Counted from the stretch's first letter, positions 1 to 64,000 are shown. The stretch: DNA of 64,000 nucleotides from Moniliella sp. 'wahieum' (GCA_003971905.1 RSEE01000033.1:558001-622000), one strand, 5' to 3'. Notes: a model not told the origin generated them from the letters alone. Numbers and translations: made by a program.

Positions 1-1157
1 GCCGGCACGCATGGCAGCTTCCATGCTCAACGAACTCCGTGTGGGTGACGGACGGAGGTTGTTCAACTCACCACCTTCTTCATTGCGTGACGCTTTAGCT
101 GGCTCAGCGAACTCTGTCCACGGCTCCTCCGTATGGCCCCACATATCAGCCAAGGGGTTGGTCGTAGGGACGTAGTCATCGTATGCGGTGGTGGCCGGTT
201 CGCTTTGAGATGGGAGCGTGCCTTGGGTTTCGCTCCGAGAAGGAGCTGGGGCTAGATCGGAAAAAAGGCCACGGGACGCAAGATGGGTATGATGGCTACG
301 GTACACGCCGCGCTCCTCCGACGGTTCCGCCAAGGCGCGAGCGTTCCGTGCCCGAGCTGATTGACCAGGGCGGGAGGAATGAAGCGGTTCGGGGGCAGGA
401 AGGAGTACTTCTCCTTCTGCAGACGGCGAGCATGCGAAGGCTGAGAAGCCAGGGGATCTTCTGTCCCTTCAATGTATGTGTCGGGCCCAGGCGACTCGGA
501 AGAGCGATAGAAATCGTCATCCGCCTCACGGATTCGCCTGCTTTGGAAAGCACCGGCGGCATTCGAACCCATAACGTCGTATGCCGAATCGTGGTGGAAT
601 GTGCTTTGACCGTGAATGCCAGTGTTGTCCAGGGTATCAATCACGTCGATGCGGGAGGAGCGGCGGGGATGCGAAAACGGCTCGTCTCGGACAAGCGGGG
701 CGGGCGCATTCAGCGGTTCATCGCTGGCCGTGGCTGGGTCCGCGAGACCAACACCACTTCCCACGCGGGAAAGGCGGCGACGAAAGGCATTGGCAAAGCG
801 TCCAGCGACGCTGACGCCTGCGGGCGCGGTCTCGACCGTCTGGGTGGGGGGGGGACTGCTGGGGTTGGAGGCGAGTGGGTGCTGAGGTCGGCGGCGGGGA
901 AAGCATCGGGGTAGTCGGAAGAAGGGGGCATGGTGGGTGCACTGGTGCGGCTGAAGCGCGCTCCAGGTGGGGCGTGACGGTAGGCAACGTCGTCGGATCG
1001 GCCGGCATTGGCGTAGGCATCGACGGCGGCCTGGTCGGGGGAGAGGGACGGGGCTGGCGGCGCGAGGCGCGAGTGGTGCGTTCGAAGTTGGGCTGGTCGT
1101 CGTCGGCCGGCGGGGGCGGGCGCCGCGGGCGCGGGCGCGGGCGTAGGAGATGGACAT
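1..1157 (-). CDS. Pal1-family cell morphology/endocytosis protein, 5' part; runs off the window start
   Basis: ORF 252..1205(-) contains IDVIDTLDNTGIHGQSTFHHDSAYD, resembling the Pal1 signature D.ID.LD.TG..G...FHHD.P.D. Likely ATG at 1157 (MSISYA); frameshifted. Confidence 0.65.
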
Positions 1158-1621
1158 GGCGGCGCGGATGGGGGGGGGCGGTGGCGGGGAGGAGGCTGAG
1201 GACACCGAAGGGCGTTCGAGGTTGAGCCATGGCTGATGCGTGATGCATGATGCATCGTCAGCCCATCGATCTCCCAGCGCCCATCGCGCATGGCCGGACC
1301 ACCGGTCAACGGGGCGTCATGCATCCTTCTCATCGACGGGGCAGGGCGCCGGTGGCTGTGCGGTGGGTGATGTTCGTTGTGACACTGGCTGCGTGGGGGG
1401 CGAGGCGGAAGGATGATGCATGTGAGGGGTGGGGGGGGGGGCGGGCCTGGGGAGGAACACTGGCTGGGCGGGGGGAATGCGCTGGGACAGAATCCAAAAC
1501 CGCATCAGCCAGCATGCGGGGTACGACAGTATCCGTCGATGCTCGCGATGGCATTAATCACGAGGAGGACCACCGGGCCTACGGCCCGGTCGGCTGGGGC
1601 TTCGCCCCAGCTTGGTGCTGC

Positions 1622-1770
1622 GTCGCCACCTTAGCCACCGTTCCCCCGTCGCCACCTTAGCCACCGTTCCCCCGTCGCCACCTTAGCCACCGTTCCCCCG
1701 CCCCATCGCCACACCTAGCCACCGGTCCCTCCCCACCTTGCCACCGTTCCACCGTCGCTACCGTTCCACG
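1622..1770. repeat. 26-bp minisatellite (GTCGCCACCTTAGCCACCGTTCCCCC), about 3 perfect copies plus decaying copies
   Basis: Direct tandem copies from about 1622 to 1700, degenerating to CCACCGTTCC units up to about 1770. Confidence 0.9.
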
Positions 1771-1789
1771 CTGGAACCCTTCCACGCTG

Positions 1790-3528
1790 GAGAGGGCAAA
1801 TAATATCACCGATTCTCTGGCTGCGGGGTGGCTTGGGACGTGGCATCGGTCGGCACGTGCCTATGACGTAAAAGTGGCAGGATTTTCCCAGCCGATCTTA
1901 TGCAAGGTGCCAAGGACGACCACTTCGACATGCTCATGAGCCTGCCTCTCCGGCTGGGAGGATGTGGCAGCCCGCTTTACTCGTATATCGCGCCCCACGC
2001 CCTTGCCGCGGCAACGAGGTCAACGACTATCTTCATTACCACTTATGTTGACCGTTCGGGACCGCAAACGGCAAGGGCCAACGCATTTACGAAGCAACGC
2101 CAGCGCTGCCGCGAGATGTGGGAGCAAAGTCGACAGGAGCCTCCAGAAGCTGGACGCTGCCGATGGTCGCCATGTGGTGAGCACAGCAACCGCTGAGCCA
2201 CAACTGGCTCTCCGCCATTCCATCCGTCCCGTACCTCAAGCTCTCGACCAGCAGGTCCAGGTTGGTCTCCAGCTCCGCACGCTGTGCCGCACCACGCGCA
2301 GCATGTGCAAGTGCGGCATCATGTCCTCGCTGGAACATATCATGTCCTGCACCCGCACCCAGGCCAAGTTTGGTGCGTTGCATGAGGCAGTGCGGGAGCC
2401 CATTCTCCAGCTCCTCCGCTCCATCCCCGACACCACGTCCACAACGAACCTATGGTGGAGGAAGAGGATGGGACGAGGCGCGGACGGAAGGCACAGCGCA
2501 CCGATTACCGGCGTGATGGGGCCCGGAGCACTGGGAGGAACCGGAATGGAGGTAGACCACACGCTGCGCGACACGGGATCGCAGGAGGCGCAGAGCGCGT
2601 ACCGGCGGGTGGTGCATGAGAGCACTGCGTCGCCTTTGGAACGCGGGAGAAGGAACTGCTTCGGCTGCTTGAACAAGCAGAATGCGACAAGAACGCCAAG
2701 TACCAGGGACGCACTCAAGAACCGTTTTTCCCCCTGGTTTTGACGACGCGAGGATACTACGGCACCAAGACGGGGGCAAGTTGTTTGCGCATTGGAAGGA
2801 GTTGGCTACTAAGTCTCAGTGGAAATGGTTCCTCGCTCGTATGTCAACCACGTTCCTCCGTGTCCACACGCGCTCCTAGGGTACGGGACCGGATGGCGTG
2901 AGCCGGAGGGTCCTGATATCCTGGCGATCCCCCTGGTCCCTAATCTTGGTGGCGCTTCCAAGTAACCCCCGCAAGATGAACGGTTCGGTTTAGCGTAGCG
3001 TTCCCCCTGTCCAGCCTTAAGCTCTGTCAATGGAATGCACACAATATAGATCTCAGTGGAAATGGTTCCTCGCTCGTATGTCAACCACGTTCCTCCGTGT
3101 CCACACGCGCTTCCTAGGGTACGGGACCGGATGGCGTGAGCCGGAGGGTCCTGATATCCTGGCGATCCCCTGGTCCCTTAATCTTGGTGGCGCTTCCAAG
3201 TAACCCCGCAAGATGAACGGTTCGGTTTAGACGTAGCGTTCCCCCTGTCCCAGCCTTAAGCTCTGTCAATGGAATGCACACAATATAGATCTCAGTGGAA
3301 ATGGTTCCTCGCTCGTATGTCAACCACGTTCCTCCGTGTCCACACGCGCTTCCTAGGGTACGGGACCGGATGGCGTGAGCCGGAGGGTCCTGATATCCTG
3401 GCGATCCCCCTGGTCCCTTAATCTTGGTGGCGCTTCCAAGTAACCCCCGCAAGATGAACGGTTCGGTTAGACGTAGCGTTCCCCTGTCCCAGCCTTAAGC
3501 TCTGTCAATGGAATGCACACAATATAGA
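1790..3528 (+). mobile_element. 5'-truncated non-LTR retrotransposon with restriction-like endonuclease (CRE clade; Cnl1/MoTeR-like)
   Basis: Stitched frames give the post-RT motif MSLPLRLGGCG, a CCHC knuckle CKCG..LEHIMSC..LHEAV, then RLE motifs NEP..RTD..EVD..KNAKY..FFPLVLTTRG, and a stop at 2879. No RT core is visible upstream. Confidence 0.8.
2814..3528 (+). repeat. Three head-to-tail ~239-bp copies of the element's ORF end plus 3' UTR
   Basis: Units start at TCTCAGTGGAAATGG (2814, 3051, 3290) and end CACACAATATAGA. Differences seen are 1-bp indels. Confidence 0.95.
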
Positions 3529-3629
3529 GATTAGCGTCGATCTATCCACACTGCCTCCCATTCTTTCCAGCTGGAGACATCAGCAATCGATCGATGATCA
3601 GTGAGATTCTGAGATCTGAGGCTGGGGGG

Positions 3630-3783
3630 TGTTGACATCCGTCCTAGGACCCGCGGACCTGAGTCACGTGAGTCAGCTTTCATTCCTTCCGAGCTCGCAC
3701 CAGTCTCTGGACGAGTCAGTCGCAGAAGTTCTAGTCCAATACGACGTTCAGTGCTCACTTCTGTGGTAGTAGCGAGGCCGACA
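3630..3783 (+). repeat. 5' LTR (~154 bp)
   Basis: TGTTGACATCCGTCCTAGG...GCGAGGCCGACA, repeated at 8502-8660. Confidence 0.95.
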
Positions 3784-3877
3784 GAGTTACAATCTGATCT
3801 GCTCATCCCTGAGCTGGCCAAACTACACCACAAACCAGGGCGCCAACGCTAACACCGATCTCTCGGTCAGCGACCAC

Positions 3878-6800
3878 ATGTGTGAACAAGCGCGATACTG
3901 GACACCAACCGGTCGCGATCCGCCACCGATTGGCACCGACAACGAGGAACTCATGATGCTTTGCGCCGAAGCGCACCTGGGTTCAAGAAGACGAACGACA
4001 TCGATGTCGTTAAAGAGAGAGATCAACAGAGCTATACACGACAGAGCCGAGTGGCTTGGATGGAAGGACGAACCTACGCTATCACGACAAACTGGGTTCG
4101 ACGGGCTACGAATTTTGTGGTGCAAAACATCCACCAAATGGAAACTCAACCCAACGCAACTTTGGGGGCACCTACAGGCGCAGCCTCGCGACCCGAGTAC
4201 GACCTTTACAGATCACTACGCGAGTCTCCCACCAAGAATATCAAGTGGCCTGATCTGAACAAAGACCCGTCCGCCTACAGCGCTTGGGAAGACGAATTTC
4301 TCTTCGCGATAACAGATGCCCACCCCCACGCAAGCGACGTCGTCCAGAATGGTCGCAGCTCCCGTACTTCACCGAGGACCTCGACAGACGCTTGCACAAC
4401 CTTCTTAGGGAAGCCATGCGTCAACCCTCTTCCGGACGATCCGCACCCACCACGAAATATCATGCACCCAGGACACGCTGAACATGCTGCGTCAGCGGTA
4501 TGGATATACGCCTACCGCAAACAGAGGGCCTCTACTCATTCGCTACTTTTCGGCCGACCAAGGAAACCGATCGGGTCGAGACTACCTCGACTACATGGAA
4601 GAGATCAGTGCAAGCCTGACGCGAGCGGGCATCCCACTTACGGAAGAGCAGGAACGCACTGGGATCCTACTCGGCTTACGCGACATGAGCATTCGCCAGC
4701 GTGAAGAGCGCTCGAGTCTAGACAAGTTACGGCAGGCCGTGATGGACATACCAGCCGCCACGTATCCCGGTGGAGAAAGGAAGAGAAACGGAGGCAAGCC
4801 GGTCAACGGAGGAACGCCTTGGACTCGACCCGACAGCGGGGGACGACCCACCAGCGGGGGAAAAAACTCCAGCGGGGGCAAAGCCGGCGACGACAACCTC
4901 GCGGACACAAAGACCAAGGGGCAAGACCGCACCAACCAACCCTGGCGCAGCGCGACGTCTAATAAACCTGTTGTCCCTCCGCGCAACCCAGGCCGAGCCA
5001 ACGCTCACGTCGCTCAGAGAGCGAGCTCTCCGAGTCTGAAGTGATTGACGTTGATGCGGGCACAGCTGACTACTAGGAACTCGGGGGCGAAATGCGAATC
5101 ATCCGGGCATTATATGACAGTGGGGCATTCCCATCCATTTGGAAAGACAAATCCGTCTTCACATCCATGACCCCTTGCGACGACGAGATAGAGGTTGCTA
5201 ACGGGACACATGTAAAGGCGGAAGGACGAGGCACGGCCACAATCCGTATCCGATGCTTAGGAGGACACCAAATGGAGATAAAACTCCCAACAGCCTATAC
5301 ATGCCCCGTTTCAGCCGAAATCTCGTCAGTGTAGCACACCTGTCGAACACCGGAAATCGATCATACTTCGCCCCACACCAGAAGGGTATCTGGCTTGGTA
5401 ACCCAGGATCCACCCTACGAAAAGTAACCGGCAGTGACTATCAATTCACGATCTTACACAACCCGCGAACGCACCCACACCCCTGCGGGCCATGGCGACC
5501 AAACCGATCAAACCGGCCGACCCACCCTCAACCCAAACTCCCTCGCAGCATCCCTGGCCCTGGACCACGTCTCTAAAGCCCACAAACGCTGGAACCACGC
5601 AGCCATCGACCTCCTCCCCTGGCTTACACGATCGGAAACCGCAGGCCTCCGCGTCACAGCCAAGCATATCTCCTCTGTCGTTCAGAGTGGGATTGCCCAA
5701 CATGCGCGGTGGCACTAGCGACAGCATCGCCCCATCCGAGCCGGGACCGCCTCCGATCCAAAAGACCTTTCGAGGTCTCCACGTCGACGAGTAGTAGACC
5801 TCCCCCGGGTAACCGGCATGGGGCACGGATACGCCCTCGTCGCCGTTGATGACTTCACGCGGTACGTCTTCACCACAGCGATCCCGACAAAGGGCGCTGC
5901 AACGAAGGAACTGCGGAACCTCATATTGCGGGAGCAACGCTACGGCCCGGACAGACTGCTGCGGACTTTGCGCACGGACAACGCCCCCGAATTGACAAGC
6001 GCACTGCAACCTTTTCTGGACGAGCAAGGCATCACGTCAGAACGGACAATCCCGGGGCAGAGTGCTAGCAACGGTGTGGCTGAGCGTGCCATCCGAACCA
6101 TAACGACTCGTGCAAGGCAGTTGCTCTTGGGTACAGGTCTTCCGACGTCGGACTGGTGGGAACACAGCCTCCACGCTGCGTGCTTCACCCAAAACCAAAT
6201 GCCACTCAAAACATCCGGGGAAGACAACAAATCGCGATTTGAGCGATACAAAGGCCACGCAACTCGTTACCGATGCAACCCTTTGGCCGCCTTGCATACC
6301 TCCATCTGCCCGAGTCACGCCGCGAGCACAAGCTCAGCGCGGGCAGAGGAAGGTATGCTGGTAGGATACCACCATCAGCGCGGATCAAAGGGATGGCTCT
6401 TCGCCACATACCAACCATCCCTGGGTACCTTCACCTACCGCTGGTCGAAACCGTACAAATGGGGCAACGCCATCTACCCCATCTCCACCCCGACCACTTC
6501 CACCGACATCACCCAAATCACCTCAAATTAAAATCGACAGTGAAAAGACGCTAACCCTACTCCGCCAGCCGCGGCAGCACCCATGCCCCGAACGCCGCCA
6601 CACCCCAGACACCCGCTCCCACCACCACCCCCTCCGCGCCGCTACCCCCTCCGCCAGCGCACCACCCGCACCTCCCTCGACCTGCACACACTCCCAATCG
6701 CTGACGACCCCACCGACACGACCTACCATGCTCGTGCTGCAGCCGCCACGCCCCACTGCGCCGCACCAGAGATCGGCATCGCCCGCCCCCTACCTGACAC

Positions 6801-8507
6801 ATCCGCCCCCCCGTTTGCCGACACAGTTCAACCTCCCGAATACGCCGCCATGACTGCTCTCAGCGCACCCATCCACCCGGACACGGTTCAGCTCACCAAG
6901 GATGGCGTACCCCTCGCTCCCAAGACGCTCAAGGGTCTCGAGACTCACCCCTCCTTTGCCATGGTCAAGCAGGCTATGGCCGACGAGGTGGCCACACTCG
7001 CGCGATACGGCACCTACGAGGCTACGTACCCACCACCGGGTGCACAAATCCTCATAGGACTATGGCGCATCACCACAAAGACGGACGCCGAGGGCCGGTT
7101 CCTGCGCCACCGCGCGCGCTTTGTCGCGGGCGGACACCAACAATCGGCCGAGACTTGGGGCCAGACGTTCGCACCATCGGTGCGCACACCTGCCATCCTG
7201 ACCCTCGTCGTGCTGGCCGAGAAGTATAAGTTTGGCCTCTTCTCGGCGGACGTCAATGCAGCGTACCTGAACGCCCCCCTCGAAGAAGCAGTCTACATCC
7301 GCCCACCCCCCTACTTCCCCGAAGCGGGTGGTCGCGTGTGGCGTCTCAAGAAGAGTCTATACGGGCTACATCAGAGCGGAGCAAACTGGGCACGATACAT
7401 CCGGAACCTGCTGCGTGACAAGCTCGGCTTCACGCAAAGCTTGACCGAGCCCTGCTTGTTCGTGCGCGCTGCACCACCGGGTGAGCAGATCCTCCTGGCG
7501 GTCCACACCGACGATCTGCTCTCGCATGCAAGTCACACCAAAAGTACGAGGAGTTTATGGCCGAGATAAACACACACATTGATGTTCGTGGTAACGGTCC
7601 CCTTCACTACCACCTGGGATGCCAATACGATCGGATCGGTGGGGAGCTGTACCTGAGCCAACCAAAGTTCATCGAGGAAGTGGTGGCAAAGCACCACATC
7701 AAAGCCCCGTGGATCCGGACTCTCCCACATCCCGTACGGATGATACCGCCCCGTGCCGACCCTGAACCCCCATCCCTCCCAGCCTTGCGCAAGGCATATC
7801 AGGGGAAGATCGGATCGGGACTGTGGGCTGCACGAATGGGCCGGCCTGACTCCCTCTTCGCTATCACGGCCCTCAGCAGAGCCGCTGCCGACCCATCGCA
7901 GCAGCATCATCAAGCAGTCGATGACTTCCTTCGCTACCTGTACCATACTCGAGGAAAGGGCCTGAGGTTGACCCCAACATCAGATGCACCGGCCATTGCG
8001 CTGTATACAGATTCCGACTTGGCGGGAGATCCCATCCAGGCACGCTCCACATCTGGATGCCTACTGATGGTGTACGGTGTGCCGGTGTCGTGGCGATCCA
8101 TTCTTCAGCCGAAGAGCGTTACCAGTACCGCCGCCGCCGAATATACGGCAGGATATGATGGACTGGTTGACGCCAACTATGTCAAGAACATCATGATCGA
8201 GCTTGGGGCCATCGGCGAGGGTACACCCATTCATTGGTATTGCGACAATAAGTCTGTCGTCGATCTCGCCCACAAATTTGGCAGCACCGGCAAGCTCCGA
8301 GAGCTGAAGATCCGGTACCACAATGTACGGCAACACGTGGACTCGGGCGAGGCCATACTTGTACACATCCCCGGCGAAAGGAACCCAGCGGACGTCCTCA
8401 CCAAGCCTCTCGGCCGTCCCGCCCTGACAAGCCATCTTGCTCAACTCCGCGTCGAGGAGATGGATCCAGTCCACATGACTGGGCCCTCCGGTCAGCGGGG
8501 GTGTTGA
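3878..8507 (+). CDS. Copia gag-pol polyprotein (frameshifted in this assembly)
   Basis: Protease LYDSGA; HHCC (HKRWNH..CPTC); integrase VDDFTRY..LRTDNAPE..SNGVAERAIRT; RT RARFVAGG, DVNAAYLNA, LKKSLYGLHQSG, VHTDDLL; RNase H YTDSDLAG..STAAAEY..CDNKS..NPADVLTKPL. The stop lies inside the 3' LTR. Confidence 0.93.
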
Positions 8508-8660
8508 CATCCGTCCTAGGACCGCGCGGACCCTGAGTCACGTGAGTCAGCTTTCATTCCTTCCGAGCTCGCACCAGTCTTCTGGACGAGTCAGTCGCAG
8601 AAGCTTCTTAGTCAATACGACGTTCAGTGCTCACATTCTGTGGTAGTAGCGAGGCCGACA
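8502..8660 (+). repeat. 3' LTR (~159 bp)
   Basis: Matches the 5' LTR apart from scattered small indels. Confidence 0.95.
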
Positions 8661-9430
8661 GGGGGTACTAGTTTTACCCGTTCCCATTCGGAAGCTAGGC
8701 ACTGGCACCGCCACCCTGCCAACTCTCCCCGAGGGTTACTTCCTCAACCACGTATCCTCTCTCTCCTCGCCAATCTTTTCCCTCATCGAGTCCTAGGCTC
8801 TGCGCGTCCTTGGCTCGCACGGGCTCCCCACGGAGCCGAGCTCAGCCTGAGCTGCTGCTGTTGCCACGCGAGGCCAGGATAGGGTAGCTACTAGCCAAAA
8901 GCCACCCAGTCGACACGTGCACCCATGACTGGCACATGATGCGCACAGCAGTGCGCAGCCCCTCGACTCTCTCGCATTGCCCGGGCCATCGCCACCACCT
9001 CTTCCCACCACTCATTCTCTCTTTTGGCTGGAAGTGCATGTTGGAACCAACCCTCGTGATGGATTGGTCTGTCTCCCAGAGACTAGGCCGGGGGGTGTCG
9101 CTCTCTACAGTCGTATCCTTCGGCGCCATTCGTCCACATGCTCAACCTCCCCCTTTGCGCGCTATTGATCAAAGCTGCAACATACACCTGGGCATGTTAA
9201 AAGGGTGAAATTTAGAAGGCATCCAGCAGATGCAATATTCAACGCCAGCCGCTTTGAATGGGGCAGATGGGGCGGAATGCGCGTCTGTTCCGCCCCACCC
9301 CCTTCGAACTTGCTGGCCCCTCGGCTGGGCGCTGGGCGGAGTGGGGCGCCTGCCCGGCTCGGCGTCGCACAACAAGCACGGCAAACTCCCGTTGGTCCAG
9401 TTCGCAGCACCACGACCCAGCCTCCCCCCC

Positions 9431-10134
9431 ATGTCCTTGGCCCTGCACACTGTCGGCGCCACGACAGGCTTCCTGGGCGCCGTCGGCGCCTACCTCCTCT
9501 TCACTGGCAACGGCGAGGCCTTCAATCCCGGCCAGTTCCTGGAGGACACCTTCCCTATGCCTGGGCCATGCTCGGCATTGGCATGTGCATCGGCCTCTCG
9601 GTTGTGGGTGCAGGCTGGGGCATCTACGTCACCGGCGCTTCCATCCTCGGTGCCGGCGTGCGCACACCCAGGATCACGACCAAGAACCTCATTTCCATCA
9701 TCTTTTGTGAGGTGGTCGCCATCTACGGCGTGATCATGACCATTGTCTTCAGTGCCAAAATCAACGGTAACCTTCAAGCCGGAATCGACACCCTGTTCAC
9801 CAAGGAAAACTACTTACAGGTACGTGCCTCTTACGTCTTACTCCTTATCTTTCCGCCGCTATCGGTCTGTCTCCCTATGTCTTGCCACTGACACTGGATC
9901 GGTCTAGGCCATCTGCTTTTTTGGGGCGGCTTGACCGTTGGGGCGTGCAACTTGATCTGTGGGGCGGCGGTGGGCGTGACGGGTGCCAACGCGGCTGTGG
10001 CCGATGCGGCAGACCCCAGCTGTTTGTCAAGATTCTCATTGTTGAGGTCTTTAGCTCTATTCTGGGCTTGTTTGGCTTGATCATTGGCTTGATCCTCACG
10101 TCGCGCCAAGGACTTTGGCACCGAACCATTCTAA
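9431..10134 (+). CDS. VMA16: V-ATPase proteolipid subunit c''
   Basis: [68 protein letters not shown]; intron at about 9820-9908. Confidence 0.93.
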
Positions 10135-10330
10135 CCTTTTCCCCCGGCCATGCGCATTGCCAAAACATACACTCGAGAGCCTGTGGAGCGAGTTGTCCAG
10201 CTCCATTTCCTCGTTTCCTTTCTTTCTCCCTTCCTCCTCCCCTTCCTCTACTGCATTCGATCCAAGCCAGAGGACTTGAACATCATAGATTGGCCATGGT
10301 ACCTGCTACCTTACTCATGCGCCGGGAGGG

Positions 10331-11605
10331 TCACCCCGGCAATGGGACGCACCCCAGTTCCGCCAAGATGGTCGGGACGCTGGACGGGTCCTTGGCCAGC
10401 GCCGCGGCCTCCTCGGGGCTTTTGACGAGGATCATACCAGCATAGCCTTGGGAAGGGGTTAGCGAGGGCCAGTGCAAGTGCTAGTGCCAGTGCCAGTGTC
10501 AGTGCTCTAGCAGGAGAAGGACGTACCCATTGCGTTAACACTGAGCGTGCCCAGTTTCTTTCCATTGACCTCCTCCCATTCGCCTGGAAGGATGTACTCC
10601 TCCCGTGAACGGGGAATGAGATGAAGAGCACGCCGGGAGAGGAGCAGATTGAACGAGCCAAACTTGCTTTTGGGCGGGAGGGCGTTACCGTCCTCGTTGG
10701 CAGCTTTCTGGTGCTCAGCTTGGTTCTTAGTGTCGAGCAAGTCGATGAGACGTTGCATCAGGTACATTTCCGCCCCTTCTTCTTCAGCTCGACCGGGTCG
10801 ATCAGGGCGACATAGTGTTGCCATTGCACGGGCAGTGCATGAACGTATCCTGTTCACAGGTCAGCTCTCCCGCTCTGCACTCCGCCGCAAACAACGAAAC
10901 AAAAACATACGGAACTCAGACCCGTCCCGCTCGATCGACGTCAAAAGACGCTCGATGGGGATGGTACCCTCAGCATCATCGGCAGGAGGGTGCTCGTCGG
11001 GATCCACCCCTCGGGCAACATCTCCTCCCGACGCATCGATCAGTGGAGCTGGTGGAGGGGCAGTGCTTTGATGCGCCCGATTCCCAGCCACAATTGAAGA
11101 AGGCCATCATCTCTCCTCGGCCGGGTCACCGCGGAAGCCCGCTTCATGCGATACGCTTGCGCCAACAACTCGGGCGGAGGAGGGCAGGTTCTGAGGCACA
11201 AAGTCCTTGGTCACCAACAGGGTGTGCCGACGGGACAACGCAGAACTTGTTGAGCAGGACAATGCCGCCCTCGGGTTCGGCCTCGCTGACCAGCAGGTTG
11301 GGCACATACGGCGGCGCAAACGGATCCTCCTTGTTCTGGACAGGGCCACTCGGCTTGACGGCGTTCGGAGTTGGCTTCTGCAGCAGCGCAGGCACAGCAC
11401 GCACAACAAAGTCAATGTCGAGCGTCTTGATCTCGCGGTCTTCTGGCTTGGCATCGGCCGGCAGCGCGGGGGTGGCAGCGGCGGCCTCTGGGTTGGCGGG
11501 TTGGGTGAGGACATGCACGTTGGAGGGGTAGTAGAAGGCGTCGCCGGCAGCCAGGGCCTGGTCGTACTGCTTGGCGACCTTTTTGCGTAGCTGGGCGGCG
11601 GACAT
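10331..11605 (-). CDS. APA2: Ap4A phosphorylase / ATP adenylyltransferase
   Basis: [64 protein letters not shown]; intron near 10447-10524. Start uncertain. Confidence 0.85.
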
Positions 11606-12109
11606 GGTGCGGGGGACAAGAGCAGCGAGGGAGTTGGAGGCAGCCGCAGCAGCGGGAAAGAAGGTGGAGGCAGGGGCCAAGAGAGAAGCAGACGCAGAAG
11701 CAAAGGCGGGTGTGGTCAGAAGCCACCGCCTGGGCCAACCCAGCGCTGAGATCAGAGAAAGACAGATGTGGTTCGAGCTGGAAGCGCCTCGAAACGGGCG
11801 AATCAAATGTGGGAGGCAAAGTGAACGTTCAGTCAATGAACGTTCAATGTCGATTCCAACCCATCCAATCAAAGTTGCAAGCCCTCCTGCGTGCCGGCTG
11901 TGGCTGCTCTGGGCCCGCACAGAGGTCGCGCGATCGGCGTCTTCGAGCGAGCACCCCACAGCCCACCCCCATTGGCTGCGTCGTTCGCGTCGTTGGCGTC
12001 ACCGGCACGGCATCGTCGTCTTCGTCGTCGTCGTCGCCGTCGCCATCGCCATCATCTTGGATTTCGGGGTCAGCTCGCAGGACCAAACGCCGCCGGATCG
12101 GAAACCAGC

Positions 12110-13488
12110 ATGGACGCCGGAGGGCTGTCCAGGCGGCGCACGCATGGGCGCCGCACTTCCACACTCGACTCGGACGAGGACGAGGACCGCGCATCGCCGG
12201 TGCTGCGCAGGCCTTCCCCAACCACCGATCCCCTCCACCTATCCGAGCGTCCACATTGCGCCACTCCTACCAACTACCCGATTCAGACCACCCCATCGCA
12301 TTTGACCCACGCGACCTAGCGATGTGGATGGCCCCACAGGCCAGCCCCGGCCTCCCCGTCTGACCGTGATGGAAGAAGTGCTGTTGCTGGGATGAAGGAT
12401 CATGCCGGCTACCTCTCCTTTGGAACGACAGCATCTCTATTCGCTCCGGGGTGCCGTACTACTTGAGCTTGCCCTGCGTGGGCGGATTGGGATCGCCCAA
12501 GACCCACAACGCTATGACTGGCCTGTTCAAGAGCGGGGTTGGAGATTGTCTCGCGACAGCCAACGGGCGATGTGCTTCTGGACGAGACGCTGCGTCACAT
12601 GGCGCTGTACGAGTCGAAAAAGGCTGCATTGGGCATCTACAAACGCAAATCCTGTGTGCAGTGGACCGACGTGCTGGCGGGGGAAAACGTGGGACCCCAA
12701 CCAGATCACCTACCAGCTTCGCGCTGTCCGAGAACGTCTTGCCAAGGGTCTCGTCGACAAGGGTGTCTCCGCACCGAAAAGTCCACCATCCTCTTCTTCG
12801 ACATGACCACCCACCCCCTCGCGGACGTGGCGGCGAAGCAGGCGATAGTGCGTAGGGTGCACACCGTCCTGGTGCCGCCCAACGCCAATGGCGGGAAAGA
12901 CGATGCGCCTTCGCTGGGAATCAGCCCGGAATCCTCTATGGCGAAGAACGACACCCTGTGCCGTTCCGGGTTACCCGAGCCGTCTGCCTTGTCTGCGCGG
13001 CTCTGGCGGCAAATGTGCTGGAAAATGCGCTGACCAATCTCAGCTACACGCAACGAGAAGCTGCGTTTGAGCAGGCGGATGCTCTGATTGCAGAATTGGG
13101 GCAATGGCCCATGGCGCCAACAGTGTCAACGGGCAACATTGGGGATCCTCCCGCCCAATCGAATCGATGCCAGGGCGAGGTAACAGTGCGGACAGGAGGG
13201 GCAAGCGCGTCATGCCAGCAATCTTGCCGGAGGGAGCGTCGCTCAGTCCGAACCAGATGATTGGGCAGACGGTGGACGGTCCACCTCGGCCCTCAACGCT
13301 CTGCTAGCCCTGGTGCGTGAAGAAATGGATGAAACTGTTGGAGGGCCTGCAGTTGAAGCTCAATTCGAAGCGATCGCAGGCATCTTGGGTGCCTTGGCGC
13401 GCATGGATTGTTTGGTGCGTCTTCTGTCCTCTGAGTCAACATTCGGCTGGTGAGCCCACCTACTAACCTACCCCTCTTTCAGATCTGA
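12110..13488 (+). CDS. VPS74: Golgi phosphoprotein 3 / Vps74
   Basis: LTVMEEVLLLG, LRGAVLLELALRGRI, PTGDVLLDETL, VRERLAKGLVDKG, FFDMTTHP, AANVLENAL; terminal intron before the stop. Confidence 0.9.
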
Positions 13489-13672
13489 ACCTGCCAGGCC
13501 TAAGCAACTTTCCTTGCATGTCCATCCATGTACCTTCAAAAACGTACATTCCTAGTTTTGTCCGTGCCTTACGCGCCCATCGCGCTCGTTCTCAACTGCA
13601 GCCGACCAAAAATGTGATTTTCTACAATGCTCAAAACCGGCTTCTTCAAGGCTCCTGGTGCGCACTTGTGCA

Positions 13673-14868
13673 TTATCCCACCCGTTTTGCCCCGCGCACA
13701 GCCGCGCCAAAGCAGCTGAGGACCAAATCGCGCACCCCCTCTGGCGAGGTCGTGTCGCGAATCTTGAAGCGCACGCCCAATGCGACCTGGACATCGCGAA
13801 GCATCTGCACCGCCATAGGAGTGATCTGACTGCCCAACCGCACGCGCGACGCGTCCTCGGGGGCACAAGCCATGAGCAGCAACACCATTGCCTGGTGCGC
13901 CCGGTCTACGCATCCGCGCCCAGCGATTTCTGTCAGCAGCCCACGCGCGGCACGGGTGCCCACTTCTTCGGGCGTCTGTAGACCTTCGGTCGAGGGATCG
14001 GCAAGCGTCTCGGCGCAGTGCAGTGCGCCCGTCGTGGAAGTCGAAACAAGAGAAAGGGCGTACCCGGGCGATCTGGTTACAGGTCAGCACCGAATCGAAC
14101 AACTGAATTCAAAGAACTGCATACGCACTTGCCGCTGTCGTCCCCTTGTATACATCGGAAAAGAGGTAGAGATCCGGCACTAGCGGTTCAGCACCCCGCG
14201 GCTCGACTCGATCAATCGATTGGCCAGTTGAGGGCTGACCGCGCCGCCGACGCCACACCGCGAATCCGACGCACTTTGCCGGCGGACGTAAAGTCGAGCG
14301 TGCGGAGCAACGCCTGCTGCGCTTCCGCCGGCCGATGTCGATCCCGACGAAGGCAGCAAGGGGCAGGTGAAGGAAACTTCGCCCCCGCCGAGAGGAGGGT
14401 ACCCACGCTTGACAATCCTTAGCTCCAAGTTGGAGGCAGTCGAGCTAGTGGAGGGAGGAAGAAATAGTTGCAAGTGAGGAAGCGTGACAGTGCGCAACAA
14501 GTCAGCACCGAGCGAATCGGAAGCGGTTGTGACCCCGGTGAGAGTGAGGTGGACTTCCCGCTTAGCAAAAGGGCAAGAGGGATGATCCACTCGAGGTACC
14601 ACGAAATCGACTTCTCCACGGGACATCATGTGTAATTTTCCCGCCCCGCACGACACCCGGACGGAAAAAAATAGAAGTACCTGTATACCCAATCTCAATT
14701 TTGGATCCATTGGTGATCTTGTCCAACAGACGCAGGAAGGAGGCCTCTGGGGCGGTGAGGCCGGGCGAGACAGAGCTGGAGCGGATCCCATCGATGCGCA
14801 CAGCCCGCCAGAGAGCACGGCAAGGGCAAGACGCTGCCGGAGGAATGCTGCGCCCTGAATTTGAGCAT
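13673..14868 (-). CDS. RCL1: RNA 3'-terminal phosphate cyclase-like protein (18S rRNA processing)
   Basis: LRQRLALAVLSG, PGLTAPEASFLRLLDKITNGSKIEIGYTGT, KRGYPPLGGGEV, GKVRRIRGVA, GCVDRAHQ..LLLM. Confidence 0.92.
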
Positions 14869-15314
14869 GCGCGAGGCCGCCGCCTCGGTTGCCTCGGAAA
14901 GCGCTCGGTTTTCGCTTCTCCCCATGGCGAGATGAGGTGGATGGTCGTTGTCGGGGGCGAGGGATCAGCAAGCGCTAAGCGGAGCGGCGCGAGAAAAAAA
15001 AGACAGGCCAGGCCGTTCGGTGCAATGGGAAACGCGACTACTTAATTCATTCCGCCAGCCGCTGCTCTTGTTTCACTAGTCACTAGTGAGGGCTGACGCA
15101 TCGACGGTTTCAACATTCACTTGCCGTCGTTGCGAGTTGCTGGCCAAGCTATACCGCTGCTTTCATTCCGCCCCGAGCGGAAGGGGGCACCTTCGCATTC
15201 GACTGGGGGCTGGCCCGGCCTGCCTGAGCTGGCTGAGCCTCGCTCTCACCCCTCCTTCTACTGCTAACCCACCCCGCCCCGCCAACGAGCTTGTCCGATC
15301 GACTCTTACCCAGC

Positions 15315-15714
15315 ATGGCGTCAGTAGTAACAGGCATGCCGGTCAACCGCATTCTGCGGGACATGAACCGTCGCACCAATTCGCTTCCAACGAGCTGATG
15401 CGCATGACGTACAAGTACATTGCTCGCAACACCACCCTCCGCCGCCTGTGCGGCACCAGGCCCAGCTGAAGCTCAACGAGTTCCCTAAGAACGCTGCCCG
15501 GCCGTCTTCAAGTCGCGCTGCACACTCGGGCAAGGGCCATTCCGTCTTCACCAACGTTGGCCTGTCTCGGGTATGTGCGACTCCCCTTCGCGTCTCCTTG
15601 GCTTGTTTGGCTGCTTGATATTAACCTCCATCTTTTCGTCTCTCCTAGCCCCAATTCCGCCACCAAGCAGCACTCGCTGGCATGATTCCCGGCGTGGAGA
15701 AGGCGTCCTGGTAA
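15315..15714 (+). CDS. MRP2: Mitochondrial ribosomal protein uS14m
   Basis: RILRDMNRR..ELMRMTYKYIARNTTL..AQLKLNEFP..GLSR [intron ~15571-15648] QFR..G.IPGVEKASW*. Confidence 0.85.
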
Positions 15715-16259
15715 TTGGCCGCAATATGACGATGCAATTAGGATTTGATGCTCGCCATCGGGTCAAGAGGGACCCACTATTCGTAGTGTTGTTGGGTCCG
15801 ATGGGGAAGGGGTTGCGGATTGACGTCTCCTAACGTCGGATGAGATCGGCTGAAATCTAACCCCTTTCTTACTTACGAACGCTGCCATTCGGCCTGGGGT
15901 AGATTGGCCAGTGCAAGTGGGCTGGCATTCAATGACCAGCTTCGGTACAGAACCACAAGGAGGGACAAACTCACGGTGGACTCAAATAACGACAGTCAAC
16001 AGTGGCACCGACTCTGAACCAATAGCAATCCTTCGCATGCCGGAAGGGGAGTGGAATAAGGGACACGACTCTACTAAATGGTGCGGGAGGAAGGAGACGG
16101 TAAAGAGTGTGGATAGGCGGGACCGGATTAGATATTTACACACGATGAACAAGGGGAAGGCGAGGAGCAGTATGACCAGGGAAGCTTCAAGGTCAAGCTC
16201 AGGGTCAGGACCAGGGTCAGGATCGGGCCCTGAATTGGAACCTGAACGGATCCGGGTCA

Positions 16260-18810
16260 TTAGCCGTGACTAGTGAGAGACCAGCTGCTGAGGGCGACCG
16301 ATGGTGGCTGCGCGTGGTCGGCAACTGCTCAAGTCGTCCCACTGAGGCTGGACACACACCTCGATCGTCTGCTGCGAGCCGGGTTTGAGGTCAATCTTGA
16401 GAACCGATACCCCGACGTTGGTCGGATTGCCTGGCAAGTTGTCGGCCATCGCGCCCGGTCCCCAGGAAGAACCAGCGGGGGAGCCCTCGGTGCTGAAGGT
16501 AGCACCCGCAGGGCTAAGATCGATACATTCATCACCTTGGGCTTGGCAAAGGTGTAGCTAACACCAATAGCCGTTGGGATCGGTTACGTTGGTCAGGGTC
16601 AAGGTAGCATTGGCACCGAGAGGGAGATGGTTGCGTTGGTTTGCATACGCCACTCAATCGACGACTTTCCCACTCCGGCAGCAATCTCATCTCGAAGCAA
16701 CACCTGCCGCCGGGCATTGAGGACGCGGATGCCACGCACCACCTTGCCCGTTTGATTTGTATGCCGAACTCATATCGGTGATAAAGTAGGCATTGTCCCC
16801 GGTGCTGGGGAGAAGTTGATGTCACTCGATTGGGTAGTGTTGGTGGTACCAAACTTGTTAACCGGCGCACATTCACCTGTTGGTTCGCCCCATCAATCAA
16901 AAGTGTGTTTTGGCCGGCGGTGCCCTTGCGGTAGTTACGTCCAGCGCTGCGCTTGCTCCGTCTCGGACGCAAAGTAGCCCGGAGACAAGTACTGTGCCGA
17001 ACCATACTCGCCTGCAAACCGAGTCCCAACGCATCAATCACAAAGTCACCCCATCCAGGTCTCCATGGGTCTGATGCCCTGTCAGATTGGATGCCTTCAT
17101 CGCTACGTACAACCCGGTAAAGTCGGTCCAAGAGGAGCGCATTGACATCCACGAGCCGCGTGGTCGGGGAAATAGCGGTCCAGAGGAAGACCGTTCCAAA
17201 AGGCGCCGGTGGCCGAGTGTCGTACCAAAACACGCCAAGGGTCGCCCATTGCATCGGCCCGATCCCGTTGGAAAAGCGTGAGGAGCGGTTGCTTGTACTG
17301 GTTCCCCCACCAAAGCATACCATTGGCGTTGGTGGAAAACTTGTTGGGCCCATGATCACCGTAGGCCATCATGCCCGCCATGCCCGACACGTACATGTGG
17401 AAGTACCCCGTCTGTAGAAGTCCGGGTTCACCCCCTGGTTGCTGCCAGTTGCAGTGACCAGGGGACTCGGCGCGGGCAGCGGCGTTGGTTCCAAAGTACC
17501 AGTAGTTGGGTGTTTCGGCCCAGGTGCCGTCCGAGTAAGGACCTTGGAAACGTTGGCGGTAATGTTGGCCAGGGCTAGGTTGAGCACCTGGGAGCCCGTT
17601 TTGGCGGGATCGTCCCCATCGTCCCCGCTGGCCAAGGCACCCAGGATCAGGCCCGAATTCGACACGCATCCAGTTCCCATTCCCATTCGAAGCTTCTGCC
17701 CACCAACCGATACTTCCGTTGCCCTTGCAGCGCGGATAAGCCGGGGTCAGTCCAAGGCTGATGATGCCCACCGCAGCGCTTGGAGCTGAGTTGCATTCCA
17801 TGCATCATGAAGCCAATCGTAGCCAATGGCAAAGCGGCAGTCATCTCGCCGGTATCAAGAAGTGGATCGGATTCCAGTGCTGATCCGGCAACGGCGCCGG
17901 CCCTTGTCCAAATGGGGTAGACGTATTTCCTGCGCGGTCAGCAAGCTCATCCAAGCTCGATCCACCCACTTGGTATCCTTGCTCATGCGGTATGCGTACG
18001 CAAACCCCGGATCCGTCGTTGCACTTCCCGCGACACGTCCAGCACACCCGAGCCGGCATACCCTCCATCGATGCTGTAGTTGGTTACAGGCATGCTGTAC
18101 CACGCCGATGCATTGGCAAATACAGAGTCGTTCATCGCCGTCAGGTAGGCGTCATGTTGAATCCTCTGTTCCGTTCCTCCCACATGTACCCAGTGCCATG
18201 AGACGAGGGTGGGCACGCAGGTTGGTCAAGGACAGACCGGAGGAATCATCGTGGCACGCCACAGCAGGATTGCCGTTTCCGTAGGACGGCCGTGTTGGCC
18301 GTCTTCAGGAACATGGGGTTCCCATACAGTCGGTCGAACCAGAGAAGAGATCGTCCACCTTGCCCGCCGAGGCGTGGCTGTTGGCTAACGACGTGAGGGC
18401 AGGATTATCAATCTGGGTACTTCCTCCCTGAGATGCGCCATTGGCGGCACGTGAAGACGTGTTCTTCTTGGACGCGTGCGAGCCAAAGTAGCCACCCAGC
18501 ACGGCGGCCGCAATGATAACGATGGCCAGAGGGGGAGAAAGACAGTGAGCCACTTGGATGGCCGCTTCTTGCCGGGGGTGGGGGCGTTGTAGGCATACTT
18601 GGGGGTCGAGTATCCGGGGGCGGCAAGGTGCTCGTTGGAAGCGCTGGGTGGATACGCATTGTTGTATCCCGAGCCAGTGTCGAGGTAGTAGTTGCTCGTG
18701 TCCTCCTGCTTGAAGAACGCGCCCTGGGACGCACTGGCGTCGTAGGGTTCCTGGGCATAGCCGGCCTGGCTGTAGTCAGCGGCGTTGTTGTGCCAGTAGG
18801 GCTGGGCCAT
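16260..18810 (-). CDS. Type II membrane heparinase II/III-like polysaccharide lyase
   Basis: Tyr/Pro-rich N-terminus, basic KKRP, a single hydrophobic anchor (LAIVIIAAAVLGGYFG), then DGTWAETPNYWYFGT, YGDHGPNKFS, HQTHGDLD..DFVIDALG, YRKGTAGQNTLLI. Many frameshifts. Confidence 0.75.
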
Positions 18811-19752
18811 GGGCTGGGCCCGCACGCAGGAGTGGTGGTGGTGGTGGTGGTGAGGAAGAGGGGCAGGGGAGGCACGAGTGCAGCTGCTCGCCCTGCTGGC
18901 GCTCGTGCCTGGCTGTCGGGGGGCGGGATGGTCGATGGCTGGGCAGCATGGGCACGATGTACGCCGGGCAGAAAATATGGAATGGGGGGCGGGGCAGGAG
19001 GGCGCAGGAGCACATCCCACACCCGATCTGTTCCCGCGCACAGCGCCAGTGTGCGCTGTTGCAGCTTCAAGCTGCACCCCCCAGGGGCTAGCACTGGCGA
19101 GGCAGCGCTACGCCTGCGGCAGGCGATCACGCACCAGGCACCACACCAGTCTGCCAGCCACCGCGGCTCGGCGCATCAGGCTCAGATCTCTCAGAATTGA
19201 GCTCACCGCGGTACCTGGCCTCAGTGCCTCAGTACTGCCCGGTGCCTGCCTGCGTTCCTCACCCTCCCTTTGCGCGCCCTGCACCACACACTGCTCCTGT
19301 GCCAGGCCCGGCGAGATGCCATGTGACCAACACGTGATCGCGTGGTAACATGGTAACCGCATCCGGTAACCGGTAACCGCGGTAATGCAATTGCCAAGCT
19401 AATGGCGAGGAATCACTAGCTAGTGACTGGTGCCTAGTGAGTATACTGAGTATAAAAGTCCTCAGTTACTACGAGTACTCAGTAGGAGCTCAACCGCTAG
19501 TTAGTGATCGAGTATTCTACAGAGAACGCTAATTCCAACTCCAACATTCAACCTGACGCGCTCAGACGCTGCATCGCTGCTAACATCCATCTCTCGCAGC
19601 CCTCGGCTATCGGAGTGCTGTGCCCTGCTGCGGCGCGCACGTGTTGTTGGTGCCGCCGCCCACGCACACAACGCCGCTGGTATCCAACCCTTCCCTATCC
19701 TAACCCTCCATTCGTCCACGCCAGATTGTGCCATCTGGCATATTCCATTTCC

Positions 19753-21002
19753 TTACTCGAGGCCTGCCGTGTCCGGATGCTGAAACGGCATGCGGAAAAA
19801 GTCACCGGGCGGCAGACGGCCGCCCCGAATGTTGACTTGCAAACTGGGATGGAGCAACTTGGGCGCTGCCAGCGTCTTGTCACGAGCACGACGCAGTTCC
19901 AGAAAGTGCTGTTCGCGGCACGAGGGCTCAATCTCGTCTGGGCGGTCAAGAAGGGAGGGGCAGCCTGTGCCACGGAGATGAATGTTGGACCGGCGCTGCT
20001 CGGCCACCGTTGTCCGGTCTTGGGGAGGCCGCGGAGCGGGAGGGTAGTCGTGCCCCACATACACAAGCGTGTCGTCCGGCAAGGACAAGATGGCCATTAG
20101 CGACGCATAGAGGCTCTCTGCCGAGCCTCCGGGAAAGTCGGCTCGTGCCGACCCCACATCAGGCAGAAAGATTACGTCGCCGCAAAAGAGGTGTTTGCCA
20201 ATCAGGTAGCCCGAATGATCAGGCGTATGCCCGGGGAGGTGCAACACGGCACAGGTCGTGCCACCAAAACTAAAGCTATCTGTCGCGCCATGCAGCGACC
20301 CAACCGGGGCGGGGCCAGCGCGAAAGAGCACATCAAAGTCTTCCAGTTCGGTGGCAAGGCCGTACCGCGGCCCAAAGCGGGATTGGACCTGGGCGATGCC
20401 TGCGCCAATACACACGGGCACTGGATTTCGGGTCGCGGCGAGTCCCTGAAGGAGAGTTGCGATTGAAGATAATGCGCAGCGGTGAGGTGGTCTGCGTGGG
20501 CGTGCGTTTCGAGAAGGCGGCTGACCTTGTACCCCTTTTCTTGAAGGAGGGAGAGGACGCATCCGCCGACTCGGTCGTGACCGTCTGGTTTCCCGGGTCA
20601 TAGTCCAAGCAGGGATCGATGATGACGCACGTCTCCGAATCCTGGCCGACCACGACGTACGTCCAAGTACTGGTAGGACCATGAAAGAGCCCATGGATCG
20701 CTGGCTGCCCGGGGTCCGAGTAAAAGGTACTGTGCTCGTAATGTCCTCCTACTGGGGACGGAGCCGTGGCCACAGTTTCCTTGAGGCCCAAGTCTCGGCC
20801 CAAATCAAGAGGGGAAGCGGCAGGAGTCAAGGGTGACCGAGAAACCGGAATCGCTTGGGCGGAGGCAGATGCCGTAGCAAGCCGCCGTGCCAGGCTGGGT
20901 GTGAGGGGCAAGGCTGGCGTGGTCGGTATCCTGGCCCGAACACCGCGGCCCAAAGCCGGGGCGAGGCGAGGAAGGGTGGGAAGGAATGGGCGGGGTACCA
21001 TG
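19753..21002 (-). CDS. Metallo-beta-lactamase fold persulfide dioxygenase (ETHE1/Sdo-like), probably mitochondrial
   Basis: TSTWTYVV, IIDPCLDYD, ETHAHADH, PGHTPDH, FCGDVIFLPDVGSARADFPGGSA, VGHDYPP, PSLQVNIRGGRLP; Arg-rich presequence. Confidence 0.85.
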
Positions 21003-21488
21003 ATGGAGGGGATGAGAACTGATGAAGAGGCAGAGGCGAGAAGGGGGTCCATAGCGCCTCCGATCCCTGTCTATTTTAATGAGATCTGAGATGATCGATG
21101 ACTCGCCCCCAAGCGGTAGGAGGAGCAAGAGGAGACCAATAGAATGATAGCAGGTTGTACGTGCTGAGGCTTCACTGAGGTTAGTGCCCGTCACGCGTTG
21201 CGTCGTCGTCAGCGTCATAGACGACTCGATTCGCTTGCAGGGCAATCTCGCCGGGCCCGGCCACTTTTCCCAGCATCATGCACATGCACCAGTTATCGAT
21301 TATCACCGATGGTCTCGGCCAAAGTCTACCATGGATTGCAGTGTTATGTAAGTATCGTCATAAACCCCACAGTCAAAAAGTGGCCGAACAAGTAAATGAT
21401 GCTCGAGGCCTGGGGCTGAGTCCGGCAGAAATATGGCACGCGTTGGAGCTACACACCCTACCGATCAAGCGCTTTCGCGCCCGAGCAC

Positions 21489-22650
21489 ATGGGAGCCACC
21501 CTCTTCACATGGGACCGTGCGGATGTGCAACTCGGACCACAGAAACTGGCTTTTGATGCGTCACCAACCACACCTGTAAAAGAGCCATCCACACTACATC
21601 CAGATCGACAAAAGCACAACTCAAAGTCCACCGGCCGAATAACCGCTCACGCATTAGCTGCTCTGTGTGGGAAGAATCGTATATACCCGACGAGACCGTT
21701 GTCATCGCCGTCTACAGACTGGGATCTCCCATCTTCCCCTCCATCTACCTCAATCGTTCTCCGCGCTTGCGCTTCCAACACAGCCAACCGTACACTGCTG
21801 ACAGTCAAAAATGATCAAGTTGGGGAAGCCCACCGACGTGGTGAAGCGAACACGCTCAAGTGGCACCTCCTTGCCATCAGCTTTGTTACCGGCCTGCTGG
21901 ATGCGACGACATACGGCGACTTGCAGCTGTTTGCATCCAATCAGACCGGAAACACCATCATCTTATTTGTGCTGGTATTGGGGAGGAAACCTGGTGAGTT
22001 TGCCAACTATCCAGACCTACTCCCCACTGGCGTTTCCCTTGCTACTTTTCTCGTCATGGGCTTCTATGGGGTCGAGCCGGATTGCGCGCTGGCCCACGAA
22101 AAAGGTGGTGGCAAGTGTTTTCTCTTTTGTTTCAAGCGAGCATGCTTCTTCTTCTTGCCATTTGCTCGACAGGAATGTCATCCGCCCCGGTCTCCGAGTG
22201 GGTCATGGGAGGAGGAGAAACGATGCGGCCTTGGCGTGTCTGTTGGCTGCACCATCGGGTGCCCAAGTAGCGCTGGCGCGTTCTTCAGGCATCTCGGAAA
22301 TTCCCACGGCCATGCTCACCTCTCCGTACATCGACTTTTTCGTCGACCCTACCCTCTGGTCCCATCCTTGGAAGGTGGAAGATCCTAAGGTCAAAACGCT
22401 AATACCCGAGCTCTTTATCTCTTCTGCATCATCTCTGGCTCGGTCATCGGTGCCCGATTCATCGCCATGCCTCCACCTCGGCAGCGCTGTACCTCGCCTT
22501 TGGTCTACGCCTCCTAGGTGCGATTGCCACTCTGTTTTTCCCAACCTACCCTCCCGAAGCGTACTCGATCGATAAAGGCAAGCCCTAGAGTCAAAAGTCA
22601 AAAAAATACAATGTCGTAACCAAAGGCTGCAAACTCTTCCAGCAGGCTGA
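21489..22650 (+). CDS. DUF1275 (YoaK-like) multi-pass membrane protein
   Basis: SFVTGLLDATTY..FASNQTGNT and EIPTAMLTSPY.D..DP motifs plus hydrophobic helices. 3' end approximate. Confidence 0.75.
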
Positions 22651-22969
22651 CGCGCGGACGCAGCAATAGTAGGGTAGATCACAGCTGTGCACCTGTTGGC
22701 TCCATCTGTGGATGCCACCACAGCAATTGTGCGTTGAGATGGTTAACAAAAAGTATACAACCTCGGATTGGCCTCCACAGTCCGGCGCTCAATAACGTTT
22801 CTCTCGACGCAAATATATAGTGTTGAGTCACTGGATGGCTCGTGCTTTGACTAGCGTCCCTTCAGTTTCGCCTCAGACCTATAGGAGTTCCGTTGCTTTC
22901 ACTCGCCTGTTTTCCTTGTTCCGCAGCTTAGCCCCTGGCGGCGACTCGCTGCTTGATGTTCCTCTATAG

Positions 22970-23050
22970 TATAGGCGTTGTTGGTTGGCTATAGGCGTTG
23001 TTGGTTGGCTATAGGCGTTGTTGGTTGGCTATAGGCGTTGTTGGTTGGCT
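22970..23050. repeat. 20-bp minisatellite (TATAGGCGTTGTTGGTTGGC) x4
   Basis: Four perfect tandem copies. Confidence 0.95.
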
Positions 23051-23059
23051 TAGACCGCC

Positions 23060-23690
23060 CCCGCCACCACCACAACCACTAGTGCCATTGCATCACCCTC
23101 GAGAGGACCATCAGGACCCCAGATCTCCTCATCACGTTATCATTGAACCGAGAGGTTGTGGAGAGGAACGGAAAAGAAGCGCGATAGGCGAGAACGTACT
23201 TGCGGACTGTTGAAGACCACTAACGCAGTGGGGGTCCCGGAGTGTTTGATGGACCACCAACGGAGGTAGACCACACCTTTTGAGGGGATGGAGAAGGAGG
23301 AATGCCAGACATAAGTTCCGGACGGTGGTGCCCAAGGAGATGTCCACACGCCTCTGTGAAACACAGAGAGAAGTCTACTTGCATTATATCGGCTGCTCCA
23401 CACGGAGCGCGAAAAACGACCGCCACAGGTACCAGGAACACCCACGATCCCATCTTCCCCCCCCTGAGGACCTGAGGCCTGACCTTGTTACGGGCTCCGG
23501 TGGACCCGAGATGGTCCGATCCAAGCTAAGGCCCGCCTGCCCTCGTCCCTCGCTCCGCGCGGATCCACTAACTAGCCCAAGCCCGAAACTACCGTGAGTC
23601 GACCTACCCTCTCCTAAGGGATCGTATACGGATCGTATACCCCCAAACCCCGGGCGTGCCCCCGGGCCGCCCCGTGACAGACCTAAGTAA
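23060..23690 (+). mobile_element. Possible 3' relic of a LINE-like element
   Basis: Broken frames give CHC...SPHHVIIE..C.EER, resembling a C-terminal CCHC knuckle, followed by UTR-like sequence. Weak. Confidence 0.35.
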
Positions 23691-24886
23691 TGCTTGACGC
23701 GCGCTTGACGATACCAATGAGCTGTGCCACGAAGCCTGCTAAGACCATGTTTCACAACTGGACCGAACTACTGTGGCTGACGCGCTGACAGCTGACACAA
23801 GCCCCGTTAACGTGTAACGTGTAACGTTTAACTCAGTACTCACTAGCTACTCACTAGCTGGAGAAACGCCTATGCGCTCTTATATCGTGGCTGATGTGAG
23901 CGCTATATATGCATGTCAGGCCTTTTTGTCGAGTCGGGATCCACTCGGGCTATCCATCCAATTCGGAGGGAGAGGCGGGCGGGAGCGAGCATGTCCGGCC
24001 CTGCTGGCAACGCCATTGGCATCCTAAAATCTAGGGGACCAAAAACTGCAGCCACGCCGGGGATGAGGGAATTGTCACCTGCCGCGCGCGCTGGGGGAAT
24101 GGAGTGATGAGTACGCTGGGGCGCGGCAGGCCCATACAGAAGGTGGCGGCTGTAGAAGCGACTTGTTGAGAGAGAAGGGGCAGAGGCGGTGGCGGTAGAC
24201 TGGAGCGCGGGCGCACCTGTGCTGGGACCAACACGCGGGAGAGCGAGGACACGAGCTTGGGCCGGCGTGCCCAGGCGTGCTGCTAACCCGCTGCCTTCGA
24301 TTCGGACCGACGTGGAGCGGCGAGGCGGCGGCGGACACACTGGCGCCAGGCTCACGTGGCACCGATCGACACGGCATGCACCGTGCCACCCACCGCTCCC
24401 CGCCGGTCACCTGACCAGCTTGGCCAGGGTGGATCTGCGGGCAGCCCGCATGCCACAGCGCCCGTGGCGGCGCTGTGCCCCTGCGCCTGCTGTGCCCCCG
24501 CGCCGGGTGGCCGCCAACCCAACATGCACACCGGCAGTGCGCAGCAACACTTGCCCTGCGCCCCAGCCACGCCCAAGTGGTGTGGTGCCGGGGCAGTGGT
24601 GACGCTACCGCTGATCGCGACGCGTGATTCTGCCAGGAGGTGGCCCACTGGAGCACAACAGGCGCCGCGCCGCGGCCTGCCGGGCAGGCGGCCGCCACGA
24701 GCCGCTTCGCCCTGGGCATCTCTGCTGCCCACGGCGACGACTGCCATCACCATCACCACCACCACCACCACCGCCCCCACCTTCTCCCCCCCCCCTCTCT
24801 TCCCATCGCTCTCTACCGTCGCTGCTGTGCTGTGCGAGCCCGCGTTCGTGTATCCGTTCGTCCTCGCCGCCGCCGCCTAGCCCGCC

Positions 24887-27800
24887 ATGTCAGGTTGGCC
24901 CCTTGAGTTCATCTACCGCCTTCCTCCCCGCGCGCCCACCACATCGCTCGGGGACTGGATGGCCCAGAACGTGACCGACAACGGCACGGCCACCACTTTG
25001 CTTGACTGCCTCTGCTCTTCCACACGCCCCGCCCTCTGGAGCCCTGACCTCGCCCGCCCACCCCTCGACCATCGCAGCCTCAAGAATTTCGTCCAGTCCT
25101 TCACCCTCCCAGTCTCGTCCCGCTCCCGTAGCAGGCCTCTCCAGCCTAATGATCGCGTCATGCTGCTCCTGCCCACCGGCCCTGAAAATGCGTTGATGCT
25201 CATGTCCATTGCCACCTACCATACCTGCGCCCCGCTCAACGCCGCTTGCACTGCTGGTGAACTGCGCGACGATGCCGTTCGTCTCCGTGCCCGCGCAGTC
25301 GTCACTACCCGTGACAGCTTGGAGCGTCTCGGTTGCTACGAGCTCTATGCTGAAGAAAACATGGAGATCATTGTTGTCGACTTCAAGACCTCGGGCCCCG
25401 CTGGCTACTTTGACATGGCAGTGCTCGAAGGTGATGATTTGGTTCCATACCAGCAGGCTCTCAGCCGCCGTGCCCACCATCTACTCTTACAGACTATTCT
25501 CTTGTCCTTCATACTTCTGGTACGTCGGGCAAGAAGAAAGTTGTACCCTACTCTCTGCGTCACATGATCGTAGGCACCTGCTGTGTCTTCTCCTGGGAAC
25601 TCAAGCCCGAATCAGTCAACAGTATGTCCCCATCCTTCCCCCCCCCACCCTCCTCCCCATTTTGTCTGGAGCTGAACTGACTTGCCGCTTCGCAGTGAAC
25701 ATGATGCCGCTCTTCATGTTGGCGGTATTGTACGCAATCTGTGGTCCCTCTCTTTTCCAATGGGTCCGCCATCATGTGTGCTGGATTTGACGCAACGACA
25801 TGGTGGAAACTTGCGGGTCAATTGGGTGCGACGTGGTACTACGCTGCCCCCCCATGCACCATGCCATCCTGGGCTCTAAGCCCGAGGGCACAGTTGCCTC
25901 GCGCGACACTAAGATCAAAATGATCTGCAATGCCGCCGGTGGTCTACTTCCTCTTTGGCTGTGAAGCTCAAGGAGAACTTTGGTGACTGCGCTGTCCTCC
26001 CTTCCTACGGCATGACCGAGTGGTACGTGGCTCTCTCTTCTTTTTCCATGCTATATATGACATGTGATTCCCTGGTTGGTAGCATGCCCATCGCCTCCCC
26101 GCCGACTGATTACCAGTTGGACCGCCCTGGTTGTTCGGGTGTAGCCTGCGGCCCTGGTCGTCAATCCGTGACCCCTTCAACCTGAGAACGAGCGGCCATT
26201 GGACAGACAGGTGCCGTATGCGTGCGTGGCCTGCCCACCTTCAGCGGTTACGAAACCGACCCCGATGGTCCATTGATGCCTCTTCCTTCTCCTCTGAGGG
26301 CTGGTTTGACTCGGGTGACATGGGACACATGGGACGCTGATGGCTATCTGTTCATCACGGGTAGGTCAAAAGAGATCATTAACAAGGGTGGTGAGGTTAT
26401 CTCCCCCTTTGAGGTCGAAGAGGCCATCACACAAGCCACCACCGGCCGGGTCAAAGACACACTCTGTTTTTCGATCGAGCACGACGTTCTCCAAGAAACG
26501 ATTGGTGTGGTGATTGTTCCTACACCGAACGAACCCGGGTGGGCTTGTCCGAGCTGCGAACATGCTGAGGAACTATCTCCATCATCCAAATGGCCCTTTG
26601 CGATTGTCTACATGGACGATCTACCCAAGAATCAGGCGGGTAAACCTTTGCGTATCAAGCTCGCCAGTCGCCTGGGCATTGGACCCTTGACCGATAGCGT
26701 CCCTGCCCTGCAACGGCACTTTGAGGCGAAGGCACCGGGAAAGAGGTTCCTCTTTCCGAACCGATCCCTTGCCAACTGGTCAATGTGGATGTGCGGGCAG
26801 TGGAGCGGGCGTGCTACCGTATCCCTGGCATTGTTGAGGCGGCTGTGCGTGTGCGCAGGGACGGTGCTCCTGAAGCATTCATCTATGTTGAGGAGGACAT
26901 GCCATACGATGCAGCTGACATTGATCGTGCCTTGGCACAAGTGCTGGATGGCCGTGGTGCCTAATCCACTGCATGTCTTCCGCCAGCCTCTCGCAAAGAC
27001 ACCTCAAGGCCAGATTGACTTTGACACTATGGAGGCCGAAGTGCGCGCTCAGAACGCCCAAGACATGTCGAGCACGGGCATCATTGTCCGTGATATTATC
27101 GGCAAATTGCTCAACACGGATCCTGGGAGCATCACGGCTGAGTCCGACTTCTTCCTACTCGGTGGAAACTCCTCTTGCTAGGCCGTCTCGTAGCCCAGAT
27201 CCGCAAGGAGACGGGCGTGTCGCTTGAGGTGTCGTCCCTCTTTACCAACTCAACGATTGAGGCGATCGCCGGTATGATTGAGGAGAGACGGGCGGTTCAG
27301 ATGCCGATGAGGAAGACGAGGGCTATTACGATGAGAAGACGGGCTTTAGTTCCAACTTCCTTTCTGCCACCGCTACGATGATGATGAGGAAGGGTACCTG
27401 AGCTCACACGGCTATCAACCTCGGTCCCAGACCCATCCGTGGGTCATGTTCATCCAAATCATCCCACTCCTCTTCTTCTACCCGTTCAAGGCCGCCTGGA
27501 CTTGGACTGTCCTACTCCACGGCCTTGCATTCTCTGCGTATTACATCGACGACAACTTTTGGGAACGTGTGGGCGTCCTGCTCTTGTCTTTGTTTGTCGC
27601 TCGTCTCACCTCTCGGATCATCTGCCCGGTCACAGCCATTGCCTTCAAGTGGCTTGTGATTGGCCGATACCGCCCAGGAAAGTATCCTATGTGGTGCAAC
27701 TATCATCTGCGTTGGTGGATTGTTAACCAGTCCCTCACCACGGCTGGTAAGGGTCTGTTCAATCTCACCCCCGAGTTACGCAAGGTCTATTTCCGGCTCC

Positions 27801-29977
27801 TGGGTGCTTCCATCGGCAAGAATGTCAAGATCGACAAGTTTGCCAAATTGGGCGAATATGATCTGCTTACGATTCATGATGGTGCACAGATCGACAAATC
27901 GGTCGTCCGTGGTTTCTGCGTTGAGCGTGACGGATACTTCCGCCTGGAACCGATCATCATTGGGCGGGACTGCATCGTCAACACCTACACTCAGATTTCC
28001 CCCGGTGCTCGCTTGGCCAACGGGACGGTTTGGGGTCCTCAGTCGAGTAGCCACGAGGAGCCCTCGATGGACAGCTATGCCGCATACAACCGCGAGGCGG
28101 TGCCAAAGCCGCATTGGCTGTTGGTGGTATTCCTTGGCTTGCCCCTCAAACTGATTGTCTGGGTGCTGTGCTATCTCCCTTGGTTTTCAGCCTTGTTCAT
28201 GCTGCTTTCAACACCGTTTTTGTTCAACAAGCACGATTCGCTCAAGGGCGTTATTGCCTGGTTCTCCTTCCCTCAGCGAATTGGATGGCACTACGTTGCG
28301 CGCATTGTGCGCAATGGCATGCCGGCCATGTCGAATATCATTCTCGGGATCCTTATCAAGCGTATCTGCGGTGTCAACAAGGAGGGCTCGATGCAGAATG
28401 CGACGCAGCTCTCTCTTTGGCGTCGCTGGATTCAATCCGAGTTCCTCTCTCAACCCCAGATCCGCCGCTCTATGTCTATTTTGGGGACTCACTACGAGAT
28501 GACCTCTGTCATCTATCGTGCTATGGGAGCCAAGATTGGAAAACGAGTGTACTGGCCTGGATCAGGCATCTATTGCCCGGACCCAGAGCTGCTTGAGATT
28601 GGGGACGATGTGGTGTTTGGGTCTCGTTCGGAGGTCTTCACCTCAGACTCGATTGGATGGGCTAAAGTGCGCGTCGCTCGGGGCGCCATGATTGCAGACC
28701 GTGTCGTGCTGTCCCCTGGTGTGACGGTGGGGAAGCAGTGTGTGATGGGTTCAGGCGCTCTGGCGCGCAGGAACGGGTACTACGAGCCGCTGTCGGTCTG
28801 GATGGGCTCCAAGCATGGCGAAGCTGTTAGCTTTGGCAAGTCTGCCCCCTCCGAGGAGACGGGGGAGAATGCCACCATCACGCCATTCGGGCGGGCGTTT
28901 TACAAGCGCCAAGCCAATTTCTTTGTTTTCCCCTACCCGATGCTCGTGCTCATCAATATCATTATGAGCGTCGTCACTTCGCTCTACTGGGCCTCGCCTG
29001 CTGTCGCCGCTATCACCTTCCTCAACTTTCTCCGCATACAGTTTGAGACCAAGGCCGACGGTCTGTTTGGCGACCACTGGTACCGCCCAGCGCTCGTGTA
29101 CATTTACATCGCGCTCGCCTTTGTGATTATTATGGGGGGGCAGATGCTGATTGCATTTGCGTGGGTGATCGGAACCAAGTGGGCGATCATCGGTCGGCGG
29201 CGCGAAGGACGGTACGATTGGGACAAGTCATCGTACTGCCAGCGCTGGCAGCTTCATCTCGTGCTCCAGAAACTGTTGGGCAAGGGCTTTGGTGGGCACA
29301 TTATTGGTTGCATTTCCGGCACGGTGTACGCGGTCTGGTACCTTCGCGCCATGGGCGGCCAGGTGGGTCGGGACTGTTCGATTTGGGCGGGTGGAAAGCC
29401 ATCGCTTCAGTTTACCGAACCAGAGTTGGTCACGTTTGGGGATCGGGTCAGCGTCGACGATTGCTCGGTTGTCGCTCACATCAATTCTCGTGGTCGCTTT
29501 TCCCTCAACGCACTTCGGATCGGGGATGGTTGTGCGATGCGCACGGGCTCCCGTCTGCTTTCGGGGGCTAACATGGAACCTCGCAGCATGCTCCTCGAGC
29601 ATACGCTAGTTGCGTCGGGTGAGATTGCTGAGGCGGGGATGGTATATGCTGGTTGGCCTGCTCGCCAGCTACGGGTACGCAAGCCCAAGCCTGCCCCCAC
29701 TGCGTCGTCGGTACCTACCTTGGTAGTTGATGGAGGCTTTTCTCAGAGCAAGGGTTTTGGTCTCTCGCCCATACCCTCGGCCTTGCCTTCGATGAGTTCC
29801 AGTCCCTTTGCCTCCAAGGATGCATTCAGTTCGCAGGATGCATTTGCTCCCATCTCGGCTCCTGCTGTGCCCTACGGGCACCAGCCTTCCACCTCCTACA
29901 ATGGTTCTTTGGCCGATTCCTACGGCCATGGAGGGTACCCGTACCAAACGCCCATGCAACCCCATTCAGCATTTTAA
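24887..29977 (+). CDS. Membrane NRPS-like enzyme: A domain - T domain - three TM/left-handed beta-helix repeats (Pls / polymalate-synthetase architecture)
   Basis: A: HTSGTSGKKKVVP, MPLFHVGG, PSYGMTE, GWFDSGDMG, LFITGRSKEIINKGGE, LPKNQAGK. T: DFFLLGGNS. C-terminal 843-aa ORF has three R.[LM]G..[IV]G repeats with hexapeptide-like strands and TM pairs. No C, TE or R domain seen. Introns ~25622-25695 and ~26023-26082. Confidence 0.88.
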
Positions 29978-32596
29978 CCTCTGCCTCGACTACATCATCT
30001 TCTCTGCTTGGTCAAGTCCCCTTTTAGCTCTATGTGGCCCCGGTGGTCGCTGTCCTGGCCTGGCGAGCCTGGAGGGCCCTCTTGGGGCCCACCTCGTCGC
30101 GGCCCATCGAAAGGGCGAGCATCCCACTCGTTCGTTCTCCCATTGGCTTTTTTTCGTTTTCCTCCCGTCTTCCCTCTTACACATTGCTCCCGTCTTTCCT
30201 CTTGCCTTCCTGGCTCATCGGACCTGTATTTCTTTGGGTCCTCCCCCCGGTTGATCCCGCTCCCCCCATATCGCTCCCTACACCGCCATCTCTTCTCGCT
30301 GGAACGTTGAACTCTCTCTGTCTAACCCACGGTCCTTTAAGGATCCATCATCCTTGGCTCCAATAGACCTGTGTGCTCTCCTCTCGTCTCTCCCTTGTGC
30401 CTGCACCTCACGTCAATGCTCTGCTCACTTCAAACTTCACCGCACCCGGCACAGCTTTGATAGATTGTGACTTAATTGTGGCTTTAGGCTCTCTGTGGCC
30501 TTTTACCGGTTACCCTCTACGCCTTGCCCCCTGCCTAGTTGCCAACTTACCGGCTACTCCTGACAAATCACCACAGCATCTGAGCTGAGAGACGCTGCGA
30601 TCAGCAGTTCGATCTGCCGTTCTCAGATCCATATCATTTCAACTTCAACTACGTTGGCAGGCTGATGGATAGGGATGGAGAGATGGCGCAAGCTTTGATT
30701 TTCGGCGTGCTTCGCACTCCAGTTTAATTGTGAACAGCGGTGATACTGCAACTTGAGCGTGAAGTTTAACCCGGCCGGGCTGAGATCTGTGGAGAGAGCG
30801 TCACGGTGGTCGTTTTGGAACACACACACAAATGGGACCCGAATGAGCGTGATGCATCCATCCAGGGTGTTTCTTCTCTTCTCCGCCGTTTTTTACCATG
30901 GTTCAAGCCCGACGTCACAACACTTTTCCCTTCTAGGCGTTAAAATTGACCTCAGGCCTGAGCCCCCAGGACTCAGTACTCAGAGGGCCTCAGGCCTCAC
31001 TCTCCCTCCTATAGGCGCATCAACGTTCAACCACATAATATCCGTCAGATGGGACGAAGACGCCAACGGTTGGCTTTGGCCCTTTTTCTCTCTCACATCT
31101 TTCACGCCCCATCTCTCATCCCTCAGGCCTCGGTACCTCATTTCTCAGTACGCAGTGTAAGATGCGGACGACGCGAGGGGGGTCGAAGTCGATTGATGAC
31201 AATCGCTGGTAGACTTTATTGAGACGAAACGGCGAAGAGTGTGCTGGGAAAAACATTGGCTGAAAGTGTTTGACTGCTTTGGCTTCCGATGATCGTTCTG
31301 ATCGGAGATCAGGGCCTGCGCTCATCACGGGTGATAACGGCACGTACGTGTGCACAAACCCCGGAATCACCGGTGGCAATTGTGTGTTGTTGAGTGAGGG
31401 TCTATCGTCACGGGGTTTGTGACGCGTGATATGAGCTTCCTGAATCTTAGATCTTCATCTTCCTCCTTGTGACAGGCACGCTGCTGGTGCGGGGATCCAA
31501 ATGCGGACAGGGCGTAGCAGCCTTAGGCCTAAGGCCTAGTAAGGCATACATACCTTGAACCCCTCAGGCGCCTCACAGACCTCAAGCTGCAAGCTCGTTT
31601 TCTGCACCGCACGGCATGCAGCACACTGAGCCCTGGGGTGCGCGGTGCGGGAGGCCCCGGGAGTGTGCACATGGCACAGCCTCAGCAGTGTTCAGCGAGC
31701 ATCTGAGCTTGGAGGTACTAGTGCAGTAGTAGATGGCAACAGGCATAATGATGGGCCTTGTGCGCCCCCCGCCCCCCACCAGTGTTTTTTTTGGGACCTG
31801 ACTTGTTCGGCTCGAACTGGCAGCAGTGTCGCACGCATAATGCTACTGTTTGCAATTAGCTGCCTGTTCAGGACGTTCACAGGGTTCGACGTTCACGTTC
31901 AGGCCCTTGAATAAGGCGGTGTTCGACGACCAGTACGTTCAGGCCCTCGCGCCCCTCAAGCTTCAAGGGCCGCAGAGCAGTGAGCCGGTCAGGCTGAGGG
32001 CTGAGGCTCAGCCCTCTGGCCCGTCGATCCATGCGTTCAAAGTTCGACTGAACGTTCAGAACGCCCAGTGATCGATGATCCCGACTAGCAACGTAGCCCC
32101 ACCGGTTTGCTCGGGCAAAAGGCTGCTCGGCACTATAGATTGTCATACAGCCACCGCTGACCCATGATGCATGATGCATGACTTGGTTGTAGATGTTGAT
32201 GTTCGCCTGTTCGCTCCAAATTCGGGCCTCACTTTGCTTAAGACGGCCCCAACTCGCTTCCTTTGCTTCGTTTCCTCGCCATTCCGCCTTGCTTCCCCCT
32301 ACAGCCATAGGCCACCCCCCCTGCGGGCCAGGACAACTCTCTCCCCCTTCTAACAGCGGCAGCTTGCGCCCGGTGCGTGTGGGTGATTGTGTGGTTGATC
32401 CACATCCCTGCCTGTCTGCTATCAAGCGCTGGACGCTCTCTTTCCCCCGTCCCATCTCACCCTTTGGGCACTGGCTGTCCCACCATCATCAACCCTTCTC
32501 CTCCGCTTTCCCAGCCCCTAAAGTGTTCGTTTCATGTCAAAGAGGCGCCTGCGTCCTTGTATGCTCGAGCTGACATTGCCTTCTAAATAGGCTTCA

Positions 32597-34142
32597 ATGA
32601 GACTTGTTGCCCCAAATGGTCTGGGTCTCTCCCTGGTGGATGAGACTCCCGTGCCGTTTCCCTCAACGACCTCTGATGCTATGGCAACCAAAAAAGACCA
32701 AACCGATGTCGTTTCGCTTAAACTAAGCCAACTTTACGATCATGCCCGAACCCGACGCCAATCTCTATTGTCTTCTCGTCTTCTGGATCCCGGAAACGAT
32801 ACTTCCCTCCCCGCCCTGGTGGCGGACACGAGTTCAGGTACCTCAAGCACCGACAGCGGAAGCGAGAGCGATGGCCCTGTTCTCTGCAAGCCAGCTTCCT
32901 TCCGTCGCCAGGTGTCCTCCACCCTCCTTGCGGAAGAGTGCCCCGAAGTTAGTCCCGATTCTGCTTCTTCGGAGGACGAGAGTCCATGGGCTAGGCGCCG
33001 GGGACGCTCCCTGTGCGCTGCGCCTCGTTTGCCTAGTGGTGGACGTCGCCTGGGACTCAAAGGGGTGTCGATGAATCAAGATGGTGACCGGTATACTACT
33101 CTGTCGTCTTTCACGCCACGCCGAGGCGTTCATGTACTTCCATCTCGCCCCATCCATTCCCCCCTTTCTCATCCTTCTGGTTTGGGCCGAGGGTTGCCCT
33201 GCCGCCCGGCTGTATCTATGAACAATGTTTCCCCGCCTTCTTCTTCTGACGAAAGCTGGGGGTCGGCAGAGACGACTGTGAGGCGATCCATCTCATCCCC
33301 TTCCCCTCCTTCCTCCCCTGTTCCCATGATGACGATCGAGTTGACCGTCACTCCGCCCACCCCAACGATGAAGACCAATCTCCTCCTTCCGGAAGAACTA
33401 AAGGAGTTCGAAACAGCCCGGGTGCCTAGCGTTGCGCTCCGGGCTACCGTCGCTCCACCCCCCAAGAAGCTTATCGCTATCCCACTTCGGCGGCTCGCTA
33501 CTATGCTCACACCCTCTCCCTCCTCCCGCCCCCCTTTGACGTGGCGCCCGGACGCAACATCAAGCTCCATGATCGTATGCAGGTCAAGCGGAATCATCTG
33601 CAAATGCTTCTAGACGCTAAGCAAGTGATCGAACAGCGGATCCAAGAGCACCAAACTAAGCAGGTACCCGTGGAGCCCACTGGCCCCAGGGTGCGTGTGC
33701 TCTCAGATTCGGGTGCTCTACCTGCCCCGGGGTGGTCCGGACTACTCGCAGCATCACCCCTAGTCCCCGGCAAGCTCCCACCTATTCTGCGTTGGTTCCC
33801 GGCACTCCTCGTCTGCCCTCATGTGGAGCGTCCAACAGTCTGCCACGGCGTGTGCCCAGTCAGCGGCTAGTCCGCCCCATGGCACCTTCCTCCTCTTCAG
33901 AGTCGTCCGCATCCTCGGACGAGGACGACTTTGGCACGCGTCCGAACAAGTTGACTGAGTGGGTACACAGTTCTTTGCCTACGAACCGGCTGGCGGCTGT
34001 TAGAGCCTTGCCGCTCGCTAGCGCTTCTTACTCGGACCCGACCTCTTCAGACGAGGACTCAGATGGATCTCAGAAGCGCCAGCTGGCGCGGACTCACATG
34101 CTCCAGCGTCTAGGGCAACGTGCCACTCGGATGAATCGGTGA
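32597..34142 (+). CDS. Hypothetical Ser/Pro-rich protein
   Basis: Chained ORFs 32597..33613, 33541..33870 and 33732..34142; intron-like acceptor (GCTGAC..TAG) at about 32590. No recognisable domain. Confidence 0.5.
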
Positions 34143-34307
34143 GTAATGAATGCACCTTAACCTGGGACTTCTCAACCCTCCCCTTCCTATTATGAATGGA
34201 ATTTCTCTCCTCAACAATATTCCTTCTGTACAACAAGTGCTCGGTATCACCATAAACATATACATCAAGGAAAAGGAAACGAGTGAGTACCCAAGGCAGT
34301 AGTGCCC

Positions 34308-35464
34308 TTATAGCCCTGCTAAGGCCGACTTGATCTCGTCCCACATGTCCGTTTGCCTCCATACATCGATGATGGAAGCGATTATCATCCAGGTTGACGC
34401 CTCGGCAGCTCGGGCTTGAGCAAAGACAGTCTCTTGTGCCTCCGCTAACCTGGAGGCGACAGTCGATGGAGAGGTGGATAGGGGCTTGCTCTTGATTCTT
34501 GGGCCCAATAGAGCAATCTCATCCTCATTCCCCTCTTGCTCTAGGCCGGATCCTTCCTCCTTTTCTAGCAGACGAGCGGTGCGTTCGCGAGACGATTGAT
34601 GGCCCGCGTCAAGGCCCGTACGAGTTGACGCAACATACTCGTCTCATCGCTATCCAAGTGCGGAGTCAGAGAAGCCAACAGGGCAAAGATCCACACCGCT
34701 AAGTGGGAGGGAATGGCGCGCCGAAGTTGATCCCGAACATCGTCTGTGCCAGCCTCGTCTTCCCCCCAGCTACCGGACCAGGCCAGAGGCAAAACTGCTT
34801 TCGCACCCCCACGGCTTCGTAACACTTCGTCTTGTGCGGCCGGGAGATTGAGCCAATCGGTCATGGCTTCGAGGAGGAAAAGTCGGTCCTGATGCTGGAG
34901 TGCGGTAAGCTGAACCATCGAAGGCCGCCGGACTAGCACCTTCTCGATCGGCGCCTGATCCTTGTCCCGCATTCGAAAGCCATGGAGCCATGCAAACCAG
35001 AGCCCTTCGTTATTCGGGTCGTCCGGAAGATCTCTTTGAGCGGCAACGATCTCCCTTTTTTTCTCTGGAGGAGGGGAGGCGTAAGAGGAGGCGATGCGGT
35101 CACGCAAGTTGCGAAACTTGGTGGTGTAGACCTTGTGCCATATCCCGTCGCAGGGAACAGGCAAGGCACTGGCCAAGACCCCGTCTGCCTTGGAGGTGGG
35201 TGACTCTTTTGTGCTGGGAACTGCGGCGGCGGGCTTCATGTAGGGATGATCTGGGGCGAGGCGGTAGACCGGAGCATGTCGCCGCGCTTCTTGCCGCACC
35301 ATCGCGAGGTACTGGCCACCGTCGATGGGGATGCCGTTAAAGCCAGGCGGCAAGTCGGGCACCTCGAACGCCGCACCTCCACCCTCCTCCTGGGCGTTGT
35401 TGTGACCCTTGTTGCCGTGCTTTCCTCCGCCAGCGAAACGAGCACGCTTGCGGGGGTTGCTCAT
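34308..35464 (-). CDS. Gemin2/Brr1-like snRNP assembly factor
   Basis: PIDGGQYLAMVRQEA, WIFALLASL..L......LRQLVR, and C-terminal WMII..I..VWRQTDMW. Confidence 0.75.
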
Positions 35465-35646
35465 CTGAAAGGGGGGTGGTGATGGTGGTGGCTGTCAACT
35501 GGCCGGCTTGCGTCGCAATTCCCCATCTGCATCATCCCTGGATGTGACTTTTTCAGAGGGGAAATATTGAACTAATCCAAGCAGTCGATCATCGAGTGGT
35601 TGCCGGTCGCTGCCGGAGCCATTCCCCACCACCTCGACTCTTCTCC

Positions 35647-36777
35647 ATGGCTGCGCCCAGCCAACTCCTCCGCATCCTCATTGTCGTACGTCCCATACCC
35701 CACCTCCCCATTTGTGTCTAACCCGCACCCGCACCCGAAAGCGTCACGGAGAGACGGCGTCCAATGCGAGTGGCATCATCCAGGGCCAGCTTGACATTCC
35801 TCTCAACGCCAAGGGCTACCTACAGGCCTACTACACTGCCCACTGCTCGCGCACGAGACATCGATGAGGGTCTATACTTCGCCCCTACAGCGTGCTCGAG
35901 ACACGGCCCTGACCATCGTCCGCGTTCACCCGTCGCTTCGGGTGGCTTCGGATGCGAAGGCAGAGGATGAGGCTCAGCGCCTGTTTCAGGCTCAAGGTAC
36001 GCCAACCAGTTTGTCTCCCCCCCAGCGGGTCGCGACGGATGTGCGGATTATGGAACGTAACTTAGGAGAGCTTCAGGGAAAGCCCGGTGCTGGTCGTCCT
36101 CATGGGGAGATCCCCGGGGCCGAGACGGCATCTGAATTGCAAAAGCGTCTCCTTCGTTTTGGGCCGACATGACCGCGGCGCCGCTGGAGCCGTTCGCGGT
36201 GCCATCCAACTCGTCGTCAGGGACGAGCACACGGGGCAAGCTTCAGGTGTCAACACACCTACTTGGGCATTGGACCATACCGAGTACATTCTTCCCCTCC
36301 TCCACCTGCAGCCATGGAAATGGTCCAACAGCGATTCCAAAAGCCCCATTCCCGTCCGGCCAAGACGTTTGCCCGAACAGTTGTGCTTGTTTCCCATGGG
36401 GCAGCGATGCGCAATTTGGTCGCGTGAGTTCTTCTCCAATCGGATAAAAGCAACGCTAACGTTCTACGATCAGCGCCAACTTGCTCCACTCTGGTGCGGT
36501 CCAGCTCAGCCCTGAGTTGCAAAGCGCCTTTGATGCCGGCGCCCGATTGGGACCAAAGGCCGCTTCTCTAACTGTTCCATCACGGAGATCCACTGGCCAG
36601 TTGGATTGACTGTATGCGACGCCATGTCAGGCAGTGCACTTCAGGCCCTACCACGGCACTCTGGTGCGCTGGTCCGATCTTACTCACCTGCCCCCTGAAT
36701 TGGAGAAGCAACTGGTGGACAATGTCGATGAAGTGGAGGAGGAAGATGAGGAGGAAGCTGCGGAGAAAACATGCTAA
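35647..36777 (+). CDS. Histidine phosphatase (phosphoglycerate mutase-like) family protein
   Basis: RHGET..N..GIIQG.LDIPLN, VYTSPLQRARDTA, IMERNLGELQG, LVVRDEHTG; intron ~35686-35741. Confidence 0.75.
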
Positions 36778-36969
36778 GAGTCGGGCTTGACTCCATGCCC
36801 GTCCAGCTTTGCTTCACCCTTCACTACTGTTCACCCGCATGTGCAACATCCATTTACACCACTGCATGCTTCATCTGCCTAGCAAGCTAACCAATGCCAT
36901 TGCCCCTGTAATGACTGCAACCATATTCGTTCAGAAGAGGCATATGATTGCTTAGTATGCCCTCTTGGT

Positions 36970-38979
36970 TTAGGGGATCTCTGCCAAGCGGGACTGGATC
37001 GCCTTGGCAGAAAATTCCTTTGCGTCGAGCGTAAGACCCGGGTTGTGGGCGAGTGCTGAACGAGCGTTGTGGATGGCGCGTTGACCCGTAGTGAGCTTCC
37101 CCTTCTTGTCAGGGTCGTTGGGGTCGAGCCCAAGTTGAGCCAAAGTCAGAGGCTTGACCACGTACTGAGAGTAGTCACCACCCTTGACCTCGCGCAACTC
37201 ACGCCGCTTCACTTCGGCGGCACGCCAGATGGTGTGGGCCGGGTAGCTCTCGCGAATCATATTGGGGGGAACATCTTCCAAGGCTGCCAACCGTGCCTCC
37301 TGGACGGTTGCATGGGTCTTGTTCAGACTCTTGGCCACCTCGGCCCACTGATCCTGCCCTGTCGGTTCGGGATTGTCAGAGAAGGTAGGCGTGGAACCCT
37401 TGCTGACGTTAGGCTTCTCCTCCGTCAAATCCATGTACCTCGGCCGCGCCAGCTTCGGCTCCGGCTGGGAAAGACCCTGAGGCAAGGCCGTCTGGTAATG
37501 GTGCAGAGCAAACTTCATCGACAGATAAGGTGGGATACTGAAGGGACGCATGGCTTCGGGGGTGGCATAGTCCTTCTCCAATACAAGGCCGCCCCGTTGC
37601 TTGGCCTCCGGGGCAGAGGAGGAGTAAGTGGGGCCGTCGTATTTAAAGTCCTTGCCGTTAGGGAATTTGGGTACGACAGGTGCCCCCACCATCTTGTGAG
37701 CCAGGTGCTGACGCGAGTTGTAGTAGTTGCGCGGCTCGCTGTAAAGGGGGTCGTTCCAATCGGTTTGGACATGCTCCAGACGAAGCTTCGAGTGGTACTC
37801 CCCTGGACGTGGCCAGGCACTGAGAAGCTGGTAGTACCCACGGTCTCCCTGGTCCACAGCAATTTCCCGCATCTCCGCAGCGTTGACTTCCGCACGTTGG
37901 CGACCGCCCTTCTGGTTGCGGGAGACGGATACGGTCTTACGCGCCAACAGGTCACGCTCCAGCGTCTCATCTTCTTCGACGAGCGGCTCGGGTTCCAACT
38001 CCTCATTCACCTCATCCAAAGCACGAAGCGCGTCAGAGGCACGAGAGTGAGTTGCGGGCTTGGCACGGGGCAGGTCCTCCTCCAGTTCCTCCTCCGAAGC
38101 GGACTTGCGTGCCTTAACGTTCTCGGCCACCGCGTGCTCCGAACGCAACTGGCGGCGCTTCTGCAGTTTCCGCCCCAGTTTCTCCGCATGAGCAAGCTTG
38201 CCATCGTCATCCACCTCGATGTCAAGCACGGCATCACCTTCCTCCTGAGCGGTCGCGGCGTCTACGCCCTCCTCTGCCAGTTCGGGGGATTCAGCAAGCT
38301 CCGCACGCTTCTTCGCGGGAATAGCGGTGTTTGCTTGTAGTTCTGCAGAACGGGGGGAACGAACGCCATCATGAAGACGGCCGGAGCGCTGGGGTGCGCC
38401 CTCGCGGGGACCGAAGTCCCGGCGAGGCTGACCGTCTCGCGGACGGAAGTCACGGCGCTCTCCATCACGGGGACGGAAGTCACGGCGCTCTCCATCACGG
38501 GGACGGAAGTCACGGCGCTCTCCATCACGGGGACGGAAGTCACGGCGCTCTCCATCACGAGGACGGAAGTCACGGCGCTCTCCATCACGAGGACGGAAGT
38601 CACGGCGCTCTCCGTCGCGCTGCCGAGGATCACGGCGAGGACGGGAATCACCACGCTCGCCATTACGAGACTGGTAGCCATTCGGGTCGCGCTGCTTGGT
38701 CGTGGTCTCACCACTCTGGACGCCAAACTGGTTGAAGATGAACTTGCGTGTCGAGGGGCCCTTGCGGTCAGTGTTCAAAGCCGGCTTGGGTGCAGGCGCG
38801 GGCTTGGCGGTGACAGGCTTGCGGGAGCGGGACGAGGGCATGTTGAGGATAGCACGCAGCTTGCTCTGGGCCGAGTCCTTGTTGTCGGCCATGGCCACGA
38901 CGGACGAGTGGAGGGAGCGCCATTGCGCCCGGTTGGCGAGCTGGACAGCCGCCTGGACACGGCGCGGGGCGACAAGCAT
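36970..38979 (-). CDS. Hypothetical mitochondrial-targeted protein with RDGERRDFRP repeats
   Basis: Long open frame of about 670 aa from MLVAPRR with a presequence-like start (WRSLHSS). No domain recognised. Confidence 0.65.
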   Translation of the reverse strand: MLVAPRRVQAAVQLANRAQWRSLHSSVVAMADNKDSAQSKLRAILNMPSSRSRKPVTAKPAPAPKPALNTDRKGPSTRKFIFNQFGVQSGETTTKQRDPNGYQSRNGERGDSRPRRDPRQRDGERRDFRPRDGERRDFRPRDGERRDFRPRDGERRDFRPRDGERRDFRPRDGERRDFRPRDGQPRRDFGPREGAPQRSGRLHDGVRSPRSAELQANTAIPAKKRAELAESPELAEEGVDAATAQEEGDAVLDIEVDDDGKLAHAEKLGRKLQKRRQLRSEHAVAENVKARKSASEEELEEDLPRAKPATHSRASDALRALDEVNEELEPEPLVEEDETLERDLLARKTVSVSRNQKGGRQRAEVNAAEMREIAVDQGDRGYYQLLSAWPRPGEYHSKLRLEHVQTDWNDPLYSEPRNYYNSRQHLAHKMVGAPVVPKFPNGKDFKYDGPTYSSSAPEAKQRGGLVLEKDYATPEAMRPFSIPPYLSMKFALHHYQTALPQGLSQPEPKLARPRYMDLTEEKPNVSKGSTPTFSDNPEPTGQDQWAEVAKSLNKTHATVQEARLAALEDVPPNMIRESYPAHTIWRAAEVKRRELREVKGGDYSQYVVKPLTLAQLGLDPNDPDKKGKLTTGQRAIHNARSALAHNPGLTLDAKEFSAKAIQSRLAEIP
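38441..38613. repeat. 30-bp coding minisatellite, ~5.8 copies
   Basis: GGACGGAAGTCACGGCGCTCTCCATCACG[G/A] in tandem. Confidence 0.95.
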
Positions 38980-41452
38980 CGTCCCTAGGCCGCTGGAGAC
39001 GATGGGGGGGCAGCGTGCTTGCCAGCCCCGGCCCCGTCCCTCCAACCCGCCCGGCCGCCAGATCTGAGAAGGTGCACTGGCGGAAATGCGCCGCGCTGGT
39101 TCCGCCGGTACCCATTGCACCGACCCCTGCCTGCTCGCCATGCAGGCAGATGAGCCGCACCCGTGCCACACCCCCACAATTTAATTGCGCACACGCCGCC
39201 GCATGGTGAGAATTACTGCTGAAGTGGCGCTCCTCTGGCTCCTCCAGCGCATCTGACGCATCAACACTGCCGGCTCTGAACATGCTGCTGTTGTGCTTCG
39301 CAGCATGTCGCAGACATAGATCGCCATGTGCGCCCGTTGAGGGAACTGACCAATTTCCCAGGTGAGGTCGAGCTCTGGTCTCCATCTTTTTTCTGCCTTT
39401 TCGCCTCTCACTGCTCGCAGGAGAGACGGCGACGCGTGTGAGCACTAGTCTGGTGTTCTGGAGCTCTGTATTGATAAACGGGCTCCTCCTCCTGTGCCTT
39501 TCTTGTCCATTCGCGTGGCCGCTTCCAAGCTGGCCCCTTTCTGGCACGATATCCCCAAGTCACTGCTTTATTTGTCGCTGTCCATGTACACCACACAGTG
39601 CAAAAGCTTTCGCTTTTCTATAGTGAGCTGACGCATTGAAGAAAGGTTATAGGCCACCGCGCTCACCCCCCTGGTCTATTACGAGCTCATATAACCTCCC
39701 CCCTCCAAGTAGACCTTCAATCTCGTCGACTGCCAATATTCCCCTTGGGATAAGCAAGGCAAAAGAAGAGAAAAGAGAGGGGAGAATGGGATGTAACTGA
39801 GTGTGATGCCGAAAGCCGTTCCGTGGCGATCAACCAGAAGGATTCGGTGTTGGAGTTTTCTAACTTTCGTTTACGGACGTGATGTGGTAGTCCTAGCCGC
39901 TTGGGCCAAAGTGGTTTAGTTGGTGGATAGGACTTTGATGAAACGGCTGTATATCAGGATGAGGTGGCTGGCTTTGAGATCAAGCATCAAAAGGGAAAAA
40001 AGGGAGTTTCGAGGCCTGGGTGGATGTCCAAGCGTCCTATAAGAGGGTAGGGAAGAATGAAGGGATTATCTATGGTATGGTCGAAAAAAGGTATCTCTCT
40101 CGTTTGAGTGACAAAGGCGGGGCGGGACACTCGCCAAAAACGTTTGCGCTTCCCCCTGCTTCCCCTGTCGAGATTGCCTCCCCTCATAAGGATCGTATAG
40201 CGCGTGTATACATAAACATACGGAGAGTGTATGTGACTGATCGACATATTAGTACGACGAATTGGTGTTGACATGATACCATTTGTACTGCATCCGCTTA
40301 TTCAAGGTGTGGGCACGTTGGCTGTGGGGAGTAAAGGAGTGGTCAGGTAATAAGGAGGAAGCAGCAGAAAGTGCAATATATATGAACCAAGTTGGAAGGT
40401 GCAGAGGGAGGCTTCAAGCCGACAGGTGGTAGATTACCACACGTGCACTGCATATCAACCTCGAAATGGAATGAGAAGCATTGAGGACAAGGCACGATTA
40501 TCGAGTGGCCAGCGCATCATGCATCAGGCTGAGCCCTTACTTAGGCCTTACGCGTTGCGCGTTACGCCGCAGGAACGCCGCCGGAGAAGGTAGAAACCCC
40601 GGCGGAAGAGACTGGCACTGTGCGGCGGCTTTCCCGCCCAGCGGACCGCATGGCGGCGACAACAAGGACAGCGGCACAGAGCCAGAGCGGGTTTAGAAGA
40701 GTTTGAATCGATGGGGTGGAGCAGTGATGTTGGCGCTCAGTCCTCCGCCACACACGGGCGCTGCGGCCATTGGGAAGAGGCTGGCAAGGCCCACAGCAAA
40801 GCCTCACTAGCGCCTCAATACCCCTAACCGCGGAAACCCCTGTAAGGCCGTAGGGCCTAATAAGGCCAATAAGGTCTAAGGCCTAAGGCCTACAGCCCAA
40901 CTCCTAACGGGGAACCTCTAAGGCGTTCGACGCCGTGCATCATGCATCACGCCTCAGTAGGGCCTCATAACACGTCACTATCCTATAGGCACTGCAGTCA
41001 CTTCGTCACTGACTAGAGTGACCAGTTTCCCTGTCACTCTCCCCGTTCCTGCGGTGCCGGCGTTGCTGCAGGTTGGTGTCCGTGCGATTGATGTCACATG
41101 GTCACATGCATTGCATATCCATGTCATTAGCATTGCTAATGGGACGGACCGTGGAAGGGGGCAGATGGCCCGCCGCTGCCTGTGCAAGGCAGTCTTCTTG
41201 AGACACGCCTTGGCTGTGTCCTGGTGCGCGCCGGTCAAAACGCTCAGGTTCACTTTCAAGTCAAACGTTGAACGCAGCTCCAGGGCACTGTGCTAACCCG
41301 CCCCATCCAACCCGTTGGGGCTCAAATTCTACATTTGGTGCAAAAAGGTTTGGCGCCTAGCGCTTATCGCCGACTGCCGCCTTAAAACATCCTCCCCCCC
41401 GCCCATCTTACACCCCAACCACCACCTCTGGCTCTTCCTCTACCTACCAACC

Positions 41453-43105
41453 ATGGCTCTCGCTCGCAACGCACGTATGACCCAGATCGAGTGGCTTGCC
41501 GGCCTCAGCCCGCTCGGTCTGGAAGCGACTGCAGCCAACCCTAATAAGCGCAAGACGGCCATTGTCTGCACCATCGGCCCCAAGAGCAACAATGTGCCTA
41601 CCCTCAGGGCCCTCCGCGATGCTGGCATGAACGTGGTCCGTCTCAATGCCTCGCACGGCACCCACGAATACTTCCAATCGGTCATTGACAATGCCCGCGA
41701 GGTTGAGGCCAAGTACCCTGGGCGCCCTCTGGCTATTGCGCTTGACACCAAGGGCCCCGAGATGCGCACCGGCATGATGGTGAACGGCGAGGACGCCCCT
41801 ATTGAGGGCCGGCCACGTCTTCTTTGTTACCACTGACGAGGCTTACGCCGAAAAGTCGAGTCCCGAGTACCTCTTCATTGACTACAAGAACTTGCCCCAG
41901 AAGATCGAGGTGGGCAAGAAGATCTACATTGACGATGGTATTCTCGCTCTTGAGGTGCTCGGGATTGAGTCGCCCACGATGGTCAAGGTTCGCTCGGTCA
42001 ATGCCGGTGTCCTATCGAACAAGAAGGGTCAACCTACCAATGACGGAGATTGACCTCCCCGCCTTGTCGCCCAAGGACGAGGCCGATATTCGTTTCGCTG
42101 TCGCGCAAAACCTGGACTACGTCTTTGCCTCCTTCATCCGTACCCCCGACGACGTGAAGCACATCCGCAAGGTCCTTGGAGAGGATGGCGCCCACATCAA
42201 GATCATTTCCAAAATTGAGTCTCACCAGGGCGTGCAGAATTTCACCGACATTCTCCAAGAGACTGATGGCATTATGGTCGCTCGCGGTGATCTGGGTATC
42301 GAGATCCCGGCCGAGGCTGTTGCTGTGAGCCAGGTACGTATTTTCCTCTGCTATCCTCTTCATGCGCTCGGTTCTGACGATCGATATGCCTTCGCCGGGT
42401 AGAAAATGATGATTGCCCAATGCAATCTTGCGGGCAAACCCGTCATCTGTGCGACTCAAATGCTCGAGTCTATGATCAAGAACAACCGCCCTACCCGTGC
42501 TGAGGTGTCCGATGTGTTTAACGCTGTGCTCGATGGCGCTGACGCGTGATGCTTTCGGGTGAGACGGCCAAGGGGTTGTACCCTGTAGAGGCGGTCACAA
42601 CTATGGCTCAGACGTCTCGTCTTGCTGAATCGGCGATCGCATACCCCGCCCTCTTCAACGAAATGCGTCAAGTGGTTCAGACGCCGACGCACACTGAGGA
42701 GACAGTTGCCATGGCCGCGGTGGCTGCCTCGCTTGAGCAGAACGCCGGGGCGATCCTACTCATGTCCACCTCGGGCACACGGCGCGTCTGGTTGCCAAGT
42801 ACCGCCCGCCGTGCCCCGTGCTGGTTATCACCCGCAACGAGCAGACCGTGCGTGCGTGCCACCTGTACCGGCACTTACCCCTTCCTCTACGCCGACGCAC
42901 GCCCCTCCGAGGGCAAGTGGCAACAGGATGTAGACAACCGTATAAAGTTTGGCTTTGCGAGGCTCTTGAGCTCGGCATTCTCAAGCCCGGCGCCACCGTT
43001 GTTGCCCTTCAGGGTTGGCGTGCGGGTAAGGGTGCAACCAACTCGATGCGCATCCTTTCCGTTCCCACCCACGAGTCGGGCCTCGAGCTCGAGGCAGCGC
43101 ACTAA
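41453..43105 (+). CDS. CDC19: Pyruvate kinase
   Basis: [65 protein letters not shown]; intron ~42334-42402. Confidence 0.97.
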
Positions 43106-43778
43106 GCTATTCTCCCTAAGTATTGTGTCTCATGGCAGTGCCTCTTCTCTCATTTGATTACCCCTGTCTCTCTACTATCGCTCGCCTTTCGAACCCTTTG
43201 TTCTTGAGTTCTTCACGGTTGCGGATAGTCCGAACATCGTATAGAGACAGCAGTTGCCAGCCACCAGCAGCCCTCTCTGTTTTTTGGTCTCCAATAAAAG
43301 GGGGAGGGGGGTGAGAGCCTTTTGGAGAAGATATGGGAGCTTCGCGGCTTGAGGAGAGGCAGCTACTATGCGATTGCATGATAATCAGGGGGTACCCGAC
43401 CTGGCCTGTCCATGTACCACATCAGGCATGCACGTCCGGGGATACCAGTGAGGCCGAGGAGACCGCCGGGAGGGCCTGGCTGGCGTGGGCGAGCCACAGG
43501 AATGATAATAGCACGTTGGAACAGCATAGGGGTGTGGGCGCAATGACGTCATACCCGTCCAGCAGAGGCTGTCTTGCGGCTTCGACAGCACTTTGAGCGC
43601 CAAACAGGGTTGTGGGCCGCGTGCCGCTAAATCCGCGCAGACCACTCGAGCTAACGCCATACCACATCCTCCGCACCACCCCCACCACCACCACCACCAC
43701 CACTGCCCTTGCCATCCACGGCCTTCTCTAGATACATCTGACCTGGAGGCAGGGTAGTCCCGAGCGCTGAGCTCCGCA

Positions 43779-46538
43779 ATGCCCTCCCGCCCCTCTTCCT
43801 CGGCCAGGGGCTTCTTCCGACGAGGACAATCCCCCCGCGCGCCCCGCTCCCCGGGATGTCGAGCAAATGAATCGATCCCACTCGTCTGCCAGTCGCGCCC
43901 CTTCTCCAGACCGCTATCCTCTCCCCCCACGTCAGGCGCGCCACTATGAGCGTGACTGGGACGCCCCTTCTCCAGACCGCTATCCTTCCCCCCCACGTCA
44001 GGCACACCACTATGAGCGGGACTGGGACCGGAGGCGTGACGAGCGGCCCCGTACTTCCAGTCGGGAGTATCGTCACTCGCTCGCCCGACTATAGGCTTTC
44101 ACGGCCGCGCACCTCCAGTCGAGAGTATCGTCGCTCCCGCTCGCCCGACTATAGGCCGCCAGGCCCAAGGCACAATCCCCCCTCCCGTGATGAGTGGTCA
44201 AGGTACCGGGACCGTCCACGTCCTGCCTCCCGCTGGGTTCGCAATTCACCTCCTCCCACAGGCGACTTGTACTCCGAGTCTTCAAGTCAACGTCACCGCC
44301 GCGGCTCTCTGAACCGGCGGGAGCACCCTTCTCACCCTCAGCCTGATGGGCGAAAGAACCAATGGCATACGTCTAAGGAGGCAGAGGATAGCGATCAAGA
44401 GGAGCGCTCTCCGTCGCCCGATCCCATGTTGGAGGCGTTTCTCTCTCAAGCCCAGGCTAAGGAGATGCACACCTCTCAAGAAGCCGAACGTCTTTTTCTG
44501 TAGGGGTAGGGCGCAAGAGCCGGTTCCAAAAAGAAAAAGAGGAAGCCGAGCGCAAGCGCAAACAAGGCGAACAAGATGCTGCTGAGGTCTACAAGGATTT
44601 CTTGCCTCCTTTGACAAGCCCTCCCGCTCTCAGCGCCCTGGGGGAGGGTTTGTATCCGCAGGTGGCAAGGCTTACCAGCCTACACGCGGACCCAGCCTGG
44701 ACCAACCGGAGCCTAAAGCCGTCAGATCGGCCGCCGAGGTGTTTGGCGCTGACGAGGACGAGACCGGCGGACAAGAGGCTGCACCCATATCGGTTCCCCC
44801 CTCCAAACGGGCTAAACTCAGCAGCATCACTGACCAGTTGCGCAAGACCCAAGAAGCCCGAGAGGCCCGCTTGCGACCCCGGGTCGAGGCGGGCGAAAGT
44901 ATCAGTGCCATCCTTGGTCTGGGCAGGAAGGTACCTTCCGGCATTGGGGTGGAGATCGCCAAGGACAAGACCACAACCAACATCTGTGTCCAGAGTCTCC
45001 CGGCGGGCGTCGATGAAGCTATCCTTGGCAATCATTTTTCCCACTTTGGCGACGTGGGCACTGTGAAAATCATGTGGCCCAAGTCCGAGTCATCTCACTT
45101 CAAAACAAATCCTTCTCGCCAGGACTTGGAGCGGCCCGCTGGCTGTATGGCCTTCATTGCGTTTATGAGGAGGTCCGATGCGGAGCTTGCCGTGGAGCGA
45201 TCTGACGGGTCCATGTGGCGTGGAGCGTACTTGGCGGTGGGGTGGGGGAAGGCGGTGCCTTTGCCCCTAACTCCAAACTACCCTCAAGCCTCCCATTCCT
45301 CCTCGCCGGAACCTGATCAGAAAAAGGGGAACCAGAACCCCGACCTAGCCATCGTTTCCCCCGTCAGCGCCTGACAATGATGATGAACACCCGGCCAGAT
45401 GAAGCGGCTCGAGTGGAGGAATTGGCCAAAAGGTGCTTGCAAATGGGCCTGGATACGAAGAGCAAGTCAAGATCCAAGCTGCATACAAGCCTGAGTTTGA
45501 GTTTCTGTTCAATGAGACTGTATGTCCAAAGTCCTGCGTGTAGAACTGATGTTGACGTGTGTCCAGCTCTATGCCCACCAGTATTATCGCATGCTTCTGG
45601 ATAAGGAGTATCAGCCCCAGATCGTGGCGCAACCGTTTTTAGACTTGGGCGTACAAGGTCTGTATGATTCGGATTCAGACGAGGAACATCAACAGGAGTC
45701 TCTCATCAAGAGTGGAAAAGCGACCCTAGGGCCCTTGGCTCAAACTAGGTTTGAGGCTATGCTTCGTGTGCTGACTCCACGGAGAGAGAGGATTGCCCGC
45801 GCCATGCAGTTTGCTATTGAGCATTCGTATGCTTGGACCTCCGTACGTGTCATTCCGGTCAAAGGAGCATGGGAGACTGACCGACCTTCTTGTCTGCAGG
45901 TTGTGGAGACCTTGGTGAATTCACTTTTATTACAAAATACGCCAATCCCGCGCAAGCTCGCCCGTCTCTGGGTAGTAAGCGACATCCTTCACAACTCTGG
46001 AGCTGGAGTTGGGGTGAGCCAGTCATGGCGGTATCGCGATACGTTTGCTGAGCACCTCCTCAAAGTTTTCACTCACTGCGGAGACGTGGTTCAGTCTTTC
46101 CCTGGCCGCATCAAGAGGGAAGGGATCCGCTTGCAGATCAACCTTGTGCTCGACACGTGGGAGGCTGCGCTCATCTATCCCACTCCCATGATCGAAGCGT
46201 TCCGGAGAGCGATGGATACCGGCACGAGCAACTCTTTAGCCACGGCCCCTGAGGAAAATGAGCCGTGCTCTGACGAAGAGGACGAAGAAGAGCAAGTGGA
46301 TGACGGGAGCGATTCCCCATTCCTTCCTCCCAAATCAACAGTCGCTTTCGATTTGCCCTGTCAAGAGCTTGATCCGCCGAGCAATCGACGCAGGTCATTG
46401 TCTCCCGGTGAATCACCGGATAATGTTCTCGGCTCCCATTGCCCCGAGCCGGCAATGCGTCTTCAGCCAGGGTCCCCTTCCTTTTCGTCTGCCCCTCCGG
46501 AAGGGGATGCTCTCCCTACGAATGCACCACAACAGTGA
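43779..46538 (+). CDS. U2 snRNP-associated SURP/CID protein (U2SURP/SR140-like)
   Basis: RS-like N-terminus, RRM (TTNICVQSLP..FGDVGTVKIMWP..FIAFMRRSDAE..VGWGKAVP), CID (RERIARAMQFA, KLARLWVVSDILHNS, WRYR). Confidence 0.85.
43897..44157. repeat. Coding tandem duplications (66 bp x2, then ~57 bp x2) in the RS-like region
   Basis: APSPDRYP..RQA.HYERDWD twice; RPRTSSREYR.S.SPDYR twice. Confidence 0.85.
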
Positions 46539-46829
46539 TTATTCATCACAAGGTCTCCAATATACTGCCCCAGGCATTCGATAAGATAGCAAGACAAGGC
46601 CGGATCCCCATCGCCCGTCTATCTTGCATGCCATCCATCATCCCTCATCAACGGTTTTCTTGTCTCTCTCCGTCGGGGCACTTGAATCAATACCACTGAA
46701 CGGCACGTTTCCTACGGGCTAATATCTCAACCGGGATGTCCTTCTTTGTCACACCACTACGTGACTATCCCACATTCATCTAGCAAGTTGAGATATGCAT
46801 ATCCTTTGGTCTCATCGTAAGCAATACTC

Positions 46830-47984
46830 CTAGGCACCCCGGCGCTCGACAATCTTGATCAGGTCAGCCACAACGCCCATAGCGGTCACGTCGGCACCGG
46901 CGCCGGCGCCCTGGACGAGCAGCGGGCGGACTGGGTAGCGCTGGGTAGTGAAGGAGACGATGTTATCGCTCCCCCCGAGGGAGGCAGCGAAGGGGTGGGT
47001 AGCATCGTACTTTTCCAAACTCGCCTTAACCTGGCCCGACTGTGCGTCAAATCACACCGACATAGCGCCAGACTTTGCCCTCCTTCTTGGCTTCCTCACG
47101 AAGCGCCGCTAGCTCGCTGTCAAACTCGGCCAATTTGGCAATGTAATCGTCGCCATCGGCCACCTTGCCTTCCTTTTCCAGCGCGGCGAGCTTGTCGGGC
47201 GTAAGCGACTTGGTCGGTACGGAAGCAAAGCCTTCGGGAAGGGGAGCGGCCTTGGCCACACTCGGAATCAGACGCGACAAGATGGTCAATTTACGAGCTA
47301 CATCCGAACCCGACAAGTCATCCCCAGGGTACGGCTCGGTGTACCCATTCTTCTTGGCCACCGCCACCACGTCCGAGAAGTTGGCAGTGCTGTCCAGAGA
47401 GGCGGGGCACCAGACATTGAAGATGTACGATAGGGTGCCCGAGAAGACGCCCTCGATCTTGAGGATCTCATCGCCCGTGGCAACCAGGTCTTTGAGGGTC
47501 GAGATGATGGGCAAGCCAGCACCCACTGTGCTTTCCAGCTGAATCAAGGGGCCCTGAGGACCTGCTTTCTCGTCAAGCGCTTTGAGGATATCGTCAAACA
47601 GAGTCATGGGGCCCGAGTAGGCCTTCTTGTTTGGCGTCACAACGCTAAACCCGGCCCGGAGGAAGAGGGGATACGCAGAGGCAATGGCATCGTTCGAAGT
47701 GTTGTCCACCACGACTGTGTGCTTTCCGCCGGCACGCGAAGCCAGGATCTCAATCAACTGCGACGGGCCAGGGGCGGTCTCGGTCGAAGCAGCGAGCTGG
47801 GCAGGCCAGTCGGCTCCCAACGGACCCGAGGCAAAAGCAGCTTGCGCGAATTCTGCACGCTCACGATCCGCAGTGCCTGGGCTAGGACGGGAGAACTGGT
47901 GATCTGGGCAATGACAGCGCTGCCTACCAGGCCAGCGCCAACAATGGCGACGTTGACGCTTCCGCTGATGGTCGTGGCGGCCAT
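46830..47984 (-). CDS. HOM6: Homoserine dehydrogenase
   Basis: VAIVGAGLVG, VVDNTS, VVTPNKKA, ESTVGAGLP, IEGVFSGTLSYIFN, GYTEP.P.DDLSGSDVARKL, QGAGAGADVTAMGV. Confidence 0.96.
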
Positions 47985-48583
47985 TGTGGGAGACGGAGGG
48001 AGAGAGTGGTGGGGGGTCCGACTTGGGATGGGGATGAGGCGGAGAAGGAGGCGGGCGAAGACGGGTGTTTTCTCCGCTTGGCGCTTGGCGGCGGGCGAAT
48101 AGGTGCACTCGATCCGTCGCAAGCGTGCTCCTGCGCTGTCTGGGCCATTAGCCGAGCATCGAGAGCATCATGCATCATGCATCATGCATCCCTCCTAGGG
48201 CCTGGGCTCCAGCGCATCGGGCATCGGACAGGACGATTGCAGATTGACCATCCATCACCCATCGCACCACCCTCCGCGCAGACCGGCTGTGCTCTGCTGT
48301 GCTCCCCCAGGCGACACAACCGCAAATTTGGGTGCTGATGTCAGCTTTTAATGCCGCACACTGCCCCCGAGCTGCAGCGCCTGCGGCAGGGTTGCCCCCC
48401 AGGGCAGCACGGGGCGAGTGTGGAGCCACGCCACCGCAGCGCATCCCCCTCCTTTCTGCTCTGCCGCCACGCCCTCCTCTCCGCCTTCCCCTTCCCCCAC
48501 CACCTCTCCGCCTCTCCTCTTTCCTGCGCCTCCTCCCACCTGCCGTCGACGGACCGCGCAGAGACCGACCCTTGCCCGCTCAT

Positions 48584-49020
48584 ATGAACATCGAAAACCT
48601 CCAGCGCTACGACCCCTTTGCCGACGTCGGCGAGGAGCCCCCCGCCCCCAAGTCGTCTGCTCCGCAGGAGGCTACCAAGCACAAGTCCAAGACCACTGTT
48701 GATGGCTACATCCACATCCGCGTCCAGCAGCGCAATGGCCGCAAAACTCTCACCACCCTCCAGGGCCTCCCCAAGGGTAGGTCCCTCCCCCTTTCCTGTC
48801 TCCCACATCCCCGCGCTGACCAGCCCTGTGAACAGAGTATGACCCCAAGAAGCTCATCAAGGCTTTCAAGAAGGAATTTGCTTGCAACGGCACGGTCGTC
48901 GATGATGTCGAGGCCGGCCAGGTAATTCAGCTGCAGGGTGACCAGCGCCAGAAGATTGCCGCCTTCCTCTCGGAGGAAGTGGGTATCCCCAAGGCGACGA
49001 TCAAGGTCCATGGCTTCTGA
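48584..49020 (+). CDS. SUI1: Translation initiation factor eIF1
   Basis: YIHIRVQQRNGRKTLTTLQGLP, KKEFACNGTV, IQLQGDQR, IKVHGF*; intron ~48777-48835. Confidence 0.97.
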
Positions 49021-49879
49021 GCGCCATGTATTGGCTCCAAGGTAGTTGCCACTGTGCACTTCAACCGTTTACCAGGGTCGCTTGTGGCCCGTGTGTGCAT
49101 CGGAATGTGGGAGTGCATACGTTGCGAGTGCGTTGACCCATGGGCCCTGTAGTCCACACCGCTGCACACTGGTACTTAGTGGCACTGCCCCCACCAACTC
49201 GCGCCTCTGATGGTGCTGTCCACTTCGGAGCGAGCATCACCGGTCGCTGGACAGTTATCTCGAACGGCTCGAGGCCTCGGGCCTCTGGTGCCACGCCATG
49301 GCACTGTCATGGTGTATACCCAGCAGTCCGCACACAAATGGGACGGTTTTCTGTCTGGAGGTCAGGAGGTATGGGTGGGCGTGTGTACGTAGCCTCGGAG
49401 GATGTGGCGATGATGTGCTGGTGGACGTGAGGCTGGGATGGGACATTTGGCCTTGTCCTGGTTAGCGATGGAGGGCCGAATGGTTGATGATCGATGACGG
49501 AATGGTGGGTGGTTGGTCGGAGGGCGACCGGTGGCCGTCCCCCGGTCAGGCGGTCAGGTGACCACTGGTCTGCAGTGCGCTCGCTGGTCAGATTCATGAT
49601 GCATGAGGGGCAATGGATGATGCTTTCGGAGCAGGCTGGCTCTGCGCTCCCCAGCTGGTTGCACACCAAGCGATCAGCGATCAGCCCATCGCTCATCGCT
49701 CTGCCCGGGCGGAAAAAGAAGGTCGGCGGCGGAATGCGGCGGCGGAAGACGCGGTGCAGGAGGCGAGTGCGTCGAAAATAAAGTAGGCGAGAGGGAGCGC
49801 TGAGACGAGGCTGGTTGCGCTTTCGCTCCAGCCGTCCCCGCGCCGATCTTCTGCGCCGCCACCGTCCGCCTCCCCCACT

Positions 49880-51031
49880 ATGGCTGCTCCCGCGTCCCCC
49901 TTCCCGGACATCCACACTCCTGGATCTGCCCCGGGAGCCCCTCACCGAGCAGCTCCATCTCCCGCCCCAGTCCGACCGCCAGAACGCCGAAGAGGGCGCC
50001 ACCGCGCCCTATGGATTCTTCACCCCCGTCATCGCCGCCGCCGGGCGTCTGCATGCCGCCCGCAAGCACCTTGACTTGCCCAACCCCGGCTCGGTTGAAC
50101 ACCTTCAGCGCGAGGTCAAGGCCACCCACCTGACCAACCACTTTTTCGATGGCGCGCGCGCTGACTTGACCAAGGTGTTTTCGGTGAACCCTGTCTTCCA
50201 AGTCACGCATGCCTTTAGCATGCCCAACGCGCCTAATCCCCCCAGCTACAACTTTGGCGCTGTTTTGGGTGACAATCGCCACTTCTTGCAGGGTGGAGTG
50301 GACGACTCGGGGTCGGTGACCATGCGTGCAAACCGTGGATGGGGCTTTGGCCACATTTCTAAAATCCAGGCCCAGCTCGTCAGCGGCTCGGGGTCGTTTG
50401 TGCAACTCGAGCATGACTACCAAGGCTCGGACCACACCCTGAACATCAAAGCCCTCAACCCATCTATCACCAATGGCACGGGCATTTTCATGGGAGCTAC
50501 CTTCAGTCTCTTACCCGTAATTTTGCATTTGGCCTCGAGACTGTCGTTCAACGGCCGTCGCCTGAGGTTCAGGAGGCTACCACGGGCTACCACGCCAAAC
50601 TCACTGGCGACAAAAAGGACTGGATCGCCACCGTATCGGCCCAAGGGATGGGGGTGGTGCAAGCCTCCTACTGGCAAAAGCTGGCGGAACGAGTGGATGT
50701 AGCAGCAGACTTGCTGCTGCTTGCGGTAGGCCCCAAACGGGAAGCGACCGCTACCCTGGGTGCCAAGTGGGACTTCCACATGTCCACCCTCCGCACTCAG
50801 ATTGACTCGACGGGTAAGCTGGCTACCCAGATCGAACAGCGCCTTGCCCCCACCTTTGCCTTCACGGTTGGCGGAGAGATTGATCACGCCAAGGGTGCTT
50901 CGCGCTTTGGGGTCGGGCTCAACATCGAGTCGGGTACGGAAATTGACCCGAATGCACCGATGCCGACGCCTCCCTCGCTTCCCTCTAATGGGCTGACCTG
51001 GGCGGGGACAAGACGGATGAACATGGTTTGA
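49880..51031 (+). CDS. TOM40: Mitochondrial outer membrane translocase Tom40
   Basis: LPNPGSVEHLQREVK, FFDGARADLTK, FQVTHAFSM, QLEHDYQGSD, LRTQIDSTGK, GEIDH..FG.GL. Confidence 0.95.
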
Positions 51032-54000
51032 CGTTGCCATTGCGTTGGCTTGATCTTGCTCAAGCCTAACGTCTACGCTCCTTCCTAACGCCGCCTCGAT
51101 CTTGTGCCACTACATTTGGTAGTGTATTTGTCCCCCTCATCATTTGCACGATCCACCACTTGCCATCCAAATTAGGCTATTATGTAGTAGTCTTTGGAAT
51201 CAACAGTGGTTTGGGATGCCAAGTAGACAGAAGATAAGGAAATGGAGTGTAGGCTTTAGCGCTGAGACATGAAAGGGAGACGATCCTAACGCCCCAAAGA
51301 AGTATTACATGCTAGTTCGTCGTCTGAAAAATGGCGCAGAAGACGATAGCTGAGTACCAATAGAGTAAGAAGGTCACTGAAGCTTTTCACATGGCCAGAG
51401 GGGATGGTTATGCAGAGTTGGAACACAAATGCAAGTCATTTTCTAATAGGGGGGGCACCCCCCCCCCTTCCCATGAGCAAGCTCGCTTCGTCTTGCATGT
51501 GGAAAGTATACCCCCTTTCCATGCCGCAAGACTCACATGCGGAACGCACAAGAACATAATAGGGGACACTAAACGTTTGAGGTATAGATTCCTGTGGAAC
51601 CGGAAACAGGGGAACCTGCCGCTGGGTTTTCTGCTCTCTTTGCTCTTCTGCTCTGGATGACGAGTTCGATTTTGTCGAGATCAACGGAAGGCAGCTGGAC
51701 GAGGCGTCTCGGGTCTATAATGCCTGTGACAATTGCCAATTCTCAGTTTTATGGACCTATGACCTTCTGGAGCACGGAGTTGTTGAGAATCGATCCACTA
51801 TCTCGCCAGTCCATGAGAAGATGACACGTTCGACTGTCCTGATGTCCATACGCGCAACACGGAGCTGTGCGAGCGCACGGTCTCGGACCTGGTGGTCTCT
51901 CTTGGCGCACTGGCTGTCCAATGGCATTGGCGTTGCTGCTACTTGGACTACCGATGTTGACATTTGGCGGTCTAGGCTATGTTTGCCCACAGTTTCCTTC
52001 CTGACCATGAGACCAGGTCAAAATCGGAAGAACGCACGCGCCATGCACGCTTCGCACCCGAACCCCTGTCTCCCTCTCAGAGTGTGCCGTTAAGGAACGA
52101 ATCTGTACCCCCCGTCCCCCAAAAGGGGCTGTGGACTATGCATGTAGCTGCATATAATTTTGATAATGCTGAGGGAGAGAATGTGAGAGGTGCTGCCCTG
52201 CGGCAAAAGAAATATGCGAATCGTATTGGGTTCTCGGCCAATTTATTTTGGTTGATGCCTATATACGTTCCACAGTATAGCCCTCCAAAGTCAATACCTG
52301 CTTTTTCCGTGACGTTTTTCTGTACTGCATTATCATCAGCCCATTGGTTAATCAATTTGATGTACGCAGGGCTACTCTGTGTGAGTAGAAAGGTGGTTTT
52401 GCTGATTTTGTTACGACGACCAAATCTGTGCCGGAGGTATCAATACGATGTATCACGGAGAGATAGGGTCTTTGTCTGGGGTAAATTTTAAAACTCCCGA
52501 CACCCGCCAGCTAGGGTTGAATACGGTCCATGCGTCTGTCATGAGGCATTTTTGTACTCGCACCAGTTTCTTGGTTTTGATCATCAGTACGAAACGCAGG
52601 CAAACGTCGTGACAGCCAATATCCGGCGAGCCATCTCCACCGTCGCCGGGTTCTGGGTCATGTTGGCTCAGATCTGTTAGCCTGTCGAGGCGGGCGGCGC
52701 GTGAGGGCAAAAAATATCACCCGGGACGCTGGTAACGCGTCACGTAGCGCTCGTCCCATAGTTTCCTGGAGGGGGGAAAGACGATCGTCGCCGATAATGG
52801 GGAGCTCACAATGCACTATCGCCCAGGCCTGTGTCCAGGCCAGCAACAATGCAGTGCCGGAAACAATCGTCTCACAGCAAAGCTGTCGCACCAGCAACAA
52901 TGGTGCTAGTGTATTTTCTCGCCGCTCTCAAGCTCTCTCGTGCCTTAGGCCTCCGGCCTTAACCTTCAACTCATCCAAGATCGAACGCCGCACTAATTGC
53001 TCCAACTTCCCACCATCTTAGACATGGTGGCACAATTATGCTAACCTATCTATTACACGGTGGCAGACACCATGTGTTGCCAGAGCTGTTCTCTTCTCTC
53101 GTGGTTGTGTACTATAGTTTCTCAGATATGTATCGACACCTTAAAGACAGGGCCGAGAGGCGCTTGTGCAGCTGCCCACGATCCACTCCATCCGATGTTT
53201 TTATAATATGCTGGAGTCAGCGCGCATGCATACAACCGCACTGCGGTCTCCCCCGGCTGGCCCGGTTGCGGCGCAATGCCATGGGACGACACATCCCAGT
53301 CCCTGACCTGGTCTAAACGATTCGCCGGTTTCTAACAGCGCACGATCCCGAGCCCAGAGGGTAACGCATGCCGGCATACAGATCAAACGCAGCTGCCCAG
53401 GGGGTTGTTAGGCGGAACTGGCTCAAACGAAAGGTTCCAGTCGGCCACCTCGGAGGAGGGCCAGATGGCAGCCTGCTCTTGCTCCAAACGCTCCGCCACA
53501 AGGCTGCTGTGTTCTTGTGAGGGACCACACAGACCGCACATGACCATTATAAACCAACCGAGCGCACCTTGGAATGCAATGCTGGCTGCGATCGCACACA
53601 GCTTCCAGCGGGTCCCGGGACCAATCAAGCAAGGCCTGACAAGGAAAAAAGCCGCAGGAAAACAAAGGTTGCCTGACCCTCCACCTGCTCTGCATTTTGT
53701 GCACGTGGGGCTACGAAGGAAAAGGAAGAAGCACATATTCTGATGATTTCAGTTCCCGTGTCGGCGATACCGGTGGTAGGCGCCTAGAACTTGCCGGGAT
53801 CTCTCGTCTTAGGGATCTCAGCGACCTGGAGAAACGACTATACCGTTGCGAAACTGGCAACACGAAAATTCATGAACGCCGAACAAGCCCCTGAAGGTGG
53901 CCTACGTGGTGTTTTTGGCTACACGCCGCGGGATCCAGTGGCCACTTGCCCATCCCCTTCCCTTGCGACACTCACGCCCACCATGGGCCACGGGCTGCTG

Positions 54001-54068
54001 CAAAAAGCGTGCCGCTCCATCTATTAGCTGAGGGCCAGCCGAGTGGGCAGCGCATCACAGAGAGGCGC

Positions 54069-57000
54069 CTACTCGGCAGTGGCCTTTTGAGCCATCGTGA
54101 TCTTGTCCCCCAGGCTGAGAGCAATGCCTTGGGTCTTGGAGCGAATGCGGACATGGCCCTGGATGTGGCCGTTGTCCAGCTGCTCCATGCTGACATTGGC
54201 CAACGCATCCTCCCCAAACAGCGAGCGGGCATACAAGTTGGCCGAAAGGAATCCACAGTCACCCGCCAGCGAAGCCTCTGGCGTTAAGCAGGCCATGTTG
54301 GTGGAGCGCATGACATGTTCCAAGTACTGCCGCAACGAAGGGATGACCGTATTGACGTTGACCTTGTTTTCCCACTCAAACTCGGTCCACATGGATCGGA
54401 ACTGAGTTTCGTCGCAGTAAGAAGGCTTAATATAGTCGAGAATGTCAATGTGGATGTCGTTCATCACAACTAGTCCACCCTCTGGCGGGGCGGCGGCTTT
54501 TGCGCCTCGCCGCGAAGAGGGGGCAACGACAGGTGCAGACGATTCGTAGGTAATGTTGCCAAAGATAACGCCCGTTTCGGTTGAAGCCACCTTGATTGCG
54601 GCTTTGATAGACTGGTAGTTGTAAGGGCCAATCGTGTACGTTCCCGGCCGGTCCACAAGCGAGAGGTCACCCAAGGTGGCGAATTCAATCGTGAGGTTCT
54701 GCAATGTGTCTTGCGTCTGATTGACGACGAGAACGTCAAGCAGGATGTCAAACTGATGAACTTGAACATAGGCCTCGGCATAAACTGCGTCCGAGAATCC
54801 CGTCAGTTGGACCACCCGCTGGAGTTTGGAGATAAAGTCGTCCTTGCCCCCGTCGGCGGCACCAGTCGCTACACCCAACTTTGTCTAGGTCGTCAACCTC
54901 AAAGTCTTCGGCGCCCTTTCGTGCAAACTGACGGAACTGGATCAAATCCTCAGGCTGGGTCTTGACCTCCTTGGTCGCACTTTGCCTTGTTTCCGCCTCA
55001 GCCTTTTTGGCCACTTGGTGCTCTTCCATCCGGGCAAAAGCACTTTTGGTTTCGTCGAGAACACCTCTTCCACATCCGCGTCCTCTGCCCGCCCTTGAGG
55101 GATGAAGCGTTGGCCGGCAGTGAAGCCAGCGTTTGGATGCACGTCATGATCCTCTCTGCACTGTCCTCGTCGATCGGAGCAGCAGCCAAGGACGACTGTC
55201 CCACTCGCAAGACCGAGGTCATAATCAACATTGCCTCCGCTCGCAGCGCATTGAGCCTGCTCTCATCGTCAAAGATTTGCGCATGTCGCAGGACGAGCTT
55301 GACGAGTGTAGAGGCCAAAACAGTAGCCGTGTAGTAGTCACCCACCAGGATCAATGCCCGAAGAGGAGGTTTGGACGACCCTCGTCCTTCCGAACGGGGC
55401 CACCGCACAAATGCAGTTTCGGTAGCGTAGGTGCCATCTGCACGAACCTTGGGCGCGCTAGGCTGGGCCGACTCCTCAATGGTTTCAGTGGGTTGCGTGT
55501 CTTCACCTTGCTGCGCCCGCTCTTCCGCGGCCAGAATAGGGATCTCTCCCAACACTTTGCGAATACGCTCCAAAGCAACCAGGACATCCGACTGTTCGGT
55601 CGCGTACTCACCCACAATCCACAGTGCCCCGCGGAAGACCTTGCCCGACTTGATCTGATCAAACGTGGAAAGCAGCTTGTCGAGGATCGATGACCGCAAG
55701 TCGGGGAAACGTTCGACCACTTCCCGTACAAACGCAATCACATCCACTGCTGTCGAATTCGAGTTGTCGCCCAAATAATCAATCAGGACATGCACCACGC
55801 TCGATGCCACCTCACTAAACTTGATCGCGCACTGGTGGATACTTTGGATGAGCAGTTTGTTGTTTTCTACCGCCATCCGGTCCGTTGTCGCCCCGCCGGC
55901 AGCACTGGTGGATTTGGTGAGTTCCTTCTGCAGGAAAAGCACCACCTCCTCCACGTTGCGCGAGCTAACCATGTCGAGCGCAATGCGCAACGCCTTGCGC
56001 CGCACGTCCATGTCGGTACTGTTCAACACCCGCAGCAAGTCCATCACCAACGGGTCAATCACATGACCATGCCGCTTGCGCAGTGCGTCCAGCCGGTCCA
56101 ATACAATGAGCTTGACATTGTTGTCACTCTCTTTCACCACAAGCTCAATGAGCGCACTAGCCGTCGCTTTGATTGCTGCTGCTGTCTGGGTGAGTGCAGC
56201 CAGCGTCGTTGCGGCCTCATACTTAACCGCATGACTGGGCGCCTCGAGCAGCTCCGAGATGATCCGCACAAAGGCAGCCTGTATACGTGTTAGTCCGTTC
56301 TGCTCAAGAGGTGCGTGTGGTAGCGAAAGGGAGCTGGGAAAGAACAAACATACCTTGTGCTTACCACCTGAGCTTAATCTCTTTGCGAATAAACTCAATG
56401 ACCGCCAGCTGGATGCCCTCGTCCTGCTGGTTGATCTGGTCGCCTAGGGACAGGACGTAGTTGAGTGCTTTGTCAGGTGCAACATGGCGAGGAAGATGAG
56501 TGCGTTACGCTTGCACGCATTGTCCGACTCGGCAGCGAGGAAGGATTCGATCAGCTCGGGGGCATCAGGAATTAAGTGGCTCGTCGATGGTGCAGTGTAG
56601 ATGGAGTAGATGCAGAAGACGCGTTCTTGCGCACGTATGAGTAGCGATGGTCGAGACACGCCTGGATGGAGGGCACAAGAGGCTCGAGAAGTTCCGCCTC
56701 GCGGATCTTCTCGATAAAGCGAAGAGTACTGCCGCGGATGTACTCATTGGGGTGCTGGAGGTCGTTACGGATGTAGTTGCAGACAAGGATCATCTCCTGG
56801 CGCAGCTTGCCCAGCTCGTCGGTCTTGGGGCACACCTCCCAGTAGAAGTGAAGCATCTTCTTGAGTGCCTTGTTCTTACTTGGCAGCACGTACTGGATGA
56901 TGGGCATGAGCAGCGTCGGGTGGGGACGGCCATTGAGGGTGGAGGTGATGATGGCGCGCAGGGCCTCCAGCTTGACCTCATCGTCGTTCTTGGTGAGCAG

Positions 57001-57093
57001 CTTGCGCAGGTCGTTGGACGACAGGTGGGTCAGCAGGTCCACGCCGTCTGATGGCGCAACGACCGTGTAGGCTGCCGCCTCGGAGCTCGCCAT
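54069..57093 (-). CDS. SEC26: Coatomer subunit beta (COPI)
   Basis: [96 protein letters not shown]; intron ~56280-56352. Confidence 0.97.
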
Positions 57094-57539
57094 CGTGCAC
57101 GCGAAGCAAGGATGGTGGCACAGAGCCCGCCGCTGGCCACGACACGCACCGAGCCAGCGATGCCCGCGAAGGGTGGAGCGCCGAGTTTGGGGTCGCCCCC
57201 CGAGCGCAGCGCCAGTGTGCAGCCGCCAGCCCCGGCGTACTCCACGTGTGCGGGGCGTGTTAGGTAGGCACGGCAACGTTCAACTTTCAAATCACATAGA
57301 CAATTCCGCATCATGCATCGTGCTCATGCTCATGCACCATCGAGCAGGCTCAGCCCGCCTCCACGCCCTCACACAGGTAACACACCATCAGTTCTCTTGA
57401 CATCGACGGGCGCGCAGTTGTGGTCAGAAGCAGGTGCTGGATTTTTCATTGAGCTTGCCAAGGCATTCTTGACACACGCCTCTCTCTCTCACGCCGGCGG
57501 AGAGTGCGTATATACGAGTACCCACGACCCTCCTATGTT

Positions 57540-58900
57540 CATATGCCAGTGTTCCTTGGACTATATGGATCTGAAACGCGTTCATTCCTCTCCGCAAGCA
57601 TGTCTCCGATGGGCAGGGAAGGCCTCCGCCGGGAAGCCAGCAACCTCGTTACAGCCATATAGCCAGCGTTGTAGATGGAGAGATATTGAAAGAGTGCGTT
57701 CATGACTACTCGAGGGGCTATCCGATTCCAAGGAAGAGGCGATGGAGGGGAATGAGATCGAGTATTAGTACGGTTCTGCGTTGAAATACATCTTGCGCTC
57801 TCTTCGTCATGTATCCTTTGTCTCCACGAGCAGGCCAAGTACTATACCGACAAAAGCATGTTCAAATTGGCACCCAACCCCAACCTTGTGCTCTCTTCTC
57901 TCCTCAAATGCAAAATGTGTACATAGATCGCGTTGTTGTGGAGGATATCTTATGATTGATGGCACCTGATCCCAATTGCGTATGAAGGGGCCTATGAAGC
58001 AGTCCTGCGATTGGTTAATTGGGACGCCCGGATGCGCTCTTCTAAATGAATCTCGATTGCGGATGAGCACGAGAGGAAACGTAAAACAAGAAGAGAGAGC
58101 CATCAAGAGCACCGACTATAGAAGAAAGTGATATAGAGGACAAGATGCAATAGATAATGGATCAAGATTGAGGTGGGCCACTTCAAATCTTCCACGCGAC
58201 AACCAAGGTGGGCCTGGGGAGATGAATTTCCAAAAGGGACGATACGAGGAGGCGTCTCGACGCTTCGGGATGTGCAGGAGAAGGACAGTTACTTTTTGGC
58301 CCCTCATTCGCTCACTGGCCATGCGCAGATTACAAAAAGGATATGTCAAATGACATGTATTTCATGCTCTCATTGCCAGAAGAAGACGGCAAAAATTGTT
58401 TGACCACTCTGAAGAAAAGTATAACGTAGCTGCGAGACATGCAAAGGGAGTGGTGGCTCTCAAGTTGCTATAATTAGAACACGTATCCACATTTACGCTT
58501 TACGCGTTATTACTTGTTACGGCTTATCCGTATTCACTTGCGGAGCTAATACATCCTGTCTACATCTAGTTGCACACGAGTTGAAGAAGTCGCACTATAG
58601 AAATCCGGCCTCCAGGAAGTGGCGAAGCGCAATTGAATATATTGACCTCCGAATTGATGAGCTGCACAGGAGATGTGACGGATGAACCAGCCAGGTATGA
58701 GCGAGAAGGCTTCCTGTGTCCCCACCTTTGAAAAGACTGCACAAAAGTACTAAATACTAATACCAAAAGCAGAAGTAATATCGATTCCTGGTTGCGGGTG
58801 AGGTGGAGAGGAGGCGGAGGAGTACTAGCATGCAGAGGAAGGAGGGAGAGAAGAGAAGGAGACAAGGGCAGCTGGAGGACACCGGACAGGCGCCGCAGCG
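57540..58900 (-). other. Possible intron-containing hypothetical membrane-protein gene
   Basis: Intron-like GT..CTAAT..TAG near 58468-58503 and short hydrophobic ORF pieces. No family recognised. Confidence 0.25.
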
Positions 58901-60332
58901 GGAAGGGCGAGTCGAACCCCCAAAGGGGAACTGCCCTAGTGCTGTCATTGATGATGCGGCGAGAGTACAGCAGAGAGGACAAGTCAGTAGCTATAGTCAC
59001 TAGTCAGCGTGCAACGTTCAATGAACTGACCGTTTTCAGACGTTCAGCCCAGTCGCAATAGGACGCTGGATAGCGATCGCCTGCCGATCTTTGTGATTGC
59101 CCAGGAACATCACGCATCATGCATCATGCAGTGGTATTAGTCAAGATCTAAGACTGCTACCATGCTACGGTGTACTCCTACCAGAGTATACTGAGCATAC
59201 AGAGTACTGAGTACTACACTAATGCGAAGTACTTCATACAGGTGCCTAGCCAAGCGCTATAACAGGTTCGACGTATGTTCAGCGGTTCAACACGGAGTTC
59301 CATTTTAAACGTGCTCAATATTGGTACGTACGTAGCCTAAGTTCGACAGACCAAACCCAATGGAAACGGGGGGCCGAGGTGAAGTAGTCACCCGTGTTTC
59401 ATGTCGGATCACACGTCGCACATCACATATCACAGCAGCCCCGTACTGAGGCGAGGGGCTGAGCATGTCATCGACATCCCCCCATCTCGCGCATACCGGG
59501 GGGGTACTTGTGATATGGTGTCTCTGTGCTGTGCTCAGCTGAGCACTCAGTACGTCAGTACGCTCAGTACGCTGAACTCAGCCTCTGAGCACTCAGTGTC
59601 GGCCTCTTTCCTGCTGTGGCCACCTGCGCCTCTACTTGCTGAGCCAGCCGCCGAGACTGCCAGGCGGAGGGAATGCATCGGACGTGCAGTTGAACTTCAA
59701 CTTCAACGTTCAACGTCAACTGAACCCCCAACTTCCTTTCGACGCACGCTGCCGCTACGTACTAAGCACCAGGCACTACCGCAGTAAATACTAAAGCTGC
59801 TCGCATCTCAGATCCGAGATCAGAGCGCACACTGGCTGGATGCCGGTCAAGCGCCTCTGATGGGCGCTTGCACCCACAGCGCCCCCCCGCCTGTCAGAAA
59901 TGGGGTGGTTCCTTTCCCTGATCGACTGATCGATGATCGATGGTCGATGCTCGCTGACGCGATGCCGATCCCCCCCCTTGAAAAATGAATCACAACTGCA
60001 TACGACCTGTCTGGCGTCTCTGGTATCTATCACATAAATATTGATCCCTTCTAGCATCTTACCTCTGCCCTTCTCCTTCTCCTTTTCCCTCCCCCCCTTC
60101 CAAGCTTCCAAGTCCATTCGTTGCCAGATTGTTGGGCAGAGGCTTCTGGGGCCAGTAGCGGGCACAGATTCCTTTCCGTCTACCAACCAACCGTCTTGGT
60201 GAGTATATCTTCCATCGCCACCTTCTACTTGTCGCTGACTAGGGCTATGCAGTCCCTCAGATTATTTCCTCACAATGGGACCGTTCCACCCCTTCCCCCT
60301 ATCGCTCTATCAGAGCAGCTTTGAGCAAGGCA

Positions 60333-62427
60333 ATGACCCTCCTACGCCTATCTTCTCCTAAGAAAAAGACAAGTCTGCTACGTCGTGCCTCGACCCGGAT
60401 ATTCACTTCTGTTTTCAGTTCGCCATCTAGTCTAACCCAAAGGCCCTTGAAGAGACACCCCGCATGGCGAAACAGGGTCAAGACGCTACATCGCCAGGGG
60501 AGGTCATGTTTTCTGCAGTTGCCGGCCAGGGTGGCCAGCACATCAGGTCTCGACCGCGGTCAAAGACGGCTTCGGTGCTTGCCGTGAATGACGAGGCTGA
60601 ATCACGCAAGTTGATGAGCATTCTTGACACAATCGGGCGGAAGTCATTCTCTGCTTTCTCCTCTTAACATCCCACCACCTTCTTTCGCCAAGATGGCCCA
60701 CAGGTCGACCTCTTCTTCCACGAGCAACACTCTTCCGATCCCTCCGTTATTGGGGAGTAATTCATCCTCTGGTCCTGGCATATCATCATCTAACGAAATG
60801 CTTTCTCTGGCATCTACTCAATGGACGGGGTATGATACGGAGGCTGAATGCTCTCCGTCGGTCCTTACTTTGCCCGAGTTGCTACCGGAACCACCCGGGT
60901 ACAAAGTGGCACTGTCAAACAGCAGGTGTTCAGCTTTGTCCCCTCCACACTTTTTCGGTTCACTTTCTCATGTCTCTGCCATGGATGGCCATGTGCCACC
61001 TCGTGGTGCCGATGAACATGACCAATTGCTTTTGAGCCGAGAGAAGATGTCCGGTCTCGCTAATAACCCCCTCGGCCCAGTCCACGGTCTTCCGTCGATG
61101 CAGTTTTCGGAGCGAGGGGTCCGTGACTTTGTCCAGCACTCGCCAATAAGCTTGGATCAGCTCTATACTATTCCACTATTACTGGCCAAACAATCTCTCA
61201 CAGCTCAAGATGCTCCCCGCTCCCCGCGGAAGAGAGAGATTTGCCCATGCACCCCCACGAGGATGAAAGCTGTAGCCTCTACAGCCAGGATGAAGGGGAG
61301 ACATGGGCCCCGGCTACCTCACGCCCCTTAAGCGCTTCATCTTCTTCCGGGGTCTTCTCCGGGCTCCACGGCCCATATGTTCCCTGCCTTGTCTCGCCCT
61401 TGGTCGCAGGCTACACACACCTCGATATCTGTCGAGGATTCACATGAACGTGGCCGTATCCACCGCGCTAGCCGAGGTTGGAGTGAACACTTGTCATCGG
61501 CTTTTGATTTCAGGAACCCCATCTCTCCATCACCAACCCATGCAAGCGTCGCAGCACCTTTTAACAACCAGGGTGACCATGACACTCCGCTGATTCCTGA
61601 GCAGGCCCTGCTATCCTCGCAGCTGATTGCACCAGTTGACACAAGACCAAAGGACGAGGCCGTTGCAGACGAGGAATGGGCGGCGATTGCCCAAGCTCGC
61701 GAGGAGACGCTCCAAAAACTTCTCGGAGTTCCCACGAACTCTTCACCCAGTCGTTCTTCCGTTTCCGCGCGGGCGCATTCCAAAGTCTCTTCTCCCCCAT
61801 CATCTCCTTTTCAATATGCCCAACGTCCCAGCCAACAAGCCGAAGGTACAGTCCGTTCACCTTCGTGGAGGATGCTCCTTTCGCCTTTGTCCCCGAGAAG
61901 GATGGGCAAAAGCCTTGTTTGGATCCTTGGGAAGAACCTATTCAGATGCGCTCAGCCTCCACCAGGGCAAGACCTTATCTTACTCGTCTCCGGGTCTCAC
62001 TCTCCCCATCGCCCAAGCCCTTGTTGGGTGTGGAATCGGCGACGGGGGAGCATCGAAGCATGACAAGCTTGGCTCCCCATTTAGCTCGCCACAAATGTCC
62101 AAGGCCACTTTAGCCGGCCCACCCACTCCCCCGCGGTCTCCTTCGAGCCGTCATCGAGCCCAGCTTTCGGGGTATCCAAACGGTACCTCTAGCTACCTAC
62201 ATGTTCCTACCTCAACAAGCGCCGGACCTGGGAAGCAAGCTCTCACTCACTGCTCCTCTACTTCTGCTGTCTCCAGCACCCGGGCAAAACCCGTACGGTG
62301 CAAAGCCCCTTGGTCACCTACGCTGGACACGTCTCCTCCCCTTTCTCCCCCCCTACCACTTTCCCCCCCAGCCCAGTGTTTTCCAGTTTTTCCTCCAATC
62401 AAGACGCAAGAATCCACCGCTGGTTGA
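60333..62427 (+). CDS. Hypothetical Ser/Pro-rich protein
   Basis: Chain of overlapping + strand ORFs (60321..62427) consistent with one frameshifted low-complexity gene. Confidence 0.45.
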
Positions 62428-63044
62428 ATCACATGGCAGAGGCCACGCCGCCTGGCTCATGATCAGAGCCTCACGCCATCATCATTCCCCCCTCCCATGT
62501 CGCTGTTTCTGCCCTTTTGTTTATATCTCTGTGTTGTATATCTGTGTGTTTCCCTCTGCGTGTATATCTGGGAAACCGGCATCAGTACCGTTCATTATAT
62601 TAAGGGGATATATCTCCTTCTCCCCCCCTTCCCTGATGTTACAGCATGAAACGAGAGGAAACGTAATGCAGAGCGTCCGGTTTGTCCCCACCCACCCACC
62701 CACTTATCTTGGATTGATCAATAGGTGGATTAAAGCAGCAACAAACGAGAAGAAGAACGATAAACAGGAAGGCTAGGACTAGTATGGGCGACCCCTGCAG
62801 GTATTGGAGCAGCTCGCAGGCTTTCCAGCTGGTCGTTAGCCTGAATGCGCGACATGTTTGCCAATAAATCATTTGTCCCGCGACTTGTGTTTTAGCCGAT
62901 GATCCTTTGTCAGCACCCCTCTTTTACAACCGGCAAAGCTAGCAGGAGCGATATGCTGTGGAGCCAAAAACGTCTAGCAAGTGGCTGTGCATGCACTACA
63001 AAAGACACCGACATAGGTAGTAGCTATACACATCGATAAGAAAA

Positions 63045-63841
63045 CTAGTTGTTCTCCAGGGCGGCAACCGTGGTACCAGCTGCCTTGGCGCGTTTGCGCA
63101 GCTTGTCAGCCGACTTGTTACCACGCACACCACCGCCCCAGTGACGACGACTCTCCTCGTACTTGTCGACGTAGTTAGCCTTCGCCGCCGACACAAGGTT
63201 GGCCAGCTCACGTTGGTCTTCCGCCCGCACATCCTGGACGACGGCGATGGCAGCCGTCTTCTTGTGCACGACCTGGCCCAGACGAGCCTTACCACCCTTA
63301 ACAATCACCCAAGGGATACCCATCTTGCGGCAGAGAGCGGGAACGGCAACGACAAGCTCGATAGGGCGACATCGTCGGCAAGAACGACGAGGGACGCCTT
63401 CTTGGCCTCAATAGAGCAATGGCATGGTTGAGACCGTACTTGACAAAGAAGGCTTCTTGCCATCGGCCTTGGGGTCCGCCTTCTTGCCAGCAGCAACATC
63501 GGCAGCAATCGCAGCTAGACGGGCCTTCTTTTCCTGCTTGCTCTCGGGGCGGTACTTGTTGAGAAGCTTGAACAAGGCGGTGGCTGTGTTCTTGTCAAGG
63601 GTGTTGCTGAACTGGGCCAGGGCGGGGGGGACCTTCAAGCGAGAGTTGAGGATGACACGCTGCCGCTGAAGGCGAATGTATTCGGGCCATTTCACAAAGC
63701 GGGTCAAATCGCGGGCTGGCTGAATGTTCTGGCCAATACCAAAGTGGCGGGGACGAGCCTCAAACAGGGGTTGGCCTGCTTCTTGCTCGACGACGACGCC
63801 TTGAGGTTGGATGGGAGCTTCGGGTTCTTTTTGCTGGGAGC
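63045..63841 (-). CDS. RPL8: 60S ribosomal protein eL8 (L7a); first exon outside the window
   Basis: [68 protein letters not shown]; intron acceptor (GCTGAC..TTAG) at about 63842. Confidence 0.97.
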
Positions 63842-64000
63842 CTAAAAAATTAAGAAGGCAGAAAAAAGTCAGCAATGCGAACCAAATGGGAGGAACGTGG
63901 ATCATTGAGCAGGGGTGGTGAGGATGCCTAAGCCACGTCGCATACGTCGGGCCCCCGTACATCCCCATCGGGCTGGGCCCGATGAGGATGGCTCTATCGG

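Follow-up and report, generated by a model that had tools for sequence, protein, structure and literature searches.

Closest described systems

Polymalate is a sought-after biodegradable polyanion; studies of the enzyme that makes it are known only from Aureobasidium. The synthetase of Aureobasidium melanogenum (PMAS, QHD40385.1; Wang et al. 2020, cited here through reviews) is described in these reviews as an A-like domain, a T domain and a C-like region, with six transmembrane (TM) segments and no TE domain (PMC11286673, PMC11905612, PMC9210645). Its gene is given as 5,049 bp, i.e., about 1,682 aa, and in the same accounts its deletion in Aureobasidium abolishes polymalate, reportedly with no effect on growth. 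The membrane NRPSs of the Pls/PosA type (TIGR02353) likewise have A and T domains in front of six TM helices and three soluble domains, with neither a C nor a TE domain; the A domain of Pls activates lysine, and the bond formed is an amide. The fungal Epls homologues are described mainly from Clavicipitaceae, with a lysine pocket.

Two other groups of enzymes resemble single parts of such proteins. Oxalyl-CoA synthetases (OCS) and the malonyl-CoA synthetase MatB activate carboxylic acids and transfer them to free CoA. Hexapeptide-repeat O-acyltransferases (maltose and galactoside O-acetyltransferases, WcaF, serine acetyltransferase) move an acyl group from a pantetheine thioester onto a hydroxyl; they are normally trimers, with the active sites at the subunit interfaces.

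Gene model and domain content

In the window (the whole stretch of 64,000 nucleotides analysed, from Moniliella sp. 'wahieum'), a frameshift-aware alignment to the Violaceomyces orthologue (P0001) yielded a gene with two GT..AG introns, preceded by an in-frame TAG at 24878-24880, directly upstream of the ATG.

24887..29977, + strand, whole gene of three exons, from ATG at 24887 to TAA at 29975-29977
24887..25621, + strand, exon 1: N-terminal region and start of the A domain, including the P-loop TSGTSGKKK
25622..25695, + strand, intron 1: 74 nt, GTATGT...CAG, phase 1
25696..26022, + strand, exon 2: core of the A domain with the FHVGG, NAAGG and YGMTE motifs
26023..26082, + strand, intron 2: 60 nt, GTACGT...TAG, phase 2
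26083..29977, + strand, exon 3: remainder of the A domain, T domain, acidic linker, membrane/LbH domain and tail

Removal of intron 1 restores ESVN-M-NMMPLF, the same as in P0001, and removal of intron 2 restores YGMTE-C-MPIASPP on comparison with the same protein. In this model, the A/T part and the membrane part are a single gene of about 1,650 residues. Among the matches listed, 120 of 120 homologues carry PF00501 and cover 85-93% of the membrane-domain query, each as one protein. The motifs on which the original prediction was built all occur on the + strand: HTSGTSGKKKVVP lies in the frame 25438-25680, ATWYYAAP in 25705-25923, PSYGMTE in 25913-26185 and DFFLLGGNS in 26186-27181, while MPLFHVGG is a composite over a one-base frameshift, with MPLF and HVGG in different frames.

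In the profile search, the broken pieces gave weak matches to PF00501 and PF00550, and the intact 875-aa ORF (27350-29977) matched Hexapep and WcaF-family NCBIfam models. The best non-ligase NCBIfam match was TIGR02353 (E=1.2e-50), with 172.7 bits for the ORF, 178.8 for P0001 and 199 for the Aureobasidium homologue P0381, all under the curated cutoff of 423.1. The families expected at this locus (PF00501, PF00550, Hexapep and TIGR02353) were thus matched, the last of them below its cutoff. The intact orthologues P0001, P0431 and P0381 contain PF00501, PF00550 and PF00132 only, apart from PF13193 in P0001 and P0431; no condensation, thioesterase or reductase family was found in these three by the profile search.

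Adenylation and carrier domains

25139..26644, + strand, adenylation (ANL) domain of the oxalyl/malonyl-CoA-synthetase type, with the signature V-G / A-G / G-M / P and the catalytic Lys in AGKP
27086..27279, + strand, T (phosphopantetheine carrier) domain, the serine codon of GGNS lying at the frameshift 27170

For P0001, the best-scoring relatives of solved structure are LsOCS (6qjz, 4.4e-49) and AtAAE3 (5ie0, 1.9e-45), ahead of malonyl-CoA synthetases, and P0381 gives the same order (6qjz, 6.5e-60; 5ie0, 5.4e-56; malonyl-CoA synthetases next). Among the matches listed for P0001, no chain that bears the name of an amino-acid adenylation domain scores better than 6ulw, with 4.2e-16, so that the A domain is, as had been predicted, nearer to oxalyl-CoA-type ligases than to amino-acid A domains. 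Shared with the oxalyl-CoA synthetases (AtAAE3, 5ie0/5ie3; LsOCS) and with MatB are the core motifs of ANL enzymes, as well as the gating His and the catalytic Lys. However, different from these enzymes, the A domain here sits in a membrane protein of about 1,600 residues, and its acyl acceptor is presumably the fused carrier domain.

The substrate pocket also differs. Ser289 and His319 of OCS are described as oxalate binding and as conserved only among oxalyl-CoA synthetases, whereas at the aligned positions we find Gly and Pro; furthermore, His216, Cys288 and Ala313 correspond to Gly, Ala and Gly, respectively. Since both oxalate-specific residues are absent, oxalate itself is an unlikely substrate. 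All five of the five pocket changes go to smaller residues, which suggests an acyl pocket larger than that of OCS, the positions being those of the oxalate complex, to which a larger substrate may add further contacts. The signature V-G / A-G / G-M / P / K reads the same in 21/21 basidiomycete rows, in P0381 and in the read-through of the window, and is also unchanged in most other rows of the family. In the carrier domain, the phosphopantetheine Ser is present in 46/46 aligned rows.

Membrane and beta-helix half

27437..27658, + strand, TM helices 1 and 2 (model H30-63, H70-103)
27659..28099, + strand, soluble domain C1: helical cap and left-handed beta-helix, with FRLLGASIGKNV at 27791-27826
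28115..28369, + strand, TM helices 3 and 4 (model H256-286, H308-340)
28376..28864, + strand, soluble domain C2, with YRAMGAKIGKRV at 28514-28549 and the Hexapep Pfam match
28934..29191, + strand, TM helices 5 and 6 (model H529-565, H579-614)
29192..29701, + strand, soluble domain C3, with LRAMGGQVGRDC at 29342-29377
29702..29974, + strand, Ser/Pro-rich tail, predicted to be disordered (pLDDT about 30)

For the C-terminal 875 aa, the AlphaFold2 model contains six long helices and three beta-helix blocks (pLDDT 83.1, pTM 0.82), the pTM meaning that the domains are confidently placed relative to each other in the model, and no more than that. The three repeats are mutually homologous, far above chance (R1/R3, E=1.3e-9; R2/R3, 6e-4; R1/R2, 0.004). 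Around the motifs, conservation is at least 90% over 39 aligned sequences, and in C3 the residues H710, N712, G715 and F717 are invariant in the family; the tail past about 29737 has no counterpart in P0001. The orthologue domains, the repeats and the structure model confirm the predicted layout of A and T domains and three TM/beta-helix repeats, with no C, TE or R domain.

In structural comparison, C2 matched the whole chain 3igj_A (Z 12.6, rmsd 2.5, 141/186 residues), and residues 343-500 of the model matched maltose and galactoside O-acetyltransferases (Z 12.0-12.6). Among solved structures, the soluble domains come nearest in fold to O-acetyltransferases that perform a single transfer and act on sugars, serine and antibiotics. 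A PDB sequence search with the C-terminal part returned no Pls-type structure and weak hexapeptide-transferase matches, and the search of the ESM Atlas gave Hexapep clusters only. Each soluble domain has the fold of the hexapeptide-repeat O-acyltransferases, at 14-20% sequence identity. However, unlike in those enzymes, a single chain holds three copies that alternate with pairs of membrane helices, and in place of acetyl-CoA the donor is here presumably a carrier-bound acyl group.

The likeness to Pls that was part of the original prediction extends over the whole layout, from the A-T portion to the six TM helices and the three soluble domains in tandem, and the C-terminal homology to the Pls/PosA type is detectable through TIGR02353 (E 1e-50), at a score under half of the cutoff. 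Where Pls has a lysine-activating A domain and forms an amide bond, the present protein has an A domain of the kind found in carboxylic-acid CoA ligases, and the bond expected is an ester.

Fungal family and relation to polymalate synthetase

The protein is one of a family that spans the fungi and whose proteins have about 1,600 residues (530 matches), with members in U. maydis (UMAG_00790), Malassezia, Agaricomycetes and Aureobasidium; the matches listed include >100 annotated basidiomycete proteins, besides others from Ascomycota, chytrids and Mucoromycota. Judged by these matches, the gene is not peculiar to the source organism but is part of a conserved fungal family. The labels "acetyl-CoA synthetase-like", "oxalate--CoA ligase" and "peroxisomal-CoA synthetase" carried by family proteins are misleading, and our literature search found no mention of UMAG_00790 or um00790. 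In the family tree (LG+G4, quick search), the Basidiomycota form one separate, well-supported clade that mirrors the species tree. The joining of Halteromyces and Artemidia is marked in this tree as a long-branch one. For P0161, a divergent protein from Epichloe, the PDB search at 1e-15 gave no match. Across Ustilaginomycotina, the conservation of the protein equals that of the essential coatomer beta.

The likeness to PMAS, which had been suggested for this locus, agrees with the layout given in the reviews, the described PMAS having the same organization as the protein studied here. P0001 and P0381 are collinear over 1,631 columns and 40% identical, and the C-terminal ORF of the window is likewise 40% identical to P0381. 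The proteins of the P0381 cluster have 1,688-1,690 aa, about 6-8 codons off the PMAS length; the 15 members listed, out of 126, do not include QHD40385.1. On the basis of the described architecture and the gene length, we infer that P0381 represents the published PMAS. P0381 shares with the basidiomycete proteins the OCS-type A domain, the pocket signature and the TIGR02353 score below threshold, but the identity is only about 40% and the basidiomycete proteins stand in a clade of their own.

Proposed function

The most likely function, which we hold at about even chances, is that of a single-module membrane synthetase of a malate-type polyester. The substrate of the ANL domain would be a small carboxylic acid, L-malate being the most probable one; it would be activated to the acyl-adenylate and then loaded as a thioester onto the phosphopantetheine arm of the T domain. 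In the C-terminal triplication, in which each unit consists of two membrane helices and a beta-helix domain resembling maltose/galactoside O-acetyltransferases, the three beta-helix domains may pack as a pseudo-trimer, like the trimers of the acyltransferases, and could move the acyl group from the thioester to a hydroxyl, either on a free monomer or on the chain being extended. An ester bond would thereby be formed without a TE domain, and export of the polyanionic chain from the cell would go through the six helices.

It is also possible, though we consider it rather less than probable, that the same machinery serves another chemistry, namely, the synthesis of a polyester of another hydroxy or dicarboxylic acid, or the nonpolymerizing O-acylation of an acceptor in the membrane or cell wall. 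The substrate is assigned by homology, at 40% identity to the Aureobasidium protein, the nearest folds of the soluble domains belong to enzymes that perform a single transfer, and among the papers that our literature search returned we found no report of a polymalate producer or synthetase from basidiomycetes. Moreover, conservation at housekeeping level fits a structural role in the cell envelope better than an overflow polymer; set against the reported dispensability of PMAS for growth in Aureobasidium, it may mean that the role in basidiomycetes is another one or a wider one. However, basidiomycetes, Aureobasidium and most other rows have one and the same pocket signature, which argues for one substrate family-wide, and the tandem-triplicate membrane layout is known, in the sources consulted, only from the polymerizing Pls, Epls and PMAS.

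More tentatively still, it could be hypothesized that the basidiomycete clade makes an undescribed, cell-associated polyanionic polyester or acylated envelope polymer, core to fungal cell biology, rather than the classical secreted polymalate. A product of this kind would explain both an evolution as slow as that of coatomer beta, from Ustilago to Malassezia, and the spread of the family from chytrids to mushrooms.

As for the proposed malate-type polyester synthetase, the same enzyme type, with its pocket unchanged, is conserved across Basidiomycota, including Ustilago maydis, Malassezia and cultivated mushrooms, and occurs also in early-diverging fungi; whether polymalate-type polyester synthesis is a general fungal trait, and what purpose it serves, can now be addressed in tractable organisms.

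Frameshifts in the A-T half

25439..27358, + strand, patch with all 18 frameshift events, 14 of which are one missing base

The alignment to P0001 places zero frameshifts in 24887-25438 and zero in 27365-29737, and none of the 18 events is a longer indel. Once frame corrected, the patch has 0 stop codons and is 80.9% identical (471/582) to the Violaceomyces orthologue, as against 76% for the intact half. A related public run (X1; 0.06 share of words) gave contigs that cover parts of 25986-28179 only and are 95-99% alike to the window, with 1-9 substitutions per about 220 bases; they carry inserted bases at 26734, 26952, 27170 and 27284, i.e., at 4/4 of the predicted frameshift sites covered, and the extra C behind 27170 restores GGNSLLLGRL. 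In the same window, coatomer beta has 6 frameshifts in about 3 kb, likewise clustered, and the VDAC gene is broken across frames with no space for an intron.

Given the lack of stops, the identity to the orthologue, the inserted bases in X1 and the frameshifts of coatomer beta, we read the breaks as local errors of the assembly or consensus rather than as gene decay, in line with the proposal that they be polished; the gene would then be an ordinary one, and its breaks would reflect assembly quality. Decay of the RIP type was rejected, the lesions being indels and not transitions.

That this strain carries the A-T half as a decaying pseudogene, with the 875-aa membrane/LbH ORF alone, if anything, still expressed, appears improbable to us. 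The confinement of the frameshifts to the A-T half, upstream of a clean ORF of 2.6 kb, would agree with such a decay, and the X1 contigs, which differ from the window, may derive from another strain that retained the gene; however, the corrected patch is free of stops and closer to the orthologue than the intact half, single missing bases prevail, exon 1 is clean through 25438 and an essential gene of the same window shows the same clustered type of frameshift.

Finally, a poly-amino-acid synthetase of the epsilon-poly-lysine kind (Pls/Epls/PosA), in favor of which are the common layout and the rank of the TIGR02353 match, is rejected on the type of the A domain and is to be regarded as most improbable, because acyl-CoA ligases match this domain far better, the TIGR02353 score is low, the Epls homologues are reported mainly from one family and have a lysine pocket, and the residue after the conserved Phe in FHVGG, the counterpart of the A4 motif, is His, as in CoA ligases, and not the Asp that in the NRPS specificity code binds the alpha-amino group of the substrate.

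Upstream region

24557..24570, adjacent Crz1-type motif matches: GNGGCKCA on the - strand and CAGCCAC on the + strand

Both motifs have been named for the PMAS promoter of Aureobasidium, in the account of one review (PMC11286673), and their adjacency upstream of the gene is a weak lead. CAGCCAC occurs 3 times in the 1 kb upstream, compared with 0.31 per kb in the window, and GNGGCKCA once, compared with 0.41 per kb.

Gene structure and reading frame interruptions

The motifs behind the original prediction of a membrane polymer synthetase were each located on the forward strand of the gene under study (24887-29977), although MPLFHVGG, whose residues are present, is interrupted in the raw sequence, MPLF and HVGG lying in different frames. 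The three GxxIGxxV-type segments all fall within one uninterrupted open reading frame (ORF) of 875 codons (27350-29977).

Features of the gene
24887, forward strand: start ATG, immediately preceded by an in-frame TAG
25438-25680, forward strand: frame with the P-loop stretch
25622-25695 and 26023-26082, forward strand: GT..AG introns, from the alignment with P0001
25705-25923, forward strand: frame with ATWYYAAP
25913-26185, forward strand: frame with PSYGMTE
26186-27181, forward strand: frame ending with the carrier motif DFFLLGGNS
27791-27826, 28514-28549, and 29342-29377, forward strand: GxxIGxxV-type segments in the 875-codon ORF
29975-29977, forward strand: stop codon

The intact Violaceomyces orthologue, P0001, was aligned to the window DNA with a dynamic programme aware of frameshifts and introns. 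Eighteen frameshift events were found, 14 of them consisting of a single missing base; all lie within 25439-27357, and none occurs in 24887-25438 or 27365-29737. When read through, the frameshifted patch contains no stop codons and shares 80.9% identity (471/582) with P0001, the value for the intact half being lower (76%). Only one public sequencing run, the related X1, has words in common with the locus (share, 0.06). Three short X1 contigs, 95 to 99% alike to the window and spanning 26642-27343, carry extra bases behind 26734, 26952, 27170, and 27284, i.e., at all four frameshift sites predicted in that interval, and the additional C at 27170 brings the carrier motif GGNSLLLGRL back into frame. 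In a control, the essential coatomer beta gene of the window (57084-54072, minus strand) aligned to Tilletiaria SEC26 with 73.1% identity, one intron, and six frameshifts in two clusters. Moreover, VDAC is divided between two frames with directly adjoining Pfam coordinates, leaving no room for an intron, and pyruvate kinase and RNA cyclase each extend across more than one frame. We consider it very probable that the organism carries an intact gene and that patchy errors in the assembly consensus account for the breaks. Because the X1 sequence is not identical to the window, a strain-specific pseudogene is conceivable, but we judge it improbable.

A further X1 contig (record 6) is 86% identical to the membrane domain at 27955-28179, with 31 differences in 225 positions, mostly third codon positions; it follows that a second relative of this gene, and a more distant one, is represented in X1.

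Architecture and predicted fold

The A and T fragments match PF00501 and PF00550, albeit weakly, and the 875-residue ORF matches Hexapep. The ORF also matches the NCBIfam profile of the Pls/PosA terminal domain (TIGR02353; E=1.2e-50, 172.7 bits), scoring below its curated cutoff of 423.1 bits. PF00501, PF00550, and Hexapep occur in P0001, in Ustilago maydis UMAG_00790 (P0431), and in the Aureobasidium family member P0381, with PF13193 also found in the first two; as originally noted, no condensation, thioesterase, or reductase family was matched by profile in any of the three proteins.

The AlphaFold2 model of the window ORF, built with a 39-sequence alignment (pLDDT 83.1, pTM 0.82), contains six long helices (residues 30-63, 70-103, 256-286, 308-340, 529-565, and 579-614), and each of the three helix pairs is followed by a helical cap and a beta-helix, in keeping with the threefold repeat originally described; the ends (1-19 and 785-875) are disordered. 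The three units, R1 to R3, are mutually homologous (R1/R3, 29.7% over 138 residues, E=1.3e-9; R2/R3, 6e-4; R1/R2, 0.004). The second soluble domain (343-500) matches whole maltose/galactoside O-acetyltransferase chains (Foldseek, VIA-align; Z 12.0-12.6, rmsd 2.5-3.3, 139-149 residues); chloramphenicol, streptogramin, and serine acetyltransferases rank next. His710 and Asn712 of the third soluble domain, invariant in the family, and His381 of the second are candidate residues of the transfer site. A sequence search of the PDB gave no Pls-type structure.

The Ser/Pro/Gly-rich tail of about 90 residues (29702-29974) is predicted to be disordered, and the part beyond about 29737 is unmatched in the Violaceomyces orthologue; the tail may be genuine, or it may conceal an unrecognised intron or stop.

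The A domain and its acyl pocket

The closest solved relatives of P0001 are the grass-pea oxalyl-CoA synthetase (6qjz, 4.4e-49) and Arabidopsis AAE3 (5ie0, 1.9e-45), followed by another oxalate-CoA ligase and by malonyl-CoA synthetases (about 1e-32), whereas among chains named as amino-acid adenylation domains the top value is 4.2e-16. This ranking, identical for P0381, bears out the suggestion that the A domain resembles oxalyl-CoA-type ligases more than amino-acid-type domains.

As described in an excerpt of the published account, the oxalate pocket of AAE3 comprises Val215-His216, Cys288-Ser289, Ala313-Met314, His319, and Lys500 (PMC8905533). Mapped via HMMER and a 46-sequence MAFFT alignment, these positions are occupied in the family by Val-Gly, Ala-Gly, Gly-Met, Pro, and Lys. 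With the two oxalate-specific residues, Ser289 and His319, replaced and a smaller residue at five positions, the pocket sequence suggests a substrate larger than oxalate. All 21 basidiomycete rows, Aureobasidium, and the majority of the remaining rows share one and the same signature, as does the window read-through. Dactylellina, three chytrids, Halteromyces, and Erysiphe each differ at one or two positions, four further rows show conservative Val/Ile changes, the Ophiocordyceps_b row is incomplete, and the catalytic Lys is missing from two divergent paralogues. All 46 rows retain the Ppant serine.

A divergent sordariomycete subgroup, P0138 (Verticillium albo-atrum) and P0161/P0288 (Epichloe), keeps the layout and the Ppant serine, while in its A domain the catalytic Lys is replaced by Gln or Glu and most pocket residues are gone; a search of the PDB with P0161 gave no match at 1e-15. 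These proteins may represent a degenerate or repurposed paralogue.

Distribution and conservation of the family

Used as a query for longer proteins, the 875-residue ORF gave 530 matches, the best 120 of which are basidiomycete proteins of 1,533 to 2,796 residues, all with PF00501 and with 85 to 93% query coverage; the top matches (76 to 77% identity) are from Violaceomyces (P0001), Thecaphora, Ceraceosorus, and Tilletia. Among 1.84 billion representatives, HMMER identified 2,337 matches at E<=1e-3 and 327 at E<=1e-30, the named ones including Dothideomycetes, Leotiomycetes, Sordariomycetes, Pezizomycetes, chytrids, a mucoromycete, and one protist transcriptome. UMAG_00790 shares its 90% cluster with Sporisorium, Pseudozyma, Moesziomyces, and Testicularia, and a full-text search outside subscription journals found no paper naming it.

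In a quick, unrooted tree of 47 rows (LG+G4), Basidiomycota are recovered as one clade (SH-aLRT 100), with Ustilaginomycotina (100) and Agaricomycetes (99) as sister groups; the window sequence falls within Ustilaginomycotina, nearest Tilletia (80), and Aureobasidium is placed in the ascomycete clade. P0001 and P0381 are collinear, with 40% identity over 1,631 columns. Compared with Thecaphora, Tilletia, Meira, and Malassezia, the U. maydis synthetase shows 86.6, 81.6, 77.9, and 70.3% identity, against 83.3, 74.6, 76.6, and 65.7% for coatomer beta; by these sequence identities, the synthetase is strikingly conserved, at the level of a housekeeping gene.

The chytrids occupy two places in the same tree, Geranomyces and Thoreauomyces (two copies) inside the ascomycete clade and Polychytrium, Nowakowskiella, and Physocladia with a mucoromycete and a protist near the basidiomycete clade, which could reflect either old paralogy or transfer. 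In a coatomer beta search, Pucciniomycotina and Tremellomycetes rank just below Ustilaginomycotina, and neither occurs among the best 120 of the 530 synthetase matches, which hints at loss of the synthetase in both. According to precomputed Pfam data, RING-type zinc fingers (PF00097, PF13923, PF13920, PF13639) accompany the three core domains in many homologues from Agaricales (Mycena, Hypsizygus, Athelia, and others; P0029, P0044-P0046, P0054, and P0057-P0063 included), and the Ustilaginomycotina proteins have no RING hits.

Proposed function

The layout originally noticed is thus confirmed, and its interpretation as a polymer synthetase is supported: the gene is an ordinary and probably intact orthologue in a widespread, barely studied fungal family. 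We regard it as an even call that its product is a malate-type polyester synthetase. The A domain would adenylate L-malate, or else a small hydroxy-dicarboxylic acid closely resembling it, and load this acid onto the T domain. The six helices would hold the three O-acetyltransferase-like domains at the membrane, probably packed as the trimers typical of such enzymes. A free monomer or chain end would then accept the acyl group from the thioester through its hydroxyl, so that the polyester would grow untethered, with no need for a thioesterase, and the helices would export the chain. The untethered step is modelled on the proposal for the epsilon-poly-lysine synthetase Pls, reportedly that of Yamanaka et al. 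2008. It is possible, though rather less probable, that the same machine uses another acid or acceptor. A poly-amino-acid synthetase of the Pls and Epls kind is extremely unlikely for an A domain of this type.

According to excerpts of the published accounts, the polymalate synthetase (PMAS) of Aureobasidium melanogenum (Wang et al. 2020, QHD40385.1) is a membrane enzyme of the NRPS-like type that has A-like, T, and C-like domains, six transmembrane regions, and no thioesterase; it is encoded by a 5,049-bp gene whose deletion abolished polymalate without a growth defect (PMC11286673, PMC11905612, PMC9210645). The Aureobasidium cluster of the family (1,688 to 1,690 residues) fits this gene length. 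The protein of this cluster is very probably PMAS, an identity that we infer, QHD40385.1 not being among the cluster members listed; the one studied member of the family would then be a producer of polymalate. Epichloe Epls, for which an excerpt of the published account gives a lysine pocket and homologues mainly from Clavicipitaceae (PMC7179176), has the architecture in common with the gene studied here but belongs to a different branch. No report of a basidiomycete polymalate producer was found among the papers listed on polymalic acid or polymalate and basidiomycetes, screened by title and the opening of the abstract, subscription journals being outside this coverage. The family-wide invariance of the pocket, together with the housekeeping-level conservation, makes a general role of such polyesters in fungi testable.

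Two Crz1-type motifs, as named for the Aureobasidium PMAS promoter in an excerpt of a review, lie side by side at 24557-24570, about 320 bp upstream of the ATG; sites are also present at 23887 and 24049. The upstream 1 kb has three copies of CAGCCAC, versus 0.31 per kb in the window. Given such short motifs in GC-rich DNA, this is no more than a weak lead.

Other elements of the window

The split housekeeping genes are VDAC (49782-51031, forward strand), pyruvate kinase (41297-42402, forward strand), coatomer beta (54072-57084, reverse strand), and RNA 3'-phosphate cyclase (14180-15041, reverse strand); given patchy indel errors throughout the assembly, "pseudogene" calls in the window need care. 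At 5719-8507 (forward strand), consecutive ORFs in different frames, matching rve (integrase core) and RVT_2 (reverse transcriptase of the Ty1/copia type), make up a retrotransposon copy, frameshifted or decayed.
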